Shown piece by piece: positions 1 through 64,000 of a DNA stretch of 64,000 nucleotides. The stretch spans positions 1 to 64,000 of the forward strand of contig CAWEXU010000017.1 in the NCBI GenBank assembly GCA_963813075.1, read 5' to 3'. The DNA is from Methanotrichaceae archaeon. Its GTDB lineage: Archaea > Halobacteriota > Methanosarcinia > Methanotrichales > Methanotrichaceae. Every line of letters starts with the position of its first letter. Within the stretch, counting starts at the first letter, position 1. Below the pieces are notes generated by a model that made no database searches, had not been told where the DNA came from, and worked only from the letters and a program-made list of their open reading frames with translations. A program made the position numbers and the translations under genes.

Positions 1-1019
1 GCACCAAAGCCGAGGTCTTGAGGAGCCTTGCCGCTGCAGGCTGCGCCTTCGCCGAGGCTCTTATGCGCTACAGGCATCTCTCCTACAATCTGCTGTTTCT
101 GAACAAATGGCTGGAGAGGATTCATCCTCTGGACGGCAGGGTCCACCCTCAGTACTTCCAGATTCCCGCCTCAACCGGACGAATCAGCTCCCGCCATCCC
201 AATGCTCAGCAGATCCCCCGCCGGGGAGAGGATGCCCCAGCCATAAGGGGGCTGTTTCGCCCGGCGGCAGGAAAGAGGTTTGTCAAGGCCGACTTATCCA
301 ATATCGAGCTGCGCATAATGGCCCGTATTTCCGGGGATGAGGCGATGCAGCAGGCCTTTATAAACGGCGTCGACCTGCACCGGCTGACTGCTTCCCGGAT
401 CAGCGGAACTCCCCTGGAAGAGGTGACGGATTCGCAGAGGCAGGCGGCCAAGGCCATGAACTTCCTGCTCATCTACGGCGGATCGGCCAGGACGCTGCAG
501 TGGCGCATCCTCTCCGACTATGGGGAGTTCATCTGCCTGGATGAGGCGGAAGAGCGCATGGAGAAGTTCTTCTGCAGCTATCCGGGAATAAGGGAGTGGC
601 AGAAGAGGCAGCTATCTGAGATGAGCTACACTGCACAGCACCACTTCCATAATTGCGTGCGGGGATTCTTCTCGTTGCCGCTGACAGCCACCAGAACGGT
701 CCTCGGGCGGAGGCGGATCTGGCCGCGCTTTGGGGCAGGGATCACCGCCAGCAAGTTCCAGATGTACAATACCCCCTGCCAGGGGACGGGCGCAGATCTG
801 ATCAAGCTGGTGATGGCCGAGGTCTATGAGAAGCTGTTGGATGAGGAGGCGAGGATGATAGGCTCCATCCACGATGAGATCATCCTGGAGGTTCCGGAGG
901 ATCGAGCGGAGGAGTATGCAGCAAGGCTGAAGGAGATCATGGAGAGGATAGGGTCCCAGATGCTCTATCCCGTGCCGGTGAAGGCGGAGGCGAGGGTGAT
1001 GAGAACTTTAGCGGAATGA
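1..1019 (+). CDS. polA: Family A DNA polymerase, C-terminal polymerase domain (5' end lies left of the window)
   Basis: TGRISSRHPNAQQIP, motif A KADLSNIELR, motif B RQAAKAMNFLLIYG, NTPCQGTGAD and motif C IHDEII. The frame is open back to position 3 (TKAEVL). Confidence 0.93.
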   Translation, partial: TKAEVLRSLAAAGCAFAEALMRYRHLSYNLLFLNKWLERIHPLDGRVHPQYFQIPASTGRISSRHPNAQQIPRRGEDAPAIRGLFRPAAGKRFVKADLSNIELRIMARISGDEAMQQAFINGVDLHRLTASRISGTPLEEVTDSQRQAAKAMNFLLIYGGSARTLQWRILSDYGEFICLDEAEERMEKFFCSYPGIREWQKRQLSEMSYTAQHHFHNCVRGFFSLPLTATRTVLGRRRIWPRFGAGITASKFQMYNTPCQGTGADLIKLVMAEVYEKLLDEEARMIGSIHDEIILEVPEDRAEEYAARLKEIMERIGSQMLYPVPVKAEARVMRTLAE

Positions 1020-1024
1020 TCCGG

Positions 1025-1032
1025 TTTTTTTT
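1025..1032 (+). terminator. Oligo-T tract, probable archaeal terminator of polA
   Basis: T8 run 5 nt after the polA stop codon. Confidence 0.45.
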
Positions 1033-1199
1033 GAGGGCTGTATTCGCTGCGTCGATGGTTTTGGATTGTGATATATTAAAGAGAAAAATTCGCCAGGCGG
1101 GTGCGGTGAAAAGTTTGAACTGCTTTTTGATGGGGCTCGAAGGATATCGAATTTTAGCATAGTTGATTTCTCGAATCCAGGCTGTTATCAAGGCTAAAA

Positions 1200-1330
1200 T
1201 TGATCTACACAGACTATTTTTTTAGTGCACGCCGCGAGTCGGGCCTCCGGCCCTCCCGCGCTAATGCCCTGGTCCCCCTCAACGCCGGGGAGGCTTGGAT
1301 ACAATCGAAGCTGGCCGTTGATGGTTTTAG
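1200..1330 (-). repeat. Dispersed structured non-coding element, copy 1
   Basis: Shares the 30-nt core cccctcaacgccggggWggcttggatacaa (1275-1304) and a flanking hairpin with the copies at 6083-6268 and 7845-8038. Confidence 0.85.
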
Positions 1331-1446
1331 ACGCAACAATACGAATATTATTTGTATGTAGAATGAAAAAGCAGCACGGGATTCGTGTAAGGAGAGATTG
1401 GTCCAATATTTTTATAATTTGAATAGTATTCGCCAGGCGGGCCGGG

Positions 1447-2577
1447 GCCACTTCTTTTCAGAAATGGATAGAGATAGTAAGTGGAATGCTGGCCAGGAGC
1501 TGCGGGTTTCAATGGAGCCACTTCTTTTCAGAAATGGATAGAGACAGAGTGCCGTTACAGATGACTGCTGCAGACATGACGCGTTTCAATGGAGCCACTT
1601 CTTTTCAGAAATGGATAGGCTTAAAGGCACGTAGACGACGCTATAGCCATCAATGAGTTTCAATGGAGCCACTTCTTTTCAGAAATGGATAGGTCAGCGG
1701 TAACGCGCATAGTCTAGACAGAGATGCCAATGAGCGTTTCAATGGAGCCACTTCTTTTCAGAAATGGATAGGATTCAGACTGCAGATCGTATCAGTAACG
1801 AAGCCAATGAAGCGTTTCAATGGAGCCACTTCTTTTCAGAAATGGATAGCTGCTGAGATGACATTCGGGCCATGCATTGCCAGATGAAGTTTCAATGGAG
1901 CCACTTCTTTTCAGAAATGGATAGAGATCTGTAGACTGGCATCTGATCGACAGTGCAACGGCGTTTCAATGGAGCCACTTCTTTTCAGAAATGGATAGAC
2001 GATATGCAGCGATGAGCCTGCGGCTGAATGGCATGGTTTCAATGGAGCCACTTCTTTTCAGAAATGGATAGGCTGATGACGCTGTGGAGCTAGAATAGAT
2101 GCATGAGCGTTTCAATGGAGCCACTTCTTTTCAGAAATGGATAGGTTGAGAAGTCTTCGACATGATGCTTTAAGTCAAGAGTATGTTTCAATGGAGCCAC
2201 TTCTTTTCAGAAATGGATAGGGTCATCGAGTCAAGGATAGCGACATCGGGTTTCAATGGAGCCACTTCTTTTCAGAAATGGATAGATCGATTTGGCAGGC
2301 ATGAATGACTGGCGTTTCAATGGAGCCACTTCTTTTCAGAAATGGATAGATAGCAATGTGTGAGCCGACTCTACGAGTCTTTCGACGGGTTTCAATGGAG
2401 CCACTTCTTTTCAGAAATGGATAGTCGGATTGTGAAGGCAGACTCATACCATAAGCAATGCGCAGTTTCAATGGAGCCACTTCTTTTCAGAAATGGATAG
2501 ACTGGACCAGTTGCGAATGACGAACTGGCAATGATACGTAGGTTTCAATGGAGCCACTTCTTTTCAGAAATGGATAG
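1447..2577 (-). CRISPR. CRISPR array: 15 full 36-bp repeats plus 1 truncated trailer repeat, 15 spacers of 28-43 bp
   Basis: Identical gtttcaatggagccacttcttttcagaaatggatag at 1506, 1583, 1657, 1736, 1814, 1889, 1963, 2036, 2109, 2185, 2250, 2314, 2389, 2465 and 2542, with a partial copy at 1447-1471. The minus-strand repeat ends ATTGAAAC and the leader lies on the cas2 side. Confidence 0.98.
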
Positions 2578-2830
2578 AGCAACCATTTTTTGGCCGTTGC
2601 TGTTATCGAAATAACGCCGTTAAGCGCGGATCGACCTAACTGCCAAGTATTTTTCAGATTTAAGCGTTTTTATTAAACTCTAATTCGCTATGCACAGCTT
2701 TAGCGCGGATCGTCGATACTCTTTATATTTTTTATAATTGTGCGTATGTCATCACAGGAGTTTTCGTAATACTGGCCTTATATAGCCTATGTACCTCCCG
2801 GATCCACCTGAATCTTTGCATGCTATCATT
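2578..2830 (-). promoter_or_regulatory. CRISPR leader
   Basis: AT-rich non-coding stretch between cas2 and the first repeat. It contains the 11-bp direct repeat agcgcggatcg at 2623 and 2702. Confidence 0.75.
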
Positions 2831-3124
2831 CTATAATAATTTTCCGGTCCTACTTGCTCCCTATGGACCCCGAGAAATTCAATTCTCTCCATGACTCTGC
2901 CTTCGTTTGGACCAAGATCTATAATCATTATTCGATCCTCATCCGGATTTATCAGATCTGTGAGAGACTGCTACCATCTCCACCCGACCTCTCGGGGTGA
3001 GATCGCAGCGAAAGACTGAGTAGTGGACCGGCTCTCCAAAACCTTTCATGGCCCTATGAACCCTGCAAAGCCTCTTTTGCTCCCTGATATCGTAGCTGAC
3101 TATATAGCAGTTCAAGCTGCTCAT
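2831..3124 (-). CDS. cas2: CRISPR-associated endoribonuclease Cas2 (one frameshift near 2960)
   Basis: MSSLNCYIVSYDIREQKRLCRVHRAMKGFGEPVHYSVFRCDL, continuing in another frame as EDRIMIIDLGP...IEFLG to TAG at 2831. Confidence 0.9.
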
Positions 3125-3131
3125 GTTCAGA

Positions 3132-4858
3132 TCACCTGATGACGAATGCCGGATATTCTTTAGCTCACCTGAAAGAACCCTGGATAGCAGCCTGGCCTGC
3201 ACCTCAAGCACTCTGCGATAGCTTATTTTATAGCCAAAAATGGGATGAACGATCTCCGTCTGCATTCTCTGCTCGTAGCCAGCAACTACCTTTCGTTTTG
3301 CCTCCGGCGTCAATGATATCCCGATGCCGGTCCTGATGAAATCCTTATCCGTCAGCTCTTTTTTGTTAAATAGCGTAAATGCCGTGGAATCGGCAATTAC
3401 TGGCCGGAATTCCTCCATCATGTCCAGAGCCAGAGCCGGGCGGCCATACCTGGGCTGATGATAGAAACCGAGATAGGGTTCAAAGCCTGCTGCCAGAACG
3501 GTGGAGAAGAGCTCCTTGGCCAGAATGCCGTAAAGATAGGAGAGAGTCGAGTTCACTGGATCCCGAGGTGGCCTCTTGTTTCGTCCCTCGAAGGTAGAAT
3601 GTCCCTTCTGCCACCTTGAGCAAGCTGCCGAATCTGGAGAAATAGGCTGATGCTGCCGCACCCTCGATTCCCAGAAGGCTTTGCGGTTAGAGGCATTTTC
3701 AGCCTCCTTCGCGAGAGACGGCCAGAGATTCCAGCACCTTCTCGGGCACATCGGAATCGTATCTGCGCAATCGAACTCTGCAGTTCTCGATCTTCGCCGG
3801 ATACGAATCTTGCGGGAAATGGAAAGCGACTTCTCTTCGTCCTCTGCCCAACTGAAACTGCTTGATGCGCAAAAGCACATTCTTGTGGCTCATCCCCAGA
3901 GCGATGCCCTGAAACCAGCCGCCGTGGGAGAAGTGCAGCACAGGCACATTCCTCTGCATCAGCTCGACCATGGCGGGAGTTGTGATCTCCGCGTCGCCGT
4001 AGAGGCAGACCTTGGAGATCTCCCTGATTCTGGCCTCGCTGATCTTGCCCTCATCATAGGACCAGACCTCCAGCCGCTCGCCCCTCTTGCGAACCGTCTT
4101 CCCCTGGCCGACAACATAAAGCAGGAACCTGATCGTCCCGGCTGGCAAGGAGCATTCTGATCTTCTCCTCCGGTTTGCCTTCCTGGTTCTCTTCCTGATC
4201 CCTTCTGTTTGGCTCTTTCTCCGCCTCCATCTCTCGCAAGAGGTTGACCTCGTCGGGCAGGCATATCCCGGCCATTGAGCAGCGATCGCACCTTTGGCTA
4301 TTCTGCAGAGGCGGGGGAAGCTCGCCCCGCTGAACCGTCCTTCGCATGTCTGCCAGCAGCGCCATTGTTCGGTCCAGAAGTTGACGAGTCGAACTTCACC
4401 GGCACTCTTTCCTGGGATCGAATATAGTAGACCATCCCTTCATCGCAGGAAAAGCCGTTCTCCCGCAGGGCAAGGCACTGGGCTGCCAGCTGGATCAGAT
4501 GAGGCTCGAAGATCCCTGGCCCTGCCTGGCCTTTTCGCGCCTCCCCGCGCTTGTACTCTATCGGCGTGACCTGGCTGCCATCCCCCTCCAGAAGGTCGAT
4601 CCGGCAGCATACTCCCGCCTGCGGAGCGGAGAGGGAGACGGATCGGGCATGAAAGGGCTGGAAGTCCTCCGGGATGGCATCCTGCTCTGCATCTATCCAG
4701 CGGTGAAGGTAGCGCCCTTCTACGGTCTCGGCGCTATCCTGGAATTCACCCTGCACCCATTGAAGATAGCTGAGCCGGGGGCAATAGGCATAAGCGGCGA
4801 GCATGCTGGCTGGTATGAGCTCGGGGGCGGTGATCTTACTGGGTTCTTCGTCTGCCAA
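3132..4858 (-). CDS. cas1: Cas4-Cas1 fusion (type I-G-like architecture), broken by about 6-7 frameshifts
   Basis: Cas4: YAYCPR, RIDLL..PIEYKRG, CDRCSMAGICLPDE. Cas1: LYVVGQGKTVRKRGERL, GIEG, RNKRPPRDPVNSTLSYLY, GFYHQPRYGRPALALDMMEEFRP, HPIFGYKISYRR, ending YPAFVIR*. Confidence 0.9.
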
Positions 4859-4977
4859 CTTTGTGGCCTCCTGTCAAGATAATGAGGATTGCATCCTAGA
4901 TAAATATGTTTAACTGTTTGACCTGGCCGGAAGTTGGCATTTAGCAGCAGGACTGCACTCTGCTCTGGCCCGACGGG

Positions 4978-5009
4978 CATATAAATATAATAGTATTCTC
5001 CGGTGGGGC
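4978..5009 (-). promoter_or_regulatory. Repeated promoter motif upstream of cas4-cas1
   Basis: Minus strand reads CCACCGGAGAATACTA-TTATA-TTTATAT. Related motifs occur at ~1070-1101, 1410-1441, 5950-5985, 6212-6246 and 7984-8020. Confidence 0.55.
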
Positions 5010-5105
5010 AGGATATGACAGCTCCCAGAAGATTCCGCCAGCGGTATCTCGACTGGCTAACATTTTTATATCTTTCTCAGCGCATTCGGATAGATGATGA
5101 GGTAG

Positions 5106-5851
5106 GTGAGTGCATTGGATGAAAAAAGAAATGAGCCTGTGAAGAAAACCATCGATGACCTGGGCCCTACACTGTCCAGGCTGAGATGGTGGAAGAAGAT
5201 CTGGCATGTTTTGATCTATGCCATCGGTCATCAGAAGCTGCGGATCGGTATTATGACCGTGTTTATCTGCTTGTGGCATTAGGAGCCTTTTTCTGGAGTG
5301 AGCTGCAGCTTCCATCTGTCTCTCAAGATACACCGGAGGGCATCATCGAATGGCTGCTGAACGCCCAGACCATTCTGGGCATGGGCACCCTTCTGGTTGC
5401 CCTCTTCGTCTGGATAGGGGAGATAGAAAAGAACTGGGAGGAGAGCCTGCCAAAGCGGCTCAGCGTCTTTTTCTTCTGGGAGGGAAAGCCCCTGATCGTC
5501 TGCCGCTATGTCTGGCTGGCCGGAGCAGATGAGATCAGAATCTGGGGGCAGCAGGTGGCAGTGCAGGCTCAGGAGGTCATGCCTGAAAAGAAGCCTCAGG
5601 ACTCATTTCTTCATTTCGAACCGGACATGCAGACGAGGAGCCCTGAGCATCTCATTGCGCCCAGAGGCGGGGTCTGGAAGCACTATTCGATATGCTTTAA
5701 GCTGACCGACCTGAACACGAGCCTGAGAAGGACAAAAGAATACTGCAGATATCAGAACGTGGCGGGAACTGATAAAGCGGCCGGCAATTTCCCCATCGAT
5801 CTGGTGGAATCAATCCCAGAGGTCTCCAGATGGAAGGAGGGCATGATTTGA
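5106..5851 (+). CDS. Hypothetical membrane protein (about 2 N-terminal TM helices plus a soluble C-terminal domain); frameshift near 5267
   Basis: GTG at 5106 after GAGGT reads MSALDEKRNEPVKK...LRIGIMTVFI and joins the ORF 5186..5851 frame (LLVALGAFFW...ILGMGTLLVALFVWIG...LPKRLSVFF...EIRIWGQQ). Confidence 0.7.
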
Positions 5852-6022
5852 ATAAGGCATCTTTGGATTGATAGCATTCCAGCGCTCTCGCAGGTTGCGC
5901 CGCACTGCCCTGGTGGTGAGCAGCAGAATTGCAGCCTGGCCCCAGCGGGCTATAAAATGATTAGTATTCTCCAGGCAGGCCAGGCCTCACACATCTGTCT
6001 GCCTAATGGTATTGATGCACTA

Positions 6023-6080
6023 TTATCGCCCTTCTGACCGCTTCACATCCACCACCTGGCCCATCGACCACTTTTGGTTG
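6023..6080 (-). pseudogene. csx3: csx3 C-terminal remnant
   Basis: Reads NQKWSMGQVVDVKRSEGR*, matching SQKWQVGQVVDV of the 6290-6572 copy. Confidence 0.7.
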
Positions 6081-6082
6081 TT

Positions 6083-6268
6083 GGAGTTTGATCTATTCAT
6101 GCGAGCTGCTTTTCAGCGGGCGCCGCGCGCGGTGATACGCGCGGTAGTGCCCTGGTCCCCTCAACGCCGGGGTGGCTTGGATACAAACGGGGCAAAGCCG
6201 TTGTGGTTCTGGATTATATCACGGTTAATATTCCCCAGGCGGGCCCAGTTTGAACTGCTGGCTTGCCC
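6083..6268 (-). repeat. Dispersed structured non-coding element with promoter motif, copy 2
   Basis: Core at 6157-6186; tttgatctattcatgcgagctg is identical to copy 3; cgcgcg/cgcgcg hairpin. Confidence 0.85.
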
Positions 6269-6289
6269 TGCAAATCAAGCTGCATCACC

Positions 6290-6572
6290 CTACTTTCTCC
6301 GTACCGGCAGGGTCACATCCACTACCTGGCCCACCTGCCACTTCTGGCTATGCGTGGCCACCACCACCGCCCCCAGGCGGGGATCGTAGAAGGCGATGGC
6401 AGCGGCGGGGGAAGCATGCAGCAGGTGCAGTGCCATGCCGTATCGCCAGATGGGAGCGCGTCCTTCGATGATAACCAAAGAGCCACGGGGGATGTCGGGC
6501 AGTGGCGGGAGCGGCTCGGCTGGGGTGATGGGGGGAGGAGACGGCGATGGAGTAGATGATGAGGGCGGTCAA
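6290..6572 (-). CDS. csx3: CRISPR-associated protein Csx3 (Crn3 ring nuclease family), copy A; +1 frameshift in the G-run near 6530
   Basis: Joined protein: MTALIIYSIAVSSPITPAEPLPPLPDIPRGSLVIIEGRAPIWRYGMALHLLHASPAAAIAFYDPRLGAVVVATHSQKWQVGQVVDV. GRxPIW, HxxH and YDPRLGAVVV.SH are Csx3 signatures. Confidence 0.88.
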
Positions 6573-6581
6573 TTTTCTAGC

Positions 6582-6869
6582 CTAAGCTTTTTCCTCTGGG
6601 AGAACGAAGGTGTCCACCAGACCGGTAATTACCTCCTCCACAAGGTTAGATACAGTCCTTCTTCTTTGTAGGGCAAGTTTTTCCAGTTTGGAGAAGGCAG
6701 GTTCCGGCAGCTCAACAAGCACCCGGCATAGTCTCTGATCCTTTTCGAACGTCTTCCAGCGAGCTTCAGAGTTCTCTGCATCCTGGATCGCTTCAGCGGC
6801 TGAAAGCACCTCTTCTTCCGGCTCATGTGGTGCATACTTTTTTTTCATTTCATGGCCTCTTTCCGACAT
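6582..6869 (-). CDS. Putative antitoxin, ribbon-helix-helix/CopG-like
   Basis: Small protein with RVLVELPEPAFSKLEKLALQRRRTVSNLVEEVI, directly downstream of a PIN gene. Confidence 0.6.
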   Translation of the reverse strand: MSERGHEMKKKYAPHEPEEEVLSAAEAIQDAENSEARWKTFEKDQRLCRVLVELPEPAFSKLEKLALQRRRTVSNLVEEVITGLVDTFVLPEEKA

Positions 6870-7425
6870 CCTTCAAACTTCATATATTTCATTTATCAAC
6901 TTGGTGGAGTAATGGGTCCCCTGTCTTTGGCACTCAGTCCAGTGCAACCAGCACATCCTCTGGCTCGATAATTTGTTGCCAGCAAGCCCGAACCAGGATG
7001 CCAGGAAATCCAATGATGGGTACTCTTCTTCGATTGGCAACATCTCTTGCAGCCAGTTCGTCGATGAGCAAGCTCAACAGCCGGGGAGCTTCTTCTCAGC
7101 ATTAGGACAATGGCAAAGGACTCAGGGAGGTGGTGATCAGGATTTTTGTCCCTTGTTGCTTGATGGTTTGCAATCTCTGAAGCGATGACCTTGCAGCTTC
7201 AGTTTCTACAGGCGTGAAATCCTGGTGGACTACAGATAAACCCGGATCTCTAAGAGATCGCTGATCTCATGATCTGCACCATGCTTCTGGTATTCATGAA
7301 ATCTCGTCCACCGGTATATGAATCTGGTCGTAGAACTGAAGCAGTATATGCATGCAATCAGATTGCAGCGCTGAAATCAGCGGACCGGTATTGCTTACGA
7401 CAATTCTTGGGCTCGCGTGCATCAT
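6850..7425 (-). pseudogene. PIN-domain (DUF3368-like) toxin gene with several frameshifts
   Basis: ATG at 7425 gives MMHASPRIVVSNTGPLISALQ..HIPVDE; a later frame gives LLIDELAARDVANRRRVPIIGFPGILVRA. Not assembled in the ORF track. Confidence 0.7.
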
Positions 7426-7469
7426 AGTGCTCTTAAATAAATTTTGCATATCTTCCTATAAAAAATCAT

Positions 7470-7822
7470 TCATTGCTGATTTAAGGGATTGATCATTATA
7501 AAAAATATCTCCGTCGCCGGAGGGCCCCCCAGAGGATGGCTCGTTCCACATTCCGCGGGTGGCGTCACATCCACCACCTGGCCCATCTGCCACACCGGGC
7601 TATGCGGGCACCACCACCGCCCCCAGGCGAGGATCGTAGAAGGCGATGGCTGCGGCGCGGGAAGCATGCAGCAGGTGCAGTGCCATGCCGTATCTCCATA
7701 TTGGTGCCCGATCCTCGACAATGACCAAAGAGCTCGCGCGGGATAAAAGGCAAAGGCGGGAGCGGCTCGGCTGGGTTGATGGGCGAGGAGACGGCGATGG
7801 AGTAGATGATGAGGGAAATCAT
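7470..7822 (-). pseudogene. csx3: Csx3 copy B, two frameshifts (near 7733 and 7606)
   Basis: MISLIIYSIAVSSPINPAEPLPPLP.. / LVIVEDRAPIWRYGMALHLLHASRAAAIAFYDPRLGAVVV / HSPVWQMGQVVDV. The DNA closely duplicates 6312-6565. Confidence 0.82.
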
Positions 7823-7844
7823 TTTTTCCAGGCCTGATTCATTG

Positions 7845-8038
7845 GGAATTTGATCTATTCATGCGAGCTGTTTTTCAGTGGGCACCGCGAGTCGGCCTGC
7901 TGGCCTCCCGCGCTATGCTCTGGGGCCCCTCAACGCCGGGGTGGCTTGGATACAATCGAGGCAAAGCCGTCGATTGGTTCTGTATTATAAAAAGACTAAT
8001 ATTCTACACGTAGGCCCGGTTGAATGGCGTGCTTGCCC
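7845..8038 (-). repeat. Dispersed structured non-coding element with promoter motif, copy 3 (upstream of csx3 copy B)
   Basis: Core at 7926-7955; minus-strand TTTTTATAA box near 7985-7993. Confidence 0.85.
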
Positions 8039-8163
8039 ACACTCGAAAATCTCCCTCCTTTAGCACATGTAGCATCACATCCACCCCTCAGAATTTCCTC
8101 CTCTATATTCGACGGTTATCTTTAAGTTAATTGACGATCGCCATTGACCGCGGTGAGTAAGAC

Positions 8164-8807
8164 ATGATAAGGATACTCGGCATTCTGGCTCTTCTGTCCA
8201 TCCTGGCCCTGCCCGGCAGCGCTCAGGATTATCTTGAGGGCGGAAATGTAGGACCCTATACAGGCGACGCGGGCCAGTACTTCACAGACCCCATATTCAT
8301 GATGAAGGTCGGCGGCGGCACATCATGTGCCACCCAGCAGCGTTCAGGCATCTAAACCCGTCTCCCCCCTGGGCTCGACTGTGGGCAAGACCACAATGGG
8401 AAGATACAGCGCATCCAACACCCCGGTGGCAAAAACCTTCTCCAGCGCTCCGGTGACTCAGCCGCAAACCCCAGCCGCAATCCAGCCAGCCACTTCAACT
8501 GGCGTACTCAGGAAAGTGGATCCTCCAGCTCTCTGAGGGCCAGACCATCTCCCTGGACCTGCATCAATCCGGAAACAGGCTCTTTGGCCGGGGGAGCTTC
8601 ACCTATAGCAGCACCACCCAGATGGCCCTGGCCAGCGGAACCATATCCGGCAACAGCATAACCTTGGACATCCTGCCTGAGAGCGGAACTGAGCTTTATA
8701 CCCTATCGATTGATACCAGCAGATTGAATGTGCCCTCCAAGTACACCGCTTACCGCTACGGAGCCCTTACCGGGTACGGAACAGTCATCGCCAGCAAGAT
8801 TGGCTAA
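8164..8807 (+). CDS. Secreted hypothetical protein (one gene split by frameshifts into three ORFs)
   Basis: Signal peptide [20 protein letters not shown]; successive ORFs at 8164, 8327 and 8622 continue one S/T-rich beta protein. Confidence 0.6.
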
Positions 8808-8824
8808 ATATAATATAATGTAAT

Positions 8825-11809
8825 ATGAAATCAATTGTAATCAAAGGTGCCCGCGAGCACAACCTGAAAAACATCGACGTAAAGCTACCCCGTGACAGCC
8901 TGATCGTCATCACCGGCGTCTCGGGCTCGGGCAAATCCACCCTGGCCTTCGATACCATCTACGCCGAGGGCCAGCGCCGCTATGTGGAATCCCTCTCCGC
9001 CTACGCCCGCCAGTTCTTAGGCCAGATGGACAAGCCCGACGTGGACTCCATCGACGGTCTCTCCCCTGCCATCTCCATCGAGCAGAAGACCACCTCCAAA
9101 AATCCCCGCAGCACTGTGGGAACGGTGACCGAGATCTACGACTACCTCCGCCTGCTCTTTGCCAGAATAGGCGTCCCTCACTGCCCGGAGCACGGAACGC
9201 GCATCGAGTCACAGTCTCCGGAAAGGATCGCCGTCAGCATCCTGGAGGAGATGAAAGAGAAACAGAAGGAAAAGGAGAAGGAGACTGAAAAGGGGAAGGT
9301 AAAGGGGAAGGTAAAGGAGAAGGGAAAGGAGATGGAGGAGAGTGAGGATGAGAGCATGATCACCATCCTCGCTCCGGTCATCCGCCAGAAGAAGGGAACC
9401 TATGGCCAATTGCTCAAGGACCTGAACGCCGAGGGCTTCGCCCGGGTTAGGCTGAACGGCCAGATCCAGAGGACGGACGAGGAGATCGATCTTGACCGCT
9501 ACAAGAAGCATGACATCGATGTGGTCATAGACCGTCTGGACCCAAGAGATGATAAGTCCCGCCTGGTGGAGGCGATCGAAAAAGCCCTGAAGAAGACCGA
9601 AGGCCTGGTCTATGTCCTGCATGAGAACGGAGAGGACCGGGTCTACTCCGCCCGGATGGCCTGCCCCGTCTGCGGCCTGGTCTTCGAGGAGCTTCAGCCG
9701 CGCATGTTCTCTTTCAACAGCCCCTTTGGGGCCTGCGAGTCCTGCAACGGCCTGGGATTCAGAATGGAGTTCGACCCTGAACTGATCATACCGGATAATG
9801 ATCGATGCGTCGCCGACGGGGCTGTCGCCTTATACCGCAATATCATCGACGGTTGGCGGGGCCAGCACCTGGCAGCAGTGGCCAAACACTTCGGCTTCGA
9901 TATATTCACACCCATCAAGGACCTCACCTCTGAGCAGTACGATGCCCTGATGTACGGCTCGACGGAGAAGATCCGCATGAATATGAGCATGAAAAACGGG
10001 GACGTCTACTGGTCGCATAACTCCCAGTGGGAGGGGCTGATACCGCAGAGCATCCGCCTCTACGGCCAGACCGCCTCCGAGTACCGCCGGGAGGAGCTGG
10101 AGAAGTTCATGCGGGTCCTTCCCTGTCCGGCCTGCAAGGGCAAAAGGCTGAAGGAGAAGGTCCTGGCGGTCAGGATCCTGGATCTTTCTATTGTGGATGT
10201 GGCCAATCTCTCGGTGAGCGACTGCAATGATTTCTTCCTGAATTTGGATGAGAAGCTGTCGGTCAAGGAGAGAGAGATCGCCCGCCAGATCCTGAAGGAG
10301 ATCCGCTCCCGCCTGGGATTTTTAGAGCACGTGGGCCTGGGGTATCTGACTCTTTCCAGAAACGCCGGCACCCTCTCCGGAGGGGAGGCGCAGCGCATCC
10401 GTCTGGCCACCCAGATAGGCTCAAACCTCACCGGCGTCCTCTACGTCCTGGACGAGCCTTCCATCGGCCTGCACCAGCGGGACAACTCCCGGCTGATAGA
10501 GACCCTGAAAAAGCTCAGGGATCTGGGAAACACCCTGATTGTGGTCGAGCATGACGAGGATACCATCCGCAATGCCGATCATGTGCTGGATATCGGTCCG
10601 GGGGCGGGCATTCACGGCGGCTATGTGGTGGCCGAGGGCACCCCGGAGGAGATCGAGGCCGATCCGAAGTCCCTGACCGGCCAGTACCTCTCCGGCAAAA
10701 AGAGAATCGAGGTCCCGGCAAAGAGGAGAAAGGGCAATAAGTTCATCCATCTTTCCGGCTGCCGGGAGAACAACCTCAAGGATATCGATGTAGACATTCC
10801 TCTGGGGGTCCTGACTGTGGTCACCGGGGTCTCGGGATCAGGCAAGTCCACCCTGATCTATGATACCCTCTACCGGGCGCTGATGAAGAGGATCTACCAC
10901 TCCAGCGAGACTCCGGGAGAGCACGACGGGATTCGTTTTGACACTGAGGTGGACAAGGTGATCGTCATCGACCAGAGCCCCATCGGCAGAACGCCTCGCT
11001 CGAATCCGGCCACCTACACCAAGGTCTTCGATCCCATCCGCCAGGCCTATGCCGGGACCAAGGAGGCGAGGGTTCGGGGCTACAAGAGCGGTCGCTTCTC
11101 TTTCAATGTCCAGGGCGGCCGGTGCGAGAGCTGCCACGGAGACGGCCTGATCAAGATCGAGATGAACTTTCTGCCTGATGTCTATATCGATTGCGAGGAG
11201 TGCAAAGGCAGCCGCTACAACCAGGAGACCCTGGAGGTCAAGTACAAAGGAAAGTCCATCGCCGAGGCCCTGGATATGACAGTTGAGGAGGCCAGAGAGC
11301 ACTTCGAGAATATCCCGGCCATAAGAACAAAGCTTGACACCCTGCTGGGAGTGGGTCTGGGTTACATCAAGCTGGGCCAGAGCTCGACCACCCTCTCCGG
11401 GGGCGAGGCCCAGAGGATCAAGCTTACCCGTGAGCTGGCCAAGAGGGGCACAGGCAGGACGGTTTACCTCTTAGACGAGCCGACCACCGGACTGCATTTT
11501 GATGATGTGAAGAAACTGATCCATGTCCTGGACGACCTGGTGGCCAAGGGGAACACCGTGGTGGTGATAGAGCACAACCTGGATGTAATCAAGTCCGCAG
11601 ACTACCTCATCGATATGGGGCCGGAAGGAGGAAACGCCGGCGGGCAGGTGGTGGCCACCGGCACCCCGGAGGAGGTGGCCAGGGTGGACGGGAGCCATAC
11701 CGGTCAATTCCTGAGAGAGAGGCTCAAGATTCAGGCTCAGTCGATCCATTCGTCCCGGCCAGCCATCCCCAACGGTCGGAAAAAGGCGGCGTGTGAGGCG
11801 AAGGTCTGA
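8825..11809 (+). CDS. uvrA: Excinuclease ABC subunit A
   Basis: [12 protein letters not shown], two [11 protein letters not shown]alker A motifs, LSGGEAQRI signatures and zinc fingers. Confidence 0.98.
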
Positions 11810-11825
11810 TAAAATAAAAAGTTAA

Positions 11826-14714
11826 TCAAAAAGCATATACATATGTGCTGCCAGCGCTGTAGAACGCCTCCGGCCATTCCCCTTGATTGAACTGGCTGGC
11901 GGCCCTGATGGTATGCCTCTGGTTTCCAGTAACCAGGAATGTGTATATCCCATCAAAAGCATCTCCCTCGATCCCATCCTTTCCCACAATCAAGCCATCG
12001 ACAATGACCGAATATCCCTTGCTGGTGGCAGAGCTGATCGTCACCCTGGCATATCCAGCTGGCATGGAGCTAGTATCCGGCCTTACGACGATTATTCCAT
12101 CGCCACTATCTTCGGGAATTTCTATAATCGGATCATCAGGGAAGAATTCGATCTCATTCGGCCTCTCATGGATGGCCTTTTTCACCGCCCTGTCTATATT
12201 TAAGGCAATGCCACCAAGCTCAGAAGGAATGGAATTGCCTTCGATATCATAATGAGCGGTATTTCTAAGGATCTCCTTGATCTCTCCCGCATCAAGGAGG
12301 GGATTTATGGACCGGATGAGAGCGGCAGCGGCAGCGACCTGAGGGGCGGCCATGCTCGTTCCTCCGCCCAGGTTCCAAAGGCTTCCATTTTCGTATATTC
12401 CCCAGACCGCCTCCTCTCCCGGAGCGGCCAGGGTCACATACTGGTTGTCCTTATTTCTGTTGCTGCTGGGGACCAGGGTACCGTTATTGAAAATGTTTCC
12501 CACGGTGATGACATTGGGAAGGTATCCCGCTCGCCCGTTCGGAATCCGCTCATCTCCGTCTATTGCCACTCCATCATTTCCGGCGCTGAAGATGAAGAGG
12601 ATCCTGGGATAATCTATGGATAATTTTCGGAAAAAATTTTCAAATAATTCCGCCGCCTCAGCCGTGCCCTCGGGGTCACCGGTATAACCCAATGAGCAGC
12701 TCAGGATTGTGCTCTTCCGTTCTATCTCTTCCTTAAATCCCAGGAGGCTCGAGGTGACAAATGATCTGTCTGTAACATCAAAGACATTGATCATGTAGAC
12801 CGACAGATTTCCTTCCCTGGATAAAAGTATGGAAGCAATGCCCACCAGGCCGCTCGCCGGATTGGCAGTCAGTATGCTGGCAATCCCTGTGCCATGGCTT
12901 CCTGGCACCTCATAATCCGGCAGGCGGCGCTCAACCAGCAGGTTAGGAGGTGCGCCTGGGTACAGCTCTATTGATGTATCGATATCCGTATCATTGAACT
13001 GCCCTCCGCCTGCGTACAGGCCGTCGTCAATGATCCCCACCCGGACCTCGAAGAGTCTGGCACTGTCATTGTATATCGCATTCCAGGCTTCTTCCACACC
13101 TATTATCCGATATCCTCTCCCGGATTCGCCTGGATAGATCATGCCAGCTGGTGAGGGTTCTCGATAGAACTGGTGGTTGGGGATGGCGAGATCGGCAGAC
13201 TCATATCCTCGGGCAAAATTGATGTCTCCCCTAAGATCAGATAGGGTCTGGCTTTCGGTCTCGATCTGGAACAGGTTGAGGTACTCAAACTCCCCCACCA
13301 CGGTTCCTCCCATATCAGAAGCCAGCCGGCGAGCCTCCTCTCTGGCGTCCTCAAAGGACATACTGCTGTCCATCGCCACCAGCACCTGATTGGCCGGGAC
13401 CTCTCCCCAGCCGGCAGAGGTGGCATCGATGAGAGACGATGGCCCTGGGGGCTTGAAGGAGCCAGATCCCAGGTCGGGTGCCCCTTCTTCGATTGGAGGC
13501 GACGGTACAGGTGGCGGGATCACCTGAGGCTCCGGAACGGGCAAGCTGTAGCTGACGATAAGACGGGCAGACCCAATATAGATCAGATGGCTCTCCTCAT
13601 AGTCGCAGATCTCATTTTCATTGGAGTCCTGGCAGCAGAGTCCCGTGCTCAAATCCAGCATCTGGCCCTCCGGGCAATTCAGAGGATATGTGGTGTCGCA
13701 ATATGGGACATCATCTCCTGCAAATCGCCACACACCTATCTTTCCATCCACATAGCAGATCTGGTCCACATTAGGTGCATCTTGAGTCTGAGATATTCTT
13801 ACCTTGCCTGGATCGAGCGCTCGGCTAACTTCTGCAAAATCATCCTGCAGGAGAGAACGGTTAGATTCTATGCTCCTGATGACTACCTCTGGTGTCTGTG
13901 GCTGGGACAAAAAAGGAGAAAGATCCAAAATATCACCAAGTATCACATCACGAAAGTCTACTGGCCCGTTCTCCGAAGGAGCATCTGGCTGATTGTCCCC
14001 CTGCGGTTGTTGAGGCTCTGTGCTGTCTTTGGGGGGCACTGATTCCGATCTCATCTCCCTCTCGAACTGCAGGCGCAGCTGGAACCTGTCCTCTCCCAGG
14101 TAGGAGCTCAAAGCTCTGCGCAGGGATGAGGAGCTAACTGGTGAGTTCAGCCGGTTTGAATTGCAGATCCTGGCATAGGGCGAGGCATCAGACCTTCGGG
14201 AGTAGGATTGGGAGCGAAGGCTTCCATAGGATGCAGGATATATGTTCAGGCAGCCCAGGCTGGAGAAGGGACTGCCGACCATATCCAGGTCCTCAAACTC
14301 CAGGTCGACATCATTGATCCGAGCATCTTCTGGAATATCGGATATATCAAAGCTCAGAAAGAGGGCGGAATCGTTATTGTCAGAAAATCCGACGACTGTC
14401 CGGGAGAAGGTGCTTCCGTCCGAGCGCACCTGACCGCTCTCACTGCGCAGGTTAGAAATCGAGGCCGATAATTCATTGTCATCGAAAATACTGATCTCTT
14501 CATCCCTGGATGCTATAAACGCGCTGACCGGAGTGGGCTCACTCTCATCCTGGCGAATGGACTCTGGCTGAGAGACCAAAGCTGAGCTATCGCTATTTGC
14601 ATTCTCCGCCCCTGAATTCAGGGGAGGGATGGCAAATTCGGGATTGAGCTGACCGGACGCAGTGCTGCAGACCAGTAGATACAGTATGATTGCCGCTCTG
14701 AATAGGGAGATCAT
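11826..14714 (-). CDS. Secreted subtilisin-like S8 serine peptidase, multidomain
   Basis: Signal peptide; catalytic VGIIDDG, SHGTGIA, SAGNDG and GTSMAAPQVA. Confidence 0.88.
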   Translation of the reverse strand: MISLFRAAIILYLLVCSTASGQLNPEFAIPPLNSGAENANSDSSALVSQPESIRQDESEPTPVSAFIASRDEEISIFDDNELSASISNLRSESGQVRSDGSTFSRTVVGFSDNNDSALFLSFDISDIPEDARINDVDLEFEDLDMVGSPFSSLGCLNIYPASYGSLRSQSYSRRSDASPYARICNSNRLNSPVSSSSLRRALSSYLGEDRFQLRLQFEREMRSESVPPKDSTEPQQPQGDNQPDAPSENGPVDFRDVILGDILDLSPFLSQPQTPEVVIRSIESNRSLLQDDFAEVSRALDPGKVRISQTQDAPNVDQICYVDGKIGVWRFAGDDVPYCDTTYPLNCPEGQMLDLSTGLCCQDSNENEICDYEESHLIYIGSARLIVSYSLPVPEPQVIPPPVPSPPIEEGAPDLGSGSFKPPGPSSLIDATSAGWGEVPANQVLVAMDSSMSFEDAREEARRLASDMGGTVVGEFEYLNLFQIETESQTLSDLRGDINFARGYESADLAIPNHQFYREPSPAGMIYPGESGRGYRIIGVEEAWNAIYNDSARLFEVRVGIIDDGLYAGGGQFNDTDIDTSIELYPGAPPNLLVERRLPDYEVPGSHGTGIASILTANPASGLVGIASILLSREGNLSVYMINVFDVTDRSFVTSSLLGFKEEIERKSTILSCSLGYTGDPEGTAEAAELFENFFRKLSIDYPRILFIFSAGNDGVAIDGDERIPNGRAGYLPNVITVGNIFNNGTLVPSSNRNKDNQYVTLAAPGEEAVWGIYENGSLWNLGGGTSMAAPQVAAAAALIRSINPLLDAGEIKEILRNTAHYDIEGNSIPSELGGIALNIDRAVKKAIHERPNEIEFFPDDPIIEIPEDSGDGIIVVRPDTSSMPAGYARVTISSATSKGYSVIVDGLIVGKDGIEGDAFDGIYTFLVTGNQRHTIRAASQFNQGEWPEAFYSAGSTYVYAF

Positions 14715-14811
14715 AATAATGACATCTTCGTATACAGGTATTCATCCTTCTTTAGATTTAAGTTTTGCCGCAATGGAATCTGTGGAATTAGAGATGAAAC
14801 GGGAGATGAAA

Positions 14812-16012
14812 TTAGGGATGAAATAGCTGCAAGATCTGCAGCCATAAAGAGGCCAGGGTGGAGCTATCCGCAGCGGGGCTGAAGGCATCGATCAGTATCT
14901 TCGTTATGCCAAAGCCATTGATCTTCTCATACAACGCCAGCAATGGCATAACAAAAGAGATGAAAGAAGAGATAGCAGGCTTAAGGTTATATCGGGTTTC
15001 AAAATCCTGAAGGACCTTTATTCTCTCATCCCTCTCTTTATGAAACATCTCCACAGAATCAGACAAAAATTTTAGCTCATTGTCCTTCTCTTTGTCCTCT
15101 CCGGATGATATTTTAAACAATTTATAAAGCCCTTCCTGGTGCTTTTCATCGATGCGGTAGATCTCTTCGTTCATCCGCTTCTTGAATATCTCCTTCAGCG
15201 AATCGAGAGCGGAGAAAAGAAGAACAAAGCCCGCCAACAGGAACAGTATCAGGATAGCTACATCGTAGATCACCACCAGGCTGAATCCAGTTGGCATGTC
15301 GATATAGGCGAGGATCGCAAGGGAGATGCCAATTGAAAAATATATATTTAATTTCATGATGAAATCTTTGATTTGCCCCAATCCTCCGATCCTGTCCGCA
15401 TGGAATAGGTCGATCTTTATCAGATCCCGATAGGGACTCTCTGCCAATTTATCGAGTATCCACTTGGTGTTTATCATTATCCAGAACAGATAAGCCAGAA
15501 GGTAGTATGCCAGAAAAGTAATGAGATAATTGTAGAGGTTGAATACAGGGGTTGGAGAAGAAGATCTCCTCGTATGGAACCGATTGCATTACATAGACTC
15601 TCAATAGATCGATGATGATGTGAGGCAGTATCATGATTCCCAGCAAAAAGAAGAATTGTCTGGACTTAAAATTCTTCTCCAGATGAGAATACAGATCACT
15701 GGGACAGCTTTCCCCGGCGGGATTGAACTCAAGCCTCTGGATGATAATTTTCAAATTATTCAATATATGTATATTCATTGCAAGCAAATATGCGATGAGT
15801 GCGGACAGGAAGGTCACTTGCAGGCCAAAATAATCATTCCACGCCAGTCCTTCGACCCTGGTAATAAATAATATATAGGTAATGGCTACTATCCCGCCAA
15901 CCATCAGTGAGAGCACGGGAGGAGGGATTGGAATCCTCTTGAATATGCATTCCATCCAGTTCCAGCAGGATCTATCCTTCATTTCCACACATTTCCATGC
16001 TTTTGTATCCAT
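14812..16012 (-). CDS. Hypothetical multi-pass membrane protein (frameshift near 15550)
   Basis: Two overlapping hydrophobic ORFs, 15449..16012 and 14812..15477. Confidence 0.6.
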
Positions 16013-16053
16013 GTATTCTGATCCTCATAGTTCCCGGCAATCGCATACCCATC

Positions 16054-18534
16054 TCAGTGTGACCTGCACCTGCCTTTAGCCAGAGCATAATACGCCAGTG
16101 ATATGGCCGCCAAATGCTGCCAGGAGAGAAAGCCGGGCAGTGGCGGTCTCTCCTCTCCTGCATCGGGCAGCGATCCTGCCGGAGGCTCCCTGGGAGTCAG
16201 GGTTATATTCATGCTCAGGGGCTCGGATACCTGCTCTGAGATATCGATCTCTCCCTGATAGATCTCATAGCCGCTCAGAAATAGGTCAAAGGTATGATTT
16301 CCGTAGCGACTGAGCTTTATTCTGTCCGGCGTGCTCTTGCCAGTATTCTCTCCATTCAGCCATATCGATGCCCCATCTGGATTCGAACTCAGAATTACAT
16401 ATAGATCTGAGATCCTCTGATCTGAGATATTTTGATTTGATATCCTCTGATCTGAGATGACTTCGATATTCTGTGCATCACTTTCAGCTTTCTGCTGCTG
16501 CTGTTCTGGCGTCAGCTCCAACCTTATGGCGGTGGAGCTTGTCACATATATCGTCTCTTTCAGAGGCTCGTATCCCTTCAGGAACAGCTCAATATCGTGA
16601 TATCCCTTTCCATCCAGAGTTCTCTCGCTGGGAGTCACTGCCCGGGTAGGTTTGCCATCGATCCAGATCTCCGCTCCACCGGGCTCAGACTCGATTTTTA
16701 TCCGCAGATTGGGGGAGGCATCCCTGGAAGTGCTCCTGGCCTGGGTGCTCGATGCTAAGGCAGCAGAAGAGGAAGGGTGAACGAATGTGGTCTCCGTTCC
16801 GGCCAGGAGAGTCTCTATATCTTCATGAGATCTGAGGTATACTTCCATCCGTTCAGTCCCTATCTTCTCCCTCCAGATTTGATAATCCAGGATCGATTGG
16901 TTCTCATTTCTCAGGATATCGTATTCGTTATCAATTATATAATTTGTACTTGTAGTTGATAAATTGAGGTCCGATAGATTAACTGCTAATCCGACTCCGT
17001 TATTCTCCAGCCGATTTTCCTCCATCTGGCTGGCATTGGACCGGTTCAGGTAGATTCCGATCTTATTATTGTGGGCAATATTGCGGAAAATTCTGTTGCC
17101 GGAAGAATCTTGAAGGGCAATGGCTGCCGATCGGCTGTCTGCTCTATTCTCTTCCAGGCTATTGTTTCTGGAATTGAGCAATACGATCCCTGCCAGGTTG
17201 TCACTGGCATTGTTGCTTGCGATCAGGTTATCGAGGCCAGACTCGATGAAGATGGCAATCAGATCGTTTTTGCTGACATCATTCTCCCGGAAGGTATTTC
17301 TCGTAGTATCGAAAAGAAAAGCCCCGATCTGGTTATTGCTGGCAGTGTTATTTGCGACTGTGCTATTCGAGAGTTCGATGAGTTCAATCCCGATCTTTTT
17401 ATTATAGAACGCCAGATTATCGCTTACAGTATAGCCATCCGCATTGTCAATGGAGATGCCATCAAGATTGCCGCTGGCATTATTGTCGATCAGTTTGTTG
17501 GCCCTGCCCCGGTTAACCTCGATACCGGTCAGGTTGTTATTTCCCGCCTCGTTCTCCAGCAGTATGCAATCAGTGCACCTGAGTATAGAGAAGCCCCGCC
17601 TCTGATTATTCCAGGCCGCATTTCCGATTATCGCATCTCCAACTGAGCTGTCCAGACTTATGCCATTGTATTTATTGCTCAAAAAGGCGGACCCTATGAC
17701 TGAATTTACCTGGCCGCCTTTCAGGCTGATTCCATCCTCATCATTATAGCTTACATTGCAGCCGGCGATGGTATTTTTGCTGCAGTCTTCTAGATAGATC
17801 CCTTCCCAGCTGTTATGGCTGGCATTGTTCCCTATTAGCGAATTGCCATCGGCTCGCCTCAATTGAATACCATATTTTTGGTTGAAGGAGACTTTATTAT
17901 CTGCCACAGTGCAATTCCTGGCGGCATCCAGGAAGATTCCATAGCTATTATGGCTGGCATTGCAGCCTTCTACGATGCTGTCTGTGGTGTTATGGAGATG
18001 GATGCCGTAATCGTTATTGCTGGCATCAACTCCGATCGCTTTGTTTAGGCTCCCTCCGGATACATATATCCCAGCATCGCCATCTTGAACCGTATTTCCT
18101 TCCAGGATATTATGGCTGGAGTTGAGCACAGCTATTCCATGATTATAATTTTTGATAACATTATTTATTATTAGATTATTATTGGATATTGCCTTAATCC
18201 CTTGTCTTCCTTTTGAGGTTTGATTAGAGCAGTTGATAAAAAATCCATTCAACACCGACCCTCCGGCGGAGAGGTTGACTGCCACTTCATCCTCCCCACT
18301 ATCGATTTCAGGCATTCCAATGCCCAGCAGTAACAGGGTCTTGTTTATGATCAGGCTCTCATTATATATCCCTCCAGATACCAGTATAGTATCGCCAGGG
18401 CGGGCCCCGTCTATTGCTGCCTGGATGCTCTCATTCTGGTCGACAATAAAAGAGGAGCCATGTGCCAGTGCAGGCAGGATTATAGATAAAAGAAGCAATA
18501 TTAATTTATGCCGGATCATGAGAATGTTTATCAT
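16054..18534 (-). CDS. Cell-surface protein: NosD/CASH parallel beta-helix, PEGA domains and PGF-CTERM-like tail
   Basis: SIQAAIDGARPGDTILV, many N..GI.L repeats, IESEPGGAEIWIDG and LSSNPDGASIWLNG, C-terminal LPGF-hydrophobic-basic segment. Confidence 0.85.
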   Translation of the reverse strand: MINILMIRHKLILLLLSIILPALAHGSSFIVDQNESIQAAIDGARPGDTILVSGGIYNESLIINKTLLLLGIGMPEIDSGEDEVAVNLSAGGSVLNGFFINCSNQTSKGRQGIKAISNNNLIINNVIKNYNHGIAVLNSSHNILEGNTVQDGDAGIYVSGGSLNKAIGVDASNNDYGIHLHNTTDSIVEGCNASHNSYGIFLDAARNCTVADNKVSFNQKYGIQLRRADGNSLIGNNASHNSWEGIYLEDCSKNTIAGCNVSYNDEDGISLKGGQVNSVIGSAFLSNKYNGISLDSSVGDAIIGNAAWNNQRRGFSILRCTDCILLENEAGNNNLTGIEVNRGRANKLIDNNASGNLDGISIDNADGYTVSDNLAFYNKKIGIELIELSNSTVANNTASNNQIGAFLFDTTRNTFRENDVSKNDLIAIFIESGLDNLIASNNASDNLAGIVLLNSRNNSLEENRADSRSAAIALQDSSGNRIFRNIAHNNKIGIYLNRSNASQMEENRLENNGVGLAVNLSDLNLSTTSTNYIIDNEYDILRNENQSILDYQIWREKIGTERMEVYLRSHEDIETLLAGTETTFVHPSSSAALASSTQARSTSRDASPNLRIKIESEPGGAEIWIDGKPTRAVTPSERTLDGKGYHDIELFLKGYEPLKETIYVTSSTAIRLELTPEQQQQKAESDAQNIEVISDQRISNQNISDQRISDLYVILSSNPDGASIWLNGENTGKSTPDRIKLSRYGNHTFDLFLSGYEIYQGEIDISEQVSEPLSMNITLTPREPPAGSLPDAGEERPPLPGFLSWQHLAAISLAYYALAKGRCRSH

Positions 18535-18678
18535 ACTCCTAAGTATATATCATTTTCTTTAATATTGGAATAATTAAGTTTAATTGGATATGAAATAGCC
18601 TTTTGCAGTTCGATTTTAGGGAAGCGTATAGATAATGATTAAATATTTTGAAGCTGGATCTCTATAGGGTGTAGTGAT

Positions 18679-19164
18679 ATGTATGGCATCTCAAATAAAT
18701 ACGCAGTCTTAATGCTGCTAGTAACTCTGGCAATGTGCGTCCTTCCGGTACATGGCCAGTATGGCCCGGTATTGGAATCGCCATTTGAAGTCCCCCTATC
18801 TGATGAGGGGGATGATTCAGACGATCAGATGCAGGAAGCGCAAGATATTTTGCAGTCGCCTCTGCAGACTGCCGGTCCCGCAGGATTGGCCGGCAGATCA
18901 CCGGAATCAGGATTGATTGCACAGGGCATCATCAGCTCATTGCGCGCAGACAATGCGGGAAGGCTGTATGTGCATCTGGACACCCGACCAGGTATTCCCT
19001 TCATCCTATCCCTCCAGGGAAGGGATGACGATGAGGACACTTCTGGCACAAGCCAGGGAATGCTCGAGCTGATACTTTATGCCTTCGAGTATGACCGGGA
19101 GGTCGGTATAAGGTATGGGCCGTCCAGCGAGATCATGGAGGTGGCGATAGCAAAGAATTCATGA
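18679..19164 (+). CDS. Secreted hypothetical protein
   Basis: 161-aa ORF with a signal peptide. Confidence 0.6.
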   Translation: MYGISNKYAVLMLLVTLAMCVLPVHGQYGPVLESPFEVPLSDEGDDSDDQMQEAQDILQSPLQTAGPAGLAGRSPESGLIAQGIISSLRADNAGRLYVHLDTRPGIPFILSLQGRDDDEDTSGTSQGMLELILYAFEYDREVGIRYGPSSEIMEVAIAKNS

Positions 19165-19188
19165 AATTATGACTTTCTTTCTTTTCGT

Positions 19189-19497
19189 CTATCTGCCGAG
19201 CCTATGCTTCTCGATCTCTCTTGCCACCCTCATCTCTTCCTCGGTGAGGTCGGGCTCTTTCAGGGAATCTGCCGCATTCTTTATCGCCACTCCTATCATG
19301 ATCCCCTTCAAAAAGGCAGCCCGATCCTCCTCGATGATGGTCTGAAGGACTCTGTTCAGGTACCTTTTAACCGTCGTCCCGGGGATTGACCGGTAGGAGT
19401 TCAACTCATATGTGACCGCAAAAAGCTCGTCCTCTGTGAATCCATAGCTCATTAGAAATGATGACAGATCCTCATTATTATCAGTCATGGATGGCAT
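19189..19497 (-). CDS. Hypothetical protein
   Basis: 102-aa ORF with natural composition, filling the gap between its neighbours. Confidence 0.6.
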   Translation of the reverse strand: MPSMTDNNEDLSSFLMSYGFTEDELFAVTYELNSYRSIPGTTVKRYLNRVLQTIIEEDRAAFLKGIMIGVAIKNAADSLKEPDLTEEEMRVAREIEKHRLGR

Positions 19498-19646
19498 ATT
19501 TTCGTTTATGCTAGATCCAATTTTCCCACTCTTAAAGTACGGATACTAAGTTCTGATATAGCAGGGATAATTTTATCTATGGATTGATGCTATAAAATGT
19601 TTAATCATTATAATAAGGCCAAACACTTCTGCCCGGGTGGTGCATT

Positions 19647-20436
19647 ATGAAGACCGTGGTTGTCGACTCTCATAATGAGGTACTTTCTCATTGGATAAGA
19701 GAATACATTGAACATAAGCTGCCTTTGGTTGTGGTCCGGATTGACAAACATCATGACATGTTTCCGAACTGCCCCTTGCTGCCGGCCAGGGAGGGTCGGG
19801 GCATATTCGATTATCTGGATAAGATGATGCCGGCAATATGCGAATACGCCAGGAGAAGTGCTGAACGAGGGAAACTTCACCTGTCCCGCATTCCACTATG
19901 GTATAGTTGGATCTGTATACCACTTCGATCCGAGAAAAGAGAGAATAGATGCCTACGGACGGGTCGATGAGGACAGGTTCGTTGATGCACCCCGGACAGT
20001 TACGAGATCTGCTTTTATCGGTGGAAAGAGGATCGAGTTCATCGACTGGGACGGTGAAGATATCAAATTGAAAAAGCAGGGCAGGAAAAAGGTTCCTGTA
20101 CCTCAGAGCATCGGAGCTGATGCATTTTGTGAGGACATAACAAATTGCAGATACCCCATAGTCATAGGCTTTGATCTGGATGGCTTATGCTCAATTGATG
20201 ATACAGATTGTACAAGAAAGACCATTGGAATTAGGCTGAAAAGGGTAAAGAGCTTGCTGGAATGCATCTCTTCTCCAGTCCTCGCCTGCATCGCTCTCTC
20301 CCAGACACCAAGAGCCTACGTCCCTCCCGAGCTGGTGGATGGGCTAAAGGAGGCTGCACTCGGCCTGATGGAGATGAAGTGCCAGGCTCATTATCATCAA
20401 GTATTCTCAAAGGGATCTGAATTTCATCTGCGGTAG
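19647..20436 (+). CDS. UPF0489-like (arginase/deacetylase fold) protein; frameshift near 19858
   Basis: VVDSHNEVL, RIDKHHDM, LNEGNF and GFDLDG motifs spread over two ORFs. Confidence 0.7.
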
Positions 20437-20461
20437 CTCTTCATATCATCTTTGATGGTCT

Positions 20462-21625
20462 TCATGCGCTGCCTATCGCCACCACGGGGTCCATCCGGGA
20501 GGCCTTCCAGGCGGGATAGAGCCCGGCCACGAAGTTGACCAGCAGAGCGATGCCTATCGCCCAGACGAAGAACTCCGGCTTCATGGCTACAGTCATTTTA
20601 GAGACCATGTAGATCTCCGAGGGGAGTTCGATCTCATAGGACATTATGAGTTGAGCGGAGAGATAGGCCAGAATCCCTCCCAGCAGAGCAGAAGGTGGGG
20701 CCAGGATCAGGCTCTCCAGGATGAATATCTTAAGGATGGACCGGCGGGTCGCGCCCATGGCCATGAGAATGCCGATCTCCCTCGTCCGGCGGGAGACTAT
20801 CATGATCATGGTATTGGCTATTCCAAAGCCGGCAATAGCGATGATCAGGAGATAGAATATCCAGGCGAAGACCCTCTGGGTCTCGATGAGATTAAGGATA
20901 TCGGCATTCATATCCTGCCAGGATTTTGAATCATATGAAAATTGCCGGTTTAGGTCGGCAGTGATGAGGGATGCCTGATAGATATCAACCAACTTTGCGT
21001 CCACCTCAGAGACCACATCTCCCATACCTACCAGATCCTGGGCCAGAATCAGAGGGATATAAATCAGGGAATCGTCTGCTGCGGTGCCGGTCTCAAAGAG
21101 GCCGGCCACCTTTATCCGGATGGATCGGTTTCCTCTTGCCAGGATGAAGTCATCCTCCAGATCTATCTCCAGCTCCTCTGCCAGACCGGTTCCAATGAAG
21201 GCGGCATACTTCCTCCGGTCCAGATCCATAAAGTCACCGGAGATGATGTCGCTTCTGACATCCATCATCCGGTCCTCGTCTTCCGGATTGATCCCCAGGA
21301 AGCTGATTGCCCGGACCTCATCTTTGTATTTGGCTGCTCCCTTTCCTGCCAGCCTCGCCGAGACCGCCTCCACTCCTGGATATGCCCATAAAATATTAGA
21401 GACGGTCCTGTAGAGATAGACGTAGTTCTCATCCTCCTTTGGCTGGATGTAGATGTGAGGATTGTTCTCCACCGTCGTGGTTATTATCTCATCCTGAAAG
21501 CCGCTCATGATTCCCATGAAAACAACGATGATCGCCACCGCCAGCGTCACCGCGGCGACTGTGAACAGGGCCATCTTGGGGTTTCTCAGAATATGCTTTT
21601 GGGCGATGGAAAACTCGTATCTCAT
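20462..21625 (-). CDS. ABC transporter permease, FtsX/LolE-like
   Basis: RRTREIGILMAMGA and GLYPAWKASRMDPV. Confidence 0.9.
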   Translation of the reverse strand: MRYEFSIAQKHILRNPKMALFTVAAVTLAVAIIVVFMGIMSGFQDEIITTTVENNPHIYIQPKEDENYVYLYRTVSNILWAYPGVEAVSARLAGKGAAKYKDEVRAISFLGINPEDEDRMMDVRSDIISGDFMDLDRRKYAAFIGTGLAEELEIDLEDDFILARGNRSIRIKVAGLFETGTAADDSLIYIPLILAQDLVGMGDVVSEVDAKLVDIYQASLITADLNRQFSYDSKSWQDMNADILNLIETQRVFAWIFYLLIIAIAGFGIANTMIMIVSRRTREIGILMAMGATRRSILKIFILESLILAPPSALLGGILAYLSAQLIMSYEIELPSEIYMVSKMTVAMKPEFFVWAIGIALLVNFVAGLYPAWKASRMDPVVAIGSA

Positions 21626-21647
21626 TTCTTTTGCCTTCGATATCTAT

Positions 21648-22832
21648 TCATGCGTTTATGGCCAGGGCAGGATCAAGCCTCGATGCTTTGTATGCGGGAT
21701 AGGAGCCGGCGATGATACTCAATGCGATCGCCGCAACGATTATCACCAGCAGGCTTTCCAGGCTGATCACCATTGGGAGGGTGATCTTCTGCCCTCCGGG
21801 GGCCTCCATTGAGAACTCCAGACTCTTGATATAAAAAGAAAGGGCCAGGCCCAGGATTGCGCCCACTGCTCCGCCCATCAGCCCCATGAGGCCGCTCTCG
21901 ATCAGGAATATGTTCATTATGCTCTGCCTTTTCGCGCCCATGGCCATCAGCATGCCGATCTCGCTGGTCTTCTCGTTGACCAGCAGGTACATGACGCTCC
22001 CCACTCCAAAGGAGGCAATTATCAGTATCAGCAGCATTATTAGATTGTTCTCGAAGCTCTCAATGGCCAGAGTCTCCAGGATCTCCGGGTAGAGCTGCTG
22101 CCAGCTATCTGCCTTATATCCATAATCCCGCAAAGATCTGGCAGCAGCATCCGCCTGGTAGATGTCCTCAAGCCGTATGTCCACATAGGATGCCACATCC
22201 CCTTCATCCAGAAATCTCCTGGCTGTGTCCAGGGAGACGATGGCCAGGTCCTCAGGCCAACCTACCGGCGGATCGAAGATTCCCGAGACCACCAGGCTGG
22301 TGTCCCTGGCGTCGGGAAAGCTGGCATATAAGGTCTGGCCCATCTTGACCTTCATCCGGTCGGCAAGCTTCTTGCTCATTACCACCTTTCTGCCGCTCTG
22401 AATGGAGATCAAATCCCCTCGTATCATATATTCATTTATGTGGTAGATGCTTTCAAAATCCTCCGGATTAACCCCCGACATGGCCACATTCTCCACATTT
22501 TCCTTGTAGGTGAATGTGGCACTGGTGCCCAGGCTGGCGGATACGGCCACCACCCCCGGGATGTCCCAGATGCGATCGGTGAGGCTGTGATAGAGGTAGA
22601 TGTAATCCTCGCCATCTTTTGGGCTGACGGTGATATGGGGCAGGTCCTCGATTATTACATCGAAGAGCATATCCTGAAAGCCGTCCATCATGAAGATGGA
22701 GACAAGAGAGATGGATACCGCCAGGGCTATGGCCGCTACTGAGAGGAAGGTTCCTCTCTTTCGGTAGACGATATGCCGCCTGGCGACGGCTAGCTCGAAG
22801 CCAGGGTTCAGGCTGCTGGGCAGGTCAGGCAC
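21648..22832 (-). CDS. ABC transporter permease, FtsX/LolE-like
   Basis: EKTSEIGMLMAMGA and GSYPAYKASRLDP. Confidence 0.9.
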   Translation of the reverse strand: MPDLPSSLNPGFELAVARRHIVYRKRGTFLSVAAIALAVSISLVSIFMMDGFQDMLFDVIIEDLPHITVSPKDGEDYIYLYHSLTDRIWDIPGVVAVSASLGTSATFTYKENVENVAMSGVNPEDFESIYHINEYMIRGDLISIQSGRKVVMSKKLADRMKVKMGQTLYASFPDARDTSLVVSGIFDPPVGWPEDLAIVSLDTARRFLDEGDVASYVDIRLEDIYQADAAARSLRDYGYKADSWQQLYPEILETLAIESFENNLIMLLILIIASFGVGSVMYLLVNEKTSEIGMLMAMGAKRQSIMNIFLIESGLMGLMGGAVGAILGLALSFYIKSLEFSMEAPGGQKITLPMVISLESLLVIIVAAIALSIIAGSYPAYKASRLDPALAINA

Positions 22833-22943
22833 CTCAACTAGCCTTTACAATGTTTTCTCTTATCAAGTTGCTGGGTTGAATTATTCCTTCTCAGATGGAT
22901 ATTTAAGGCAAGATTTAAGGCCAGAAATGGCCATCCAGGATCA

Positions 22944-23609
22944 ATGAGCTCTGACCAAAGTGAAGGAATCTTCAGCCAATCCCTGCTGGAAGAGGTTGAG
23001 AGGATTTATGATAAGGCGGATCCTGCTCACGACTTCTCCCATATCTTAAGAGTTTACCGTAATGCCAAAAAGATCGGCCAGGCCGAGGGTGCAGATATGC
23101 AGGTTTTGCTCCTGGCAGCTTTATTGCATGATGCATCGGAGGGATCAAAGAATCCTTGCAGTAGCTTGATTGATTTGGATCAGAAGTCCAGGCGGGGGGA
23201 GGTAGTTGGCGGCTTTTTGGATAGGACTGGAATTTCCGAAGAGAGGAAAGAAGAGGTGCTTTATGCAGTGTCTGTGCACCGCTTCTCCCTGGGGATAAAA
23301 CCGGAAACCCTGGAGGCGAAGATACTGCAGGACGCCGACCGGCTGGATGCCCTGGGGGCGGTGGGCATAGCCCGGACTTTTATGACCGGCGGGACACTGA
23401 ACCGCGCTTTTTACTGCCCAAAAGATCCTTTCTGTAAAGCTCGTGAGCCGGATGACGGAAAGTGGAATCTGGACCATTTTTACAGAAAGCTCCTCCGGCT
23501 GGAGTCGGAGATGCACACCCGGACAGGGAAAGAGATGGCCGGCAGACGGGCGGAGGTCTTGCGCCGGTACCTGCAGAATCTTGAAGAGGAGATCGGGGAG
23601 GATCTGTAG
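22944..23609 (+). CDS. HD-domain phosphohydrolase
   Basis: AHDFSHILRV, ALLHD, LQDADRLDALGAVGIAR. Confidence 0.9.
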   Translation: MSSDQSEGIFSQSLLEEVERIYDKADPAHDFSHILRVYRNAKKIGQAEGADMQVLLLAALLHDASEGSKNPCSSLIDLDQKSRRGEVVGGFLDRTGISEERKEEVLYAVSVHRFSLGIKPETLEAKILQDADRLDALGAVGIARTFMTGGTLNRAFYCPKDPFCKAREPDDGKWNLDHFYRKLLRLESEMHTRTGKEMAGRRAEVLRRYLQNLEEEIGEDL

Positions 23610-23691
23610 AGCGAGCGAAAAGGCCAAACCGTATAAAGAGAGGAAGAAAAAAGGATGCATTCAGTGGCAAAAAGCGGCTCATGCCATGCGG

Positions 23692-24687
23692 TCAGCAGGG
23701 CACGGCCACATAAATATTGTGTTTATTGGAGACGACCTTAACCCGAATGCTGCCCTCTTTTGCCGGACAGTCCACCACTGATACCACCCGATTCTTTGCC
23801 ACCCCCAGCTGCTCGCCTTCCACCCAGCCAGGAGCCTTGATCTCCACTTTAGCCTTCTCATTTTTCTTGAATACCGTGGGGATCATGGGCCTTTTTTCAA
23901 TCCCGAAATCCTGCGCTTTGAGCCTCAGGGAAAGGGAGGACTCCTTCTCCCACTGCGGCATGCTGCGGTTATAGAAGTGCCACCAGTTCTCCGTCCGGAC
24001 CCCTCGGGGCGACCGGCCCAGCCGGTAATGCTCGAACTTCTGAATCCCCAGGGGCGGCCACCTCTTCCCAGCCCCCGCCTTCACGGCAAAGTCGATCAAT
24101 TTCGGAATCTCCAGATCGTTTATTCCCGGAATGTGCACCGGAGCGATCAATAGGTCTATTCCGCTCTGGGCAATATTTTCTGCTGTCTCTTTGAGCTTCT
24201 GGATATCAAACCCCGGCCTTCCAGCCAGATATGCCGCTAAATCCGGGTCCAGAGCGTGCATGGAGAGGTTGATCCTGTCCAGCCCCGCCTCCTTTAATGA
24301 TTCGATCATCTCCTCGTCCAGAAGGGTGCCATTGCTCTGCATGGAGACGACACTGACCTCTTCTATCCCCTTCAGCCTGCTTATCAGTTGCACAATATCC
24401 GGATAGAGCATGGGCTCCCCAGGGGAGTCGATATGGCACTCCACCCCAGGCCCCTTGAAGGGGGCGATCTCCTCGACCGCCTCCATCAGATAGTCCAGTT
24501 CCACCTGGTAGTCTGTCACCCTGGACCTGGAACTGGGGCCGGCATCAACTGAGCAGAAGGGGCAATTCAGGTTGCAGCCGCAGCTCGGCCTGATCTGCAG
24601 AAGGTTGCTCCCCCGGTCGACCACTCCAAAATAAAGGCAGCCGACCAGCGGTATATCCGACTCGCGGGTTACGTGAAAAAGAGGCAT
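23692..24687 (-). CDS. Radical SAM protein with C-terminal TRAM-like domain
   Basis: CNLNCPFC motif and GEPMLYP. Confidence 0.88.
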   Translation of the reverse strand: MPLFHVTRESDIPLVGCLYFGVVDRGSNLLQIRPSCGCNLNCPFCSVDAGPSSRSRVTDYQVELDYLMEAVEEIAPFKGPGVECHIDSPGEPMLYPDIVQLISRLKGIEEVSVVSMQSNGTLLDEEMIESLKEAGLDRINLSMHALDPDLAAYLAGRPGFDIQKLKETAENIAQSGIDLLIAPVHIPGINDLEIPKLIDFAVKAGAGKRWPPLGIQKFEHYRLGRSPRGVRTENWWHFYNRSMPQWEKESSLSLRLKAQDFGIEKRPMIPTVFKKNEKAKVEIKAPGWVEGEQLGVAKNRVVSVVDCPAKEGSIRVKVVSNKHNIYVAVPC

Positions 24688-24721
24688 TTAAACCCCCTTT
24701 CATCTCGATCAGAGAGACGGC

Positions 24722-27700
24722 TCAGGATATCACCGCTGTGCCGTTCTCTCTTCTTAATACCGCGCCCGCTGCTGCCGGGAAGGGAAACTCGTCCGAATCA
24801 GAGCCTTCAGGGGCTGCAAAGTCCTGTGAGGCCCTCGATACCCCTGCATCTGCCTCGAATCCCTGGGGATCCATCTCTTCTGAGCTCCAGGCCAGGTCTA
24901 TCTCTTCCAGCTCCACTTCGCTTGAGGTCAGAATCAGATCAACCAGCCGAACCCGAGAAATCTCCTCATTCGTCATGAAATCAGAGGGACTGAACTTTAA
25001 GCTGAGGGTGTAGTTGCCCGGATTGAGGCGTTCTTCAATACTCTCATATCCGATCTCCTCTCCGGAATCATCCAGGATGGCCCCTGCAATCCTGTAAGCT
25101 CCCGGCTTTGTCACCGACAGATTGACCCCGATGGCGATAGCCTCCGGTGTGGTCTGATTGACAAATCCGCTGATATAGGCAGGAGGTGCCTGGAACTCTT
25201 TGGGATCTCTATCTATGTTGATATCCTCTTCATAGCGGTCAAGATGGTTGCCTGCATTATCGTAGAGAACCAGGTTCTCGATTTTCACCGGGCTGCACTT
25301 GGCCGCTCTCCAGATATCGGTGCCGCTGATGTTAACCTGAATCACTCCATCATCATCCAGCCTCTGGCTCTGATCTATCACACTGATCCTTCTCCCCTGG
25401 CAGTCATTCGCCACCCCTTCCAGCCTGAATTCGTCTGGGATGGTGACATTCACCCCGAAGCCCAAAACCAGCTGGTCATGCCTGCCGTCGTTATCCTCAT
25501 CCAGCACCTCTTCCGAGCTTAATCCTAGAAGCTCTGAGCCGGCTAAAGAGACGCTCACCGGGATCTCGATGCTGCTGTTGTTTGCCTGGATCTTTATGTA
25601 TCCCTCCAGCTGGTGTTGGGCAGGATTCCTGGGAATGGCAAGGCTGGCCTGAACGGTTCCGTTGCTGCCCGCTTCCAGCCGCTCCGGGCCGCTGGCGGTG
25701 ATCCAGCTCCAGGGCTCTTCCGAGTATTGCTTGACAGTGAGCCGGAAGGGCTGGCCGGCTTCCGGGACATTATACCCATAGACGTTGATCAGCCACCGGC
25801 CGGCCTGGGGATTGGAGACCTCCACCGGACCGAGATAGCCCGACCCCAAATCCGCATGCTCCTCGCTAGCCATCCCATCGGGATCCTCAAGGACCAGGGC
25901 CACCTCGCTGTATCTGCTGCCGCCAATGGTGGCAAGCTCTGCCGAGAGCCTTTTGGTCTCACGGGTTACATTCACCGTCCGGTTCCAGATCTGCTTGAAT
26001 CCCACTCTGCCCTCATAATCCACCAGGCTCTCGTTCTCGATCACTGCCTCATAGGTCAGGTTCTCCATCGCCAGACCTCTATTCTCCAGCAGGATTTCCA
26101 TGCTGGCATTAGTTCCCGGATTGGCGGAGTCTATGTACCACCGCCTGGGATTTGGCCTCGATCATCTCCTGCTCCACCTGGAGAGTGTAGTCGGCATTAA
26201 TGGAAGCATTCTCGCTGTACACGGCTACGAGCCACCGTCCCGATGGCGGACTCTCGATGGCTACCCTCTTGGAGCTGCCCTCCGGACCGCCGGCGTAATA
26301 CTCGCTGGTGGGGGATATCAGGAACAGGTCCAGACTGGAGCCAAAGTCAGTGGAGGTGATGTTAGTGGAGTTGAAGGATGTTGAGTTGAGAGATGTTGAG
26401 TTGAAGGATGTTGAGTTGGAATCAGTTAAATTGGCTTCAATGGAATCCGATTTAGTGCTCCAATCCAGCCTGGCCTCAATTCCCCTTGCCCCCACCGGCA
26501 AATCCAGATAATAGTAATCCCACTGGTTCCCGGTCAGGCTTCCAAAATTCATCCCCTTACCCTGAATAACGGACAGTGGCTCTGCAATCGTCAGGCCGAC
26601 CGGTATCTTCTGGATGCTCTTTTCGGAGTCGCTGATATCAAGCGACCCGGAATACACTCCAGGATCCGCATCCTCCGGCACCTGGATGGATGCGGCAAAG
26701 ACATGCTGGCCGTTGGATGATGTGCGCTCGGGAAGGGCTTGCAGGCTGATCCAGTCTGCAATATCCCCCTGGGCGGAGACTGAAAGACCTTCCCTCTCCC
26801 TGTCGCTGAAGAACACAAACCGGGTGTTCCAGTCACGGTCTCCTGGAGCCAGGGCATTGACCTTCTTTTGCGGCCGGTCTGCTCCCGTATCCAGGCCCAC
26901 ATAGACCCCCTCTCCGGAGGGCAGATATGCCCACCGCCCCGGATTCCATAGGTCAGGAACCACTCCGCTTATCTCATCTCCTGACTCCTCCAGCAGCTGG
27001 TAGGAATGGAGGGCATCCAGTAGGCCGGTTCCCTGATAGTATGCCTCGTACTGCACCCCATGGGTGTTATTGAGCTTGGTCGCTCCCCTGGTCATCGCTC
27101 CCTTGACCCCGGCGGGAGTAAGGTTGCTATTCTCCTGCAAGAGAAGGGCAGCCAGCCCGGCGGCGATGGGAGTGGAGAGGCTCGTTCCCGACTCGCGAGC
27201 ATAATAGACATCGATATAATCCGGCCCCTCAAGGCCTGCGGGAACTGTGGATATGATGTCCATTCCCGGGGCGACGACATCAGGCTTGATCCTGTCGTCT
27301 CTGGTCGGCCCGGAACCGGAAAAGCTGGCCATATGCCCTTCCGCATCGGTTGAACCCAGGGTGATGACATTCACCCCGTCGCCAGGCGAGTCGATCAGCC
27401 CGGGAGGCAGGGCGAGGACGATGGGCACAAACAGGAAGTAGACGTCTTTGCCGTTGCTCCCCCCAGACTGGGAAAGCTCGACCGGTGAAGAGCCCTGCAG
27501 CTGGCTGGCAGATGCGCCGGCCAATTGGCTCTCGCTCTCGGTGCTGTTGCGGTTGCCCGCAGCCACACATACCACCACCCCTTTATCGGCGGCATTATCT
27601 GCGGCCATGGTTATGGGGGGATTGGTCTCGCCCAGGTTAATCCCTCCCAGGCTGAGGCTCAGGACATCAGCGCCATTGTAGATGGCCCATTCGATGCCGG

Positions 27701-28517
27701 CGATGATATCCGATACCCTGCCGTCGCCATTCTGGTCTATCACCTTGACATTGATCAGGCTCGCTCCGGGGGCGATTCCCGTATACTTTCCCTTCGAGCT
27801 GGCACCTGAGCCGGCGATGATCCCGGCGATCATTGTGCCATGTCCCAGGAGATCGTCTGCTGTGATCTCATTGGCCAGGAAGTTCTTCTCAGCAATCACC
27901 TTGCCGACCAGATCGGGATGATTCTTGTCGATGCCTGAATCGATCACTGCAACGTTGACCCCCGTCCCGTCGATCCCCTTCTCCCAGAGCCTGTCTGCTT
28001 TGATGACATGGGCAGGAGATATGTAATCCTCGGACAGGTTCAGGCGGGATAGGTTGTGTTCTGATCGGTCCTGGCTTGAGAGGTTACGGTCTTGCGGGTT
28101 TTGGTCCTGTTGACCTGATCCGGAGGCATTGCCAGAATCACCAACATCAATAGCCGTTTCAGAATCATTATACTGCCCATCGATGGAGGTGTTATCATCG
28201 AAATAGATGGCTGATACTCTGTCGCTCTCTGCCATCTCCCGGATGGCGGTGCTGCTTGCTTCTCCCGCCTGGCCTGGGATTAGCTGGTAGCTGTACTTGA
28301 CCTCAAAGCCGGTAAAATCCATAGATTCTGTGCCCTTCAGCATCACAATCACAGGAATCCTATTCTCCCCCGCGCCATCGAGCATATCTCTCAGATCTGC
28401 ATCTATCTTTTCGACGGCATCAGGTGAAACTGCATCGGCTATCTGTGCTCCGGCCAGGGCGAGGAGAAACGCGCTCGCTGCAGAAATTAAAATAAAAATA
28501 TTTCGATCCATGATCAA
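24722..28517 (-). CDS. Large secreted S8 serine peptidase (frameshift near 26145)
   Basis: VAVIDSGID, GHGTMIAG, AAGN and SGTSLSTP; PPC-like domains continue in ORF 24722..26101. Confidence 0.88.
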
Positions 28518-28615
28518 CCAAACCTATAAATGGTGTGAATCCAGCCCCCACCAAATTCATATCAGCGCGTTGTAAGTAGATAATGCTAAATAAACCTGTG
28601 GTACTTCTTAGTTGA

Positions 28616-29396
28616 ATGATGTTGGACTGGCCTGCCTCCTATCTGCTCTGGATCAGCTTACTCCTGCTGCTAGCATCTGCCCTGACCAAAAAAAACCTCA
28701 TCGCCCTGCCCGGATGGGCACTATTTGGCGTTTTCTGGCTGGGAAAGCCCGGAGAGTATCTGGCCATCAATGACTACTTCAATGCCATCCTCTTTTCTGC
28801 TGCCGGTCTCATGTGCTTTTATATGGCCTGGATACTTGGGAAGAGGAGCGGCCCATCCAAAGCCCAGCTCTGGGCAAGCTATGCCGCAGCTGTTTGCGGA
28901 ATGGTCTATTTTCCCTTCGCCGAGATCGAACCCTTGAGAGAGGCACTGATCGGGTTTACCACCCTCATGACGGTGCAGGCCCTTCAAGCTCTATCGGTTC
29001 CGGTGAATGATGCCCGACTGGAATATCATGACCCTGAACGGGAGGTCGGTGGAGATCGTCCTCGCCTGCACCGCCATTGAGAGCATCGCCCTCTTTGCCG
29101 GACTGATCATATCCGTCCGGGCACCAGCATTCAGAAAGGCAGCCGCTCTTGTGGGCTCCACCATCTCCATCTATATCCTGAACATAGTGAGAAATGGATT
29201 TGTGATCATGGCCTATGGCTGGAGCTGGTTTGGCAGCGAGAGCTTCGAGGTTGCCCATAATATGATCGCGAAGATCGGGTCGGCTGCTGCACTTTTACTG
29301 ATATCTTATCTGATATTCCTGCTCCTCCCCGAACTCCTCTCGATCATCGATGAGCTGGCCGCGGACATAAGACACTCCAGAGGAGATGCCGCTTGA
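28616..29396 (+). CDS. artA: Archaeosortase A (frameshift near 29007)
   Basis: Multi-TM protein with VEIVLACTAIESIA, LNIVRN and FEVAHNMIAK; adjacent to pssD/pssA. Confidence 0.88.
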
Positions 29397-29995
29397 AGCT
29401 GGCCAGAAACTCCCGTCGCTGGATATCGGTGCCCATTATCCTGGCCGCAGCCCTGGCCGTTGCCGGGAGCTGGTACATATCGGCTGCCGCTTTTCTGGGT
29501 ATGGTATTCATGATATTCTTTCACCGGGACCCAGATCGCCTGCCGCAGAGCGAGGGCATGCTCTCACCGGCCGACGGAAGGATCATTCAGGCAACTCCGG
29601 AGAAGGTCACCATATTCATGGGCCTCGCCGATGTGCACGTTAACCGGGCGCCAATGGAAGGGACGATAATCAGCGTGGAGCACAGGAAGGGAACTCACCT
29701 CCCCGCCTTTCTCAATCGCGCGAGCCAGAACCAGCAGAGCAGGATGAGAATCGATACCGAGGACGGAGAGATCCAGCTGTGCCAGATCACCGGGACCATC
29801 GTGAGGGAGATCGTCTGTTATGTCAAGCCCGGAGATCACGTCCTCCGGGGGGAGAGGATAGGCATGATCCGCTTTGGCTCGCGGGTGGAGACCAGCATTC
29901 CCAGAGGATATAAGCTGAAAGTGGCCCTGGGAGATAGCGTCCGGGCCGGTAAGACGGTGCTCGCCGTCAAGAGCCATTCAGAGGTCTCTTCATGA
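29393..29995 (+). CDS. psd: Phosphatidylserine/archaetidylserine decarboxylase proenzyme
   Basis: FFHRDPDR, SPADG, DVHVNRAP, GMIRFGSRV. Confidence 0.92.
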   Translation: MKLARNSRRWISVPIILAAALAVAGSWYISAAAFLGMVFMIFFHRDPDRLPQSEGMLSPADGRIIQATPEKVTIFMGLADVHVNRAPMEGTIISVEHRKGTHLPAFLNRASQNQQSRMRIDTEDGEIQLCQITGTIVREIVCYVKPGDHVLRGERIGMIRFGSRVETSIPRGYKLKVALGDSVRAGKTVLAVKSHSEVSS

Positions 29996-30663
29996 ATATC
30001 CTGCGCGCCCTCCGGCCGCCGGACCTGTTCACCATCCTGAATATCGCATTGGGGTTTGCTGCCATCCTCCTCATCAGTGAATCGCAATCCCTGGATAGGG
30101 TTTTGGCCGCCGTCGTCCTGATAATTTTAGCAGCGGTGGCTGACGGCCTGGACGGATTTGTGGCCAGAAAAACGGGATCCGGTCCCCTGGGGGCTAACCT
30201 GGACTCCCTGGCAGACCTGGTGTCCTTTGGAGCAGCGCCTGCCTTTCTCGTTGTTGCTGCCTTTGGCCTCCCCATTCAGATCTGGCTGGCAGCGATATTC
30301 TTTGTCATCTGCGGGGCCCTTCGCCTGGCCAGGTTCAATGTCTCAAACCATAGCGATCAGCTCTTCGAGGGCCTGCCCATCCCTGCGGCGGGCATGGCTC
30401 TATCCGCCAGCGTCCTTTTAGGGCGGCCTGGCCTCACCATTCCGCTCATGCTCATTTTAGCTCTGCTCATGGTAAGCAGCATACCATATCCCAAGATCAG
30501 GGACATAAGAGTTCTGTCTATATTGGGCCTGCTGGTTATTGCTGCCGCCTGGGCGGTCTTTTTCCAGAGCGATATCTTTTATACCGCCATTTTTTTGGGC
30601 GCGCTGATAATCATGTATTTGTTAAGTCCGGTGGTGATTTCACGCCTACAAAAAGGGAAATAG
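29992..30663 (+). CDS. pssA: Archaetidylserine synthase (CDP-alcohol phosphotransferase)
   Basis: ADGLDGFVAR...GANLDSLADLVSFG and LRLARFN. Confidence 0.92.
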   Translation: MNILRALRPPDLFTILNIALGFAAILLISESQSLDRVLAAVVLIILAAVADGLDGFVARKTGSGPLGANLDSLADLVSFGAAPAFLVVAAFGLPIQIWLAAIFFVICGALRLARFNVSNHSDQLFEGLPIPAAGMALSASVLLGRPGLTIPLMLILALLMVSSIPYPKIRDIRVLSILGLLVIAAAWAVFFQSDIFYTAIFLGALIIMYLLSPVVISRLQKGK

Positions 30664-30968
30664 CAGCCTTTGAGGCAGGAATAAAGCTGGGAGCGCTTTA
30701 TCACCAGTTCGTGGGCTCGCCAGTGGGAATGAGGACTGCATCCAGCCTGGAGAAGGCCATGCAAGAGAGTATCTCCCTTCAGCCTTATGTCCGGAGTGTT
30801 GTGGTGAGGATAAACCGTGATATGCTCTCTGAGAACATCTTCGGCTATGGCGAGCTGGAAGGAAGGATGATTTCCGCTCAGGTGGAGATAGAATATGAGG
30901 GAGAGGTGATCTCCGCCCGGCTGGAGTACGACCGGGAGAAGTCTTATCCCCTTATGAGCTTGAAATAG
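30642..30968 (+). CDS. mptD: Archaeal dihydroneopterin aldolase (MptD/DUF381)
   Basis: The frame extends upstream of the ORF-track start as PTKREIAAFEAGIKLGALYHQFVGSPV and ends YPLMSL. Confidence 0.85.
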   Translation, partial: TPTKREIAAFEAGIKLGALYHQFVGSPVGMRTASSLEKAMQESISLQPYVRSVVVRINRDMLSENIFGYGELEGRMISAQVEIEYEGEVISARLEYDREKSYPLMSLK

Positions 30969-30971
30969 GCA

Positions 30972-31880
30972 TTACTCAAACTCTATTGTGCCCGGCGGTT
31001 TTGGGGTGAGGTCATAGACCACTCTGGAGACCGTTGGGATCTCGCCGGTGATCCGGGCGGAGATGCGCTTGAGGACCTCCCAGGGAAGCTCAATTGCCTC
31101 TGCGGTCATGGCATCCCGGCTGGAGACTGCGCGGACGGCGACCACATAGCCATAGACCCGGTTGTCCCCTTTGACCCCGGTGGCCTTTCCCAGGATGGCG
31201 GCAAATGCCTGCCAGGGATTGAATTCCTCTACCTCCTCTTCCACGATGGCGTTTGCCCGTCTGACCACATCCAGTTTATCCCGGGTGACCTCTCCCACGA
31301 TCCTTACCGCCAGGCCGGGTCCGGGAAAAGGCATCCTCTCGCTGATCTCCGGTGAGAGGCCCAGGGCCCTTGCCACCTGGCGGACCTCGTCCTTGTACAG
31401 GTCGCGCAGAGGCTCGACTATGGTCCTGAAATCGATCCGGCTGGGGAGACCTCCAACATTATGGTGGGCTTTGATGCCCCCGTCCGACTCGATTCTGTCC
31501 GGATAGATGGTGCCCTGAATCAGGCAGTCGCCGCCGATCTTGCGCGCCTCTTCCTCGAAGACCCGGATGAAGGTCTCTCCCACCACCATCCTCTTCTCCT
31601 CGGGATCGATGACCCCTTTCAGGGCATCTAGAAACCGGTCCTGGGCGTTGACCCGCACCAGCCCCAGATCCTTGAATAGCTCCTCAATCCGGTCGGACTC
31701 CGACTGTCTCATCAGACCGGAGTCGACATAAACCGGGACCAGCCGGTCGCCCAGTGCCTGGTGGGCGAGCTTTGCGCATACCGAGCTGTCTACACCCCCC
31801 GATAAACCGATAATAGCGCGACCCTGGATATCGCGCTTGATCTCTGCGATGGCGTTCTCTATGAAACGCTCCACATTCAT
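30972..31880 (-). CDS. guaAB: GMP synthase, ATP pyrophosphatase subunit B
   Basis: [43 protein letters not shown]. Confidence 0.95.
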
Positions 31881-32195
31881 GGCCATAGTTAGCATGCCCG
31901 GCTTTCAGCATTTGAGGCTTACGGTTATGATCTCTTTTTGGCTATCCTCTCTCAAATCGCAGTGCAGCAATGCTTTCAGATGATCTCAATATGAGAACTA
32001 CATGAAAAATAAGGCTTTAAATTATCAAAACCAGGATATATTGGCGGGATAGGAGAGTGGGATTCACCGTATCCTGCGGGAGGGCCATTCCCTCCGGCCC
32101 TCCCTGCGATCTGCAGGGCAAAATACTGATAACACGACTCTTTTTCATGCGGATCGCAGATGCTTTATGCCAATAATCCGGATGCCATAGCCAGC

Positions 32196-33461
32196 ATGAG
32201 CCGCACAATAGAGGACATAAAGAAAAGCATAAAGAAGGGAACGGCGGTGGTCCTCACCCAGCAGGAGGTCTCCCAGATCGTCAGGGAAAAGGGAGAGATC
32301 AGCCTGAAGGATGTGGATGTCGTCACCACTGCCACAAGAGCGATAATGAGCGGCACCTATGCCGTGCTATCCTTTCCCCTGGCAGCTCCAGGCTCATTCG
32401 TCCGCGCCATCAGCGCCAGTATTAACGGCGTTCCTGCAATCCCAGGGCCCTGCCCCAATGAGCGGCTGGGAATGGTCGACCTGATGGTCTACGGCACCTC
32501 GCACAGCATATACCAGCCAGACTACGGAGGAGGGCACCTCTTCCGGGAGCTGGTGAATGGAAAAGAGGTCCATGTTCTGGTCGAGGGGGAAAATAAGGAG
32601 ATCATGGAGAAGGGCATCTGCCTGGATGAGATCCCTTACGCCCGCATATTCTCCACTCGCAATGCCTTCAAAAACTATGTGGCCTTCGTCAACCCCGGCT
32701 CTCAGCCGGTCAGGACCATCTTCAGCGCACTCGAGTTTCCGCCCCACTTTTCCGCCGCTACGGTTTCGGGATGCGGCCAGATCAATCCCATAAAGAACGA
32801 CCCCAATCTGGAGACCATAGGCATAGGAACCCGCATTCTCCTCAACGGCGCTCAGGGGTTCGTGGTGGGCACGGGCACCCGTTCCATGCCCACCCGGCCC
32901 AACCTCCTCGGCCTGGCGGATATGCACCAGATGAAGCCGGAGTACATGGGCGGCTTTGTCACCTCCGCCGGCCCGGAGTGCATAGGCTCCTGGGCGGTGC
33001 CCATTCCGGTGCTCAATGAGTCCATCCTGAAAAGCATAATGCAGCAGGATCGCGATATTCCTCTCACCATAATGGATGTGAATTTACGCCAGAAGATCGC
33101 CAAGACCACTTATGGGGATGTCTGGGATTCGGTCGACCTGGTGGTTGGATTTGATCCGGAAAGGTGCAGAGGCTGCACGAGGTGCACCGCAGAGCCGGCC
33201 TGCCCCATGAGGGCGATTAGCATCGAGGATGGCCGGGTTTTGCGCGATAAAGAGTTGTGCTTCAACTGCGGCCTGTGCGTCTCCCAGTGCAGCGGCGGGG
33301 CCTTTCAGGGAAGGCTGGGGGCCATCCGCCTGGGGGGGAGGACCATTCCCATCCAGCTTCGCCAATCGGATAGAGCAAGGGCAATAGAGCTGGCAAAGAA
33401 GCTGAAACTGCAGATTCTGGATGGATCCTTCCGGCTGACTGAGATGGTGGAGCGACTTTAG
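32196..33461 (+). CDS. DUF39-domain protein with C-terminal ferredoxin (methanogenesis marker 16-like)
   Basis: VDVVTTATRAIMSGT, GPCPNERLG, SGCGQINP, CRGCTRC and CFNCGLCVSQC. Confidence 0.8.
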   Translation: MSRTIEDIKKSIKKGTAVVLTQQEVSQIVREKGEISLKDVDVVTTATRAIMSGTYAVLSFPLAAPGSFVRAISASINGVPAIPGPCPNERLGMVDLMVYGTSHSIYQPDYGGGHLFRELVNGKEVHVLVEGENKEIMEKGICLDEIPYARIFSTRNAFKNYVAFVNPGSQPVRTIFSALEFPPHFSAATVSGCGQINPIKNDPNLETIGIGTRILLNGAQGFVVGTGTRSMPTRPNLLGLADMHQMKPEYMGGFVTSAGPECIGSWAVPIPVLNESILKSIMQQDRDIPLTIMDVNLRQKIAKTTYGDVWDSVDLVVGFDPERCRGCTRCTAEPACPMRAISIEDGRVLRDKELCFNCGLCVSQCSGGAFQGRLGAIRLGGRTIPIQLRQSDRARAIELAKKLKLQILDGSFRLTEMVERL

Positions 33462-33540
33462 GGAGCAGTAAGATTTTCGGATTATTGTTTTTTTCCCAAA
33501 TTCGCCACATCTAAATATCTTTGGCGCATAATAAACGATT

Positions 33541-35667
33541 ATGACTGATTATTTTGAGGCGATTGTTGTTGGCTCAGGATTTGGAGGGACAATCCTTGCC
33601 CTGTCCCTGGCAAATAAGTATGAGGCTGACAACGACAGGGATGAGACCGACAAAAAGGTCTGTCTATTAGAGCGAGGGCAATGGTGGCTCTCTCATGAGA
33701 TGAACTTCGTTCCCAGAGCAGGCAGAAAGACGACGCCAAACCTGCGAGAATATCTGGAAGATAATGGCAGGCCCTACCATTTCTGGCCTCATCCGGATAA
33801 TGTCTCTGGTATTCTGGAGCTTTTGTCTACAGCCAAAACCGTCTCCCGGGCAGGGCTTTTCGACTATAAGGTTCTGGGCAATGTACATTCGATACAGGCA
33901 AGCGGCGTGGGCGGCGGATCTCTGGTATACTCAAATGTCACCCTCGCGCCAAGTAGCAGCGTCTTTGCCAGCTGGCCGACCCAATCTGAGGGGAAAAAGC
34001 TGGAGGAGTACTTCGATTTGGTCAATCAGTTCCTGGTGGTGAATAAGATAACCGCCAATGCCGGTTTGAGCAATAATATGCTGGAGAAGACAAAAGCATT
34101 TCAGGATGCTGGCCAGGCTCTGGTCGATGGGGGCAATAGCGATATAGTCAATGTCAAGAATGAGGAAGGCAGGCTGGTCGGAGACTTCGACCTGAACCTG
34201 TCGATAACCAACATTCCAGCAGGCTTATTGGATGGTCCGACCCCGCCCGAGGACGAGCTTCAAAGGCTGCTGAAAAGGCAAGAAAACGTATGCCAGAGAC
34301 AGGGAAGATGCGTTCTTGGCTGTGTTCCCAATGCCAGGCATACCTTTAGCCGCCATCTATTCAATGCCATAAATCCCAGGCCCCCAAAAAAGGCAAAGCC
34401 GATGGATATTCGGGAGCTGTGCGAGGTCTATGATATCGAATTCCGAGAAGGCGAGGACTACAGGTACAAAGTGAAATACTTCCAGTATGACTCGGATACG
34501 GAGAAAAGGACGGAGAAATCTCTGTATGCCAGGTCGGTTGTAATCGCTGCCGGCTCACTGGGCTCCTCAGAGCTGCTACTGAAGTGCTCGGCTAAAGGCA
34601 GCCTGAAACTGAGCAAAGCCCTGGGTACAAAGTTCTTCACAAATGGCGATATCTTCGGATTCATGACCCTGGAGCATAGGACAATAGATGTGACCAGAGG
34701 TCCCATAAATACCTCATATGTATCATTTAAACCTCAGGGAAATGCTTCTGCTTTCGCCATTGAGGACACCACCCTCCCCAAGATGGTAGCGCCACTGGTC
34801 GCCACCCTGATGGAGCTGGTCGCCCATGGGTCAAGAGAGGCAAATCTCAGCCAGCTGGATGACCTTGTCCGGGATCTGAATATGCTCTTCAAGTTCGGAG
34901 TCCTGGGAATCCTGGCCGGAGGAATGTCAACGACATCTCTGGTCCGACTGTTTACCAAGATTTGGAACAATCCCTCTGCCAGGAAGGTGCTGGTGGACAT
35001 CCTCAAGACCGGCACTTCAAAGGATGAGTCAATACGAAAATTCATGGAAGCACTCTTGACCTGGGTCTCAACTGACCGCACCGATGCATTTGCATCTCCC
35101 GAGGAGCGTATCTCAAAGTTCTATGCCTTTTCCGGAATGGGCGGAGGGGAAAAGCCAGGGGTCCTCAAGCTCAGACCCAACTGGAGAAAATTGGAGGCAG
35201 AGGATGATCCTGGAGAGAGGATATATGTGAGCTGGCCTGCGGCAGAAAATAATCAGGTCCTGAAGAATATAGCCGATGGAATGAGGCAGCTGGCGGGAGA
35301 GATGGATGCCGGGGGCAGGGAGAGAGTCTACACTCCCTTCTGGAACTTCAAGGATCCCAGGAATAGCACATCAGTGATTCTCCACCCTCTTGGCGGATGC
35401 CCTATGGGCCTCAATGTGGACGAGGGAGTGGTCGATAGCTATGGCCAGGTTTTCTGGAGAGACGGCACGACAGATAAAATCAAAAGATATCCTGGATTGT
35501 ATGTAGTTGACGGATCGGTTATGCCTGAGGCTCCGGGAGTGAATCCAACAATGCTTATAGCCGCATTCGCCTTCAGAGCCGCAGAGAGTATTGTGGGACC
35601 CGAGCACCTTCCCAAAGCCGGAATGAGATGGAGGAGTTCACAGATCGGTACGGCAGCCGTTTTATAA
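33541..35667 (+). CDS. GMC oxidoreductase, cholesterol-oxidase-like
   Basis: VVGSGFGG, LLERG, GVGGGSLVYSN, CQRQGRCVLGC, HPLGGCPMG, VDGS...GVNPT. Confidence 0.85.
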   Translation: MTDYFEAIVVGSGFGGTILALSLANKYEADNDRDETDKKVCLLERGQWWLSHEMNFVPRAGRKTTPNLREYLEDNGRPYHFWPHPDNVSGILELLSTAKTVSRAGLFDYKVLGNVHSIQASGVGGGSLVYSNVTLAPSSSVFASWPTQSEGKKLEEYFDLVNQFLVVNKITANAGLSNNMLEKTKAFQDAGQALVDGGNSDIVNVKNEEGRLVGDFDLNLSITNIPAGLLDGPTPPEDELQRLLKRQENVCQRQGRCVLGCVPNARHTFSRHLFNAINPRPPKKAKPMDIRELCEVYDIEFREGEDYRYKVKYFQYDSDTEKRTEKSLYARSVVIAAGSLGSSELLLKCSAKGSLKLSKALGTKFFTNGDIFGFMTLEHRTIDVTRGPINTSYVSFKPQGNASAFAIEDTTLPKMVAPLVATLMELVAHGSREANLSQLDDLVRDLNMLFKFGVLGILAGGMSTTSLVRLFTKIWNNPSARKVLVDILKTGTSKDESIRKFMEALLTWVSTDRTDAFASPEERISKFYAFSGMGGGEKPGVLKLRPNWRKLEAEDDPGERIYVSWPAAENNQVLKNIADGMRQLAGEMDAGGRERVYTPFWNFKDPRNSTSVILHPLGGCPMGLNVDEGVVDSYGQVFWRDGTTDKIKRYPGLYVVDGSVMPEAPGVNPTMLIAAFAFRAAESIVGPEHLPKAGMRWRSSQIGTAAVL

Positions 35668-36053
35668 AATTGGTGGACAGCGGGGCCAGTGGAAAGGAGT
35701 TTGAGTTCGATCGGGTGCTGCTTATGCCCACAGCCGCAGGCTACCGTGCCCTGGTAGAGCAGGCCAGAATTGAGATCAACCCCCGGATAATGAAGTATCT
35801 ATCCAGGAGATGGTCGGAAGGCGCGATAGAGAATCTCTCCTTCTTCGCCATGGCTGCAGCCGTGTATGCCCGGAGCGTCTCCGATCCGCCAGTGAATATT
35901 GATGTGGGACGGGCAATATTGCGACATGTCTCAATCTCCAAGAAGGCACAAAAGGGTTCCAATGCGAAAATAAAAGAAGCAATTTGCGAATGCGGTTCAA
36001 AAAAGAGAAGCTGGGGTTTGTTGAACCCCCGATCCATGTGGAATCATTGTTGA
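35628..36053 (+). CDS. Hypothetical protein
   Basis: 141-aa ORF overlapping the end of the GMC gene. Confidence 0.4.
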   Translation: MEEFTDRYGSRFIKLVDSGASGKEFEFDRVLLMPTAAGYRALVEQARIEINPRIMKYLSRRWSEGAIENLSFFAMAAAVYARSVSDPPVNIDVGRAILRHVSISKKAQKGSNAKIKEAICECGSKKRSWGLLNPRSMWNHC

Positions 36054-36081
36054 GATAGACCCCCACAACTGCTTGTCCAAA

Positions 36082-38079
36082 TCAGTCTGTGACTAGAGGA
36101 TCTAATGGTTCAATTGTTGGTCGATATATATCGTCTGGTATGTTATCATGCACCAGACTCTTATCACCTTTTATGGTGCCAAAGTAGTCGTAAATGCCAC
36201 CACCGTTTCCGCCGGTGGCGTTGTTATAGGATATTGAGCCTGCAATCAAGTTTACTGTGCTCTTTTCACTGAAAATCCCGCCGCCACGGGCGAGTCCGAT
36301 TGCTTTATTCCCGATTATGTTGCCTCCTCTTAGGTTCACTGTGCCCTGAACGCTGTAGATCCCGCCGCCTATTGGTGCGCTATTATTAGTGATGTTGCCT
36401 CCCATCAGGAGGTTCACTGTGCCCTGATTGCTGTAGATCCCGCCGCCACGTGGTACGTCCTTTCCATTTAGGTCCACTGTGCCGGGATCGTCGTTACCGG
36501 CTATATTACCGGATATGGAGCTTTTGTACAGATTCACTGTGCCATGATCGATGTAAATGCCGCCACCGCCACCATGAGCTCTGTTACCGGATATGATGGA
36601 GCCTTCAGCCAGATTCACTTTGCCTTCGCTGAAAATTCCGCCGCCGATGTTTGCGGTATTCCCTATTATGCTACCGCCGTACACTGCTACAGTGCCATTT
36701 CCATAGCTGGATATGCCGCCACCGAAGTATGCCGTGTTTCCAGAAATGGTGCTATCCTTCAACCTCAAAGAGGCAAAGTTTTTGATTCCGCTGTCGCTAC
36801 CTCCCTGGATGGTCAAGCCCGAAAGGGAGACATAGGCGTTTGGATTATTCTCACCGATGGCGAACACAGACCCGGATTGCTGGCCGTCCACTATGGTGTC
36901 GCTGGCCCCTGACCCTGAAACCGTCAGAGATTTGTCGATCAACACATTCTCTTTATAGGTTCCTTCAGCCACATTTATGGTATCGTATGACTCTGAGGCA
37001 TCCACAGCACCCTGAATACTGTTGGCAATGGGATTACTGACATCTACATAGTAGCCCAGAGTCCCGAATGCATAGCCATTGGAGGCCTGCATGTTCAGAT
37101 CATACTCATCGCCGTAGTTTGAGGTCCTGGTTTTGGAGGCGCTGCCTCCAACAGCTGCGCTTTTGAAATACCCCGAAATATGAGCGGATTGCCCGGCTTC
37201 CACAGAATCCCCGTAGTCTACATCCATAGTATATGGAGGAATTCCGTTATACTTAGTAGCCGTCCCTTTATAGTTGTGGAGAACGCCAAAGGTCTCTGTG
37301 CTCACCTCGGCATTGGCCTTACCGAACATGGATCTTGATTCAGTGTCTATTTGTTCGCCTTTTGCAGTGCCTATGCTCTGCGACACATCAAGCTTTATAC
37401 GAGAGGTTAGCGAGGCTTTGGCCGAATCGGTGTAATTTTCTATGGATCCGAACAGAACAGTGGTTTTCGCCTCAGACTTTTCTCCGGCAAGATCATCTGG
37501 AGATATCGTCAGTGCTTCGGCTTCTGTCAGGATTGAGCCATAAGGCGCATATGCCATCGTTGCGCTCTGTGAGGCACTAGCATCATTTGCTGATGCGGTT
37601 GCCAAGTTAGAGTAACCATCTAAGCTTGCTCTATTTCCATAATCAAATAGGACAGTGCTCACACCGGCATTATTTCCCCGGGCGTTAGAAGAATTGGCAT
37701 ATGCGCTGATGTAAGAGGCATTTATGACAACCACATCCTCCCCTGCCCAGACTTTATTTGGATTTATCGAGCCACCCAGCATCCAACTATAATAATAGGA
37801 TTGAGCATTGCGAATATCCACTCCTACGCCTGCTTTATCTCCCCCGGTGTTCGATATCCAGTGGTCCTCGGAAAAGTCACCGTTGCCTTCGATGGAATTC
37901 GACAGGCTATCCGACCCAATTACAGCGCTGCCATAAACTGAATCTCCATCATCGGCGTTGATATTTTCTGTAAATCCTCCGACATCATTGGATACAGAGA
38001 CCGAGATGCCACTGGATGATGGAGCCAATGCCAGCATTATTAGCAGTACCTCTACGATTAGAGTTCTATTAATTTTCAT
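36082..38079 (-). CDS. Secreted/surface protein with pectin-lyase-like beta-helix (GGGI / N.A repeats)
   Basis: Signal peptide; SIQGAVDAS..DTINVAEGTYKENV and repeated GNTA..GGGI. Confidence 0.8.
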   Translation of the reverse strand: MKINRTLIVEVLLIMLALAPSSSGISVSVSNDVGGFTENINADDGDSVYGSAVIGSDSLSNSIEGNGDFSEDHWISNTGGDKAGVGVDIRNAQSYYYSWMLGGSINPNKVWAGEDVVVINASYISAYANSSNARGNNAGVSTVLFDYGNRASLDGYSNLATASANDASASQSATMAYAPYGSILTEAEALTISPDDLAGEKSEAKTTVLFGSIENYTDSAKASLTSRIKLDVSQSIGTAKGEQIDTESRSMFGKANAEVSTETFGVLHNYKGTATKYNGIPPYTMDVDYGDSVEAGQSAHISGYFKSAAVGGSASKTRTSNYGDEYDLNMQASNGYAFGTLGYYVDVSNPIANSIQGAVDASESYDTINVAEGTYKENVLIDKSLTVSGSGASDTIVDGQQSGSVFAIGENNPNAYVSLSGLTIQGGSDSGIKNFASLRLKDSTISGNTAYFGGGISSYGNGTVAVYGGSIIGNTANIGGGIFSEGKVNLAEGSIISGNRAHGGGGGIYIDHGTVNLYKSSISGNIAGNDDPGTVDLNGKDVPRGGGIYSNQGTVNLLMGGNITNNSAPIGGGIYSVQGTVNLRGGNIIGNKAIGLARGGGIFSEKSTVNLIAGSISYNNATGGNGGGIYDYFGTIKGDKSLVHDNIPDDIYRPTIEPLDPLVTD

Positions 38080-39043
38080 ATTATTTCACCCCAACTTACA
38101 GCTTCAATTATCCTACATTATTCATTCTTGATAGAGGATTTCACCTACACCAAGGTGAACAAAATCAAAAATTCTATATACACATATTAGTATATTCCAA
38201 CTATAAAAAGATAATCATCAAACGTTTAAATTGAATTTTCGAGATTTAAATCAATCCATTTAGGTATAATTACTTTTATTAAGTTTATTTAGGGAGGCTT
38301 CGAAAATTACTACAAAAATTTCTTAAATATTTTTCGCTATGCAATCTCAATTGCTAACTTTATCATACCTGTTAGGAGGTCCTGCCTCAGATGGTCGAAA
38401 GAGCGAGGTCGAAAGAGCGAAATAGAACTCTCCATCCTGGCTATGTCGATCGTTATCCATGCCCTGAGCACTCCCGATTCGCCGTTGATATCGATGTGGG
38501 ACAACATTTGCGGACATAATGCTTTTCTCCAATCAGTTCCCTGAGTGCGAAAATAATCAGATGTCATGTCAGCTTAAATCATTTCACTGCCTATTTAATC
38601 CAAAAAAGGATGTCATAAAAGATGTCGATCTGGCAATGGAATTCGCATTATAACAATTATCTTTATTTTTTTCTCATAAAAAAAATTCTGAACCATTAAG
38701 GATCATGATCTATGAAATTAATTCTTATGTTGGATTTTAATACTAAAGAACCAAAATTATTCGATAAACTTCCATAAATAATCCAAATCAGTAAAAAAAG
38801 TTAGTTAAATTATTTATCTTATAAGGGATACTGTATTAATAATCTTAACTCAGATTTCGTTGCATGATGCCTGTGCAGCTGTGGATAAGATCGGGAATAA
38901 GAGATATCAGGAGGTCAAAGAAAGAGGCCGAGCAGTACTGAACACAGTTATTGAGAAACGTTTACAAATAGAGTATTGTTAGCCTATATCGGGCTTGCAT
39001 CTCTGGATATTGAATTCAAAAATCAAAATCAGGATGTGTACCC

Positions 39044-39886
39044 ATGAGTTTCACGGACAATTGCGATATCTTCGCATCTTTTCACGAGGATGGCTTTAAC
39101 CGGATCATAAGTCATGTCATGAGCCAGAGGCCGTCGCTGTTCAACTATGCAACAGCAGATGTGGCACAGAATCGAGAGCTTCTATGCAGTGTGATCAAGC
39201 CTCACCCCATCGTCAATATCCGCAAAAATCCCCTGGTGACTATTGTCGATCCACTGCCTATCCCCGGCACAGGTTATGGTGTCAATTTCGCGGCTCAAAT
39301 AGAGGAGTTGAAGATAGACTTCTATCCCGGCAATCAGTTTGAACTGCCTGCAGAGCTTAATCCTCCTCTTGCGGTTCAACGTCTGGGGATAAAGCTGAGG
39401 ATATGCGCTGGCATCGGCTGTCCTCCCAGAGATTTGATCGATAAATATATTCCCCCGCCTGATGACCCGGATAAGGATCGACCTCGAAGGGATGAAAAAG
39501 CTCCGCTCATTCCCCTGCCCGTCCGCCAGCTGAACTGCTTCTGCCTGGATGCCTTTGTCACCGGTGGGATGAGAATTGTCAATTACTACGGAAAGCCGTA
39601 TCTTGAGCCGTTCCTGGATGGATTCGAGATCGTGGACATCAAGCCGGAGGGGCTTGAAAACAGCATCGAATGCTATGTTATCCTGCTGCTCAAGCTTTCA
39701 GTCCTTCCCGGCTTGAGAATCCTTCTTGAGGATATGACTCTCAACCTGACCCAGGGGGCGCCGGACCTCTTCCCTACTCCGACCAACATCGTCCTCAGTC
39801 CAATGCCGGTATCGCCTGCCCTGCCCAATAATCCTGCCATTGAAGAAGACCAGCTGAAGGTCTTCATAAAAGCGGAGGTGATCTGA
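39044..39886 (+). CDS. Hypothetical protein, gene 1 of a three-gene operon
   Basis: 280-aa ORF ending 2 nt before the next gene. Confidence 0.75.
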   Translation: MSFTDNCDIFASFHEDGFNRIISHVMSQRPSLFNYATADVAQNRELLCSVIKPHPIVNIRKNPLVTIVDPLPIPGTGYGVNFAAQIEELKIDFYPGNQFELPAELNPPLAVQRLGIKLRICAGIGCPPRDLIDKYIPPPDDPDKDRPRRDEKAPLIPLPVRQLNCFCLDAFVTGGMRIVNYYGKPYLEPFLDGFEIVDIKPEGLENSIECYVILLLKLSVLPGLRILLEDMTLNLTQGAPDLFPTPTNIVLSPMPVSPALPNNPAIEEDQLKVFIKAEVI

Positions 39887-39888
39887 AA

Positions 39889-40833
39889 ATGGCACATCTG
39901 ACCATAGCCGCCTCGGAAAAGGTCTTCACCGGGCTCTTCGAGGCGGTTCGAGATAACTTCCTCCTGGAAAGTTCCGATAGCCGCGACTTTGGGCCATTCA
40001 CCGCCAGCTACTACTTAAAGGCCCATCTGGAGGGCGGGAGCGTCGATCTCCGGGCGGATAATACCGTACAGATCAAGGAGCTGGACATCAAATGGGATAA
40101 ATTGGACCTGACCCTTGGCATTGACATTCCTGAAATATGCGTCGGAGGTTTCTGCATCATCCCCAATCCGTTTGGCGGATGCATATTGAGAGCTCCCAGG
40201 ATTTGCATCTTCTCCAGTGATCCGGACATCAGCTTCACCCTGCCTTTGGGAGGGCTGATCACATCGGAAATATCAGTAACTGCATCGCTGCTAATGAAGT
40301 ATGCCATCAATCCCGACCGTCCTGCAGGAATGAACGACTGGGATGCACAGGATGCCGATCCTTCCCTGGCCAACCACTGGCAGCTTTTCATCGATCCCCA
40401 GTTCCTTGATGTGGATATATTTGATATCTCCGATATAGTGGCAGACCTGCTGGAGAATGCGGTTAACGCTGCCATAGACAACCTGCTTGGCTTCCTGCCC
40501 GGCTGGGCCCGCGATCTGGTCAAGGCCATAATGGGCTCTGCAATCGATCTTATCAGAGCGATCCTTGATATCGGCGACGACATCCAGGAATGGATCTCGG
40601 ATCTATTAAATGTCAGCTTTGGGATACTCGATTTCGTCTTGCAGCTGATCGCAGACTACCTGGCCAATAAGACTCCCATTCAGCAGATAGAGGATCCGTA
40701 TCCGATTCTGCCGGAGGCTAATAATCCCAATCCAGGAGCGCCAGCAAAGATCGTGCCGGTGAAGATCCCAATCCGCGATCTGACGGTGTACAATGACGAC
40801 AGGGAAATGGTAATAAAGGGTAATGTGGGGTGA
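39889..40833 (+). CDS. Hypothetical protein, gene 2 of the operon
   Basis: 314-aa ORF preceded by a GGAGGTGA ribosome-binding site. Confidence 0.75.
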   Translation: MAHLTIAASEKVFTGLFEAVRDNFLLESSDSRDFGPFTASYYLKAHLEGGSVDLRADNTVQIKELDIKWDKLDLTLGIDIPEICVGGFCIIPNPFGGCILRAPRICIFSSDPDISFTLPLGGLITSEISVTASLLMKYAINPDRPAGMNDWDAQDADPSLANHWQLFIDPQFLDVDIFDISDIVADLLENAVNAAIDNLLGFLPGWARDLVKAIMGSAIDLIRAILDIGDDIQEWISDLLNVSFGILDFVLQLIADYLANKTPIQQIEDPYPILPEANNPNPGAPAKIVPVKIPIRDLTVYNDDREMVIKGNVG

Positions 40834-40839
40834 TTTCAA

Positions 40840-41559
40840 GTGAAGGCAAGAGTCAATCTCCAGCTAATTAAGACGACAACCTTTGACAGCGGAGCTTTAG
40901 GAATGCTGGCTATGGTGCTCCACCAGTTCAGCTCTCCTGGGCGCTACAGAGCATCGATATCCAGCCGAGGCAGAGTGCCTAAATCCGTCCACTTCGATGT
41001 GGATGCTAAGTCGGAGGCAATGCAGCTTAATATCGATCTGGCCGGGACCACCACCTCAATAGATAAAGCCTGCCGTGCCGTGATCCCCTGCGGCCAGAGC
41101 GAGGAACCGGCCCGGCTGGTTGTATCTCCCAAGGGCTATGTCCTGTTTCATGCATCCTCTGGATCCGGATATTCAGTAATTGTATCCGATTCACTGGGCA
41201 GAGTGGTCTTCAATAGCTCCAAACTGGGAAATGGCGACCTATTTGCCGTCTCCTTGCTGGAGCCGGGCAGCTATTCCATGAAAAATTCCGTTGACTCTTC
41301 TACAGGTGTTGCCTCCGTGACCCTGCCGGAGAGGATGTTTGGAAGAATGGGCGAACTGGAGACTCAGTATATTGATGTGGGCGAGAAGAAGCTCGATCCC
41401 CAGCGCATCGAATTGATCTCCTCTCAGGGTCTGGTGTTTCGAATCAAAAGCCCGGCTCGGATAGTGATCGCAAAAGAGCCCATTGCAAAGGAGGAGGCGA
41501 CCAGAGGAAGGACAAAGCCCATGGTCAGCTGGCGCAAGCTTGAGACCGACAGAAAATAG
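40840..41559 (+). CDS. Hypothetical beta-rich protein, gene 3 of the operon
   Basis: 239-aa ORF preceded by a GGGGTGA ribosome-binding site. Confidence 0.7.
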   Translation: MKARVNLQLIKTTTFDSGALGMLAMVLHQFSSPGRYRASISSRGRVPKSVHFDVDAKSEAMQLNIDLAGTTTSIDKACRAVIPCGQSEEPARLVVSPKGYVLFHASSGSGYSVIVSDSLGRVVFNSSKLGNGDLFAVSLLEPGSYSMKNSVDSSTGVASVTLPERMFGRMGELETQYIDVGEKKLDPQRIELISSQGLVFRIKSPARIVIAKEPIAKEEATRGRTKPMVSWRKLETDRK

Positions 41560-41703
41560 GCGGAAGATCTCCAGGTAGAAGATCGCCAGGTAGAAGATAG
41601 ATCGGAGATGGACCGATAGAAGACGGCCATCTGCAAAATCCGTTTGATGCTGGCGCGCCTCTGCGGAGGGCGCCGCTCAAGCGATTTTATGGGAGGATGC
41701 CTT

Positions 41704-42220
41704 GTGAATTCCGATGCACTTAAACGCTATCAAGAGAAGAGAGACTTTGCTGTTACCTCTGAGCCCAATCCCCTGCAGTCAGCCGGAAGAGAGAGATTCG
41801 AACCGCCTGATATTTGTGGTGCAGGAGCACCGATCACGCAGGCTGCATTACGACTTTCGGCTGGAGGTGGATGGCGTCTTGAAATCCTGGGCCGTTCCCA
41901 AGGGGCCCTCCATGAATCCGAGGGACAAGCGGCTGGCAGTGCAGACCGAGGACCATCCGCTAGAGTACGCCTCATTTGAGGGCACCATTCCCGAGGGAGA
42001 GTACGGAGCAGGGACGGTGGTCATCTGGGATTCAGGAAGTTACAGAAACCTTTCCAATAAGGATGGCCAGCCAATTCCCCTCTCCCAGGCCCTGGAGAGC
42101 GGCCATGCCTCATTCTGGCTGGAGGGCAGGAGGCTAGAGGGCGGCTTTGCCCTCACCAGGACCCCACGCGGCTGGCTGCTGGTCAAGATGCGAGATGAAA
42201 AGGCGAAGTCTTCGCCCTGA
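41704..42220 (+). CDS. Stand-alone LigD 3'-phosphoesterase domain protein (frameshift near 41770)
   Basis: [21 protein letters not shown], then [45 protein letters not shown] and [12 protein letters not shown]. Confidence 0.9.
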
Positions 42221-42229
42221 AAGTCCACT

Positions 42230-42426
42230 TCATCCCTCTTCGGATCGGCTCCGGGCCTTCTTTCCCTCTTCGATCAGCTCCTTTACCTTCTGGCCGCCCT
42301 TATGGCCGATCTTTTCGTAAAACTCCCTGCCATGGGTCTCGGCAGTCTTCATCCCCCCTTTCTTCCCGCCTCCTGCACAGTCATCCTGCCCTTCTCTTCC
42401 TTTTCCTGTCTATCTCTCTCTTCCAC
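42230..42426 (-). CDS. KGG-motif (GsiB/LEA-5-like) small stress protein; -1 indel in a homopolymer run near 42355
   Basis: GGAGGT RBS and GTG start; MTVQEAGRKGG / MKTAETHGREFYEKIGHKGGQKVKELIEEGK*. Absent from the ORF track. Confidence 0.8.
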
Positions 42427-42714
42427 CAGATCTACCTCCCACTCGTTTGACTGCAGGACCTCTAAATTTAATCTGTCCCGAGCATTTCTTTATCTCAGCG
42501 GCAATTTATCATGTAGAACTTCTTTAAATATTTATGTTTTGGTCGAAAGCTATTCAGATGAGGTAAAATCCCGGATAGAAACCTGCCAGGCAATCAAAAG
42601 AGAATGACCGCAAAAGCATGTCCGGTATAGCAGCGCTTTTGGGATGGCAGCATGAGATAGATTGCAGAAAATAGCAGAGAGCACAGAAAGCCAGGAGAAT
42701 CTTTCTGTGGTTTA

Positions 42715-43890
42715 TTAATCGGTCATAACCTTGGAATCCAGTTCAAACCCGATTCTGGTCACCGTCATCTCACCGGCCAGCTCCCGCGCCAGGCTCACCA
42801 GGCCTAAATCCTCTTCTGCCAAGAGCATCTCCTCCTTCTTGGCCCTGGTCATGGGCTTGTTGGGGACGGCTGTGCAGGACTTCGTCTCCATGGTTACTTC
42901 GTATGTGCCGATCTTCCGGGCCAGATCGATTATCTCGGTCTTGTCCATAGCAATGAGGGGGTGATAGACCGGCACCCCGATAGTTGCCTGCTCTGCCAGG
43001 ATGTTCTCCGCAGTCTGGCTGGCCACCTGGCCCAGGGAGTAGCCGGTGACCAATCCCAGAGCCTTCTCCTTTTCCATTACCTCTCCCGCTATCCGGTACA
43101 TCAGGCGTCTGCAGAGGATACAGGTGGCTCGGGGATGATGCTTCTGGATCTTCTCAATTCCCCTATGAATTGGAACAACGATGAAGTTGATCTTCCGGCC
43201 GCAGGTCCAATCCGCCAGAACCTCAGCGCATCTCCTGGACTGATCTATGGAATCGGCATAAGGCCGGGAGTCGAAATGCAACAGCGAGATCGGACAGCCC
43301 CTCTTCATCATCATCCAGGCGGCCACAGGCGAGTCAATGCCCCCGGAGATCAACGCCAGCATCCTGCCCTGCGAGCCTATAGGCAGGCCACCCAGGCCCG
43401 GCACGACCTCGGTGAAGATGTATGTCCCCTCTCGCCTCGCCTCGATGAATATCTCCATCTGGGGATCATCAAGGTTCACCGAAGCGCCGGTAGCCAGTCG
43501 AACCGCTTCGCCCGCTGTCCGGCCAATCTCCGGACTGGAGAATGGCACTCCAGATCGCCTGGGCCGGATGGCGAACGTCTGCATAACGCCACCGGATTGC
43601 ATTGCCGTCTCCACTGCCGCCCGGCTGATATCCTCCAGATTGGTGGGCACAGTCCGAGCGGAACTCGCGGATACCACTCCAAAAACCTGGGCGACAATTC
43701 CTACCGCTCTCAAATCTGGGGTATGGACGAAGATCCTGCCCTCGCCCATGGAGATCCTGTGCTCCACCCCGGCTCTATGCAAACAGAAGGCTATGTTGCT
43801 AGCTAAAAGGCGTTCCCAGTTCTGCCTGGTCCAGCTGTCCTTGAGTGCGATTTCCCCGTAGCGCACCAGCACTACGTCCTGGGAAATCAT
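42715..43890 (-). CDS. thiI: tRNA 4-thiouridine sulfurtransferase ThiI
   Basis: VRYGEIALK, THUMP region, GGLPIGSQG, ISGGIDSPVA, SLGQVASQT. Confidence 0.95.
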   Translation of the reverse strand: MISQDVVLVRYGEIALKDSWTRQNWERLLASNIAFCLHRAGVEHRISMGEGRIFVHTPDLRAVGIVAQVFGVVSASSARTVPTNLEDISRAAVETAMQSGGVMQTFAIRPRRSGVPFSSPEIGRTAGEAVRLATGASVNLDDPQMEIFIEARREGTYIFTEVVPGLGGLPIGSQGRMLALISGGIDSPVAAWMMMKRGCPISLLHFDSRPYADSIDQSRRCAEVLADWTCGRKINFIVVPIHRGIEKIQKHHPRATCILCRRLMYRIAGEVMEKEKALGLVTGYSLGQVASQTAENILAEQATIGVPVYHPLIAMDKTEIIDLARKIGTYEVTMETKSCTAVPNKPMTRAKKEEMLLAEEDLGLVSLARELAGEMTVTRIGFELDSKVMTD

Positions 43891-44066
43891 GTTCTGATCT
43901 GAGTGGCCTTTATGGATCTCTTTATCTTCTTTACTCTGGAACCAGAGGCGGTATATTTCTGCATCGGACCTGGCTTCTTATAAATGGTCTCGGCCTTGGT
44001 TACCTGCCTGACCTGGCCCTTTCTGCCCTTTATCTTGACCCATTCTACGCTTCCTGTCTTTCCCAT
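43887..44066 (-). CDS. Small basic protein, DUF5350-like (59 aa)
   Basis: MGKTGSVEWVKIKGRKGQVRQVTKAETIYKKPGPMQKY...; GGTGA RBS; the stop overlaps the thiI start (ATGA). Confidence 0.75.
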   Translation of the reverse strand: MGKTGSVEWVKIKGRKGQVRQVTKAETIYKKPGPMQKYTASGSRVKKIKRSIKATQIRT

Positions 44067-44161
44067 AGGATCACCCTATTAAAGCAGGATTTAAAAAGGT
44101 TGTGATTAACCGATTCAGCCCTAACGGAATATTTTTAACCATCTGCTCCATTAGCCAGTAC

Positions 44162-45235
44162 GTGAAGAGCGAGATCGTGCTTCCTACAATCCATCCAAAA
44201 AAATCGATAGCTTTAATCGCTGTAGGCCTTTGCGTCTACTTCCTCTATCTCTACCACGCTGGTTATCAGGATGTGATCGAAAGCCTGAGGGGCGCTGCTA
44301 TTAGCCTCTTTGCGGCGGCCGTCATTCTCGCCCTGCTGGGAGTATTCTGCGATGCCCTGGCCTGGAGGGCCATTGCCCTCAAGTTCGACTATAAAGTGCC
44401 CATCAAGGACATCTTTATGATTTACCTCTCCTGCGGCTTCATGAACAACCTCATCCCCTCGGGCAGCTTCTCCGGAGAGACGGCCCGGGTCTACTTCCTG
44501 GAAAAGCTGGATGGAGGATCGCGAATCGATCAGTCCTCGGCCACAGTGGCCACCACCAGGATCATCACCGCCATACCCTTCTTTCTGGGAACGGCCATAG
44601 GACTCGCATATCTGGACCTGGTCACAGATGCCCCACCCTGGGCCCTGGCCACATGCTATACAATTGCCCTGGTACTGCTCCTCTTAAACGCCACATTCTT
44701 CGCCATCTGCTTTGCCGAAAATTGGCTGGAGAGAATTGCCTTTACCATCATCAAGTATGTCGAGCGTTTATTGCATGTTCATATAGACAAAAATCAATGC
44801 AGCCGCATACTGGAGCGGTTTCATCGTTCCATGACCGTGCTGGCGGAGCACAAAAAGACCCTGTTCATAAGCACCTTCTGGGCGCTGGCCGGCTGGCTGT
44901 GCATGACCACAGTGGCTGTTGTCGTCTTCCGGTCGATGGGCGTCACCGTCCCCATCTGGGCGGTCCTGGCCGTCTATTCAGTCATGATATTTCTGCAGAT
45001 GCTGCCCATATTCCTGCCCGGCGGGGTGGGGCTGGTGGATATTGTGATGAGCACTCTTTTCACTGCCATTGGAATTCCCGTGCATACCGCAGTGGCTGCA
45101 ACCATCCTCATCCGGCTGGTCCAGCTCTGGATGCTCACCGCCATTGGCGGGCTGGCCACCGCCTACCTGGTCAAGAAGATCCACCGGAACGCTCTAATCG
45201 CCGGGGCGGAAAAAAGGTTAGCAAAAGGCTTTTAA
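44162..45235 (+). CDS. UPF0104 / lysylphosphatidylglycerol-synthase TM-domain (flippase-like) protein
   Basis: FMNNLIPSGSFSGE, LPGGVG and multiple TM segments. Confidence 0.85.
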   Translation: MKSEIVLPTIHPKKSIALIAVGLCVYFLYLYHAGYQDVIESLRGAAISLFAAAVILALLGVFCDALAWRAIALKFDYKVPIKDIFMIYLSCGFMNNLIPSGSFSGETARVYFLEKLDGGSRIDQSSATVATTRIITAIPFFLGTAIGLAYLDLVTDAPPWALATCYTIALVLLLLNATFFAICFAENWLERIAFTIIKYVERLLHVHIDKNQCSRILERFHRSMTVLAEHKKTLFISTFWALAGWLCMTTVAVVVFRSMGVTVPIWAVLAVYSVMIFLQMLPIFLPGGVGLVDIVMSTLFTAIGIPVHTAVAATILIRLVQLWMLTAIGGLATAYLVKKIHRNALIAGAEKRLAKGF

Positions 45236-45266
45236 AGATAACATACCACAAGGAGCACTCGCTGTT

Positions 45267-45341
45267 GGGACAGTGGGGTAGCCTGGTCTATCCTCGAGGG
45301 TTTGGGACTCTTGGACCGCGGTTCGAATCCGCGCTGTCCCA
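45267..45341 (+). tRNA. tRNA-Pro (TGG)
   Basis: Acceptor stem gggacag/ctgtccc, D-loop tagcctggtcta, anticodon loop tt-TGG-ga, T-loop ggttcgaatcc; TTTTAAA box upstream. Confidence 0.93.
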
Positions 45342-45361
45342 TTTAATTAGATCACTTTAAT

Positions 45362-46360
45362 TTAGATCACCACTACATTTTTGCAGCATCTGCAGGCCTT
45401 CTCCAGCTCCAGGGTATCCATTCCCGGAAAATGATCGATCAGGCAGAGGTCCGCGGGCATTGCCCTCTCAAATAGCCTGGCCAGATCGCCGTGGTAAACC
45501 TCTATCTCGCAGGCACCGCGGGCACGGCCGACAAGGACCGGTGCCGTTCCAACCTCCTCTCTGCTGTGCTCGGGATACTCTAAATCCTCTATCCCCAGGA
45601 GCTCTCGATTTGCCTCCAGGTTCAGGAGAACGTTTTGCACCGCTGGCAGCCAGGCATCGTTCAGTATCACCTGTTTGGCTCCGGCCAGGGCGCACATCAG
45701 CCCCAGGGTCCCAGGGCCGCACAGTCCATCCACCACCCGGGCCGCCTTTCCCTGCAGCATGAGCCTTTCTATAATCCTCATCTTGGGTGCGCTCTGCCTG
45801 GAGAACTCGATATGGATCTTCGACTGGCTCTTATAGATGACAAGCTCTCCGAAAAGGCTCTGGCAGACGTCCGCCCGCAGGTCGGATCCAGCCAAAAGAA
45901 CATTCTCCAGGGGCTTTGTGCCTGCCCGGTGCATCCCGGGAACGCCCTGGGAGAGGATCACTCCTCGGACCTCAGAGATCCGCTCCACCATCGCACAAGC
46001 CGCCTTTTGGTTTATATTCTCCCCCTGAACTATCAGGCTGTCCGGCCCCAGGCGGGGGGAGTAGGCCAGAGGATAGCCCACAACTACCAGCGGCGAGCCG
46101 ACGCTTCTCAATGATGCCCGCTCGTCGCGCAGGCCAAACTGGTGCAGGATATGAAGAGCATCCAGCATTACCGCATCCAGCGTCGCTCTTCCGCAGGACC
46201 GGCACCTTTCTAATCCTCCCGGCAGCTCCCTATACCCCAGGGTCTTGTCCAGATTCGAATCCGGCGGGCAGTCCGGGCAGGCCAGATACCTCTTTTCTAT
46301 CCCGGCTAAAACTGCAGCTGCGGGCTCAACAGACTCTTTTTCAAAAGCAGGATACTTCAT
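45362..46360 (-). CDS. Putative SAM-dependent methyltransferase with N-terminal zinc ribbon
   Basis: CPDC...CRSC and VVDGLCGPGTLGL. Confidence 0.7.
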   Translation of the reverse strand: MKYPAFEKESVEPAAAVLAGIEKRYLACPDCPPDSNLDKTLGYRELPGGLERCRSCGRATLDAVMLDALHILHQFGLRDERASLRSVGSPLVVVGYPLAYSPRLGPDSLIVQGENINQKAACAMVERISEVRGVILSQGVPGMHRAGTKPLENVLLAGSDLRADVCQSLFGELVIYKSQSKIHIEFSRQSAPKMRIIERLMLQGKAARVVDGLCGPGTLGLMCALAGAKQVILNDAWLPAVQNVLLNLEANRELLGIEDLEYPEHSREEVGTAPVLVGRARGACEIEVYHGDLARLFERAMPADLCLIDHFPGMDTLELEKACRCCKNVVVI

Positions 46361-46471
46361 ATTGTGCCAGTCACCCGAGAATATTTCAATATTTTCCCGA
46401 AACAAATATCTTATCCCGGAGAAAAGTTTGTAAACAAGAAAAGCATTAGGGCGGCGAAGGTGGTTTTTGAC

Positions 46472-47737
46472 ATGGCACAAAGAGGCATCAGGGAATATGA
46501 CGCGAAGAATCTGTTAGCTAGATACCTTCCCGAGTACCTCAACGATTTCTCATATAAAGGGAACCTGGCATTGGTCGGACCTGAGACCGATCTGGAGGAA
46601 CTGGAGAGAGCAAATCCCTGGCTGAAGACGACGAGGCTTGTGGTCAAGCCTGACCAGCTCTTTGGCAAGAGAGGCAAGCTGGGTCTTGTTCTCCTGGATG
46701 CGGATTGGGACCAGGCGAAAAGATACCTCAATGAGAAAATGGGTTTGGAGGTTACCATTGGAGGCATAACCGGGAGGCTGTCCTATTTCCTGATAGAGCC
46801 TTTCACTCCCCACAAGGAGGAGTTCTATGTGGCCATCAGCTCGGATTATGAAGGGGATAATATCTTCTTCTCAATGGATGGCGGCATAGGAGTGGAGGAG
46901 AACTGGGACAAGGTGATCTCTATCCACGTGGACTCCCTGGCCGGAATTGATGCTCTGGACGTAGGCTCCAGGCTGCCGGAACAGCTGGGTGGGAAGAGAG
47001 CGATTGTGGAGAAATTCATCACCGCTTTATGGCGGTTTTATAGGGATACCGGCTTTGCCTACCTGGAGATCAACCCCTTCACATTAGAAGGCAACGGAAT
47101 TGTACCTTTAGATATGGTGGCAAAGCTGGATGATGCAGAAGAGTACTGGCAGAAGAAGAGATGGTCGGGCCTGATCTTCCCTGAACCATTCGGCAGGACT
47201 CCCTCCAAAGAGGAGCTATTCATCAAGGAGATAGACTCCAAGACCGGTGCCTCTCTGAAGCTCACCATCCTTAACCCGGAAGGAAGGGTCTGGACCATGG
47301 TCGCTGGGGGGGGAGCGAGCGTGATTTATGCCGATACCATCTGCGACCTTAGCCATGCTGATGAGATGGCCAATTATGGTGAGTACAGCGGTGACCCCAA
47401 CACCGAGGAGACCTACCACTACACCTGCACCATCCTGGACCTGATGACCCGCAGCAAAAACCCCAGGGGCAAAGTGCTCCTCATCGGCGGGGCCATTGCC
47501 AACTTCACCGATGTGGCCAAGACCTTCAAGGGTGTGGTCATGGCTCTGGAGGAGTACCAGCAGAAGCTGCAGGAGGCAGGCGTCAAGATCTATGTGCGTC
47601 GGGGAGGACCGAACTACGAGCAGGGCTTAAAGCTCATGCGCGAACTGGGCATGAGGCTGGGTGTGCCCATCCTCGTCCACGGACCGGAGACCCACATGAC
47701 GAGAATCGTCCCCCTGGCACTGGAGGAGAATCAATGA
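46472..47737 (+). CDS. aclB: ATP-citrate lyase, ATP-grasp/citrate-binding subunit
   Basis: IREYDAK, VKPDQLFGKRGKLG, MVAGGGAS, NYGEYSG, ANFTDVAKTF, RRGGPNY. Confidence 0.95.
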   Translation: MAQRGIREYDAKNLLARYLPEYLNDFSYKGNLALVGPETDLEELERANPWLKTTRLVVKPDQLFGKRGKLGLVLLDADWDQAKRYLNEKMGLEVTIGGITGRLSYFLIEPFTPHKEEFYVAISSDYEGDNIFFSMDGGIGVEENWDKVISIHVDSLAGIDALDVGSRLPEQLGGKRAIVEKFITALWRFYRDTGFAYLEINPFTLEGNGIVPLDMVAKLDDAEEYWQKKRWSGLIFPEPFGRTPSKEELFIKEIDSKTGASLKLTILNPEGRVWTMVAGGGASVIYADTICDLSHADEMANYGEYSGDPNTEETYHYTCTILDLMTRSKNPRGKVLLIGGAIANFTDVAKTFKGVVMALEEYQQKLQEAGVKIYVRRGGPNYEQGLKLMRELGMRLGVPILVHGPETHMTRIVPLALEENQ

Positions 47738-49602
47738 GCAGGAATGATTACATTCTCTTTGACCGAAACACGAAAGCATTCGTCTATGGATATCAGACCA
47801 ATGCCATCCAGCGCATGCTGGACTTTGACTATATCTGCAAGCGTGATTCGCCCAGCATCTCGGCCATCATAAATCCGAGCAGAGCCGGGATCCATAAGGC
47901 ATTCTGGGGGACCAAAGAGATAATCCTGCCCATGTACAAGACCGTCTCCCTGGCAGCTCTTGCCTACCCGGAGGCAGATGTGATGGTCAACTTTGCCAGC
48001 CACCGATCAGCTTTTGAGACCACCATGGAGGCGCTGGAGGAGAATACCATTCGCGTCGTCGCTGTCATCGCTGAGGGCGTGCCCGAGAGGCAGTCCAGAG
48101 TGATGGCCGCCACTGCCAGGAAGCTGGACAAGATCGTCATCGGTCCGGCGACGGTGGGAGGGATGACTGCAGGGGCCTTCCGCATAGGGAACACCGCCGG
48201 CACCATCGAGAACATCATCGCCTCCAAGCTCTACCGGCCGGGATGCGTGGGTTTCGTCTCCAAATCCGGTGGCATGCTCAATGAGGCCTTCAATATCATC
48301 TCCAGAAACTCCGACGGCATCTATGAGGGAGTGGCCATCGGAGGAGACCGTTACCCTGGATCGAACATGCTCGAGCACATCCTCCGCTATGAGAGAAATC
48401 CGGCCATCAAGATGATCGCCTGCTTGGGCGAGCTGGGCGGAGAGGACGAGTACATGATCATCCAGGCCCTCAAGGAGAAGAAGATCACCAAGCCTCTGGT
48501 GGCCTGGGTTACTGGCACCTGCTCGCCGTACCTTCCGGCCAGCGTCCAGTTCGGCCATGCCGGTGCCAAGGCCAACAGCGAAAAGGAGACTGCTCAGGCC
48601 AAAAACGATGCCTTCCGCCAGGCAGGTGCATATGTGCCCAAGTCTTTCGACGGCTATGGAGAGGTGGTGCGCCAGGTCTACGATATGCTCGTCTCTCGGG
48701 GCATAGTGAAGAGGTTCGAGGAGCCTGAAGCGCCCCGTATCCCCATGGACTACAGCAAAGCCCTGGCCTCGGGCGATATCCGCAAGCCCACCACATTCAT
48801 CTGCACGATATCCGATGACAGCGGAGAGGAGCTGCTGTATGCAGGAAAGAAGCTATCCGATGTCCTGGACCGGAAGATGGGGATAGGTGGGGTCATCGGC
48901 CTGTTGTGGTTCAAGAAGGAGCTCCCGGAGTATGCCGCCCACTTCATTGAGCTGGTCATACAGATCGTGGCGGACCACGGCCCGGCGGTCTCGGGAGCGC
49001 ATAATGCCATAGTGGCCTCCTGTGCGGGAAAGGACCTGGTCTCATCGTTATGCAGCGGCCTTTTGACCATCGGCCCCAGGTTTGGCGGGGCAATCGATGA
49101 TGCGGCGCGTGAGTTCAAACGGGCCCAAGAGACCGGACTGGCCCCGGAGCAGTTTGTTAGCGATATGAAAAAGAAGGGTATCAACATCCCTGGCATAGGC
49201 CACAAGATCAAGAGCGTCAAGAACCCGGACAAGAGAGTCCAGCTGCTCATAAGCTATGCCCGGGCCAACTTCCCCTCGACCGAACTGCTGAACTACGCCC
49301 TGCAGGTAGAGGAGCTCACCACCGCCAAGAAGGGGAACCTGATACTGAACGTCGACGGGTGCATCGGCATTCTGTTCATCGACCTGATGAGCTCTTGCGG
49401 TGCCTTCAGCAAGGAAGAGATCGATGAGGTGGTGCGCCTGGGATATCTGAACGGGCTATTCGCTCTGGGCCGCAGCATCGGACTGATAGGGCATATCCTG
49501 GATCAGAAGCGCCTCGGCTCCCGGCTCTACCGTCACCCGGCAGAGGATATCGCCTATATGATGCCCTCTGAGGAAGATATTCAGTGCAAGCGCCGGGATT
49601 AG
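47734..49602 (+). CDS. aclA: ATP-citrate lyase, CoA-binding/citryl-CoA lyase subunit
   Basis: QRMLDFDY, IGPATVGG, QFGHAGA, ADHGPAVSGAHN, IGPRFGGA, LNVDG. Confidence 0.95.
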   Translation: MSRNDYILFDRNTKAFVYGYQTNAIQRMLDFDYICKRDSPSISAIINPSRAGIHKAFWGTKEIILPMYKTVSLAALAYPEADVMVNFASHRSAFETTMEALEENTIRVVAVIAEGVPERQSRVMAATARKLDKIVIGPATVGGMTAGAFRIGNTAGTIENIIASKLYRPGCVGFVSKSGGMLNEAFNIISRNSDGIYEGVAIGGDRYPGSNMLEHILRYERNPAIKMIACLGELGGEDEYMIIQALKEKKITKPLVAWVTGTCSPYLPASVQFGHAGAKANSEKETAQAKNDAFRQAGAYVPKSFDGYGEVVRQVYDMLVSRGIVKRFEEPEAPRIPMDYSKALASGDIRKPTTFICTISDDSGEELLYAGKKLSDVLDRKMGIGGVIGLLWFKKELPEYAAHFIELVIQIVADHGPAVSGAHNAIVASCAGKDLVSSLCSGLLTIGPRFGGAIDDAAREFKRAQETGLAPEQFVSDMKKKGINIPGIGHKIKSVKNPDKRVQLLISYARANFPSTELLNYALQVEELTTAKKGNLILNVDGCIGILFIDLMSSCGAFSKEEIDEVVRLGYLNGLFALGRSIGLIGHILDQKRLGSRLYRHPAEDIAYMMPSEEDIQCKRRD

Positions 49603-49749
49603 AAAGATAAAATGGATCGGGCATAAAAGTTGAGTATAGAATAATATAAACTGGAAAAAGAAGATTAGCGAGGATCGATACTAGATGGCTGAGATGATCG
49701 AGGGCCGCCGATTGGGTGATAGCATTAGCAGCAATGAGGAGGAAGGGAC

Positions 49750-50997
49750 TTGGCGAGCATAAGCCAGAAGATACTCTCCCGTGCCTCCGGCTATGCCGGG
49801 ATGGCAGAGCCTGGGGAGATCGTCCAGGCGAAAATAGATTATGCCATGTCTCACGACGGGACATCGGTGCTGGCCATCAGATCCTTTCGGGAGATGGGGT
49901 CAGAAAAGGTTTGGGACCCGGATAGAGTGGTCGTGCCCTTCGACCACATCGTCCCGGCCAATAATGAGACTGCCGCAGATCTGCAAAGAGAGGTGAGGGA
50001 TTGGGCCCGTGAGCAGAATATCTCCAACTTCTTTGACTGCGGCACCGGGGTCTGCCATCAGGTCTTCCCCGAGCAGGGATTTGCTCTGCCCGGCACCCTC
50101 TTGGTGGGAGCGGACTCCCATTCCTGCACCTATGGCGCTTTTGGAGCTTTCGGCACCGGCGTTGGAGCTACGGACATGGCCGAGATCTACTCTGCTGGCC
50201 GGCTCTGGTTCCGGGTGCCCCAGACCCTGGGAGTACGGGTGGAGGGCAAACTCGCTCCATTCGTCTCTGCCAAGGACATCGCTCTTATGGTGATAGGAGA
50301 CCTGGGAGCAGACGGGGCCACCTACAAGGCGATCGAGTATGTAGGTTCTGCCATTGAGAACTTGAGCATATCGGGGAGGATGACCCTGTGCAACCTGGGA
50401 GTGGAGATGGGGGCTAAGGCGGCCATCGTCCCGGCGGATGAGAAGACGGAAGAGTGGCTCCGTGGCCGGGCCCGGCAGGCGTACACTCCGGTCTACTCCG
50501 ATCCGGATTCATATGAGCGCGAATATGATTACGACATAACCGGGCTTGAGCCCCAGGTGGCCGTCCCCTTCCGGGTGGACAACGTCCGGCCGGTCTCGGA
50601 ATTGGCGGGCCTGGAGATAGATCAGGCATTCATTGGCACCTGCACCAACGGCAGATTGGAGGACCTGGAGGCGGCGGCCAGGATCCTGAAGGGAAAGAAG
50701 GTCCGGGCCCGAACCCTGGTCATACCCGCTTCAAGAGAGGTCCTGCTCGATGCGCTGAATAAGGGGATCATCCAGACTCTGGTGGAAGCGGGGGCCATGA
50801 TCGGTCCACCGGGATGCGGTCCCTGCCTGGGAGCCCATATGGGAGTCCTGGCGGAGGGTGAGGTATGCGTTTCCACCTCCAACCGGAACTTCCCCGGCCG
50901 AATGGGCAAAGGGGGACGGGTCTATCTGGCAAGTCCTGCCACGGTAGCCGCTTCCGCTCTTCAGGGCCGTCTGACTGTCCCCGAGGTATCTGGATGA
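49750..50997 (+). CDS. Homoaconitase / 3-isopropylmalate dehydratase large subunit
   Basis: [43 protein letters not shown]. Confidence 0.92.
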
Positions 50998-51659
50998 GGT
51001 TTGACCTGCACATTCACTCCAACTGCTCGGACGGGCGGGATGACGTCAGGACCATATTGAGAGCCGCCGCCAAGAGGAACCTGGACGGCCTCTCTATTAC
51101 CGATCACGATACATTATTGGGATCCCAGAAAGCGATGAAGATCATCCGCGAGGATAAGCTTGACCTGATACTCATACCCGGGGCGGAGGTCACAACCTCA
51201 GAAGGCCATCTGCTGGTCCTGGGCATTGAGGATCTGCCCAAAAGGGGGCTCAGCCCGGAGGAGACTGCGGATCTGGCGCATGAGCAGGGGGGGATAACGA
51301 TAGTCCCCCATCCGTACCACCCCTTCCGCCATGCCATCGGGCGCATACCGGACTGCGATGCAGTGGAGGTCTACAACTCCAAGCACCTCTTCGGCATAGC
51401 CAATGCCCGGGCTATGATCGGGGCAAAGAGGCGCCACCTTCCTGCAGTTGCCGGGAGCGACTCCCATTTTGCCGCCACGGTAGGCCTGGGGGTCACGGAG
51501 ATAGATGCCGGAGATGCAAATCAGGTGATAGAGGCCATCCAGGCGGGAAGGACGAAGATCATAGGCAAGAGGACTCCACCCAGATTCTTCATCGGGAATA
51601 CCTTCAAGTCGATATACCTGATCGTGACCACTGGAGGGGGGCGGAGGAGGAAAGCCTAA
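50994..51659 (+). CDS. PHP-domain metallophosphoesterase
   Basis: [29 protein letters not shown]. Confidence 0.9.
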
Positions 51660-51713
51660 GCCCGCCAGTTTTATAGCTTCAGATATTTGACCCACGCCTT
51701 GTGGGGATTCATT

Positions 51714-52343
51714 TTGGATATTGAGACTCTTAAGCATCTGGCACTTTTAGGAGCCCTTAACGGGCAGATAAGAATATCCAGCTCTATGCTGGCCTCGCTT
51801 CTTGGCTCCAGCCCGCAGACTGCCGGGCGCAGGCTGAACTCACTGGAGGATAAGGGCTGCATTGAGCGCAAGCTGACTGGCTCCGGCCAGAAGGTGAAGA
51901 TCACTGAGATCGGGAGGCTGCTTCTGCTATCCGAGTACCAGGATTACAGGAGGATCTTTGAGGGGGAGAAGACCACGGCCCTTCGAGGAAGAGTGATCGG
52001 CGGCCTGGGGGAGGGGCAGTACTACATCTCGCGGGAAAGCTATCGCAACCAGTTCTTTCAAAAGCTGGGATTTGTTCCCTTTCCCGGAACTCTTAACATC
52101 AAATTGGATGAGCCATTCAATCCCGGACCTCATCTGATTCGCATAGAGGGATTCAGGGAGGAGGATAGGACCTTTGGGGGATGCAGGTGCTACAAGATCA
52201 GGCTGAACGGCCAGGAGGCGGTGATCATCCGCCCTGACCGGAGCTCTTATCCTCCCGATCTGGTGGAGATCATATCTCCCCTCAGGCTCAGGGATGCGCT
52301 GAAGCTAAAGGACGGCGATGCAGTGGAGGTGACCCTTATATGA
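51714..52343 (+). CDS. ribK: CTP-dependent riboflavin kinase with N-terminal wHTH
   Basis: SPQTAGRRL HTH, GLGEGQYY, PFPGTLN, EIISPLRLR. Confidence 0.92.
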   Translation: MDIETLKHLALLGALNGQIRISSSMLASLLGSSPQTAGRRLNSLEDKGCIERKLTGSGQKVKITEIGRLLLLSEYQDYRRIFEGEKTTALRGRVIGGLGEGQYYISRESYRNQFFQKLGFVPFPGTLNIKLDEPFNPGPHLIRIEGFREEDRTFGGCRCYKIRLNGQEAVIIRPDRSSYPPDLVEIISPLRLRDALKLKDGDAVEVTLI

Positions 52344-54449
52344 TATTCGGATCGCCAATACATATGAACTCCTCCCGGGCTGCTGCCCTATCCGCGGGCC
52401 TGCTGATTGTCTGTGCCCTGCTATTGAGCGGATGCTCATCTGCCACTCCTGCCTCTGGCGATGATATGAGGGAAGCCCTGGATTTGGTCCGCAATGGATC
52501 TTATTCCCTGGCCCTGGAGAGCATCAACAAATCCCTGGAGATCGAAGGCCAGAATATAGATGTGTGGCTGCTCAAGGGACAGATCCTCTTCCATCTTGGA
52601 TATTTGCCGGAAGCTGCTCATTCTCTGGACCAGGTTCTGTTGCTGAATCAGTCCAGCAAAGAGGCCTGGAGCCTGAAAGGGGAGATACTGATCCGGACGG
52701 AGAGATTCAGAATGGCCGAGCTGTGCCTGGACACCGCCCTGCGCCTTGATCCCGGAAACATAACCCTCTGGAACCGCCTGGCTCATGCCCAGGAGATGCT
52801 CGGTGACCATGATCGCGCCCTGAAAAGCTATGAGAAGGCATTGGCCCTGGAGGGCAATCATACTGAGACCCTTTTGTACCAGGGCAATTTGCTCCTCGAT
52901 CTGGAACGCTATTCTGAGGCCCTGCAGATCTTCAACCGGCTCATTGAACTGAACCGGAGCGACCCACGGGTCCTGAAAGCGCGGGGAGAATGCCATCTTC
53001 TGCTCGGGCAGGTCGATTTTGCTGAAGAGGACTATAAAGCGGCAATAAATGCCGATCCACAGGATTTTGAATCATGGCGGGGATTGGCCGAGGCCCTTTA
53101 TTTGCAGGGGAACTACAGCTCATCGCTTGAGGCATTCGATCAGTCCATAAAGATCAATCCCCAGGACATCCGGGCGATGCTGGGAAAGGGCGAGCTTCTC
53201 ATAGCCATGGAGGACTATTCATCTGCCCTAGAGATCTATTCCGCGGCTCTGCAAGAGGATGAGGCAAATGCCTCTGCCCTGCTAGGGAAAGGGCAGGCTC
53301 TTAGCAATCTAGGCCGGACGGAAGAGGCTTTAGAGTGCTATCAACAGGTCCTGGCATGGGAGCCGGACAATATCCAGGCTCTTGAGGGGGCCGCAGGCCT
53401 TCTGGCGGAAAGAAATGATACCTCCGGAGCTGCAGAGGCTTATGGCCGCATTCTGGCCAAGGATCCGGGAAATGCAAGGGCTCTTCTGGCGCTGGCAATA
53501 GCCCGGTCGGCTCAGGGGGACTATGGCCAGGCGCTGCTGTATTATGAACAGCTCCTCGATCATGACGGCAATAACACCGCCGCCTGGACGGGAAGAGGAG
53601 AGATATACCTCTTGCAGAAGAATACCGATCAGGCCATAGAGAGCTTCAAGAAGGCTCTGGAGATAGAACCGCATGATGCTGATTCCCTCCTGGGAATGGC
53701 AGAAGCTCTTTATGAGAGGGAGAGCCTGAATGAGGCCCGCAGCTACTATGAGGCCGCGGCTGGCTATAGAGCCCGAGAATGCCCGCGGCCACAGAGGACT
53801 GGGCAATACTCTCTGTGCCCTGGGCGAGTATGGCCAGTCCATCACCTCATTTGACGAAGCCCTGAGATTAGAGCCACTGGATGCCGACAGCATGATGGGA
53901 AAAGGCCTGGCACTGGCAGCCTCAGGCAATATATCCGGAGCCCTGGAATGCTTCCAGAATATCGTCTCCGTCGATCCGAAAAACTCTTTCGCCTGGTCTA
54001 ATTTGGGCAGCCTGCAAGCCATCACGGGAGAGTATGACCAGGCTCAAGAAAGCCTGGAAATAGCGGCGCAGATAAGTCCGGCCTCCGCGGATGTCTGGTA
54101 CAACCTGGGCCAGGCATACGGCCTCATGGGCAGCTATAACCAGTCCAGACAGGCTTTCGAGAATGCAACGAAGTTAGCTCCTGATGATCCCGTTCTGTGG
54201 CTGGAGCTGGGCCAGGCCCAGGAGAGGACCGGAGAGATAAAACCAGCCTCAGAGAGCTTCCAGAAGGCCTCAGTCCTTGATCCGGAGAATGAATTCGCCC
54301 ATTATTCGCTGGCCCTGGCCCTTGTCAGTCAGGGTCGGTTCCAGGAAGCTCTCGAGGCCTTCGAGAGGGCTTTAGAGATCAATCCAAATAACCGTCTGGC
54401 CGAATACAGCATAAATGTGACCAGAAGTCAGCTGGAAAAAGGACAATAA
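52340..54449 (+). CDS. TPR-repeat lipoprotein (frameshift near 53758)
   Basis: Lipobox LLSGC and continuous TPR repeats across two ORFs. Confidence 0.85.
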
Positions 54450-54537
54450 AACCGGTTTGAGAGCAGACGGGGCCGGAATCGCAATGGAAACTCGGAGGCG
54501 GTGGGAAAGTTGTTAATGCTCATCCGGCCAGGCATTA

Positions 54538-55005
54538 TCATCTGCCTTCTGCTCTTCTCTTCTCATAGCTATTCTGACGCTGATAATTATGATTGGGTAT
54601 CAGTTCCGGCTCTGTCATCTCGATAAGCCTGTACTGCCGGTTGTTTCTGTTTCCCCTCTTCTCCAGAAGACCGTCGCGGTTCATCCGTGATAGATATGTA
54701 GAGACGGTGCTGATCTTTATATCATCTGCTACTGTCTCATACCGCTCCCTGAGCTCCTGGGAGGTAAACCAGGTATTGGAGAATTCAAATTTGATAAAGC
54801 TCTCCAGACGGTCCATGAGAGTGCCAGTGCTGCCGTAATCGCGGGTGGGTGCTAATGCACTCCGTTCGTCTTTGCCCTCGAAGATACCGGAAGCGGAGAG
54901 AAATCCTATTATCTTGTCCCTTAAGGCCTCTCCATCCATGTTTTGCGACTCAAATTCATGGATTGATTTGAGTCCGCCATCCTCTATCTCAATCCGGATC
55001 CTCAT
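54538..55005 (-). CDS. Winged-helix DNA-binding protein
   Basis: FTSQELRERY...ISTVSTYLSRMNRDGLLEKRG..QY. Confidence 0.7.
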   Translation of the reverse strand: MRIRIEIEDGGLKSIHEFESQNMDGEALRDKIIGFLSASGIFEGKDERSALAPTRDYGSTGTLMDRLESFIKFEFSNTWFTSQELRERYETVADDIKISTVSTYLSRMNRDGLLEKRGNRNNRQYRLIEMTEPELIPNHNYQRQNSYEKRRAEGR

Positions 55006-55046
55006 CGTCCCCTCCGACTATCCTTCCCGCAGATTGCCCTTCCAGA

Positions 55047-55268
55047 TTACCTTCCGGATACCAATTCCAGAGTTGGAAGGGATATATCTTCCTCAGAGGA
55101 GAACCGTTTGAGGTCTATTCTCCCGTCCTCTCTTATCGTGGAGAATCCCATTCGATCGCATTTCTCCAGGTTCATTTGCAATGTAAATAGCTTGATGTGC
55201 CCTCTCACTTGACTCCCCTCCGCAAATCGATCTATACCGCTTTCTACGGCTTTCTTTATTCGTGCCAT
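55047..55268 (-). CDS. Small hypothetical protein
   Basis: 73-aa ORF with a purine-rich RBS, upstream of the wHTH gene. Confidence 0.45.
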   Translation of the reverse strand: MARIKKAVESGIDRFAEGSQVRGHIKLFTLQMNLEKCDRMGFSTIREDGRIDLKRFSSEEDISLPTLELVSGR

Positions 55269-55921
55269 CCCTTTTATGTCTGGCAGGCAGGCTGAAAGGC
55301 AAGTAGAGCCCGGTCTCCCTTAAACCAGGCTATCTGTCCTTTGTTTTCGCATTCGCTGCCTGTCCACAACTGGTGCATCACAATCCCGGCCCTGTCGCAC
55401 AGATGCTCCCTGCCGTCCCTTCACAGCAACGAGCGACCTGATCTACTCTGGGCATGAAACCGTCTACTGTCTATTCACAGGCCGTCCCTTCCCGGCTGCG
55501 AACAGTCATTTAGACAGATAGTCAAACCAGGATCAGTTATGCACTTCCTTCAGCTACCCCTTGTGCCACTGCCTGTGAGAAGCAAGATGATTGTGAAGTG
55601 TTTTGACCAACTATCGTTAGACCATATGAGATCATCGATATCCCCTTCATTGCTACTCCCGATGCCATCCCTTCTTGGTTTACATTCCAGTTGGACTCAA
55701 GTGAGCACGCCATTAAGAACCATATGTCTCACCACAATATTTATGGCGGAACAGATAGATCCGGTGACCTGGACATGCTCACTGTACACTGCCTCTACTT
55801 CTCAGATATGCTGTAAAGGTTCATCCATCCCCTCAGACGAATAATCCCTCCAACCGCCCTGTCTTACTGTATTCAGACAGGTTGTCTGGCCGTTTTGGCA
55901 CAATATTAAACTGGTTTCGGT

Positions 55922-55940
55922 GGTATATAAAACTTTCTAA
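55922..55940 (-). promoter_or_regulatory. BRE/TATA promoter
   Basis: Minus strand reads AGAAAG-TTTTATATA. Confidence 0.45.
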
Positions 55941-56505
55941 TAGTCGGTAGTTGTGGTTAATTGCTTAAAACATCTATTAGAGCTTATTTTCGAAAATAAA
56001 GCCCAAATAGTAGTCAGAATAGTATTTCACAGCGGAGTCATTTGACAGGCAAATACCATTAAAATGGGTTGTGAAAAGAAAGTTCAGGCGACTACTACTA
56101 TCATAATGGCTATCAGTAGGCTTCATAATTTTGCGCGGTGAAGATTTATCCTTGTGAAATGATTTCACAGAGGCCTGCTAATATCGAAATTTTTGTGAAA
56201 TGACTGTATCATCCTGCATTATGACAAAAAAAATTAATTATGTTGTGCGCGCGAAGCTTGCGGCACAAAGGTGAATATGAGCCGGGTTCGGTCATGCCTC
56301 CGTCAAAAACAGCGATTTGATTGAGTAAAATCTAGAAATTTAAAAGGGTTTTAGGATGCCTGGTGGGGCTCGAAGTATTCATCTATCAACCAGTCTCCGA
56401 CCTCCTTAAGATATCTGCGCCTTCGCTCGTCTTCAGCAATTAATTGAAAAACCTCGGAGAGATCCTCGTCCATTGAACCTTAATATTCGCTTGCGGCATT
56501 TAAAC

Positions 56506-57318
56506 CTATCGTATGGTCGAGCCCTGCCCAATGCCAATTCCCCTGGCCAGGATCAAAGCAACACAGTAAGGCTCAGAGCTTCGCTTCAGGGGACCGGCAT
56601 GAATGGGGTGGTCTCCGCAAATGATCAGCAGGGTCTTCTCATCTGCCTCCTCTGCAATTTTGCCAATACAGCGATCGATATACAGAGCGGCACTGCGGAT
56701 GCCATGCCAATCCCGGCCCAGGTGGACGCTCTTATCGATCCCTATGAAATAGGAGACGAGAAGCCTGGGGTTCTCCCGCAGGGATTGGATAGTTACCTGG
56801 CAGGCCTCCCGATCGAACTCCTCCGGCGGAATTCGGTCTGATATTCCGTGGATAATCTCTATCAGGCCCTCATAGACCTCCGCCCCATTGGTCTCCATTA
56901 TCACTGCGGACTTCAGACCGGCAGCGCTGGCAATCTCCGGCAGGCTGAGGATGCTTGATGTCTTCGCCCCCGCTTTGTCCAATATCCCGTGGTGCTCGGG
57001 CACCAGGCCGCTCAGAATGCTGGCTATGGCCGGAGTGGTGTGATTGGAGACCGCCCTTGCCCGGATGAGATATCCTTCATCGATAAGGCGGGACATGTTC
57101 TCCATCCGAACCAGGAGGTGCGCCATAAGATCGTATCCCAGGCTGTCTACGATTATGATGGCAGCATTCCTGCAGCCCCAGCTTTCCACCAGATCGATCG
57201 TCTGGCCGTCATTGTGGGGAAGCTCGATTCCCAGCAGCCGGGCAACAGTGGGTGCAATATCCAGCTGGCTATATCTCCGATCTGATTTTACGGTGGTCAT
57301 GAACATCCGCTTTCCCAC
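56506..57318 (-). CDS. Alkaline phosphatase superfamily protein
   Basis: IIVDSLG, TTPAIASILSG..PEHHGI, ICGDH. Confidence 0.8.
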   Translation of the reverse strand: MGKRMFMTTVKSDRRYSQLDIAPTVARLLGIELPHNDGQTIDLVESWGCRNAAIIIVDSLGYDLMAHLLVRMENMSRLIDEGYLIRARAVSNHTTPAIASILSGLVPEHHGILDKAGAKTSSILSLPEIASAAGLKSAVIMETNGAEVYEGLIEIIHGISDRIPPEEFDREACQVTIQSLRENPRLLVSYFIGIDKSVHLGRDWHGIRSAALYIDRCIGKIAEEADEKTLLIICGDHPIHAGPLKRSSEPYCVALILARGIGIGQGSTIR

Positions 57319-57427
57319 ACTATTTGCGCCATATAATATCCCTCCGGGTCATTGCTATGCATAAAAAAAAGCTCGCTTTGAAGGCTGACTTTTATATAAG
57401 AAAAGAGAAAACGGAAAGCGTGAAATC

Positions 57428-57838
57428 ATGATAGAAAAAAAGATCTCCCTGATCATTCTTATTATCATAGCGTCCTGGATTATGGGAGAGAGCATGGCCT
57501 CGGATGTGGATATCGACTACAGTCATAAAGTCGCCGGAACGGGCACCGTCATGACCGATTTTGAGATGGGCTCTTTAGATAGCACAAAAGCCATAGGAGT
57601 GGTTCACGGCACAGGCGAGGTGATGAACAAATACCTATTTCTCTCCAACAACTCCGAGAACGTCACCATTCTGGACCAATTCCTCTTCACAAAAGCTCAA
57701 CCATCCAATGATACCTCCATTGAAATATACCCCAGGATGGAGCGAAAAGAAGGGAGCTTCAGGCTGCTGGGGACGGACTGGTCGGGAAATATAAATTCAT
57801 TCGCAGGATCATTTTCGCCCCAGGCCAAAGATTTATAA
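57428..57838 (+). CDS. Secreted hypothetical protein
   Basis: 136-aa ORF with an N-terminal hydrophobic signal. Confidence 0.6.
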   Translation: MIEKKISLIILIIIASWIMGESMASDVDIDYSHKVAGTGTVMTDFEMGSLDSTKAIGVVHGTGEVMNKYLFLSNNSENVTILDQFLFTKAQPSNDTSIEIYPRMERKEGSFRLLGTDWSGNINSFAGSFSPQAKDL

Positions 57839-57862
57839 ATATTCCTCAAAATTGTAAGGGAC

Positions 57863-59308
57863 ATGGCAGAAGGGGCAAAGGCCAAAAGTGCATCTGCAGG
57901 CTTCGATGAGCTGAACAGACTGTGCCGAGAGTGCAAAGATGAGGTCTCCAGGAGAAAGGAGATTTTAGTGGTCTCCCATGTGGATGCGGATGGTCTCACT
58001 GCATCCGCCATCATCTGCACCGCCCTGGAGAGGAGGAACATCGACTTTAAACCCCTCTTCTTCCGCCAGCTGGATGACAGCGCCCTGGATGAGGTTGCCG
58101 ACCAGGGCTCAGATCTTGTCATATTCACCGATCTGGGCAGCGGGATGATCCAGGAGATAATGGACCGGAAACTGGATGCAATAGTGGCCGACCATCACAA
58201 ACCCCAGGAATGCCCATCACAACCCCTGGCCCATATCAATCCCCATCTGGTGGGAGCGGACGGAGCAAACCAGCTCAGCGGAAGCGGCAGCACTTTTCTT
58301 CTGGCCAGAGCTCTGGCATCAGCCCCGGGGGCAAACGACGATCTGGCAGCACTGGCTGTGGTGGGGGCGGTGGGAGACCTGCAGGATATGGCCCGCGGCC
58401 AGCTTATCGGTCTGAACCGCTGCATCCTGGACATAGGCTCAAGAGCAAAAGCGGTCGATTTTTCCAGAGACATCAAGCTCTTCGGCAGACAGACCCGTCC
58501 GGTCTATAAGATGCTGGAGTACTGCCAGGACCCATACCTCCCCGGCCTCTCGGGCAAAGAGGACGCTTGCATTGCTTTCCTTAAAGAGATCGGAATCCGT
58601 CTGGGTGGAGAGAAGTGGCGGCGCTGGATAGACCTCAACCAGGAGGAGAAAGCCTCAGTGGTCACAGCCATCATTCAAAAAGGATTGCGTTGCGGCGTCT
58701 CCAATATCCGGCTGGAGCGGCTGATAGGTGAGGTCTACATCTTGCTGAAGGAGCGGGAGGGAACTGAGCTGCGAGATGCCTCCGAGTATTCGACCCTGCT
58801 GAACGCCACCGCCCGGTATGGCCACGCCGGGGTGGGCCTGGAGGTCTGCATGGGGAATAGAGATAAGGCCTTCGATGAGGCCCATAAGCTCCTGGGCCAG
58901 CACCGCCAGAACCTGGTCAATGGCCTGAAGCTGGTCTCCCAGAGGGGAATCACTCCTCTGAACAGTATCCAGTACTTCGATGCTGGAGACGAAATTCTGG
59001 ACACAATCGTGGGAATAGTAGCCGGAATGAGCTTCCAGATGGCAGACCGCAGCCGGCCCATACTCGCCTTCGCCAAAAACGAACAGGGAGATCTCAAGGT
59101 ATCCGCCCGCGGGACCCAGGACCTGGTACGAGCCGGCCTGGACTTAGCTCATGCCCTCTCCCTCTCTGCCCGGGCGGTGGGAGGAGTGGGCGGAGGCCAC
59201 AACGTCGCCGCTGGAGCGACCATTCCCCTGCAGGCAAAGGAGGAGTTCCTGGAGAGGATGGACCGCATAGTAGCCGAGCAGCTTGCCTTGAGAAATAATA
59301 TAAAATAA
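57863..59308 (+). CDS. recJ: RecJ-like DHH/DHHA1 exonuclease
   Basis: SHVDADG, TDLGSG, ADHH, KVSARG, GGGHNVAAG. Confidence 0.9.
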   Translation: MAEGAKAKSASAGFDELNRLCRECKDEVSRRKEILVVSHVDADGLTASAIICTALERRNIDFKPLFFRQLDDSALDEVADQGSDLVIFTDLGSGMIQEIMDRKLDAIVADHHKPQECPSQPLAHINPHLVGADGANQLSGSGSTFLLARALASAPGANDDLAALAVVGAVGDLQDMARGQLIGLNRCILDIGSRAKAVDFSRDIKLFGRQTRPVYKMLEYCQDPYLPGLSGKEDACIAFLKEIGIRLGGEKWRRWIDLNQEEKASVVTAIIQKGLRCGVSNIRLERLIGEVYILLKEREGTELRDASEYSTLLNATARYGHAGVGLEVCMGNRDKAFDEAHKLLGQHRQNLVNGLKLVSQRGITPLNSIQYFDAGDEILDTIVGIVAGMSFQMADRSRPILAFAKNEQGDLKVSARGTQDLVRAGLDLAHALSLSARAVGGVGGGHNVAAGATIPLQAKEEFLERMDRIVAEQLALRNNIK

Positions 59309-59314
59309 ATTATC

Positions 59315-59758
59315 TTATGTGCAGGGTAAAGAGCCGTAACCGCACTCTTTCATATGGTCCTTGGCCACCAGTATCTGCTCCTCAATGCTGAAGTTGCCCA
59401 CAAAGAGGTGGTTTATACGCGACTGTTCGTGCCTCTTGTTACCGGTCTCTGGATCCAGTACCAGATAGCCTAAGCGCCCTATGCCGATGAAATCAGCATC
59501 AATTGTGATCTCGGTGAGGTTGGCCTCTGTTCGAAGCTCCATCTTTGTCGATAGGCGAGTGGCATCGGTAACCTCCACGTTCGCCGTCGTCATCAGGGGG
59601 ATGTTATTGACTTTAGTGCTATCACGAAACTTCTGGTCATAGGAGAAGAGATGGGCATTGGGATTACTCTTGCTGCCGATCTCCATCACATAATGCTCTG
59701 CATTGATCGGAACCAGGAGGATGAACAGAATCATCAAGCCTGAGAGTCCCGCTACCAT
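59315..59758 (-). CDS. Secreted hypothetical protein
   Basis: 147-aa ORF with a signal peptide. Confidence 0.6.
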   Translation of the reverse strand: MVAGLSGLMILFILLVPINAEHYVMEIGSKSNPNAHLFSYDQKFRDSTKVNNIPLMTTANVEVTDATRLSTKMELRTEANLTEITIDADFIGIGRLGYLVLDPETGNKRHEQSRINHLFVGNFSIEEQILVAKDHMKECGYGSLPCT

Positions 59759-59794
59759 CTGGCCTCTTGTCGCTATAATCGTATCACTGCTCCC

Positions 59795-60706
59795 TCAAAG
59801 GTCTCTAAACAGGCTCCACCAATACTCTTCGTCCATCTCGGCGGAATATACAGTTACCGCCGGACCTTCCATAAATGCCTTCTCCCCAACAAATGTTATG
59901 ATCAACGGCCCGCCTCTCGTCTCCACCAGGACCTCATCCCCGACCAGACCCAGCCGGCGGGCAACGCTGGCGGAAGCAACCGCACCTGTTCCGCAGGAGA
60001 AGGTCTCGCCCTCTACTCCCCGCTCGAAGGTCCTGATCTGCAATGGCGATCCTGCTACGACGAAGTTCACATTGGCCCCCTCTGGAAAGAGACTGCTATG
60101 CCTGATTGCTGGTGCGGCATCATGGATATTGATATCCAGGTCTTCCACGAAGATAACGGCATGGGGAACGCCGGTATTGACCGCGGAGACCGCATAGTCG
60201 CCCATCTTTTCATTTATCAGATCGCCAGAACCGCAGGCCGGGATGGATGGCCGATTGAACCTGGGTGCACCCATATCCACCCTGGCCCAGAATCCCCCAT
60301 CCCTCTCCCGGACCTCAACCGGAATTATGCCCGCCAGGGTCTCCACATCAAAGGACTGTCCCACATATCCCGTCTCCCAGGCGTATTTGGCAAGGCAGCG
60401 TATGCCATTGCCGCACATCTCCGCCTCTGAGCCGTCCGGCTGGAAGAGCCTCATGCCCGTGTCCGCTCGCTGGCTGTTTACCAGGAACAGGACCCCATCT
60501 GCTCCGATGCCGAAGTTGCGGCGGCAGCAGGCGATCGCAAATCTCTTCTTGGCGCTCTCAGCCACAAGCTCCCTTGAGATCTCATCAATGAGGATGAAAT
60601 CATTGCCGTTCCCGTGCAGCTTGGCAAAGCCAAGGCTGCGTGGACGAAAGGGATCGTCTTCGAGCTCTATCTCAGAAATCTCTGCCAGCTTCATTTTATA
60701 TACCAT
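59795..60706 (-). CDS. dapF: Diaminopimelate epimerase
   Basis: KLHGNGNDF, GIGADG, EMCGNG, GVPH, ERGVEGETFSCGTG. Confidence 0.95.
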   Translation of the reverse strand: MVYKMKLAEISEIELEDDPFRPRSLGFAKLHGNGNDFILIDEISRELVAESAKKRFAIACCRRNFGIGADGVLFLVNSQRADTGMRLFQPDGSEAEMCGNGIRCLAKYAWETGYVGQSFDVETLAGIIPVEVRERDGGFWARVDMGAPRFNRPSIPACGSGDLINEKMGDYAVSAVNTGVPHAVIFVEDLDINIHDAAPAIRHSSLFPEGANVNFVVAGSPLQIRTFERGVEGETFSCGTGAVASASVARRLGLVGDEVLVETRGGPLIITFVGEKAFMEGPAVTVYSAEMDEEYWWSLFRDL

Positions 60707-60750
60707 GCATCCTTTTGCTAAAGCTTGTTATGTTGTGGAGGTGATGTAAT

Positions 60751-62035
60751 ATTAAACCCATTCTACAGGTGGCAATGGATCTTCTGGATCTGGACAGGTC
60801 AATTCAGATAGCCAAAGAGGCGGTCCTTGGTGGAGCGGACTGGATCGAGGCCGGGACCCCCCTCATCAAGAGCGAGGGCATGGACTCCGTGCGCGAGATG
60901 AAAAAAGCCCTCCCCGGTACAAAGATCGTGGCGGATATGAAGACTGTAGACACCGGGGCCATGGAGGTGGAGATGGCGGCCAAGGCCGGGGCAGATGTAG
61001 TGGCACTCTTAGCCGCATCCGACAACTCCACCGTCGAGGATGCTCTGCGTGCGGCGCGCAAGTACGGTGTAAAGATAATGATGGACCTGATCACCGTTCC
61101 CGATCCGGTTGGTCGCTCCCGTGAGCTGGAAGAACTGGGAGTGGATTACATCTGCGTTCATGTGGGAATAGATCAGCAGATGACCGGCAAGGACACCATA
61201 GATTTTCTGAAGCAGATTGTCAAAGAGGTGAAGATCCCCGTTGCCGCCGCAGGGGGTATGGACGCAGCCACTGCTGCGGATGCCGTGGCCAATGGTGCTG
61301 CCATCGTCATCGTTGGCGGAAGCATAGTTCGCAGCGCGAATGTGACCGAATCGGCCCGGAAGATTCGCGATTCTATCGATAATGCTCAAGCCAGCACTGC
61401 CCCCAGGATAAGCCTGGAGGAGGAGCTTGTATCCCTGCTGCGCAGTGTATCCTCATCCAACATCTCCGATGCCATGCACCGCAAAGGGGCCATGCGCGGG
61501 ATTCATCCTCTCATCCCGGGAAAGAAGATCGTGGGCAGGGCAATCACTGTGCAGACCTTCGCCGGCGACTGGGCAAAACCGGTCGAGGCCATCGACATGG
61601 CCGGTCCGGGCGACGTGCTGGTGATCTACAACGGAAGCAACAACATCGCCCCCTGGGGAGGACTGGCCACCCTGAGCTGCAAGATCCGGGGGGTAGAGGG
61701 TGTGGTCGTCGACGGCGCAGTACGGGACCTGCAGGAGATAAGGCCCATGGACTATCCTCTCTTCTCCTCGGATGTGGTTCCCAATGCCGGGGACCCCAAA
61801 GGCATGGGAGAGATCAACTCTGAGATCAGTCTGCGGCGGCCAGACGGTCCGGCCCGGCGACTATATCGTTGGCGATGACAGCGGAGTGGTGGTGATTCCC
61901 AAAGAGAGAGCCTATGAGATTGCGAGAAGAGCAAAAGAGGTCGAGAAGACGGAAGAGAGGCTCTTTGAGGAGATCCGCCGGGGAAAAACTCTATCTCAGG
62001 TGGTAAGCCTGCAGAAATGGGAGAAGATCGGATAG
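60751..62035 (+). CDS. 3-hexulose-6-phosphate synthase-like domain fused to an RraA/HMG-aldolase domain (frameshift near 61830)
   Basis: [34 protein letters not shown], then SNISDAM, VDGAVRD and [16 protein letters not shown]. Confidence 0.85.
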
Positions 62036-62218
62036 CAAGCCGTAAATAGATGGAAATATTTTGAAAAAAGGCGCAAAAGTGTTGGGAGATATGGCAGAGG
62101 TATGGAGAACTTGATGCCAGTCAATCAAAAACAGACGCCAGCCAATAGGGTAACAGAAGCACTATAGCGACATACACCAACCGGTGGGTTGATAAGATCG
62201 ATTTCGAGGAGAATTATA

Positions 62219-63113
62219 ATGGAACTGGACGATATCATTTCCAAGTACCCGCCCAAGCAGATGATGCTGATTCCCGTAATCATCATCATCTTAGCATTGA
62301 TCAGCCTGGGTGTAACCTATCTCAACACGGGATCGCCCGTGAATCTGGGGATAGAGTTTACGGGAGGCACATTAGCAACAGTGCCAGCTACAGAATCTAA
62401 AGATGCCGTGTTCGGAGAGTATGATAAGTACCCTCTGGCCGATGTGAGAGACGTGGGCAGCCGATACATGATTCAGTTCGGCCCCATGAGCGATGAGGAG
62501 TATACAGCGCTTGCCCAGCAGATTGTCGACAAGTACGGCGATGATGCTGAGATCAGGCATATGGGACCTATATACAGCCAGGAGCTCCAGGCTCAGGTTG
62601 TCAGATACCTTCCAATTTCCTTCCTGCTCATGGCCATAGTGGTATTCATAATATTCAGGCAGTTCTTTGTCTCATTGCTGATAGTGCTCTGCGCTCTGGC
62701 TGACATCCTGACGGCAGCGGCATCCATGAACCTGACTGGAATTCAGCTCTCCCTGGGGACAGTGGCTGCGCTTTTAATGCTCATCGGTTACTCTGTTGAT
62801 ACCGATATTCTGCTCACTATGAGGGTTTTGAAGCGCAAAGGGGCAACTGATGAGAAGATCAAAGGAGCGATGGGTACAGGCCTGACCATGGCCGCAACCA
62901 CATTGGGCTGCTGTGATCGCCCTTATACTCGTCTCCAACTTCCTTCACCTCATAGTGCCCTCATTCAGCCGGATGGATGTCATCGCCGATATGACAATGG
63001 TTCTCATCTTCGGCCTGGCGGCTGATTTACTGAACACCTGGATCACCAACGCTCAGGGGCTCAGATGGTACCTGAGCCGGCCTCGCAAGGCGGCAAGGGG
63101 GCAGAAGAGATGA
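62219..63113 (+). CDS. secF: Protein translocase subunit SecF (frameshift near 62908)
   Basis: LGIEFTGG, LMLIGYSVDTDILL, DLLNTWITNA. Confidence 0.92.
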
Positions 63114-64000
63114 GCCTTATACAAGACCTGTCCCGGGATAAGAGGGTATTATTATTCGCCCTGTTCCTGGCGGCGGCGTTGATCTGTTTGGGAGCCTTCG
63201 GCCTCAAGTACGGCCTGGACCTTCAGGGCGGATCGTATCTGCAGCTCAAGCTGCAGGGGGGTATGGCCCAGGTGGATGCGGATCCTGAGAGCATTCTCCA
63301 GTATCAGTTCGACACCAACTCCGTGGAAAAGCATGGTGACAGCTATATTGTGACTGTGCCGGGCAAGATCGATCCGACGCTTCCCGCCGACCTGGGATAT
63401 CTGGGGGCGGAGATGGCGGAGCTTGCCAACGGCACCAAGATCACCATACCAGCCGCTCCCGAGACCATAATCATCACCTATCTGCAAAAGAGCCTTGATG
63501 CTGACGTCAAGATCGTGCAGTTTGCCCCCGTCCTGTATGAGATCAGGACCAATGTCACCAGGGAATCGCTGGATGCCATACTCGCTCCGGTGGGTGGAAA
63601 GGTGCCTGCTGGCGAGGATACCTTCATCGAGGGTCTGACCCAGGAGACGGTGGAAGAGACGAAAAGGGTTCTTGACTCCAAGCTCAACCGCCTGGGGCTG
63701 CAGGACATCAGAGTGAGGATGGTGGACAACAAATACATCCTCATCGACCTGGCGGGAATGGATGTGGCCTCTGCTCAGGATATTGTGGGCAAGCCCGGCA
63801 AGTTCGAGATCAGGATCCAGACGGAAAACAACGAGACCATGCATGTCCTCTATGGTGACGCAGTGGAGTCTGTGGACATCCCCCGAGGAGATCAGAATAG
63901 CCAGTGGGGCGTGCCTTTCACTCTCTCTGAGGAGGGAGCGGCCGCCTTCCAGAAGGCAGCCATAGACACCGGCGCGGTCAAAGATCCCCAGGCTCACCCC
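63110..64000 (+). CDS. secD: Protein translocase subunit SecD (runs off the window)
   Basis: ATG overlaps the secF stop; LKYGLDLQGGS, KLNRLGLQD, VGKPGKFEI. Confidence 0.92.
   Translation, partial: MSLIQDLSRDKRVLLFALFLAAALICLGAFGLKYGLDLQGGSYLQLKLQGGMAQVDADPESILQYQFDTNSVEKHGDSYIVTVPGKIDPTLPADLGYLGAEMAELANGTKITIPAAPETIIITYLQKSLDADVKIVQFAPVLYEIRTNVTRESLDAILAPVGGKVPAGEDTFIEGLTQETVEETKRVLDSKLNRLGLQDIRVRMVDNKYILIDLAGMDVASAQDIVGKPGKFEIRIQTENNETMHVLYGDAVESVDIPRGDQNSQWGVPFTLSEEGAAAFQKAAIDTGAVKDPQAHP

What the first reader, a model, noticed from the sequence alone, without database searches (positions are those of the whole stretch)
1..8090. Candidate new system: family A DNA polymerase, CRISPR array, Cas4-Cas1/Cas2 and duplicated Csx3, with no interference genes
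Seen: polA ends about 430 bp from the array trailer. cas2, cas4-cas1, a membrane gene, csx3 copies and a TA pair follow, then ordinary genes. No cas3/5/6/7/8/10 occurs in the window. Known: archaea replicate with PolB/PolD and PolA is sporadic in them. The nucleic-acid polymerases known to partner CRISPR adaptation are RT (RT-Cas1) and primase-polymerases (CAPP). Cas4-Cas1 fusions typify subtype I-G, whereas Csx3 is a type III cA4 ring nuclease. Inference: this may be a hybrid adaptation module in which a dedicated PolA fills the repeat gaps after integration or makes prespacer substrates. The polA N-terminus and any effector operon could lie left of the window.
Basis: partly seen in the sequence, partly recalled or inferred. 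Interest (0 to 1): 0.8.

Follow-up and report, generated by a model that had tools for sequence, protein, structure and literature searches.

The report
CRISPR-tamed DNA polymerase in methanogens
A family of methane-making archaea appears to have twice borrowed a DNA-copying enzyme from mobile elements, disabled its proofreading, and kept it beside the machinery that writes new memories into RNA-targeting CRISPR immune systems.

Summary
The layout is real, and the polA–CRISPR link is conserved. The window opens at a contig end inside an apicoplast/Aquificae-like PolA. A 15-repeat array, cas2, Cas4g-Cas1g, two csx3 and an RHH/PIN pair follow. Type III effectors lie on other contigs, so this is not an effector-less system. 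The frameshifts are probably long-read errors.

In Methanotrichaceae two PolA clades are CRISPR-linked: A (this one, 20 of 24 loci) and B (16 of 16). They are not one clade (AU p=1.8e-5). A's sister clade and B's one sister row are mobile-element replicases with a primase-helicase (often an integrase) and intact proofreading. Both CRISPR clades lack the primase-helicase and a complete 3'-5' exonuclease motif set (0 of 64 versus 55 of 55). They keep the polymerase motifs under purifying selection. No PolA locus carries a type I-G effector (0 of 39), and PolA-linked spacers show a strand bias that fits RNA targeting.

Best reading: a twice-domesticated accessory polymerase for type III adaptation. 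No activity or binding is shown. A 'TPR + DNA polA' adaptation module was listed computationally in 2023, so this is a new variant of a known kind.

The parts
3..1019 (+). 3' part (polymerase domain) of a family A DNA polymerase, clade A; 5' part cut off by the contig end
   Evidence: Pfam PF00476 E 6.5e-76; motifs A, B, C intact in the window translation and in relatives; dN/dS 0.11 against the C10 paralogue and L038; clade placement
1050..1443 (.). Dispersed ~400-450-bp intergenic repeat element; further partial copies at ~6085-6389 and ~7848-8008
   Evidence: 51 nhmmer hits in 22 clusters in the genome; no Rfam match; folding not above mononucleotide shuffles
1444..2577 (-). CRISPR array: partial trailer repeat 1444-1471 plus 15 full 36-nt repeats (1506-2577); transcribed on the minus strand (inferred from the leader side and the ATTGAAAC repeat end)
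   Evidence: purine skew +0.158 on the strand opposite the crRNA
2578..2751 (-). AT-rich leader
   Evidence: 82% identical to the leader/cas2 region beside the C10 array; sequence
2752..3124 (-). cas2 (I-G type), frameshifted as assembled
   Evidence: Pfam CRISPR_Cas2 E 9e-9; intact relative L315 best hit PADLOC Cas2g; 6 small indels against L315
3132..4858 (-). cas4-cas1 fusion (Cas4g/Cas1g), frameshifted as assembled
   Evidence: Pfam Cas4 and Cas1; intact C7 paralogue NCBIfam NF049935 703.7 bits over cut-off 560; about 10 frame-breaking indels but 0 nonsense, 115 synonymous and 64 non-synonymous codons against L315
5106..5851 (+). Membrane protein of no known family that recurs in these loci; frameshifted near 5244-5267
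   Evidence: homologues beside the module in relatives; no Pfam, NCBIfam or PADLOC hit; Atlas best score 0.82, a lead only
6290..6572 (-). csx3/Crn3 ring nuclease copy 1 (frameshift in the 5' part)
   Evidence: Pfam PF09620 E 1.2e-19; TIGR02579 62.4 bits over cut-off 55.4
6582..6869 (-). Ribbon-helix-helix antitoxin-like gene
   Evidence: Pfam RHH_5 E 2.3e-4, under the cut-off
6873..7449 (-). PIN-domain (DUF3368-like) toxin-like gene, in pieces
   Evidence: window 6304-7474 is 79% identical to L294/L316; their intact 190-aa protein scores 0.97 to DUF3368 clusters but has no Pfam hit by hmmscan
7545..7822 (-). csx3 copy 2, frameshifted (ends approximate)
   Evidence: Pfam PF09620 E 1.2e-11; 86% DNA identity to copy 1

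Best explanation
The PolA is a domesticated accessory polymerase of a type III CRISPR adaptation module in Methanotrichaceae. Its ancestor was the replicase of integrated mobile elements (tyrosine integrase, primase-helicase, proofreading PolA). On two separate occasions the gene was kept beside a Cas4g-Cas1g/Cas2 module and its array. Each time it lost the primase-helicase partner and the catalytic acids of its 3'-5' exonuclease, and kept an active polymerase.

Most likely it does short DNA-templated synthesis for spacer uptake. It would turn single-stranded or ragged DNA pieces into duplex prespacers, which type III systems need because they lack Cas3, and/or resolve the integration intermediate and fill the repeat gaps. 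Losing the exonuclease would stop it trimming the 3' ends that Cas1 uses and would favour strand displacement.

Shown: linkage, phylogeny, motif states, selection, effector context. Inferred: every biochemical step. In this genome the crRNAs would be used in trans by the Cmr/Csm effectors on other contigs.
For: Linkage:
- Clade A: 20 of 24 genome loci have cas1/cas2/cas4 within 7 kb or this repeat family within 3 kb (3 short contigs, 1 without). Clade B: 16 of 16. Clade C: 0 of 8. Other rows: 0 of 34.
- Metagenome contigs (partly redundant): A 30 of 45, C 0 of 34.
- Genomes: an A/B polA in 37 of 52 genomes with Cas1g versus 9 of 53 without. 8 of those 9 are broken or fragmentary (hand count).

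Two origins: the AU test rejects A+B as one clade, p=1.8e-5. A's sister is C, B's sister is a helicase-PolA fusion beside an integrase.

Primase-helicase directly upstream: C 8 of 8, A 0 of 24, B 0 of 16; in metagenomes C 24 of 34, A 0 of 45.

All three exonuclease motifs: A 0 of 50, B 0 of 14, C 39 of 39, outgroups 16 of 16. Polymerase motifs A/B/C intact in the A and B rows; polymerase-domain dN/dS 0.09-0.19 in 13 A/B pairs.

Type III specificity: of 76 Cas1g loci, 0 of 39 with polA have an I-G effector. The 20-row Cas1 clade holding all 8 I-G effector loci has no polA. Clade B travels with its own Cas1 clade, 15 of 18. Spacers look antisense to coding strands in 38 of 39 polA-linked arrays versus 8 of 13 I-G arrays.

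Precedent: Pol I polymerase activity is needed for adaptation in E. coli (PMC4678826). CAPPs of type III-A/B bind Cas1 and displace strands (PMC8211822).
Against: - No activity was measured.
- The gene is not obligatory: 15 of 52 Cas1g genomes have no A/B polA found. Three genomes with non-I-G Cas1g lack it (G046, G051, G071), and 14 of 25 genome-derived A-side Cas1 loci have none at the locus.
- In clade A the gene is convergent with the cas genes, across the array or sometimes with the array upstream, and is not in their operon.
- One genome keeps an intact clade A polA with no Cas1g found (G035/L038, insertion sequences downstream).
- Only 20 of 39 polA loci show a type III gene in the DNA held.
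- Many I-G loci are short on one side.
- All counts come from one family of related genomes, so they are not independent. B's sister is a single long branch.
- Spacer skew is also expected from type III selection alone (PMC9048733). It does not differ clearly between polA-linked arrays and other non-I-G arrays (p=0.10).
- The host has its own polymerases for gap filling (recalled).
Confidence: 0.58

Rival explanations
1. The exonuclease-dead PolA acts as a reverse transcriptase substitute. It copies RNA into DNA so that the type III system takes spacers from transcripts, as RT-Cas1 does.
For: Specific to type III-side Cas1g. True RTs are rare in the family, 9 of 105 genomes, and the own genome has only a weak under-cut-off hit. 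A neighbour of this PolA subfamily, 3173 Pol, accepts RNA templates (PMC10201439 passages). The newest three spacers are as skewed as older ones (0.101 versus 0.097).
Against: No residue-level mark of RNA-template use was tested. RT-active type III systems are reported to show no general strand bias, and bias arises by counter-selection in RT-free systems (PMC9048733). None of 1,639 spacers matched the loci or genome held, so RNA origin could not be examined.
Confidence: 0.14
2. The PolA serves the type III locus in another way, for example repairing host DNA nicked by Cas10-HD or Card1, or maintaining the array. Or it is a selected defence-island passenger with no role in adaptation.
For: Clade A loci are often flanked by csx3, Card1, cmr genes and TA pairs as well as by cas1/cas2. 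A polA fragment lies next to a cmr operon with no cas1 in view (L073). Gene order varies in clade A.
Against: Clade B sits head-to-head with cas4-cas1, about 80-310 bp away, in 14 of 16 loci and shares a Cas1 clade. polA is mostly decayed in genomes without Cas1g. Two independent arrivals at the same module are hard to explain by chance.
Confidence: 0.22
3. polA is the replicase of a provirus or integrated element that merely abuts the array.
For: Its closest relatives (clade C) are exactly such replicases. One clade A locus has an integrase 3.1 kb away (L055). The DNA left of the window is not held.
Against: No primase-helicase beside any of 24 A or 16 B loci (22 of 24 A loci have at least 1 kb upstream). 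Proofreading motifs are lost. Upstream of the 97%-identical C10 paralogue lie csx3 pieces and a HEPN gene pair. Of 80 viral loci, the best segments are only 25-37% identical and none has cas genes.
Confidence: 0.04

Closest known systems
[quoted passage not shown]
   Same: Exonuclease plus polymerase architecture of about 620 aa with no 5'-nuclease. Best structural match is apicoplast polymerase, 9qsc, TM 0.82. It groups with Aquificae and Methanomicrobia sequences.
   Different: That paper gives 'unknown role in prokaryotes', about 93% with DxE, and has no occurrence of 'CRISPR' in its text. Clades A and B have lost the exonuclease motifs and sit at CRISPR loci.
CRISPR-associated primase-polymerases (CAPP; PMC8211822; PrimPol cluster in PMC6546367)
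   Same: A polymerase encoded beside cas1/cas2 of type III-A/B systems, proposed for adaptation.
   Different: CAPP is an AEP-fold primase-polymerase, operonic, and shown to bind Cas1. This is a family A enzyme with no primase domain, convergent or divergent to the cas genes, with a Cas4g-Cas1g partner.
RT-Cas1 type III adaptation
   Same: A polymerase of mobile-element origin recruited more than once to type III adaptation modules (repeated recruitment of RT is recalled).
   Different: Different enzyme family, not fused to Cas1, and RNA-template use untested here.
'TPR + DNA polA' adaptation-linked module of Altae-Tran et al. 2023 (PMC10910872; text names UAS-4 and UAS-15 as DNA-polymerase-linked)
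   Same: A family A polymerase gene associated with a CRISPR adaptation module by genome mining.
   Different: Listed with a TPR gene. No TPR partner was noticed in the loci read here, though none was searched for systematically. Its host, PolA subfamily and exonuclease state could not be read (SI PDF, Table S1 and Data S2-S4 not readable), so overlap cannot be excluded.
Type I-G CRISPR-Cas
   Same: Cas4g/Cas1g fusion, Cas2g, related 36-nt repeat, and a stand-alone C-terminal part of Csb2 elsewhere in the genome.
   Different: No Csb1, Cas8g or Cas3 found in this 83%-complete genome. Effectors are type III. True I-G loci in the family form their own Cas1 clade with a different repeat variant and no polA.

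Membership tests
Family A DNA polymerase | Motifs A (D..IELR), B (R...K...F..Y) and C (HD) intact | tested here: met
   for A and B rows; window translation; Pfam
Aquificae-like PolA (cluster 8) | Exonuclease plus polymerase domains, no 5'-3' nuclease; nearest structure apicoplast Pol | tested here: met
   on full-length relatives (the window's own 5' part is missing)
Aquificae-like PolA (cluster 8) | Conserved DxE in the 3'-5' exonuclease | tested here: not met
   DxE in 4 of 50 clade A and 0 of 14 clade B rows; ExoIII aspartate in none; the C10 paralogue also lacks DxE
Aquificae-like PolA (cluster 8) | Assignment by the paper's clustering or CDD cd08639 | not testable with these tools
   CDD not held; best NCBIfam model PRK14975.1-3 scores 363, under its cut-off of 640
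Canonical bacterial Pol I | N-terminal 5'-3' exonuclease, about 900 aa | tested here: not met
   intact clade A relatives are 618-717 aa with no such domain; TIGR00593 under cut-off
CAPP | AEP primase-polymerase domain | tested here: not met
   Pfam shows only DNA_pol_A and a decayed exo1 domain
CRISPR-associated adaptation polymerase (functional class) | Conserved linkage to cas1/cas2 and array | tested here: met
CRISPR-associated adaptation polymerase (functional class) | Binds Cas1/Cas2 or is needed for spacer uptake | not testable with these tools
   needs pull-down and acquisition assays
Type I-G CRISPR-Cas | Cas4g-Cas1g fusion and Cas2g | tested here: met
   NF049935 over cut-off on the C7 paralogue; PADLOC Cas1g and Cas2g on L315
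Type I-G CRISPR-Cas | Csb1 (Cas7g), Cas8g and Cas3 effector | tested here: not met
   none found in the own genome (83% complete); the same Csb1 model rings in 20 of 105 relatives; 0 of 39 polA loci carry them
Type III CRISPR-Cas | Cas10 and RAMP effector sharing the repeat family | tested here: met
   in trans: Cas10 on C7, C13, C27, RAMPs, arrays on C7 and C13 beside them
Integrated mobile element with PolA replicase | Primase-helicase directly upstream and integrase nearby | tested here: not met
   0 of 24 A and 0 of 16 B loci versus 8 of 8 C; the window's own upstream DNA is missing

The most novel reading that the evidence does not exclude
A third class of CRISPR adaptation polymerase, after RT and CAPP: an apicoplast-like PolA domesticated twice from primase-helicase elements with convergent loss of proofreading. 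It lets an I-G-derived Cas4-Cas1 integrase feed RNA-targeting type III systems, possibly by copying RNA into prespacers in a lineage that almost lacks true RTs.
Probability: 0.2. Interest if true: 0.9.

Novelty: new variant of a known kind. Interest (0 to 1): 0.72.

Why it matters
Which polymerase completes CRISPR adaptation in archaea, which lack Pol I (recalled), and how type III systems without Cas3 or RT get prespacers, are open questions. This gives a concrete candidate with built-in controls: proofreading sister enzymes on mobile elements, an independently recruited second clade, and I-G loci without it in the same hosts. It also assigns contexts to a PolA subfamily described as of unknown role in prokaryotes (PMC10201439): element replicase for the proofreading members, CRISPR accessory for the exonuclease-dead ones. 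It is a clear case of repeated exaptation from mobile elements with a matching active-site change.

Tried and rejected
- Predicted complex of the Cas1 domain with clade A PolA from L315: no answer, score 0.00 against a mark of 0.32, controls not folded. This is neither support nor evidence against.
- Rfam on window 1-9000: 0 matches. The dispersed element folds no better than mononucleotide shuffles.
- 1,639 spacers against the loci and genome held: no match over 75% of the length. The window's 14 spacers have no self-match beyond chance.
- Sequencing runs: no RNA holder listed, best share 0.24. Laid contigs are related strains only; they lack the extra bases at 4123 and 4387 but cannot settle the other indels.
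- Viral contigs: no close relatives.
- The bootstrap tree did not finish, so supports are SH-aLRT only.
- Cas4 inactivation as a correlate of polA: rejected. The catalytic aspartate is replaced in 9 of 35 A-side rows and intact in window-like, B-linked and I-G rows.
- Membrane protein: no family found.
- 8 of 48 further Cas1g loci and longer flanks of several loci were not obtained, and 3 of the 40 fetched gave no scorable Cas1, so the Cas1 tree covers part of the family's loci.
- Earlier scan findings: none.
- Ten literature searches (listings only) showed no paper on this association. Schoenfeld 2013 is not held.


Full report
OBSERVATION. The window is the start of contig C17 of a 2.7-Mb, 83%-complete genome. 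The closest named records of the polymerase are Methanothrix/Methanotrichaceae, so I infer that family. Bases 3-1019 encode the polymerase domain of a family A DNA polymerase (Pfam E 6.5e-76). A dispersed ~400-bp repeat follows, then a partial repeat at 1444 and 15 full 36-nt repeats to 2577. After these come a leader, cas2 and cas4-cas1 on the minus strand, a membrane gene, csx3, an RHH gene, a PIN-type gene and a second csx3.

FRAMESHIFTS. Most of these genes are frameshifted. Against the intact relative L315, cas4-cas1 shows about 10 frame-breaking indels but 0 nonsense, 115 synonymous and 64 non-synonymous codons. The window's spacers are poor in homopolymers: 0.88 runs per 100 nt, against 2.9-3.0 in this genome's other arrays and 3.7-5.8 in 12 relatives. 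Long-read error is the likely cause; recent decay is not excluded.

THE GENOME. A 97%-identical polA lies on C10, again followed by the element and an array trailer. Cas10 occurs on C7, C13 and C27, RAMPs on the same three, and the repeat family on C7, C10 and C13. C7 has an intact Cas4g/Cas1g (703.7 bits, cut-off 560), a Card1-type nuclease, csx3, cmr genes and the C-terminal part of Csb2. No Csb1, Cas8g or Cas3 was found. So the locus is the adaptation half of a type III system with I-G-type adaptation genes. The csx3 'duplication' is one case of 7 csx3 pieces on 4 contigs, mostly next to an element with 51 hits in 22 clusters.

IS THE LINK CONSERVED? The polymerase matched in 46 of 105 genomes of the family. 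I built a tree of 82 homologues: loci with at least 250 profile positions reaching the C-terminal motifs, duplicates removed, 15 of the non-methanogen rows left out. It gives clade A (this gene, 24 rows, SH 99), clade B (16 rows, SH 100), clade C (8 rows, sister to A, including Chloroflexota and Omnitrophota records) and 34 others. Cas1/cas2/cas4 within 7 kb or this repeat within 3 kb: A 20 of 24 (3 short contigs, 1 without), B 16 of 16, C 0 of 8, others 0 of 34. Two outgroup loci and one C locus have unrelated arrays 3-5 kb away. B is head-to-head with cas4-cas1 in 14 of 16. In 79 metagenome loci, partly redundant with each other and with the genomes: A 30 of 45 (5 more with csx3 only, 1 with the membrane gene only, 9 with at most 2.3 kb downstream) and C 0 of 34. 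L315 has the window's gene order intact. By genome, an A/B gene or fragment occurs in 37 of 52 genomes with Cas1g and 9 of 53 without (relatives are not independent). 8 of those 9 are broken or fragmentary (hand count).

WHERE IT CAME FROM. Clade C genes lie 223-534 bp downstream of a ~920-aa DUF3854/DUF927 primase-helicase-like gene (8 of 8), with a tyrosine integrase in 4 of 8. B's sister is a D5-helicase-PolA fusion beside an integrase, though it is one long branch. No A (0 of 24) or B (0 of 16) locus has such a primase-helicase; in metagenomes C 24 of 34 and A 0 of 45. The AU test on 33 rows rejects A+B as one clade, p=1.8e-5. Two recruitments are the simplest reading.

WHAT CHANGED. All three 3'-5' exonuclease motifs are present in 39 of 39 C rows and 16 of 16 outgroup rows. 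They are complete in 0 of 50 A rows (DxE kept in 4) and 0 of 14 B rows (ExoII acid kept in 10). The motif columns were set from clade C, whose domain aligns with DEDDy nucleases and Prex. Polymerase motifs are intact in the A and B rows, with dN/dS 0.09-0.19 in 13 pairs and 0.11 for the window gene. The AlphaFold model of L315 PolA (pLDDT 85) matches apicoplast polymerase best (TM 0.82).

WHICH CRISPR TYPE. Of 76 Cas1g loci (39 held earlier, 37 scorable among 40 fetched of 48 further ones), 39 have polA within 8 kb and none of these has an I-G effector. 20 of the 39 show csx3, Card1 or cmr/Cas10 genes in the DNA held. All 8 loci with I-G effector genes fall in one 20-row Cas1 clade (SH 95) with no polA, although many of those contigs are short on one side. 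All 11 I-G arrays read start with the GCTT repeat variant, against 1 of 30 polA-linked arrays. Clade B polA goes with its own Cas1 clade, 15 of 18 (SH 99). Of 35 genomes with a non-I-G Cas1g placed in the tree or read from earlier loci, 32 have an A/B gene or fragment. Spacers are purine-rich on the strand opposite the crRNA, like coding strands, in 38 of 39 polA-linked arrays (mean +0.104) and 8 of 13 I-G arrays (+0.017; p=6e-5). Other non-I-G arrays are also skewed (10 of 10, +0.075). This fits RNA targeting and does not reveal the acquisition mechanism. RT genes are rare in the family, 9 of 105.

MECHANISM (inferred). A non-proofreading polymerase beside a type III-serving integrase most plausibly makes or finishes duplex prespacers and/or resolves and fills the integration intermediate. 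This follows Pol I in E. coli (PMC4678826, passages) and CAPP (PMC8211822, passages). Gap filling alone does not explain why I-G systems in the same hosts lack it, so I lean to substrate preparation. RNA-templated synthesis is possible, since a neighbouring enzyme accepts RNA templates (PMC10201439, passages). Against the best reading: the gene is optional (15 of 52 Cas1g genomes lack it; 14 of 25 genome-derived A-side Cas1 loci have none at the locus), clade A is not operonic with cas1, one genome keeps an intact copy without Cas1g, and nothing was assayed.

LITERATURE. PMC10201439 (passages): subfamily known in Methanomicrobia, role unknown, 'CRISPR' not in the text. PMC10910872 (passages; Table S3 part 1 and searches of 8 held supplements; SI PDF, Table S1 and Data S2-S4 unreadable): DNA-polymerase-linked adaptation modules UAS-4 and UAS-15, and a row 'TPR + DNA polA'. 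PMC6546367 (passages): PrimPol only. bioRxiv 10.1101/270033 (term search): no PolA in the main text; its supplements were not seen. PMC12669027 (passages, 3 of 4 supplements): no PolA. PMC9048733 (passages). Ten searches (listings only) showed no description of this archaeal association, but subscription journals are mostly not covered. The role of Csx3 as a cA4 ring nuclease rests on the NCBIfam name and recall.

VERDICT. A real, conserved and twice-evolved CRISPR-linked polymerase with a convergent active-site change; a new variant of a known kind; function inferred. Interest 0.72.

Noticed in passing
window 1050-1443, 6085-6389, 7848-8008; 22 clusters genome-wide: A dispersed 300-450-bp intergenic repeat (51 hits) that flanks toxin-antitoxin-like pairs, csx3 pieces, small cassettes and array trailers. 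It was seen in few relatives (L038, L039, L068). No Rfam match, no unusual folding. It could be a non-autonomous mobile repeat or a cassette recombination site.
   Followed up: partly
L061, L062, L063, L064, L105, L161, L166, L171: A family of compact integrated elements: tyrosine integrase, HTH, a ~920-aa primase-helicase (DUF3854/DUF927, or DnaG-, NrS-1- or D5-like) and a proofreading PolA. They occur in Methanotrichaceae, other Methanosarcinia and Chloroflexota/Omnitrophota records; L064 also has a terminase gene.
   Followed up: partly
L171:7215-10808: A 1,197-aa D5-helicase-PolA fusion beside an integrase, reminiscent of the apicoplast polyprotein; sister to clade B.
   Followed up: partly
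window 5106-5851; L315:13647-14462: A ~260-290-aa membrane protein of no known family that recurs beside these type III-linked adaptation modules; a candidate new ancillary gene.
   Followed up: partly
L049, L051, L057, L058, L188, L291, L389-L391: A subclade of Cas4g-Cas1g with the Cas4 catalytic aspartate replaced by asparagine. Some of their arrays have longer, more variable spacers (L057 mean 43 nt, sd 4.2).
   Followed up: partly
G000:C7 ~18400-19250, C13 ~42050-42900, C27 ~29600-30300: A stand-alone C-terminal (Cas6-like) half of I-G Csb2 beside each type III effector operon; probably the crRNA-processing nuclease for this repeat.
   Followed up: partly
G000:C10 94992-96479 and C7 518-2005: IS110-family transposase genes (family name recalled from the sequence) inserted inside CRISPR arrays at repeats.
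   Followed up: no
L049:1639-2181: A small membrane-anchored SAVED-domain gene between csx3/RHH and cas4-cas1 in a polA-linked locus (Pfam E 1.1e-6).
   Followed up: no
L071, L072, L075, L076 (clade B C-termini): Clade B polymerases carry a ~20-30-aa basic, amphipathic-looking C-terminal tail absent from clades A and C.
   Followed up: no
window 8825-64000: By inspection, ordinary genes (uvrA, secreted proteases, ABC transporters, citrate-lyase-like and secD/F-like genes); no further cas genes seen.
   Followed up: no

Follow-up and report, generated by a model that had tools for sequence, protein, structure and literature searches.

A stretch of 64,000 nucleotides from contig CAWEXU010000017.1 of a Methanotrichaceae archaeon (hereafter the window) carries three copies of a structured minus-strand element close to a CRISPR array and csx3 genes, and the question that this locus raises is what these copies are. 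An earlier note had read them as a CRISPR-linked non-coding RNA or a riboswitch-like csx3 leader, with a single-stranded DNA (ssDNA) recombination site or MITE as the alternative. We found that all three are members of a two-hairpin repeat family that is spread over the genome and is not specific to CRISPR, and the alternative of an ssDNA element scattered across the genome fits best. The sequence features first described hold up: the 30-nt core, of which the genome holds 21 occurrences, matches exactly at 1275, 6157 and 7926, the three hairpin tips have the letters given, and the partial copy at 1048-1123 was confirmed and belongs to a second subtype, of which it is the portion with the promoter-like stretch and the M motif (Table 1).

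Table 1. Repeat copies and neighbouring features in the window.
Feature	Position	Strand	Details
Family A DNA polymerase gene, cas-linked, 3' part	3..1019	+	neighbour of the element
Partial module, second subtype	1048..1199	.	TATA-like stretch; M motif 1087-1101; shared left-flank module
Copy 1 core	1200..1330	-	A-tract; hairpin 1 1233-1260 (GGA tip); hairpin 2 1275-1290; conserved block bearing GGATAC 1292-1302
AT-rich linker and M motif (1427-1441)	1331..1443	.	links copy 1 with the terminal CRISPR repeat, which is truncated; fixed 168-177 bp spacing
CRISPR array, 16 repeats	1444..2578	-	trailer end towards copy 1
cas4g/cas1g and cas2	2939..4858	-	frame-shifted in the present assembly
csx3 3' scrap	6044..6077	-	34 nt, after copy 2
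Copy 2	6083..6268	-	hairpin 1 about 6123-6144; hairpin 2 6157-6172; M motif 6229-6243
csx3 copy	6306..6572	-	frame-shifted in the present assembly; 3' end towards copy 2
Second csx3 copy	7565..7822	-	frame-shifted; begins about 23 nt past copy 3
Copy 3	7845..8038	-	hairpin 1 7886-7912 (AGCA tip); hairpin 2 7926-7941; M motif degenerate
Another, shorter csx3 scrap	about 8074-8086

Within the window the copies stand singly and share one orientation, with no inverted doublets among them. The left-flank module next to copy 1 precedes copies of that type at many loci, and hairpin 1 of copy 2 is of a simple CGCG-stem type found too in an inverted sister module. Across the source genome, 50 profile hits fell into 22 clusters on 11 contigs, and 27 of 28 neighbouring pairs of hits were co-oriented. 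Exact motif counts reached 54, 36, 35, 33, 26, 23, 10, 10 and 8 in nine Methanothrix genomes and were 0-4 in the remaining 50 of the 59 genomes; a control motif gave 0-4. Single exact 12-mer matches in low-copy genomes are mostly due to chance, with 4 of 20 retrieved matches being true elements. Pattern matches outside Methanothrix were weak (E above 1e-5), bar one record labelled Nanosynbacter (L120) that is probably mis-binned. One copy is retained between hisB-like and S-layer genes in at least eight low-copy species, which suggests a host function. One copy lies about 400 bp from a tRNA-Leu gene (C4).

Copies thus occur beyond the CRISPR locus to which they had been tied, although some of the local links are sound. 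One subfamily lies 168-177 bp from a type I-G trailer repeat in 6 of 11 repeat groups, in line with the proposed trailer link; the window's array was likewise taken as probably type I-G because of the adjacent cas4g/cas1g match. The csx3 neighbours recur in other species, and copy 3 does stand just ahead of a csx3 start, as reported, whereas copy 2, for which the same was claimed, precedes merely the csx3 3' scrap. Both copies are, moreover, preceded by csx3 3' ends, so that csx3 sequence lies on either side of them. Against a leader function, over 600 bp separate 22 of 31 sites from any CRISPR repeat word or csx3 end, a gene start is found downstream on the folded strand at just 35 of 80 sites, and a tabulation of neighbours returned unrelated genes with none consistently downstream. 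Given these distances and the lack of a consistent downstream gene, a csx3 leader sensing cyclic oligoadenylate (cA4) is unsupported. A CRISPR-specific RNA also sits poorly with three genomes (G030, G016 and G111) in which the motif was hit 26-35 times but cas4g/cas1g gave no match, although these genomes are just 62-82% complete. We regard either version as extremely improbable.

A structured RNA need not be tied to CRISPR, and the minus strand could encode a non-coding RNA or an mRNA 3' element (a stabiliser, an antisense RNA or a protein-binding RNA) that multiplied together with its neighbours. The core comprises two hairpins over roughly 100 nt, folds on one strand and is combined with exchangeable modules. 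The minus strand, which had been proposed as the structured one, gave the more stable fold in 81 of 82 copies as DNA and in all 82 as RNA; taken singly, the window's copies folded no better on that strand than shuffled sequences did (z = 0.53, -1.03 and -1.35). The compensatory change that had been suggested was seen in the stem of hairpin 2, which covaries, with four kinds of Watson-Crick pair, and encloses a conserved loop of 8 nt. Convergent gene ends are favoured, with 12 of 31 element sites in that position compared with 116 of 670, and this setting, like the copy kept beside hisB, would suit such an RNA. However, the window had no Rfam hit that reached the gathering score, and relaxing the search to E<=10 over 900-8200 returned four chance hits elsewhere and no match to the element. 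The promoter-like box fared no better: of 26 copies in the source genome, 7 had a TATA-like word where the box was proposed, against a background of 26%, and the possible pseudoknot showed no double change and had its required partner in 3 of 72 loop variants. The folded strand carries no U-tract, and no fit to the catalytic core of a known ribozyme (HDV-like, twister, hammerhead or pistol) was recognised by eye against consensus sequences. We consider an RNA element unlikely.

The hairpin tips argue for a different molecule. On the minus strand, 147 of 181 copies have a hairpin 1 tip that closes with GNA, as opposed to 105 of 1136 control GGCC hairpins (9%), and GNRA tips, which would suit RNA, are nearly absent (1 of 86). 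One study describes GNA mini-hairpins as having far greater stability in DNA than in RNA, and places them at priming sites of phages and at N4 promoters (PMC13037366). The enrichment of GNA tips accordingly points towards ssDNA. Counting against this reading, many of the tips (AGCA, CGCA) are four-base loops that end in GNA instead of pure triloops, and 51 of 86 would give UNCG on the plus strand. A single-strand priming or protein-binding signal of Methanothrix viruses or mobile elements, seeded into chromosomes, could have such tips, and copies are indeed present in six virus contigs (L057 and L450-L454) and in a terminase-bearing contig (L263). Yet the copies in viruses have ordinary genes on either side, inspection of the nearby ORFs by eye revealed no primase, Rep or relaxase, and chromosomal copies are vastly more numerous, which makes this origin improbable.

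Among known DNA repeats, the closest likeness is to the REP/BIME/REPIN families, which are GTAG-tagged and associated with RAYT transposases (PMC8266576, PMC3733652). As in those families, the Methanothrix repeat is an intergenic, multi-copy, imperfect palindrome that folds in a strand-specific way and whose stem is bulged and preceded by a TAG-like tag; it forms tandem copies and inverted doublets with a linker, and its copy number is uneven among relatives. Doublets are clearest in genome G113, where an inverted core lies 128-207 bp from 32 of 38 sister modules and a co-oriented core beside none; G000 has two. The differences are also plain: the host is an archaeon, the two-hairpin core of about 100 nt is embedded in mosaics of 200-450 nt, copies number in the tens and not the hundreds, and the link to defence cargo is strong. 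The REP tag is defined as GTAG or GTGG 0-2 nt ahead of the stem, and the IS200 subclass alone has been reported from archaea (10.1101/279083). Of the 199 Methanothrix copies, 124 have an NTAG tetranucleotide ahead of the stem, mostly as ATAG or TTAG, with canonical GTAG in 13 of 199 and GTGG in 1 of 199, and no RAYT (NF047646) scored above cut-off in any of the 59 genomes. CGTC-tagged REPs and Ssn-related motifs (SRMs) are likewise hairpin repeats whose adjacent transposase may be missing, and such NTS repeats have been discussed as recombination modulators (PMC3733652, PMC11893778). Unlike SRMs, however, the Methanothrix copies do not match the SRM pattern (0 of 199), and no small single-domain GIY-YIG gene was found in five high-copy genomes, where the matches were confined to ORFs of 520-554 aa in four of the five; the main text of the SRM paper does not mention archaea (PMC11893778).

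Other candidate enzymes were rejected. DUF559 occurs in 9 of 59 genomes, yet in just one of the six richest, and no element lies in its flanks there; GxxExxY is present in one of five genomes; and neither cas4g/cas1g nor polA tracks the element, the family A DNA polymerase of the window being a neighbour and not the spreading enzyme. IS200/IS605 transposases are present and, together with a high copy number that is patchy among genomes, would suit a MITE or a degraded terminus of a known insertion sequence. These transposases do not track the element, though, and the gene flanks examined carry different hairpins of their own. Homology between copies stops at many points on both sides, leaving ragged ends; neither a terminal inverted repeat nor a target duplication was seen, no clean-insertion empty site was found for comparison, and no reverse transcriptase scored above cut-off in five genomes. 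We hold such an origin to be very improbable. A tRNA-derived att site was also discarded, the likeness to a tRNA 5' half being weak and no tRNA called in the genome starting in this way, and a Methanothrix satellite family with a 156-nt unit was not taken as the present element, the table that lists it holding mostly protein repeats (PMC6749651).

The flanks of the repeat bear on how it behaves. Nearby cargo includes HicAB, PIN, ParE, MazE, Mrr, GmrSD, TPR, csx3 and csa3/cas6, and clustering of neighbour proteins from genome and metagenome loci returned only HicB-like, csx3, TPR, PIN, NYN and housekeeping families. Synteny jumps between contigs at copies of the repeat, and for most copies in G005 and G022 the G000 partner that best fits the left flank is not the one that best fits the right. 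One rival reading is a dedicated attC-like ssDNA site, at which a recombinase would move defence-gene cassettes and CRISPR mini-arrays in and out. Co-oriented sites with one folded strand amid toxin-antitoxin and restriction genes recall integron attC arrays, including the archaeal CALINs described in one study (PMC9668308); in G022 the element, a mini-array and a leader form tandem units; csx3 3' ends and 5' starts face each other across copies; and in metagenome contigs sequencing depth steps at element borders. Unlike attC sites, however, the repeat lacks conserved R-box pairing (its AAC/GTT helix is 80.5% paired, shows no double change and loses its pairing in other species), cargo occurs in both orientations, and many copies are solitary, between housekeeping genes. 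No IntI (TIGR02249) scored above cut-off in the 59 genomes, although CALINs may be IntI-free and this alone does not exclude an attC site; one tyrosine recombinase in G000 lies away from the elements, and both depth-step joints fit other repeat copies. Left and right flanks are still correlated (Mantel r 0.43) with no sharp crossover point, so plain homologous recombination explains the shuffling equally well. A dedicated attC-like site is, in our judgement, doubtful.

Collectively, we think it probable, though far from certain, that the element is an interspersed, archaeal REP/BIME-like mosaic DNA repeat of Methanothrix that acts as a recombination hot spot. Its working form would be ssDNA, spread by a hairpin-reading protein or nuclease acting in trans, and the resulting copies may then serve as recombination points at which toxin-antitoxin and restriction genes, csx3 and blocks of CRISPR trailer or mini-array are duplicated, swapped or lost. 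The links to CRISPR and csx3 would then reflect subfamilies duplicated along with that cargo. More speculatively, the repeat could be the site at which an archaeal single-strand cassette system, so far undescribed and with an enzyme outside known transposase and integrase families, recombines DNA; such a system would duplicate and rearrange toxin-antitoxin genes, csx3 and entire CRISPR mini-arrays, leaders included, in the chromosome and viruses of Methanothrix. We hold this to be a long shot.

To our knowledge, most defined REP/BIME families that bear the hallmarks of ssDNA come from bacteria, and enzymes of the RAYT class have not been reported in archaea. The expansion of a REP/BIME-like repeat in some Methanothrix species without a RAYT points to either an unknown hairpin-processing protein or enzyme-free spread. 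The family explains why Methanothrix assemblies break at these sites, and it supplies a tangible reason for defence islands and orphan CRISPR arrays to turn over in this methanogen, a major user of acetate.

The two-hairpin element occurs in the window at the three sites proposed in the earlier note, each with the exact 30-nt core, which has 21 occurrences across the genome, and the sequence upheld the earlier reading of the hairpin tips and of the partial copy. In this genome, a profile of the three copies (E<0.01) gave 50 core-covering matches in 22 clusters on 11 contigs, among them some partial copies and a second subtype whose hairpin 2 differs; close neighbours were co-oriented in 27 of 28 cases. 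Named records carrying the same element were Methanothrix or Methanotrichaceae/Methanosarcinales bins, from which we infer that the host belongs to Methanothrix. BLAST located the element in 23/36 same-genus genomes and in 0/24 genomes of other families, and a sequence-only model in 21/27 genomes of the genus and 0/61 of other families, with weak, uninspected matches in 4/32 other genera of the family. Nine genomes had exact 12-mer counts of 54, 36, 35, 33, 26, 23, 10, 10 and 8, and the remaining 50 of 59 had 0-4, single matches being mostly chance (true element in 4/20). A copy was present on each of six viral contigs and on one contig with a terminase, and at least eight low-copy species retain one copy flanked by a hisB-like gene and an S-layer gene. 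Typical copies also occur in L120, a record labelled Candidatus Nanosynbacter, which is likely to be a Methanothrix contig in the wrong bin.

On the minus strand, the core runs from a conserved block starting GTATCC through hairpin 2 (4-bp stem, 8-nt loop), a linker and hairpin 1 to an A-rich tract. Hairpin 1 comprises an outer CGCG stem, GA on either side of an inner GGCC stem, presumably as tandem sheared pairs, and a short tip. The minus strand is indeed the structured one, with the stabler fold in 81/82 copies as DNA and 82/82 as RNA; the folding energy of single copies was not better than that of shuffles, so the structural support is wholly comparative. Across 67 copies (alignment A2), hairpin 2 was 98.5% paired and two of its pairs had changed on both sides; its pair 2 was CG in 92, GC in 64, AT in 4, TA in 3 and unpaired in 2 of 165 copies. 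The compensatory change claimed earlier therefore holds for hairpin 2, but the stems of hairpin 1 are nearly invariant apart from one inner pair changed on both sides in 9/199 copies, and the evidence for this hairpin comes from swapped tips and swapped whole forms. Copy 2 has the hairpin form of the sister module, a second hairpin module, of the Methanothrix genome G113. The suggested pseudoknot was not borne out: in the same alignment its helix was 80.5% paired with zero both-side changes, and the partner needed after a loop change was found in 3/72. The GCTT/AAGC stem was 70.5% paired, and Rfam gave no gathering-score match and, at E<=10, nothing beyond chance matches elsewhere. The element also fitted none of the ribozyme cores compared by eye (HDV-like, twister, hammerhead and pistol).

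Among 199 distinct main-form copies, GNA stood at the tip end in 147 of 181 scorable tips, versus 105/1136 control GGCC hairpins, tip counts not being independent events because kin share tips. In a smaller set, the minus strand had GNRA tips in 1/86 and the plus strand in none, while UNCG was readable on the plus strand in 51/86. PMC13037366 describes GNA mini-hairpins as far stabler in DNA than in RNA form, and together with the tip data this favours, rather than proves, single-stranded DNA as the form. The element's GGATAC block and TTTTCAG tract look like the opposite ends of a local CRISPR repeat's 3' half, much as if a repeat-like word enclosed the hairpins; the matching stretches are very short.

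Features of the window and of related loci
Feature	Record	Positions	Remark
Family A polymerase	window; L227-L256	3-1019 (window)	628 aa in G005
Partial copy	window	1048-1123
Copy 1	window	1200-1330 (-)	30-nt core at 1275
Copy 2	window	6083-6268 (-)	30-nt core at 6157
Copy 3	window	7845-8038 (-)	30-nt core at 7926
M motif	window	1087-1101, 1427-1441, 4994-5008, 5965-5979, 6229-6243	near-palindromic
GGATAC block	window	1292-1302
TTTTCAG tract	window	6110-6116
Frame-shifted cas1, cas4, both csx3 copies	window	2939-4858, 6306-6572, 7565-7822	partly at homopolymers
221-aa ORF	window	5186-5851	no known family
Orphan CRISPR mini-arrays	L220; L217; contig C24 of this genome	4750-8700 (L220); 14076 (C24)	1-11 repeats + leader
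IS605-type tnpB	L044	4960-6093	breaks cas1-cas2 region of this genome
Further hairpin module	L083	170-240, 1040-1110	direct orientation

A promoter box and a csx3 leader role had also been proposed. A TATA-like word fills the proposed slot in 7/26 own-genome copies, matching the 26% background, and 35/80 sites have a gene start downstream on the folded strand; the element is therefore not a leader. Convergent genes flank 12/31 sites in this genome versus a background of 116/670, and divergent genes 3/31, in a set with one probable false match and a gene caller that misses frame-shifted genes. The CRISPR link is real for one subfamily, in which hairpin 2 lies 168-177 bp from the trailer repeat (the terminal CRISPR repeat) in 6/11 repeat groups, but for 22/31 sites the nearest CRISPR repeat word or csx3 end is >600 bp away. 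In another subfamily, one side of the element borders a csx3 3' end and the other a csx3 start; in the Methanothrix genome G022, element, mini-array and leader form blocks that recur in tandem. The orphan mini-arrays are duplicated with the element and differ in their spacers. Neighbours within ~2 kb (137 ORFs scanned) include HicA/HicB, PIN, ParE, MazE, Mrr, GmrSD and TPR proteins, csx3, csa3/cas6 and polA pieces, with housekeeping genes at island edges.

Several other features accompany these loci. The M motif, which follows a plus-strand TATA-like stretch, is also found on its own elsewhere, upstream of cas4 as well as close to csa3 genes, and for this reason could act as an operator or as an antisense promoter reading into CRISPR trailers. 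Near-identical IS110-family transposase genes have been inserted in type I-G CRISPR arrays at three loci (L038, L041 and L042, on contigs C7 and C10 of this genome), which suggests repeat-targeted insertion. The cas1, cas4 and csx3 frameshifts may be assembly error. Between cas4g/cas1g and csx3, the slot of the 221-aa ORF is also held by an ORF of no known family in L138 and L283. The family A polymerase, assigned to RTasPolA by PADLOC, occurs in 31/59 Methanothrix genomes, often adjoining cas4g/cas1g. NYN genes adjoin the element in three high-copy genomes, and the further hairpin module lies either side of an NYN-like gene.

Copies are laid out as mosaics and doublets, and their flanks have reassorted. 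In G113 the sister module is paired with the core, inverted, in 32/38 cases at 128-207 bp, giving tandemly repeated units of 350-450 bp that match the BIME layout as described in PMC8266576. Most copies in G005 and G022 have their best left-flank match at one copy of the window's genome and their best right-flank match at another, and synteny switches between its contigs at copies. Left linkage gives way gradually to right linkage along the internal markers, and flanks remain correlated (r 0.43, 43 copies), so the data do not establish a fixed crossover. The depth of metagenome contigs aligned to a G005 island steps at element borders, for instance from 115 to 20 in X14, which is consistent with strain-variable cargo, although contigs break at repeats anyway.

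Candidate spreading enzymes were sought in genomes of which many are incomplete. RAYT and IntI were each over cut-off in 0/59 genomes and reverse transcriptase in 0/5, and GIY-YIG searches of five gave long ORFs only. DUF559, in 9/59, was unlinked to the element where inspected, GxxExxY occurred in 1/5, and polA, a cas-linked gene, is missing from G030, G016, G111 and G022. We consider it rather unlikely that a cassette enzyme of a kind not yet known exists. The element resembles Pseudomonas-type REPs and DUF559-linked repeats, and it probably works like REP/BIME; of two hallmarks of REP/BIME, however, the GTAG tag is rare (13/199 copies) and RAYT was not found over cut-off, and it is therefore not filed as a member.

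The element is undescribed in the literature searched, which takes in few subscription papers; Methanothrix repeats might be listed in the supplements of PMC12306157, PMC9668308 and PMC6749651. The RepRanger paper (PMC12306157) covers generic palindromes in six archaea, none Methanothrix; the literature also took in 10.1101/279083, PMC11893778, PMC3733652 and 10.64898/2026.09.22.753630. We regard the element as a real, new archaeal variant of REP/BIME-like repeats. Its working form would be single-stranded DNA, spread by a trans-acting protein that our searches did not find, and it may act as a recombination point for defence cargo.
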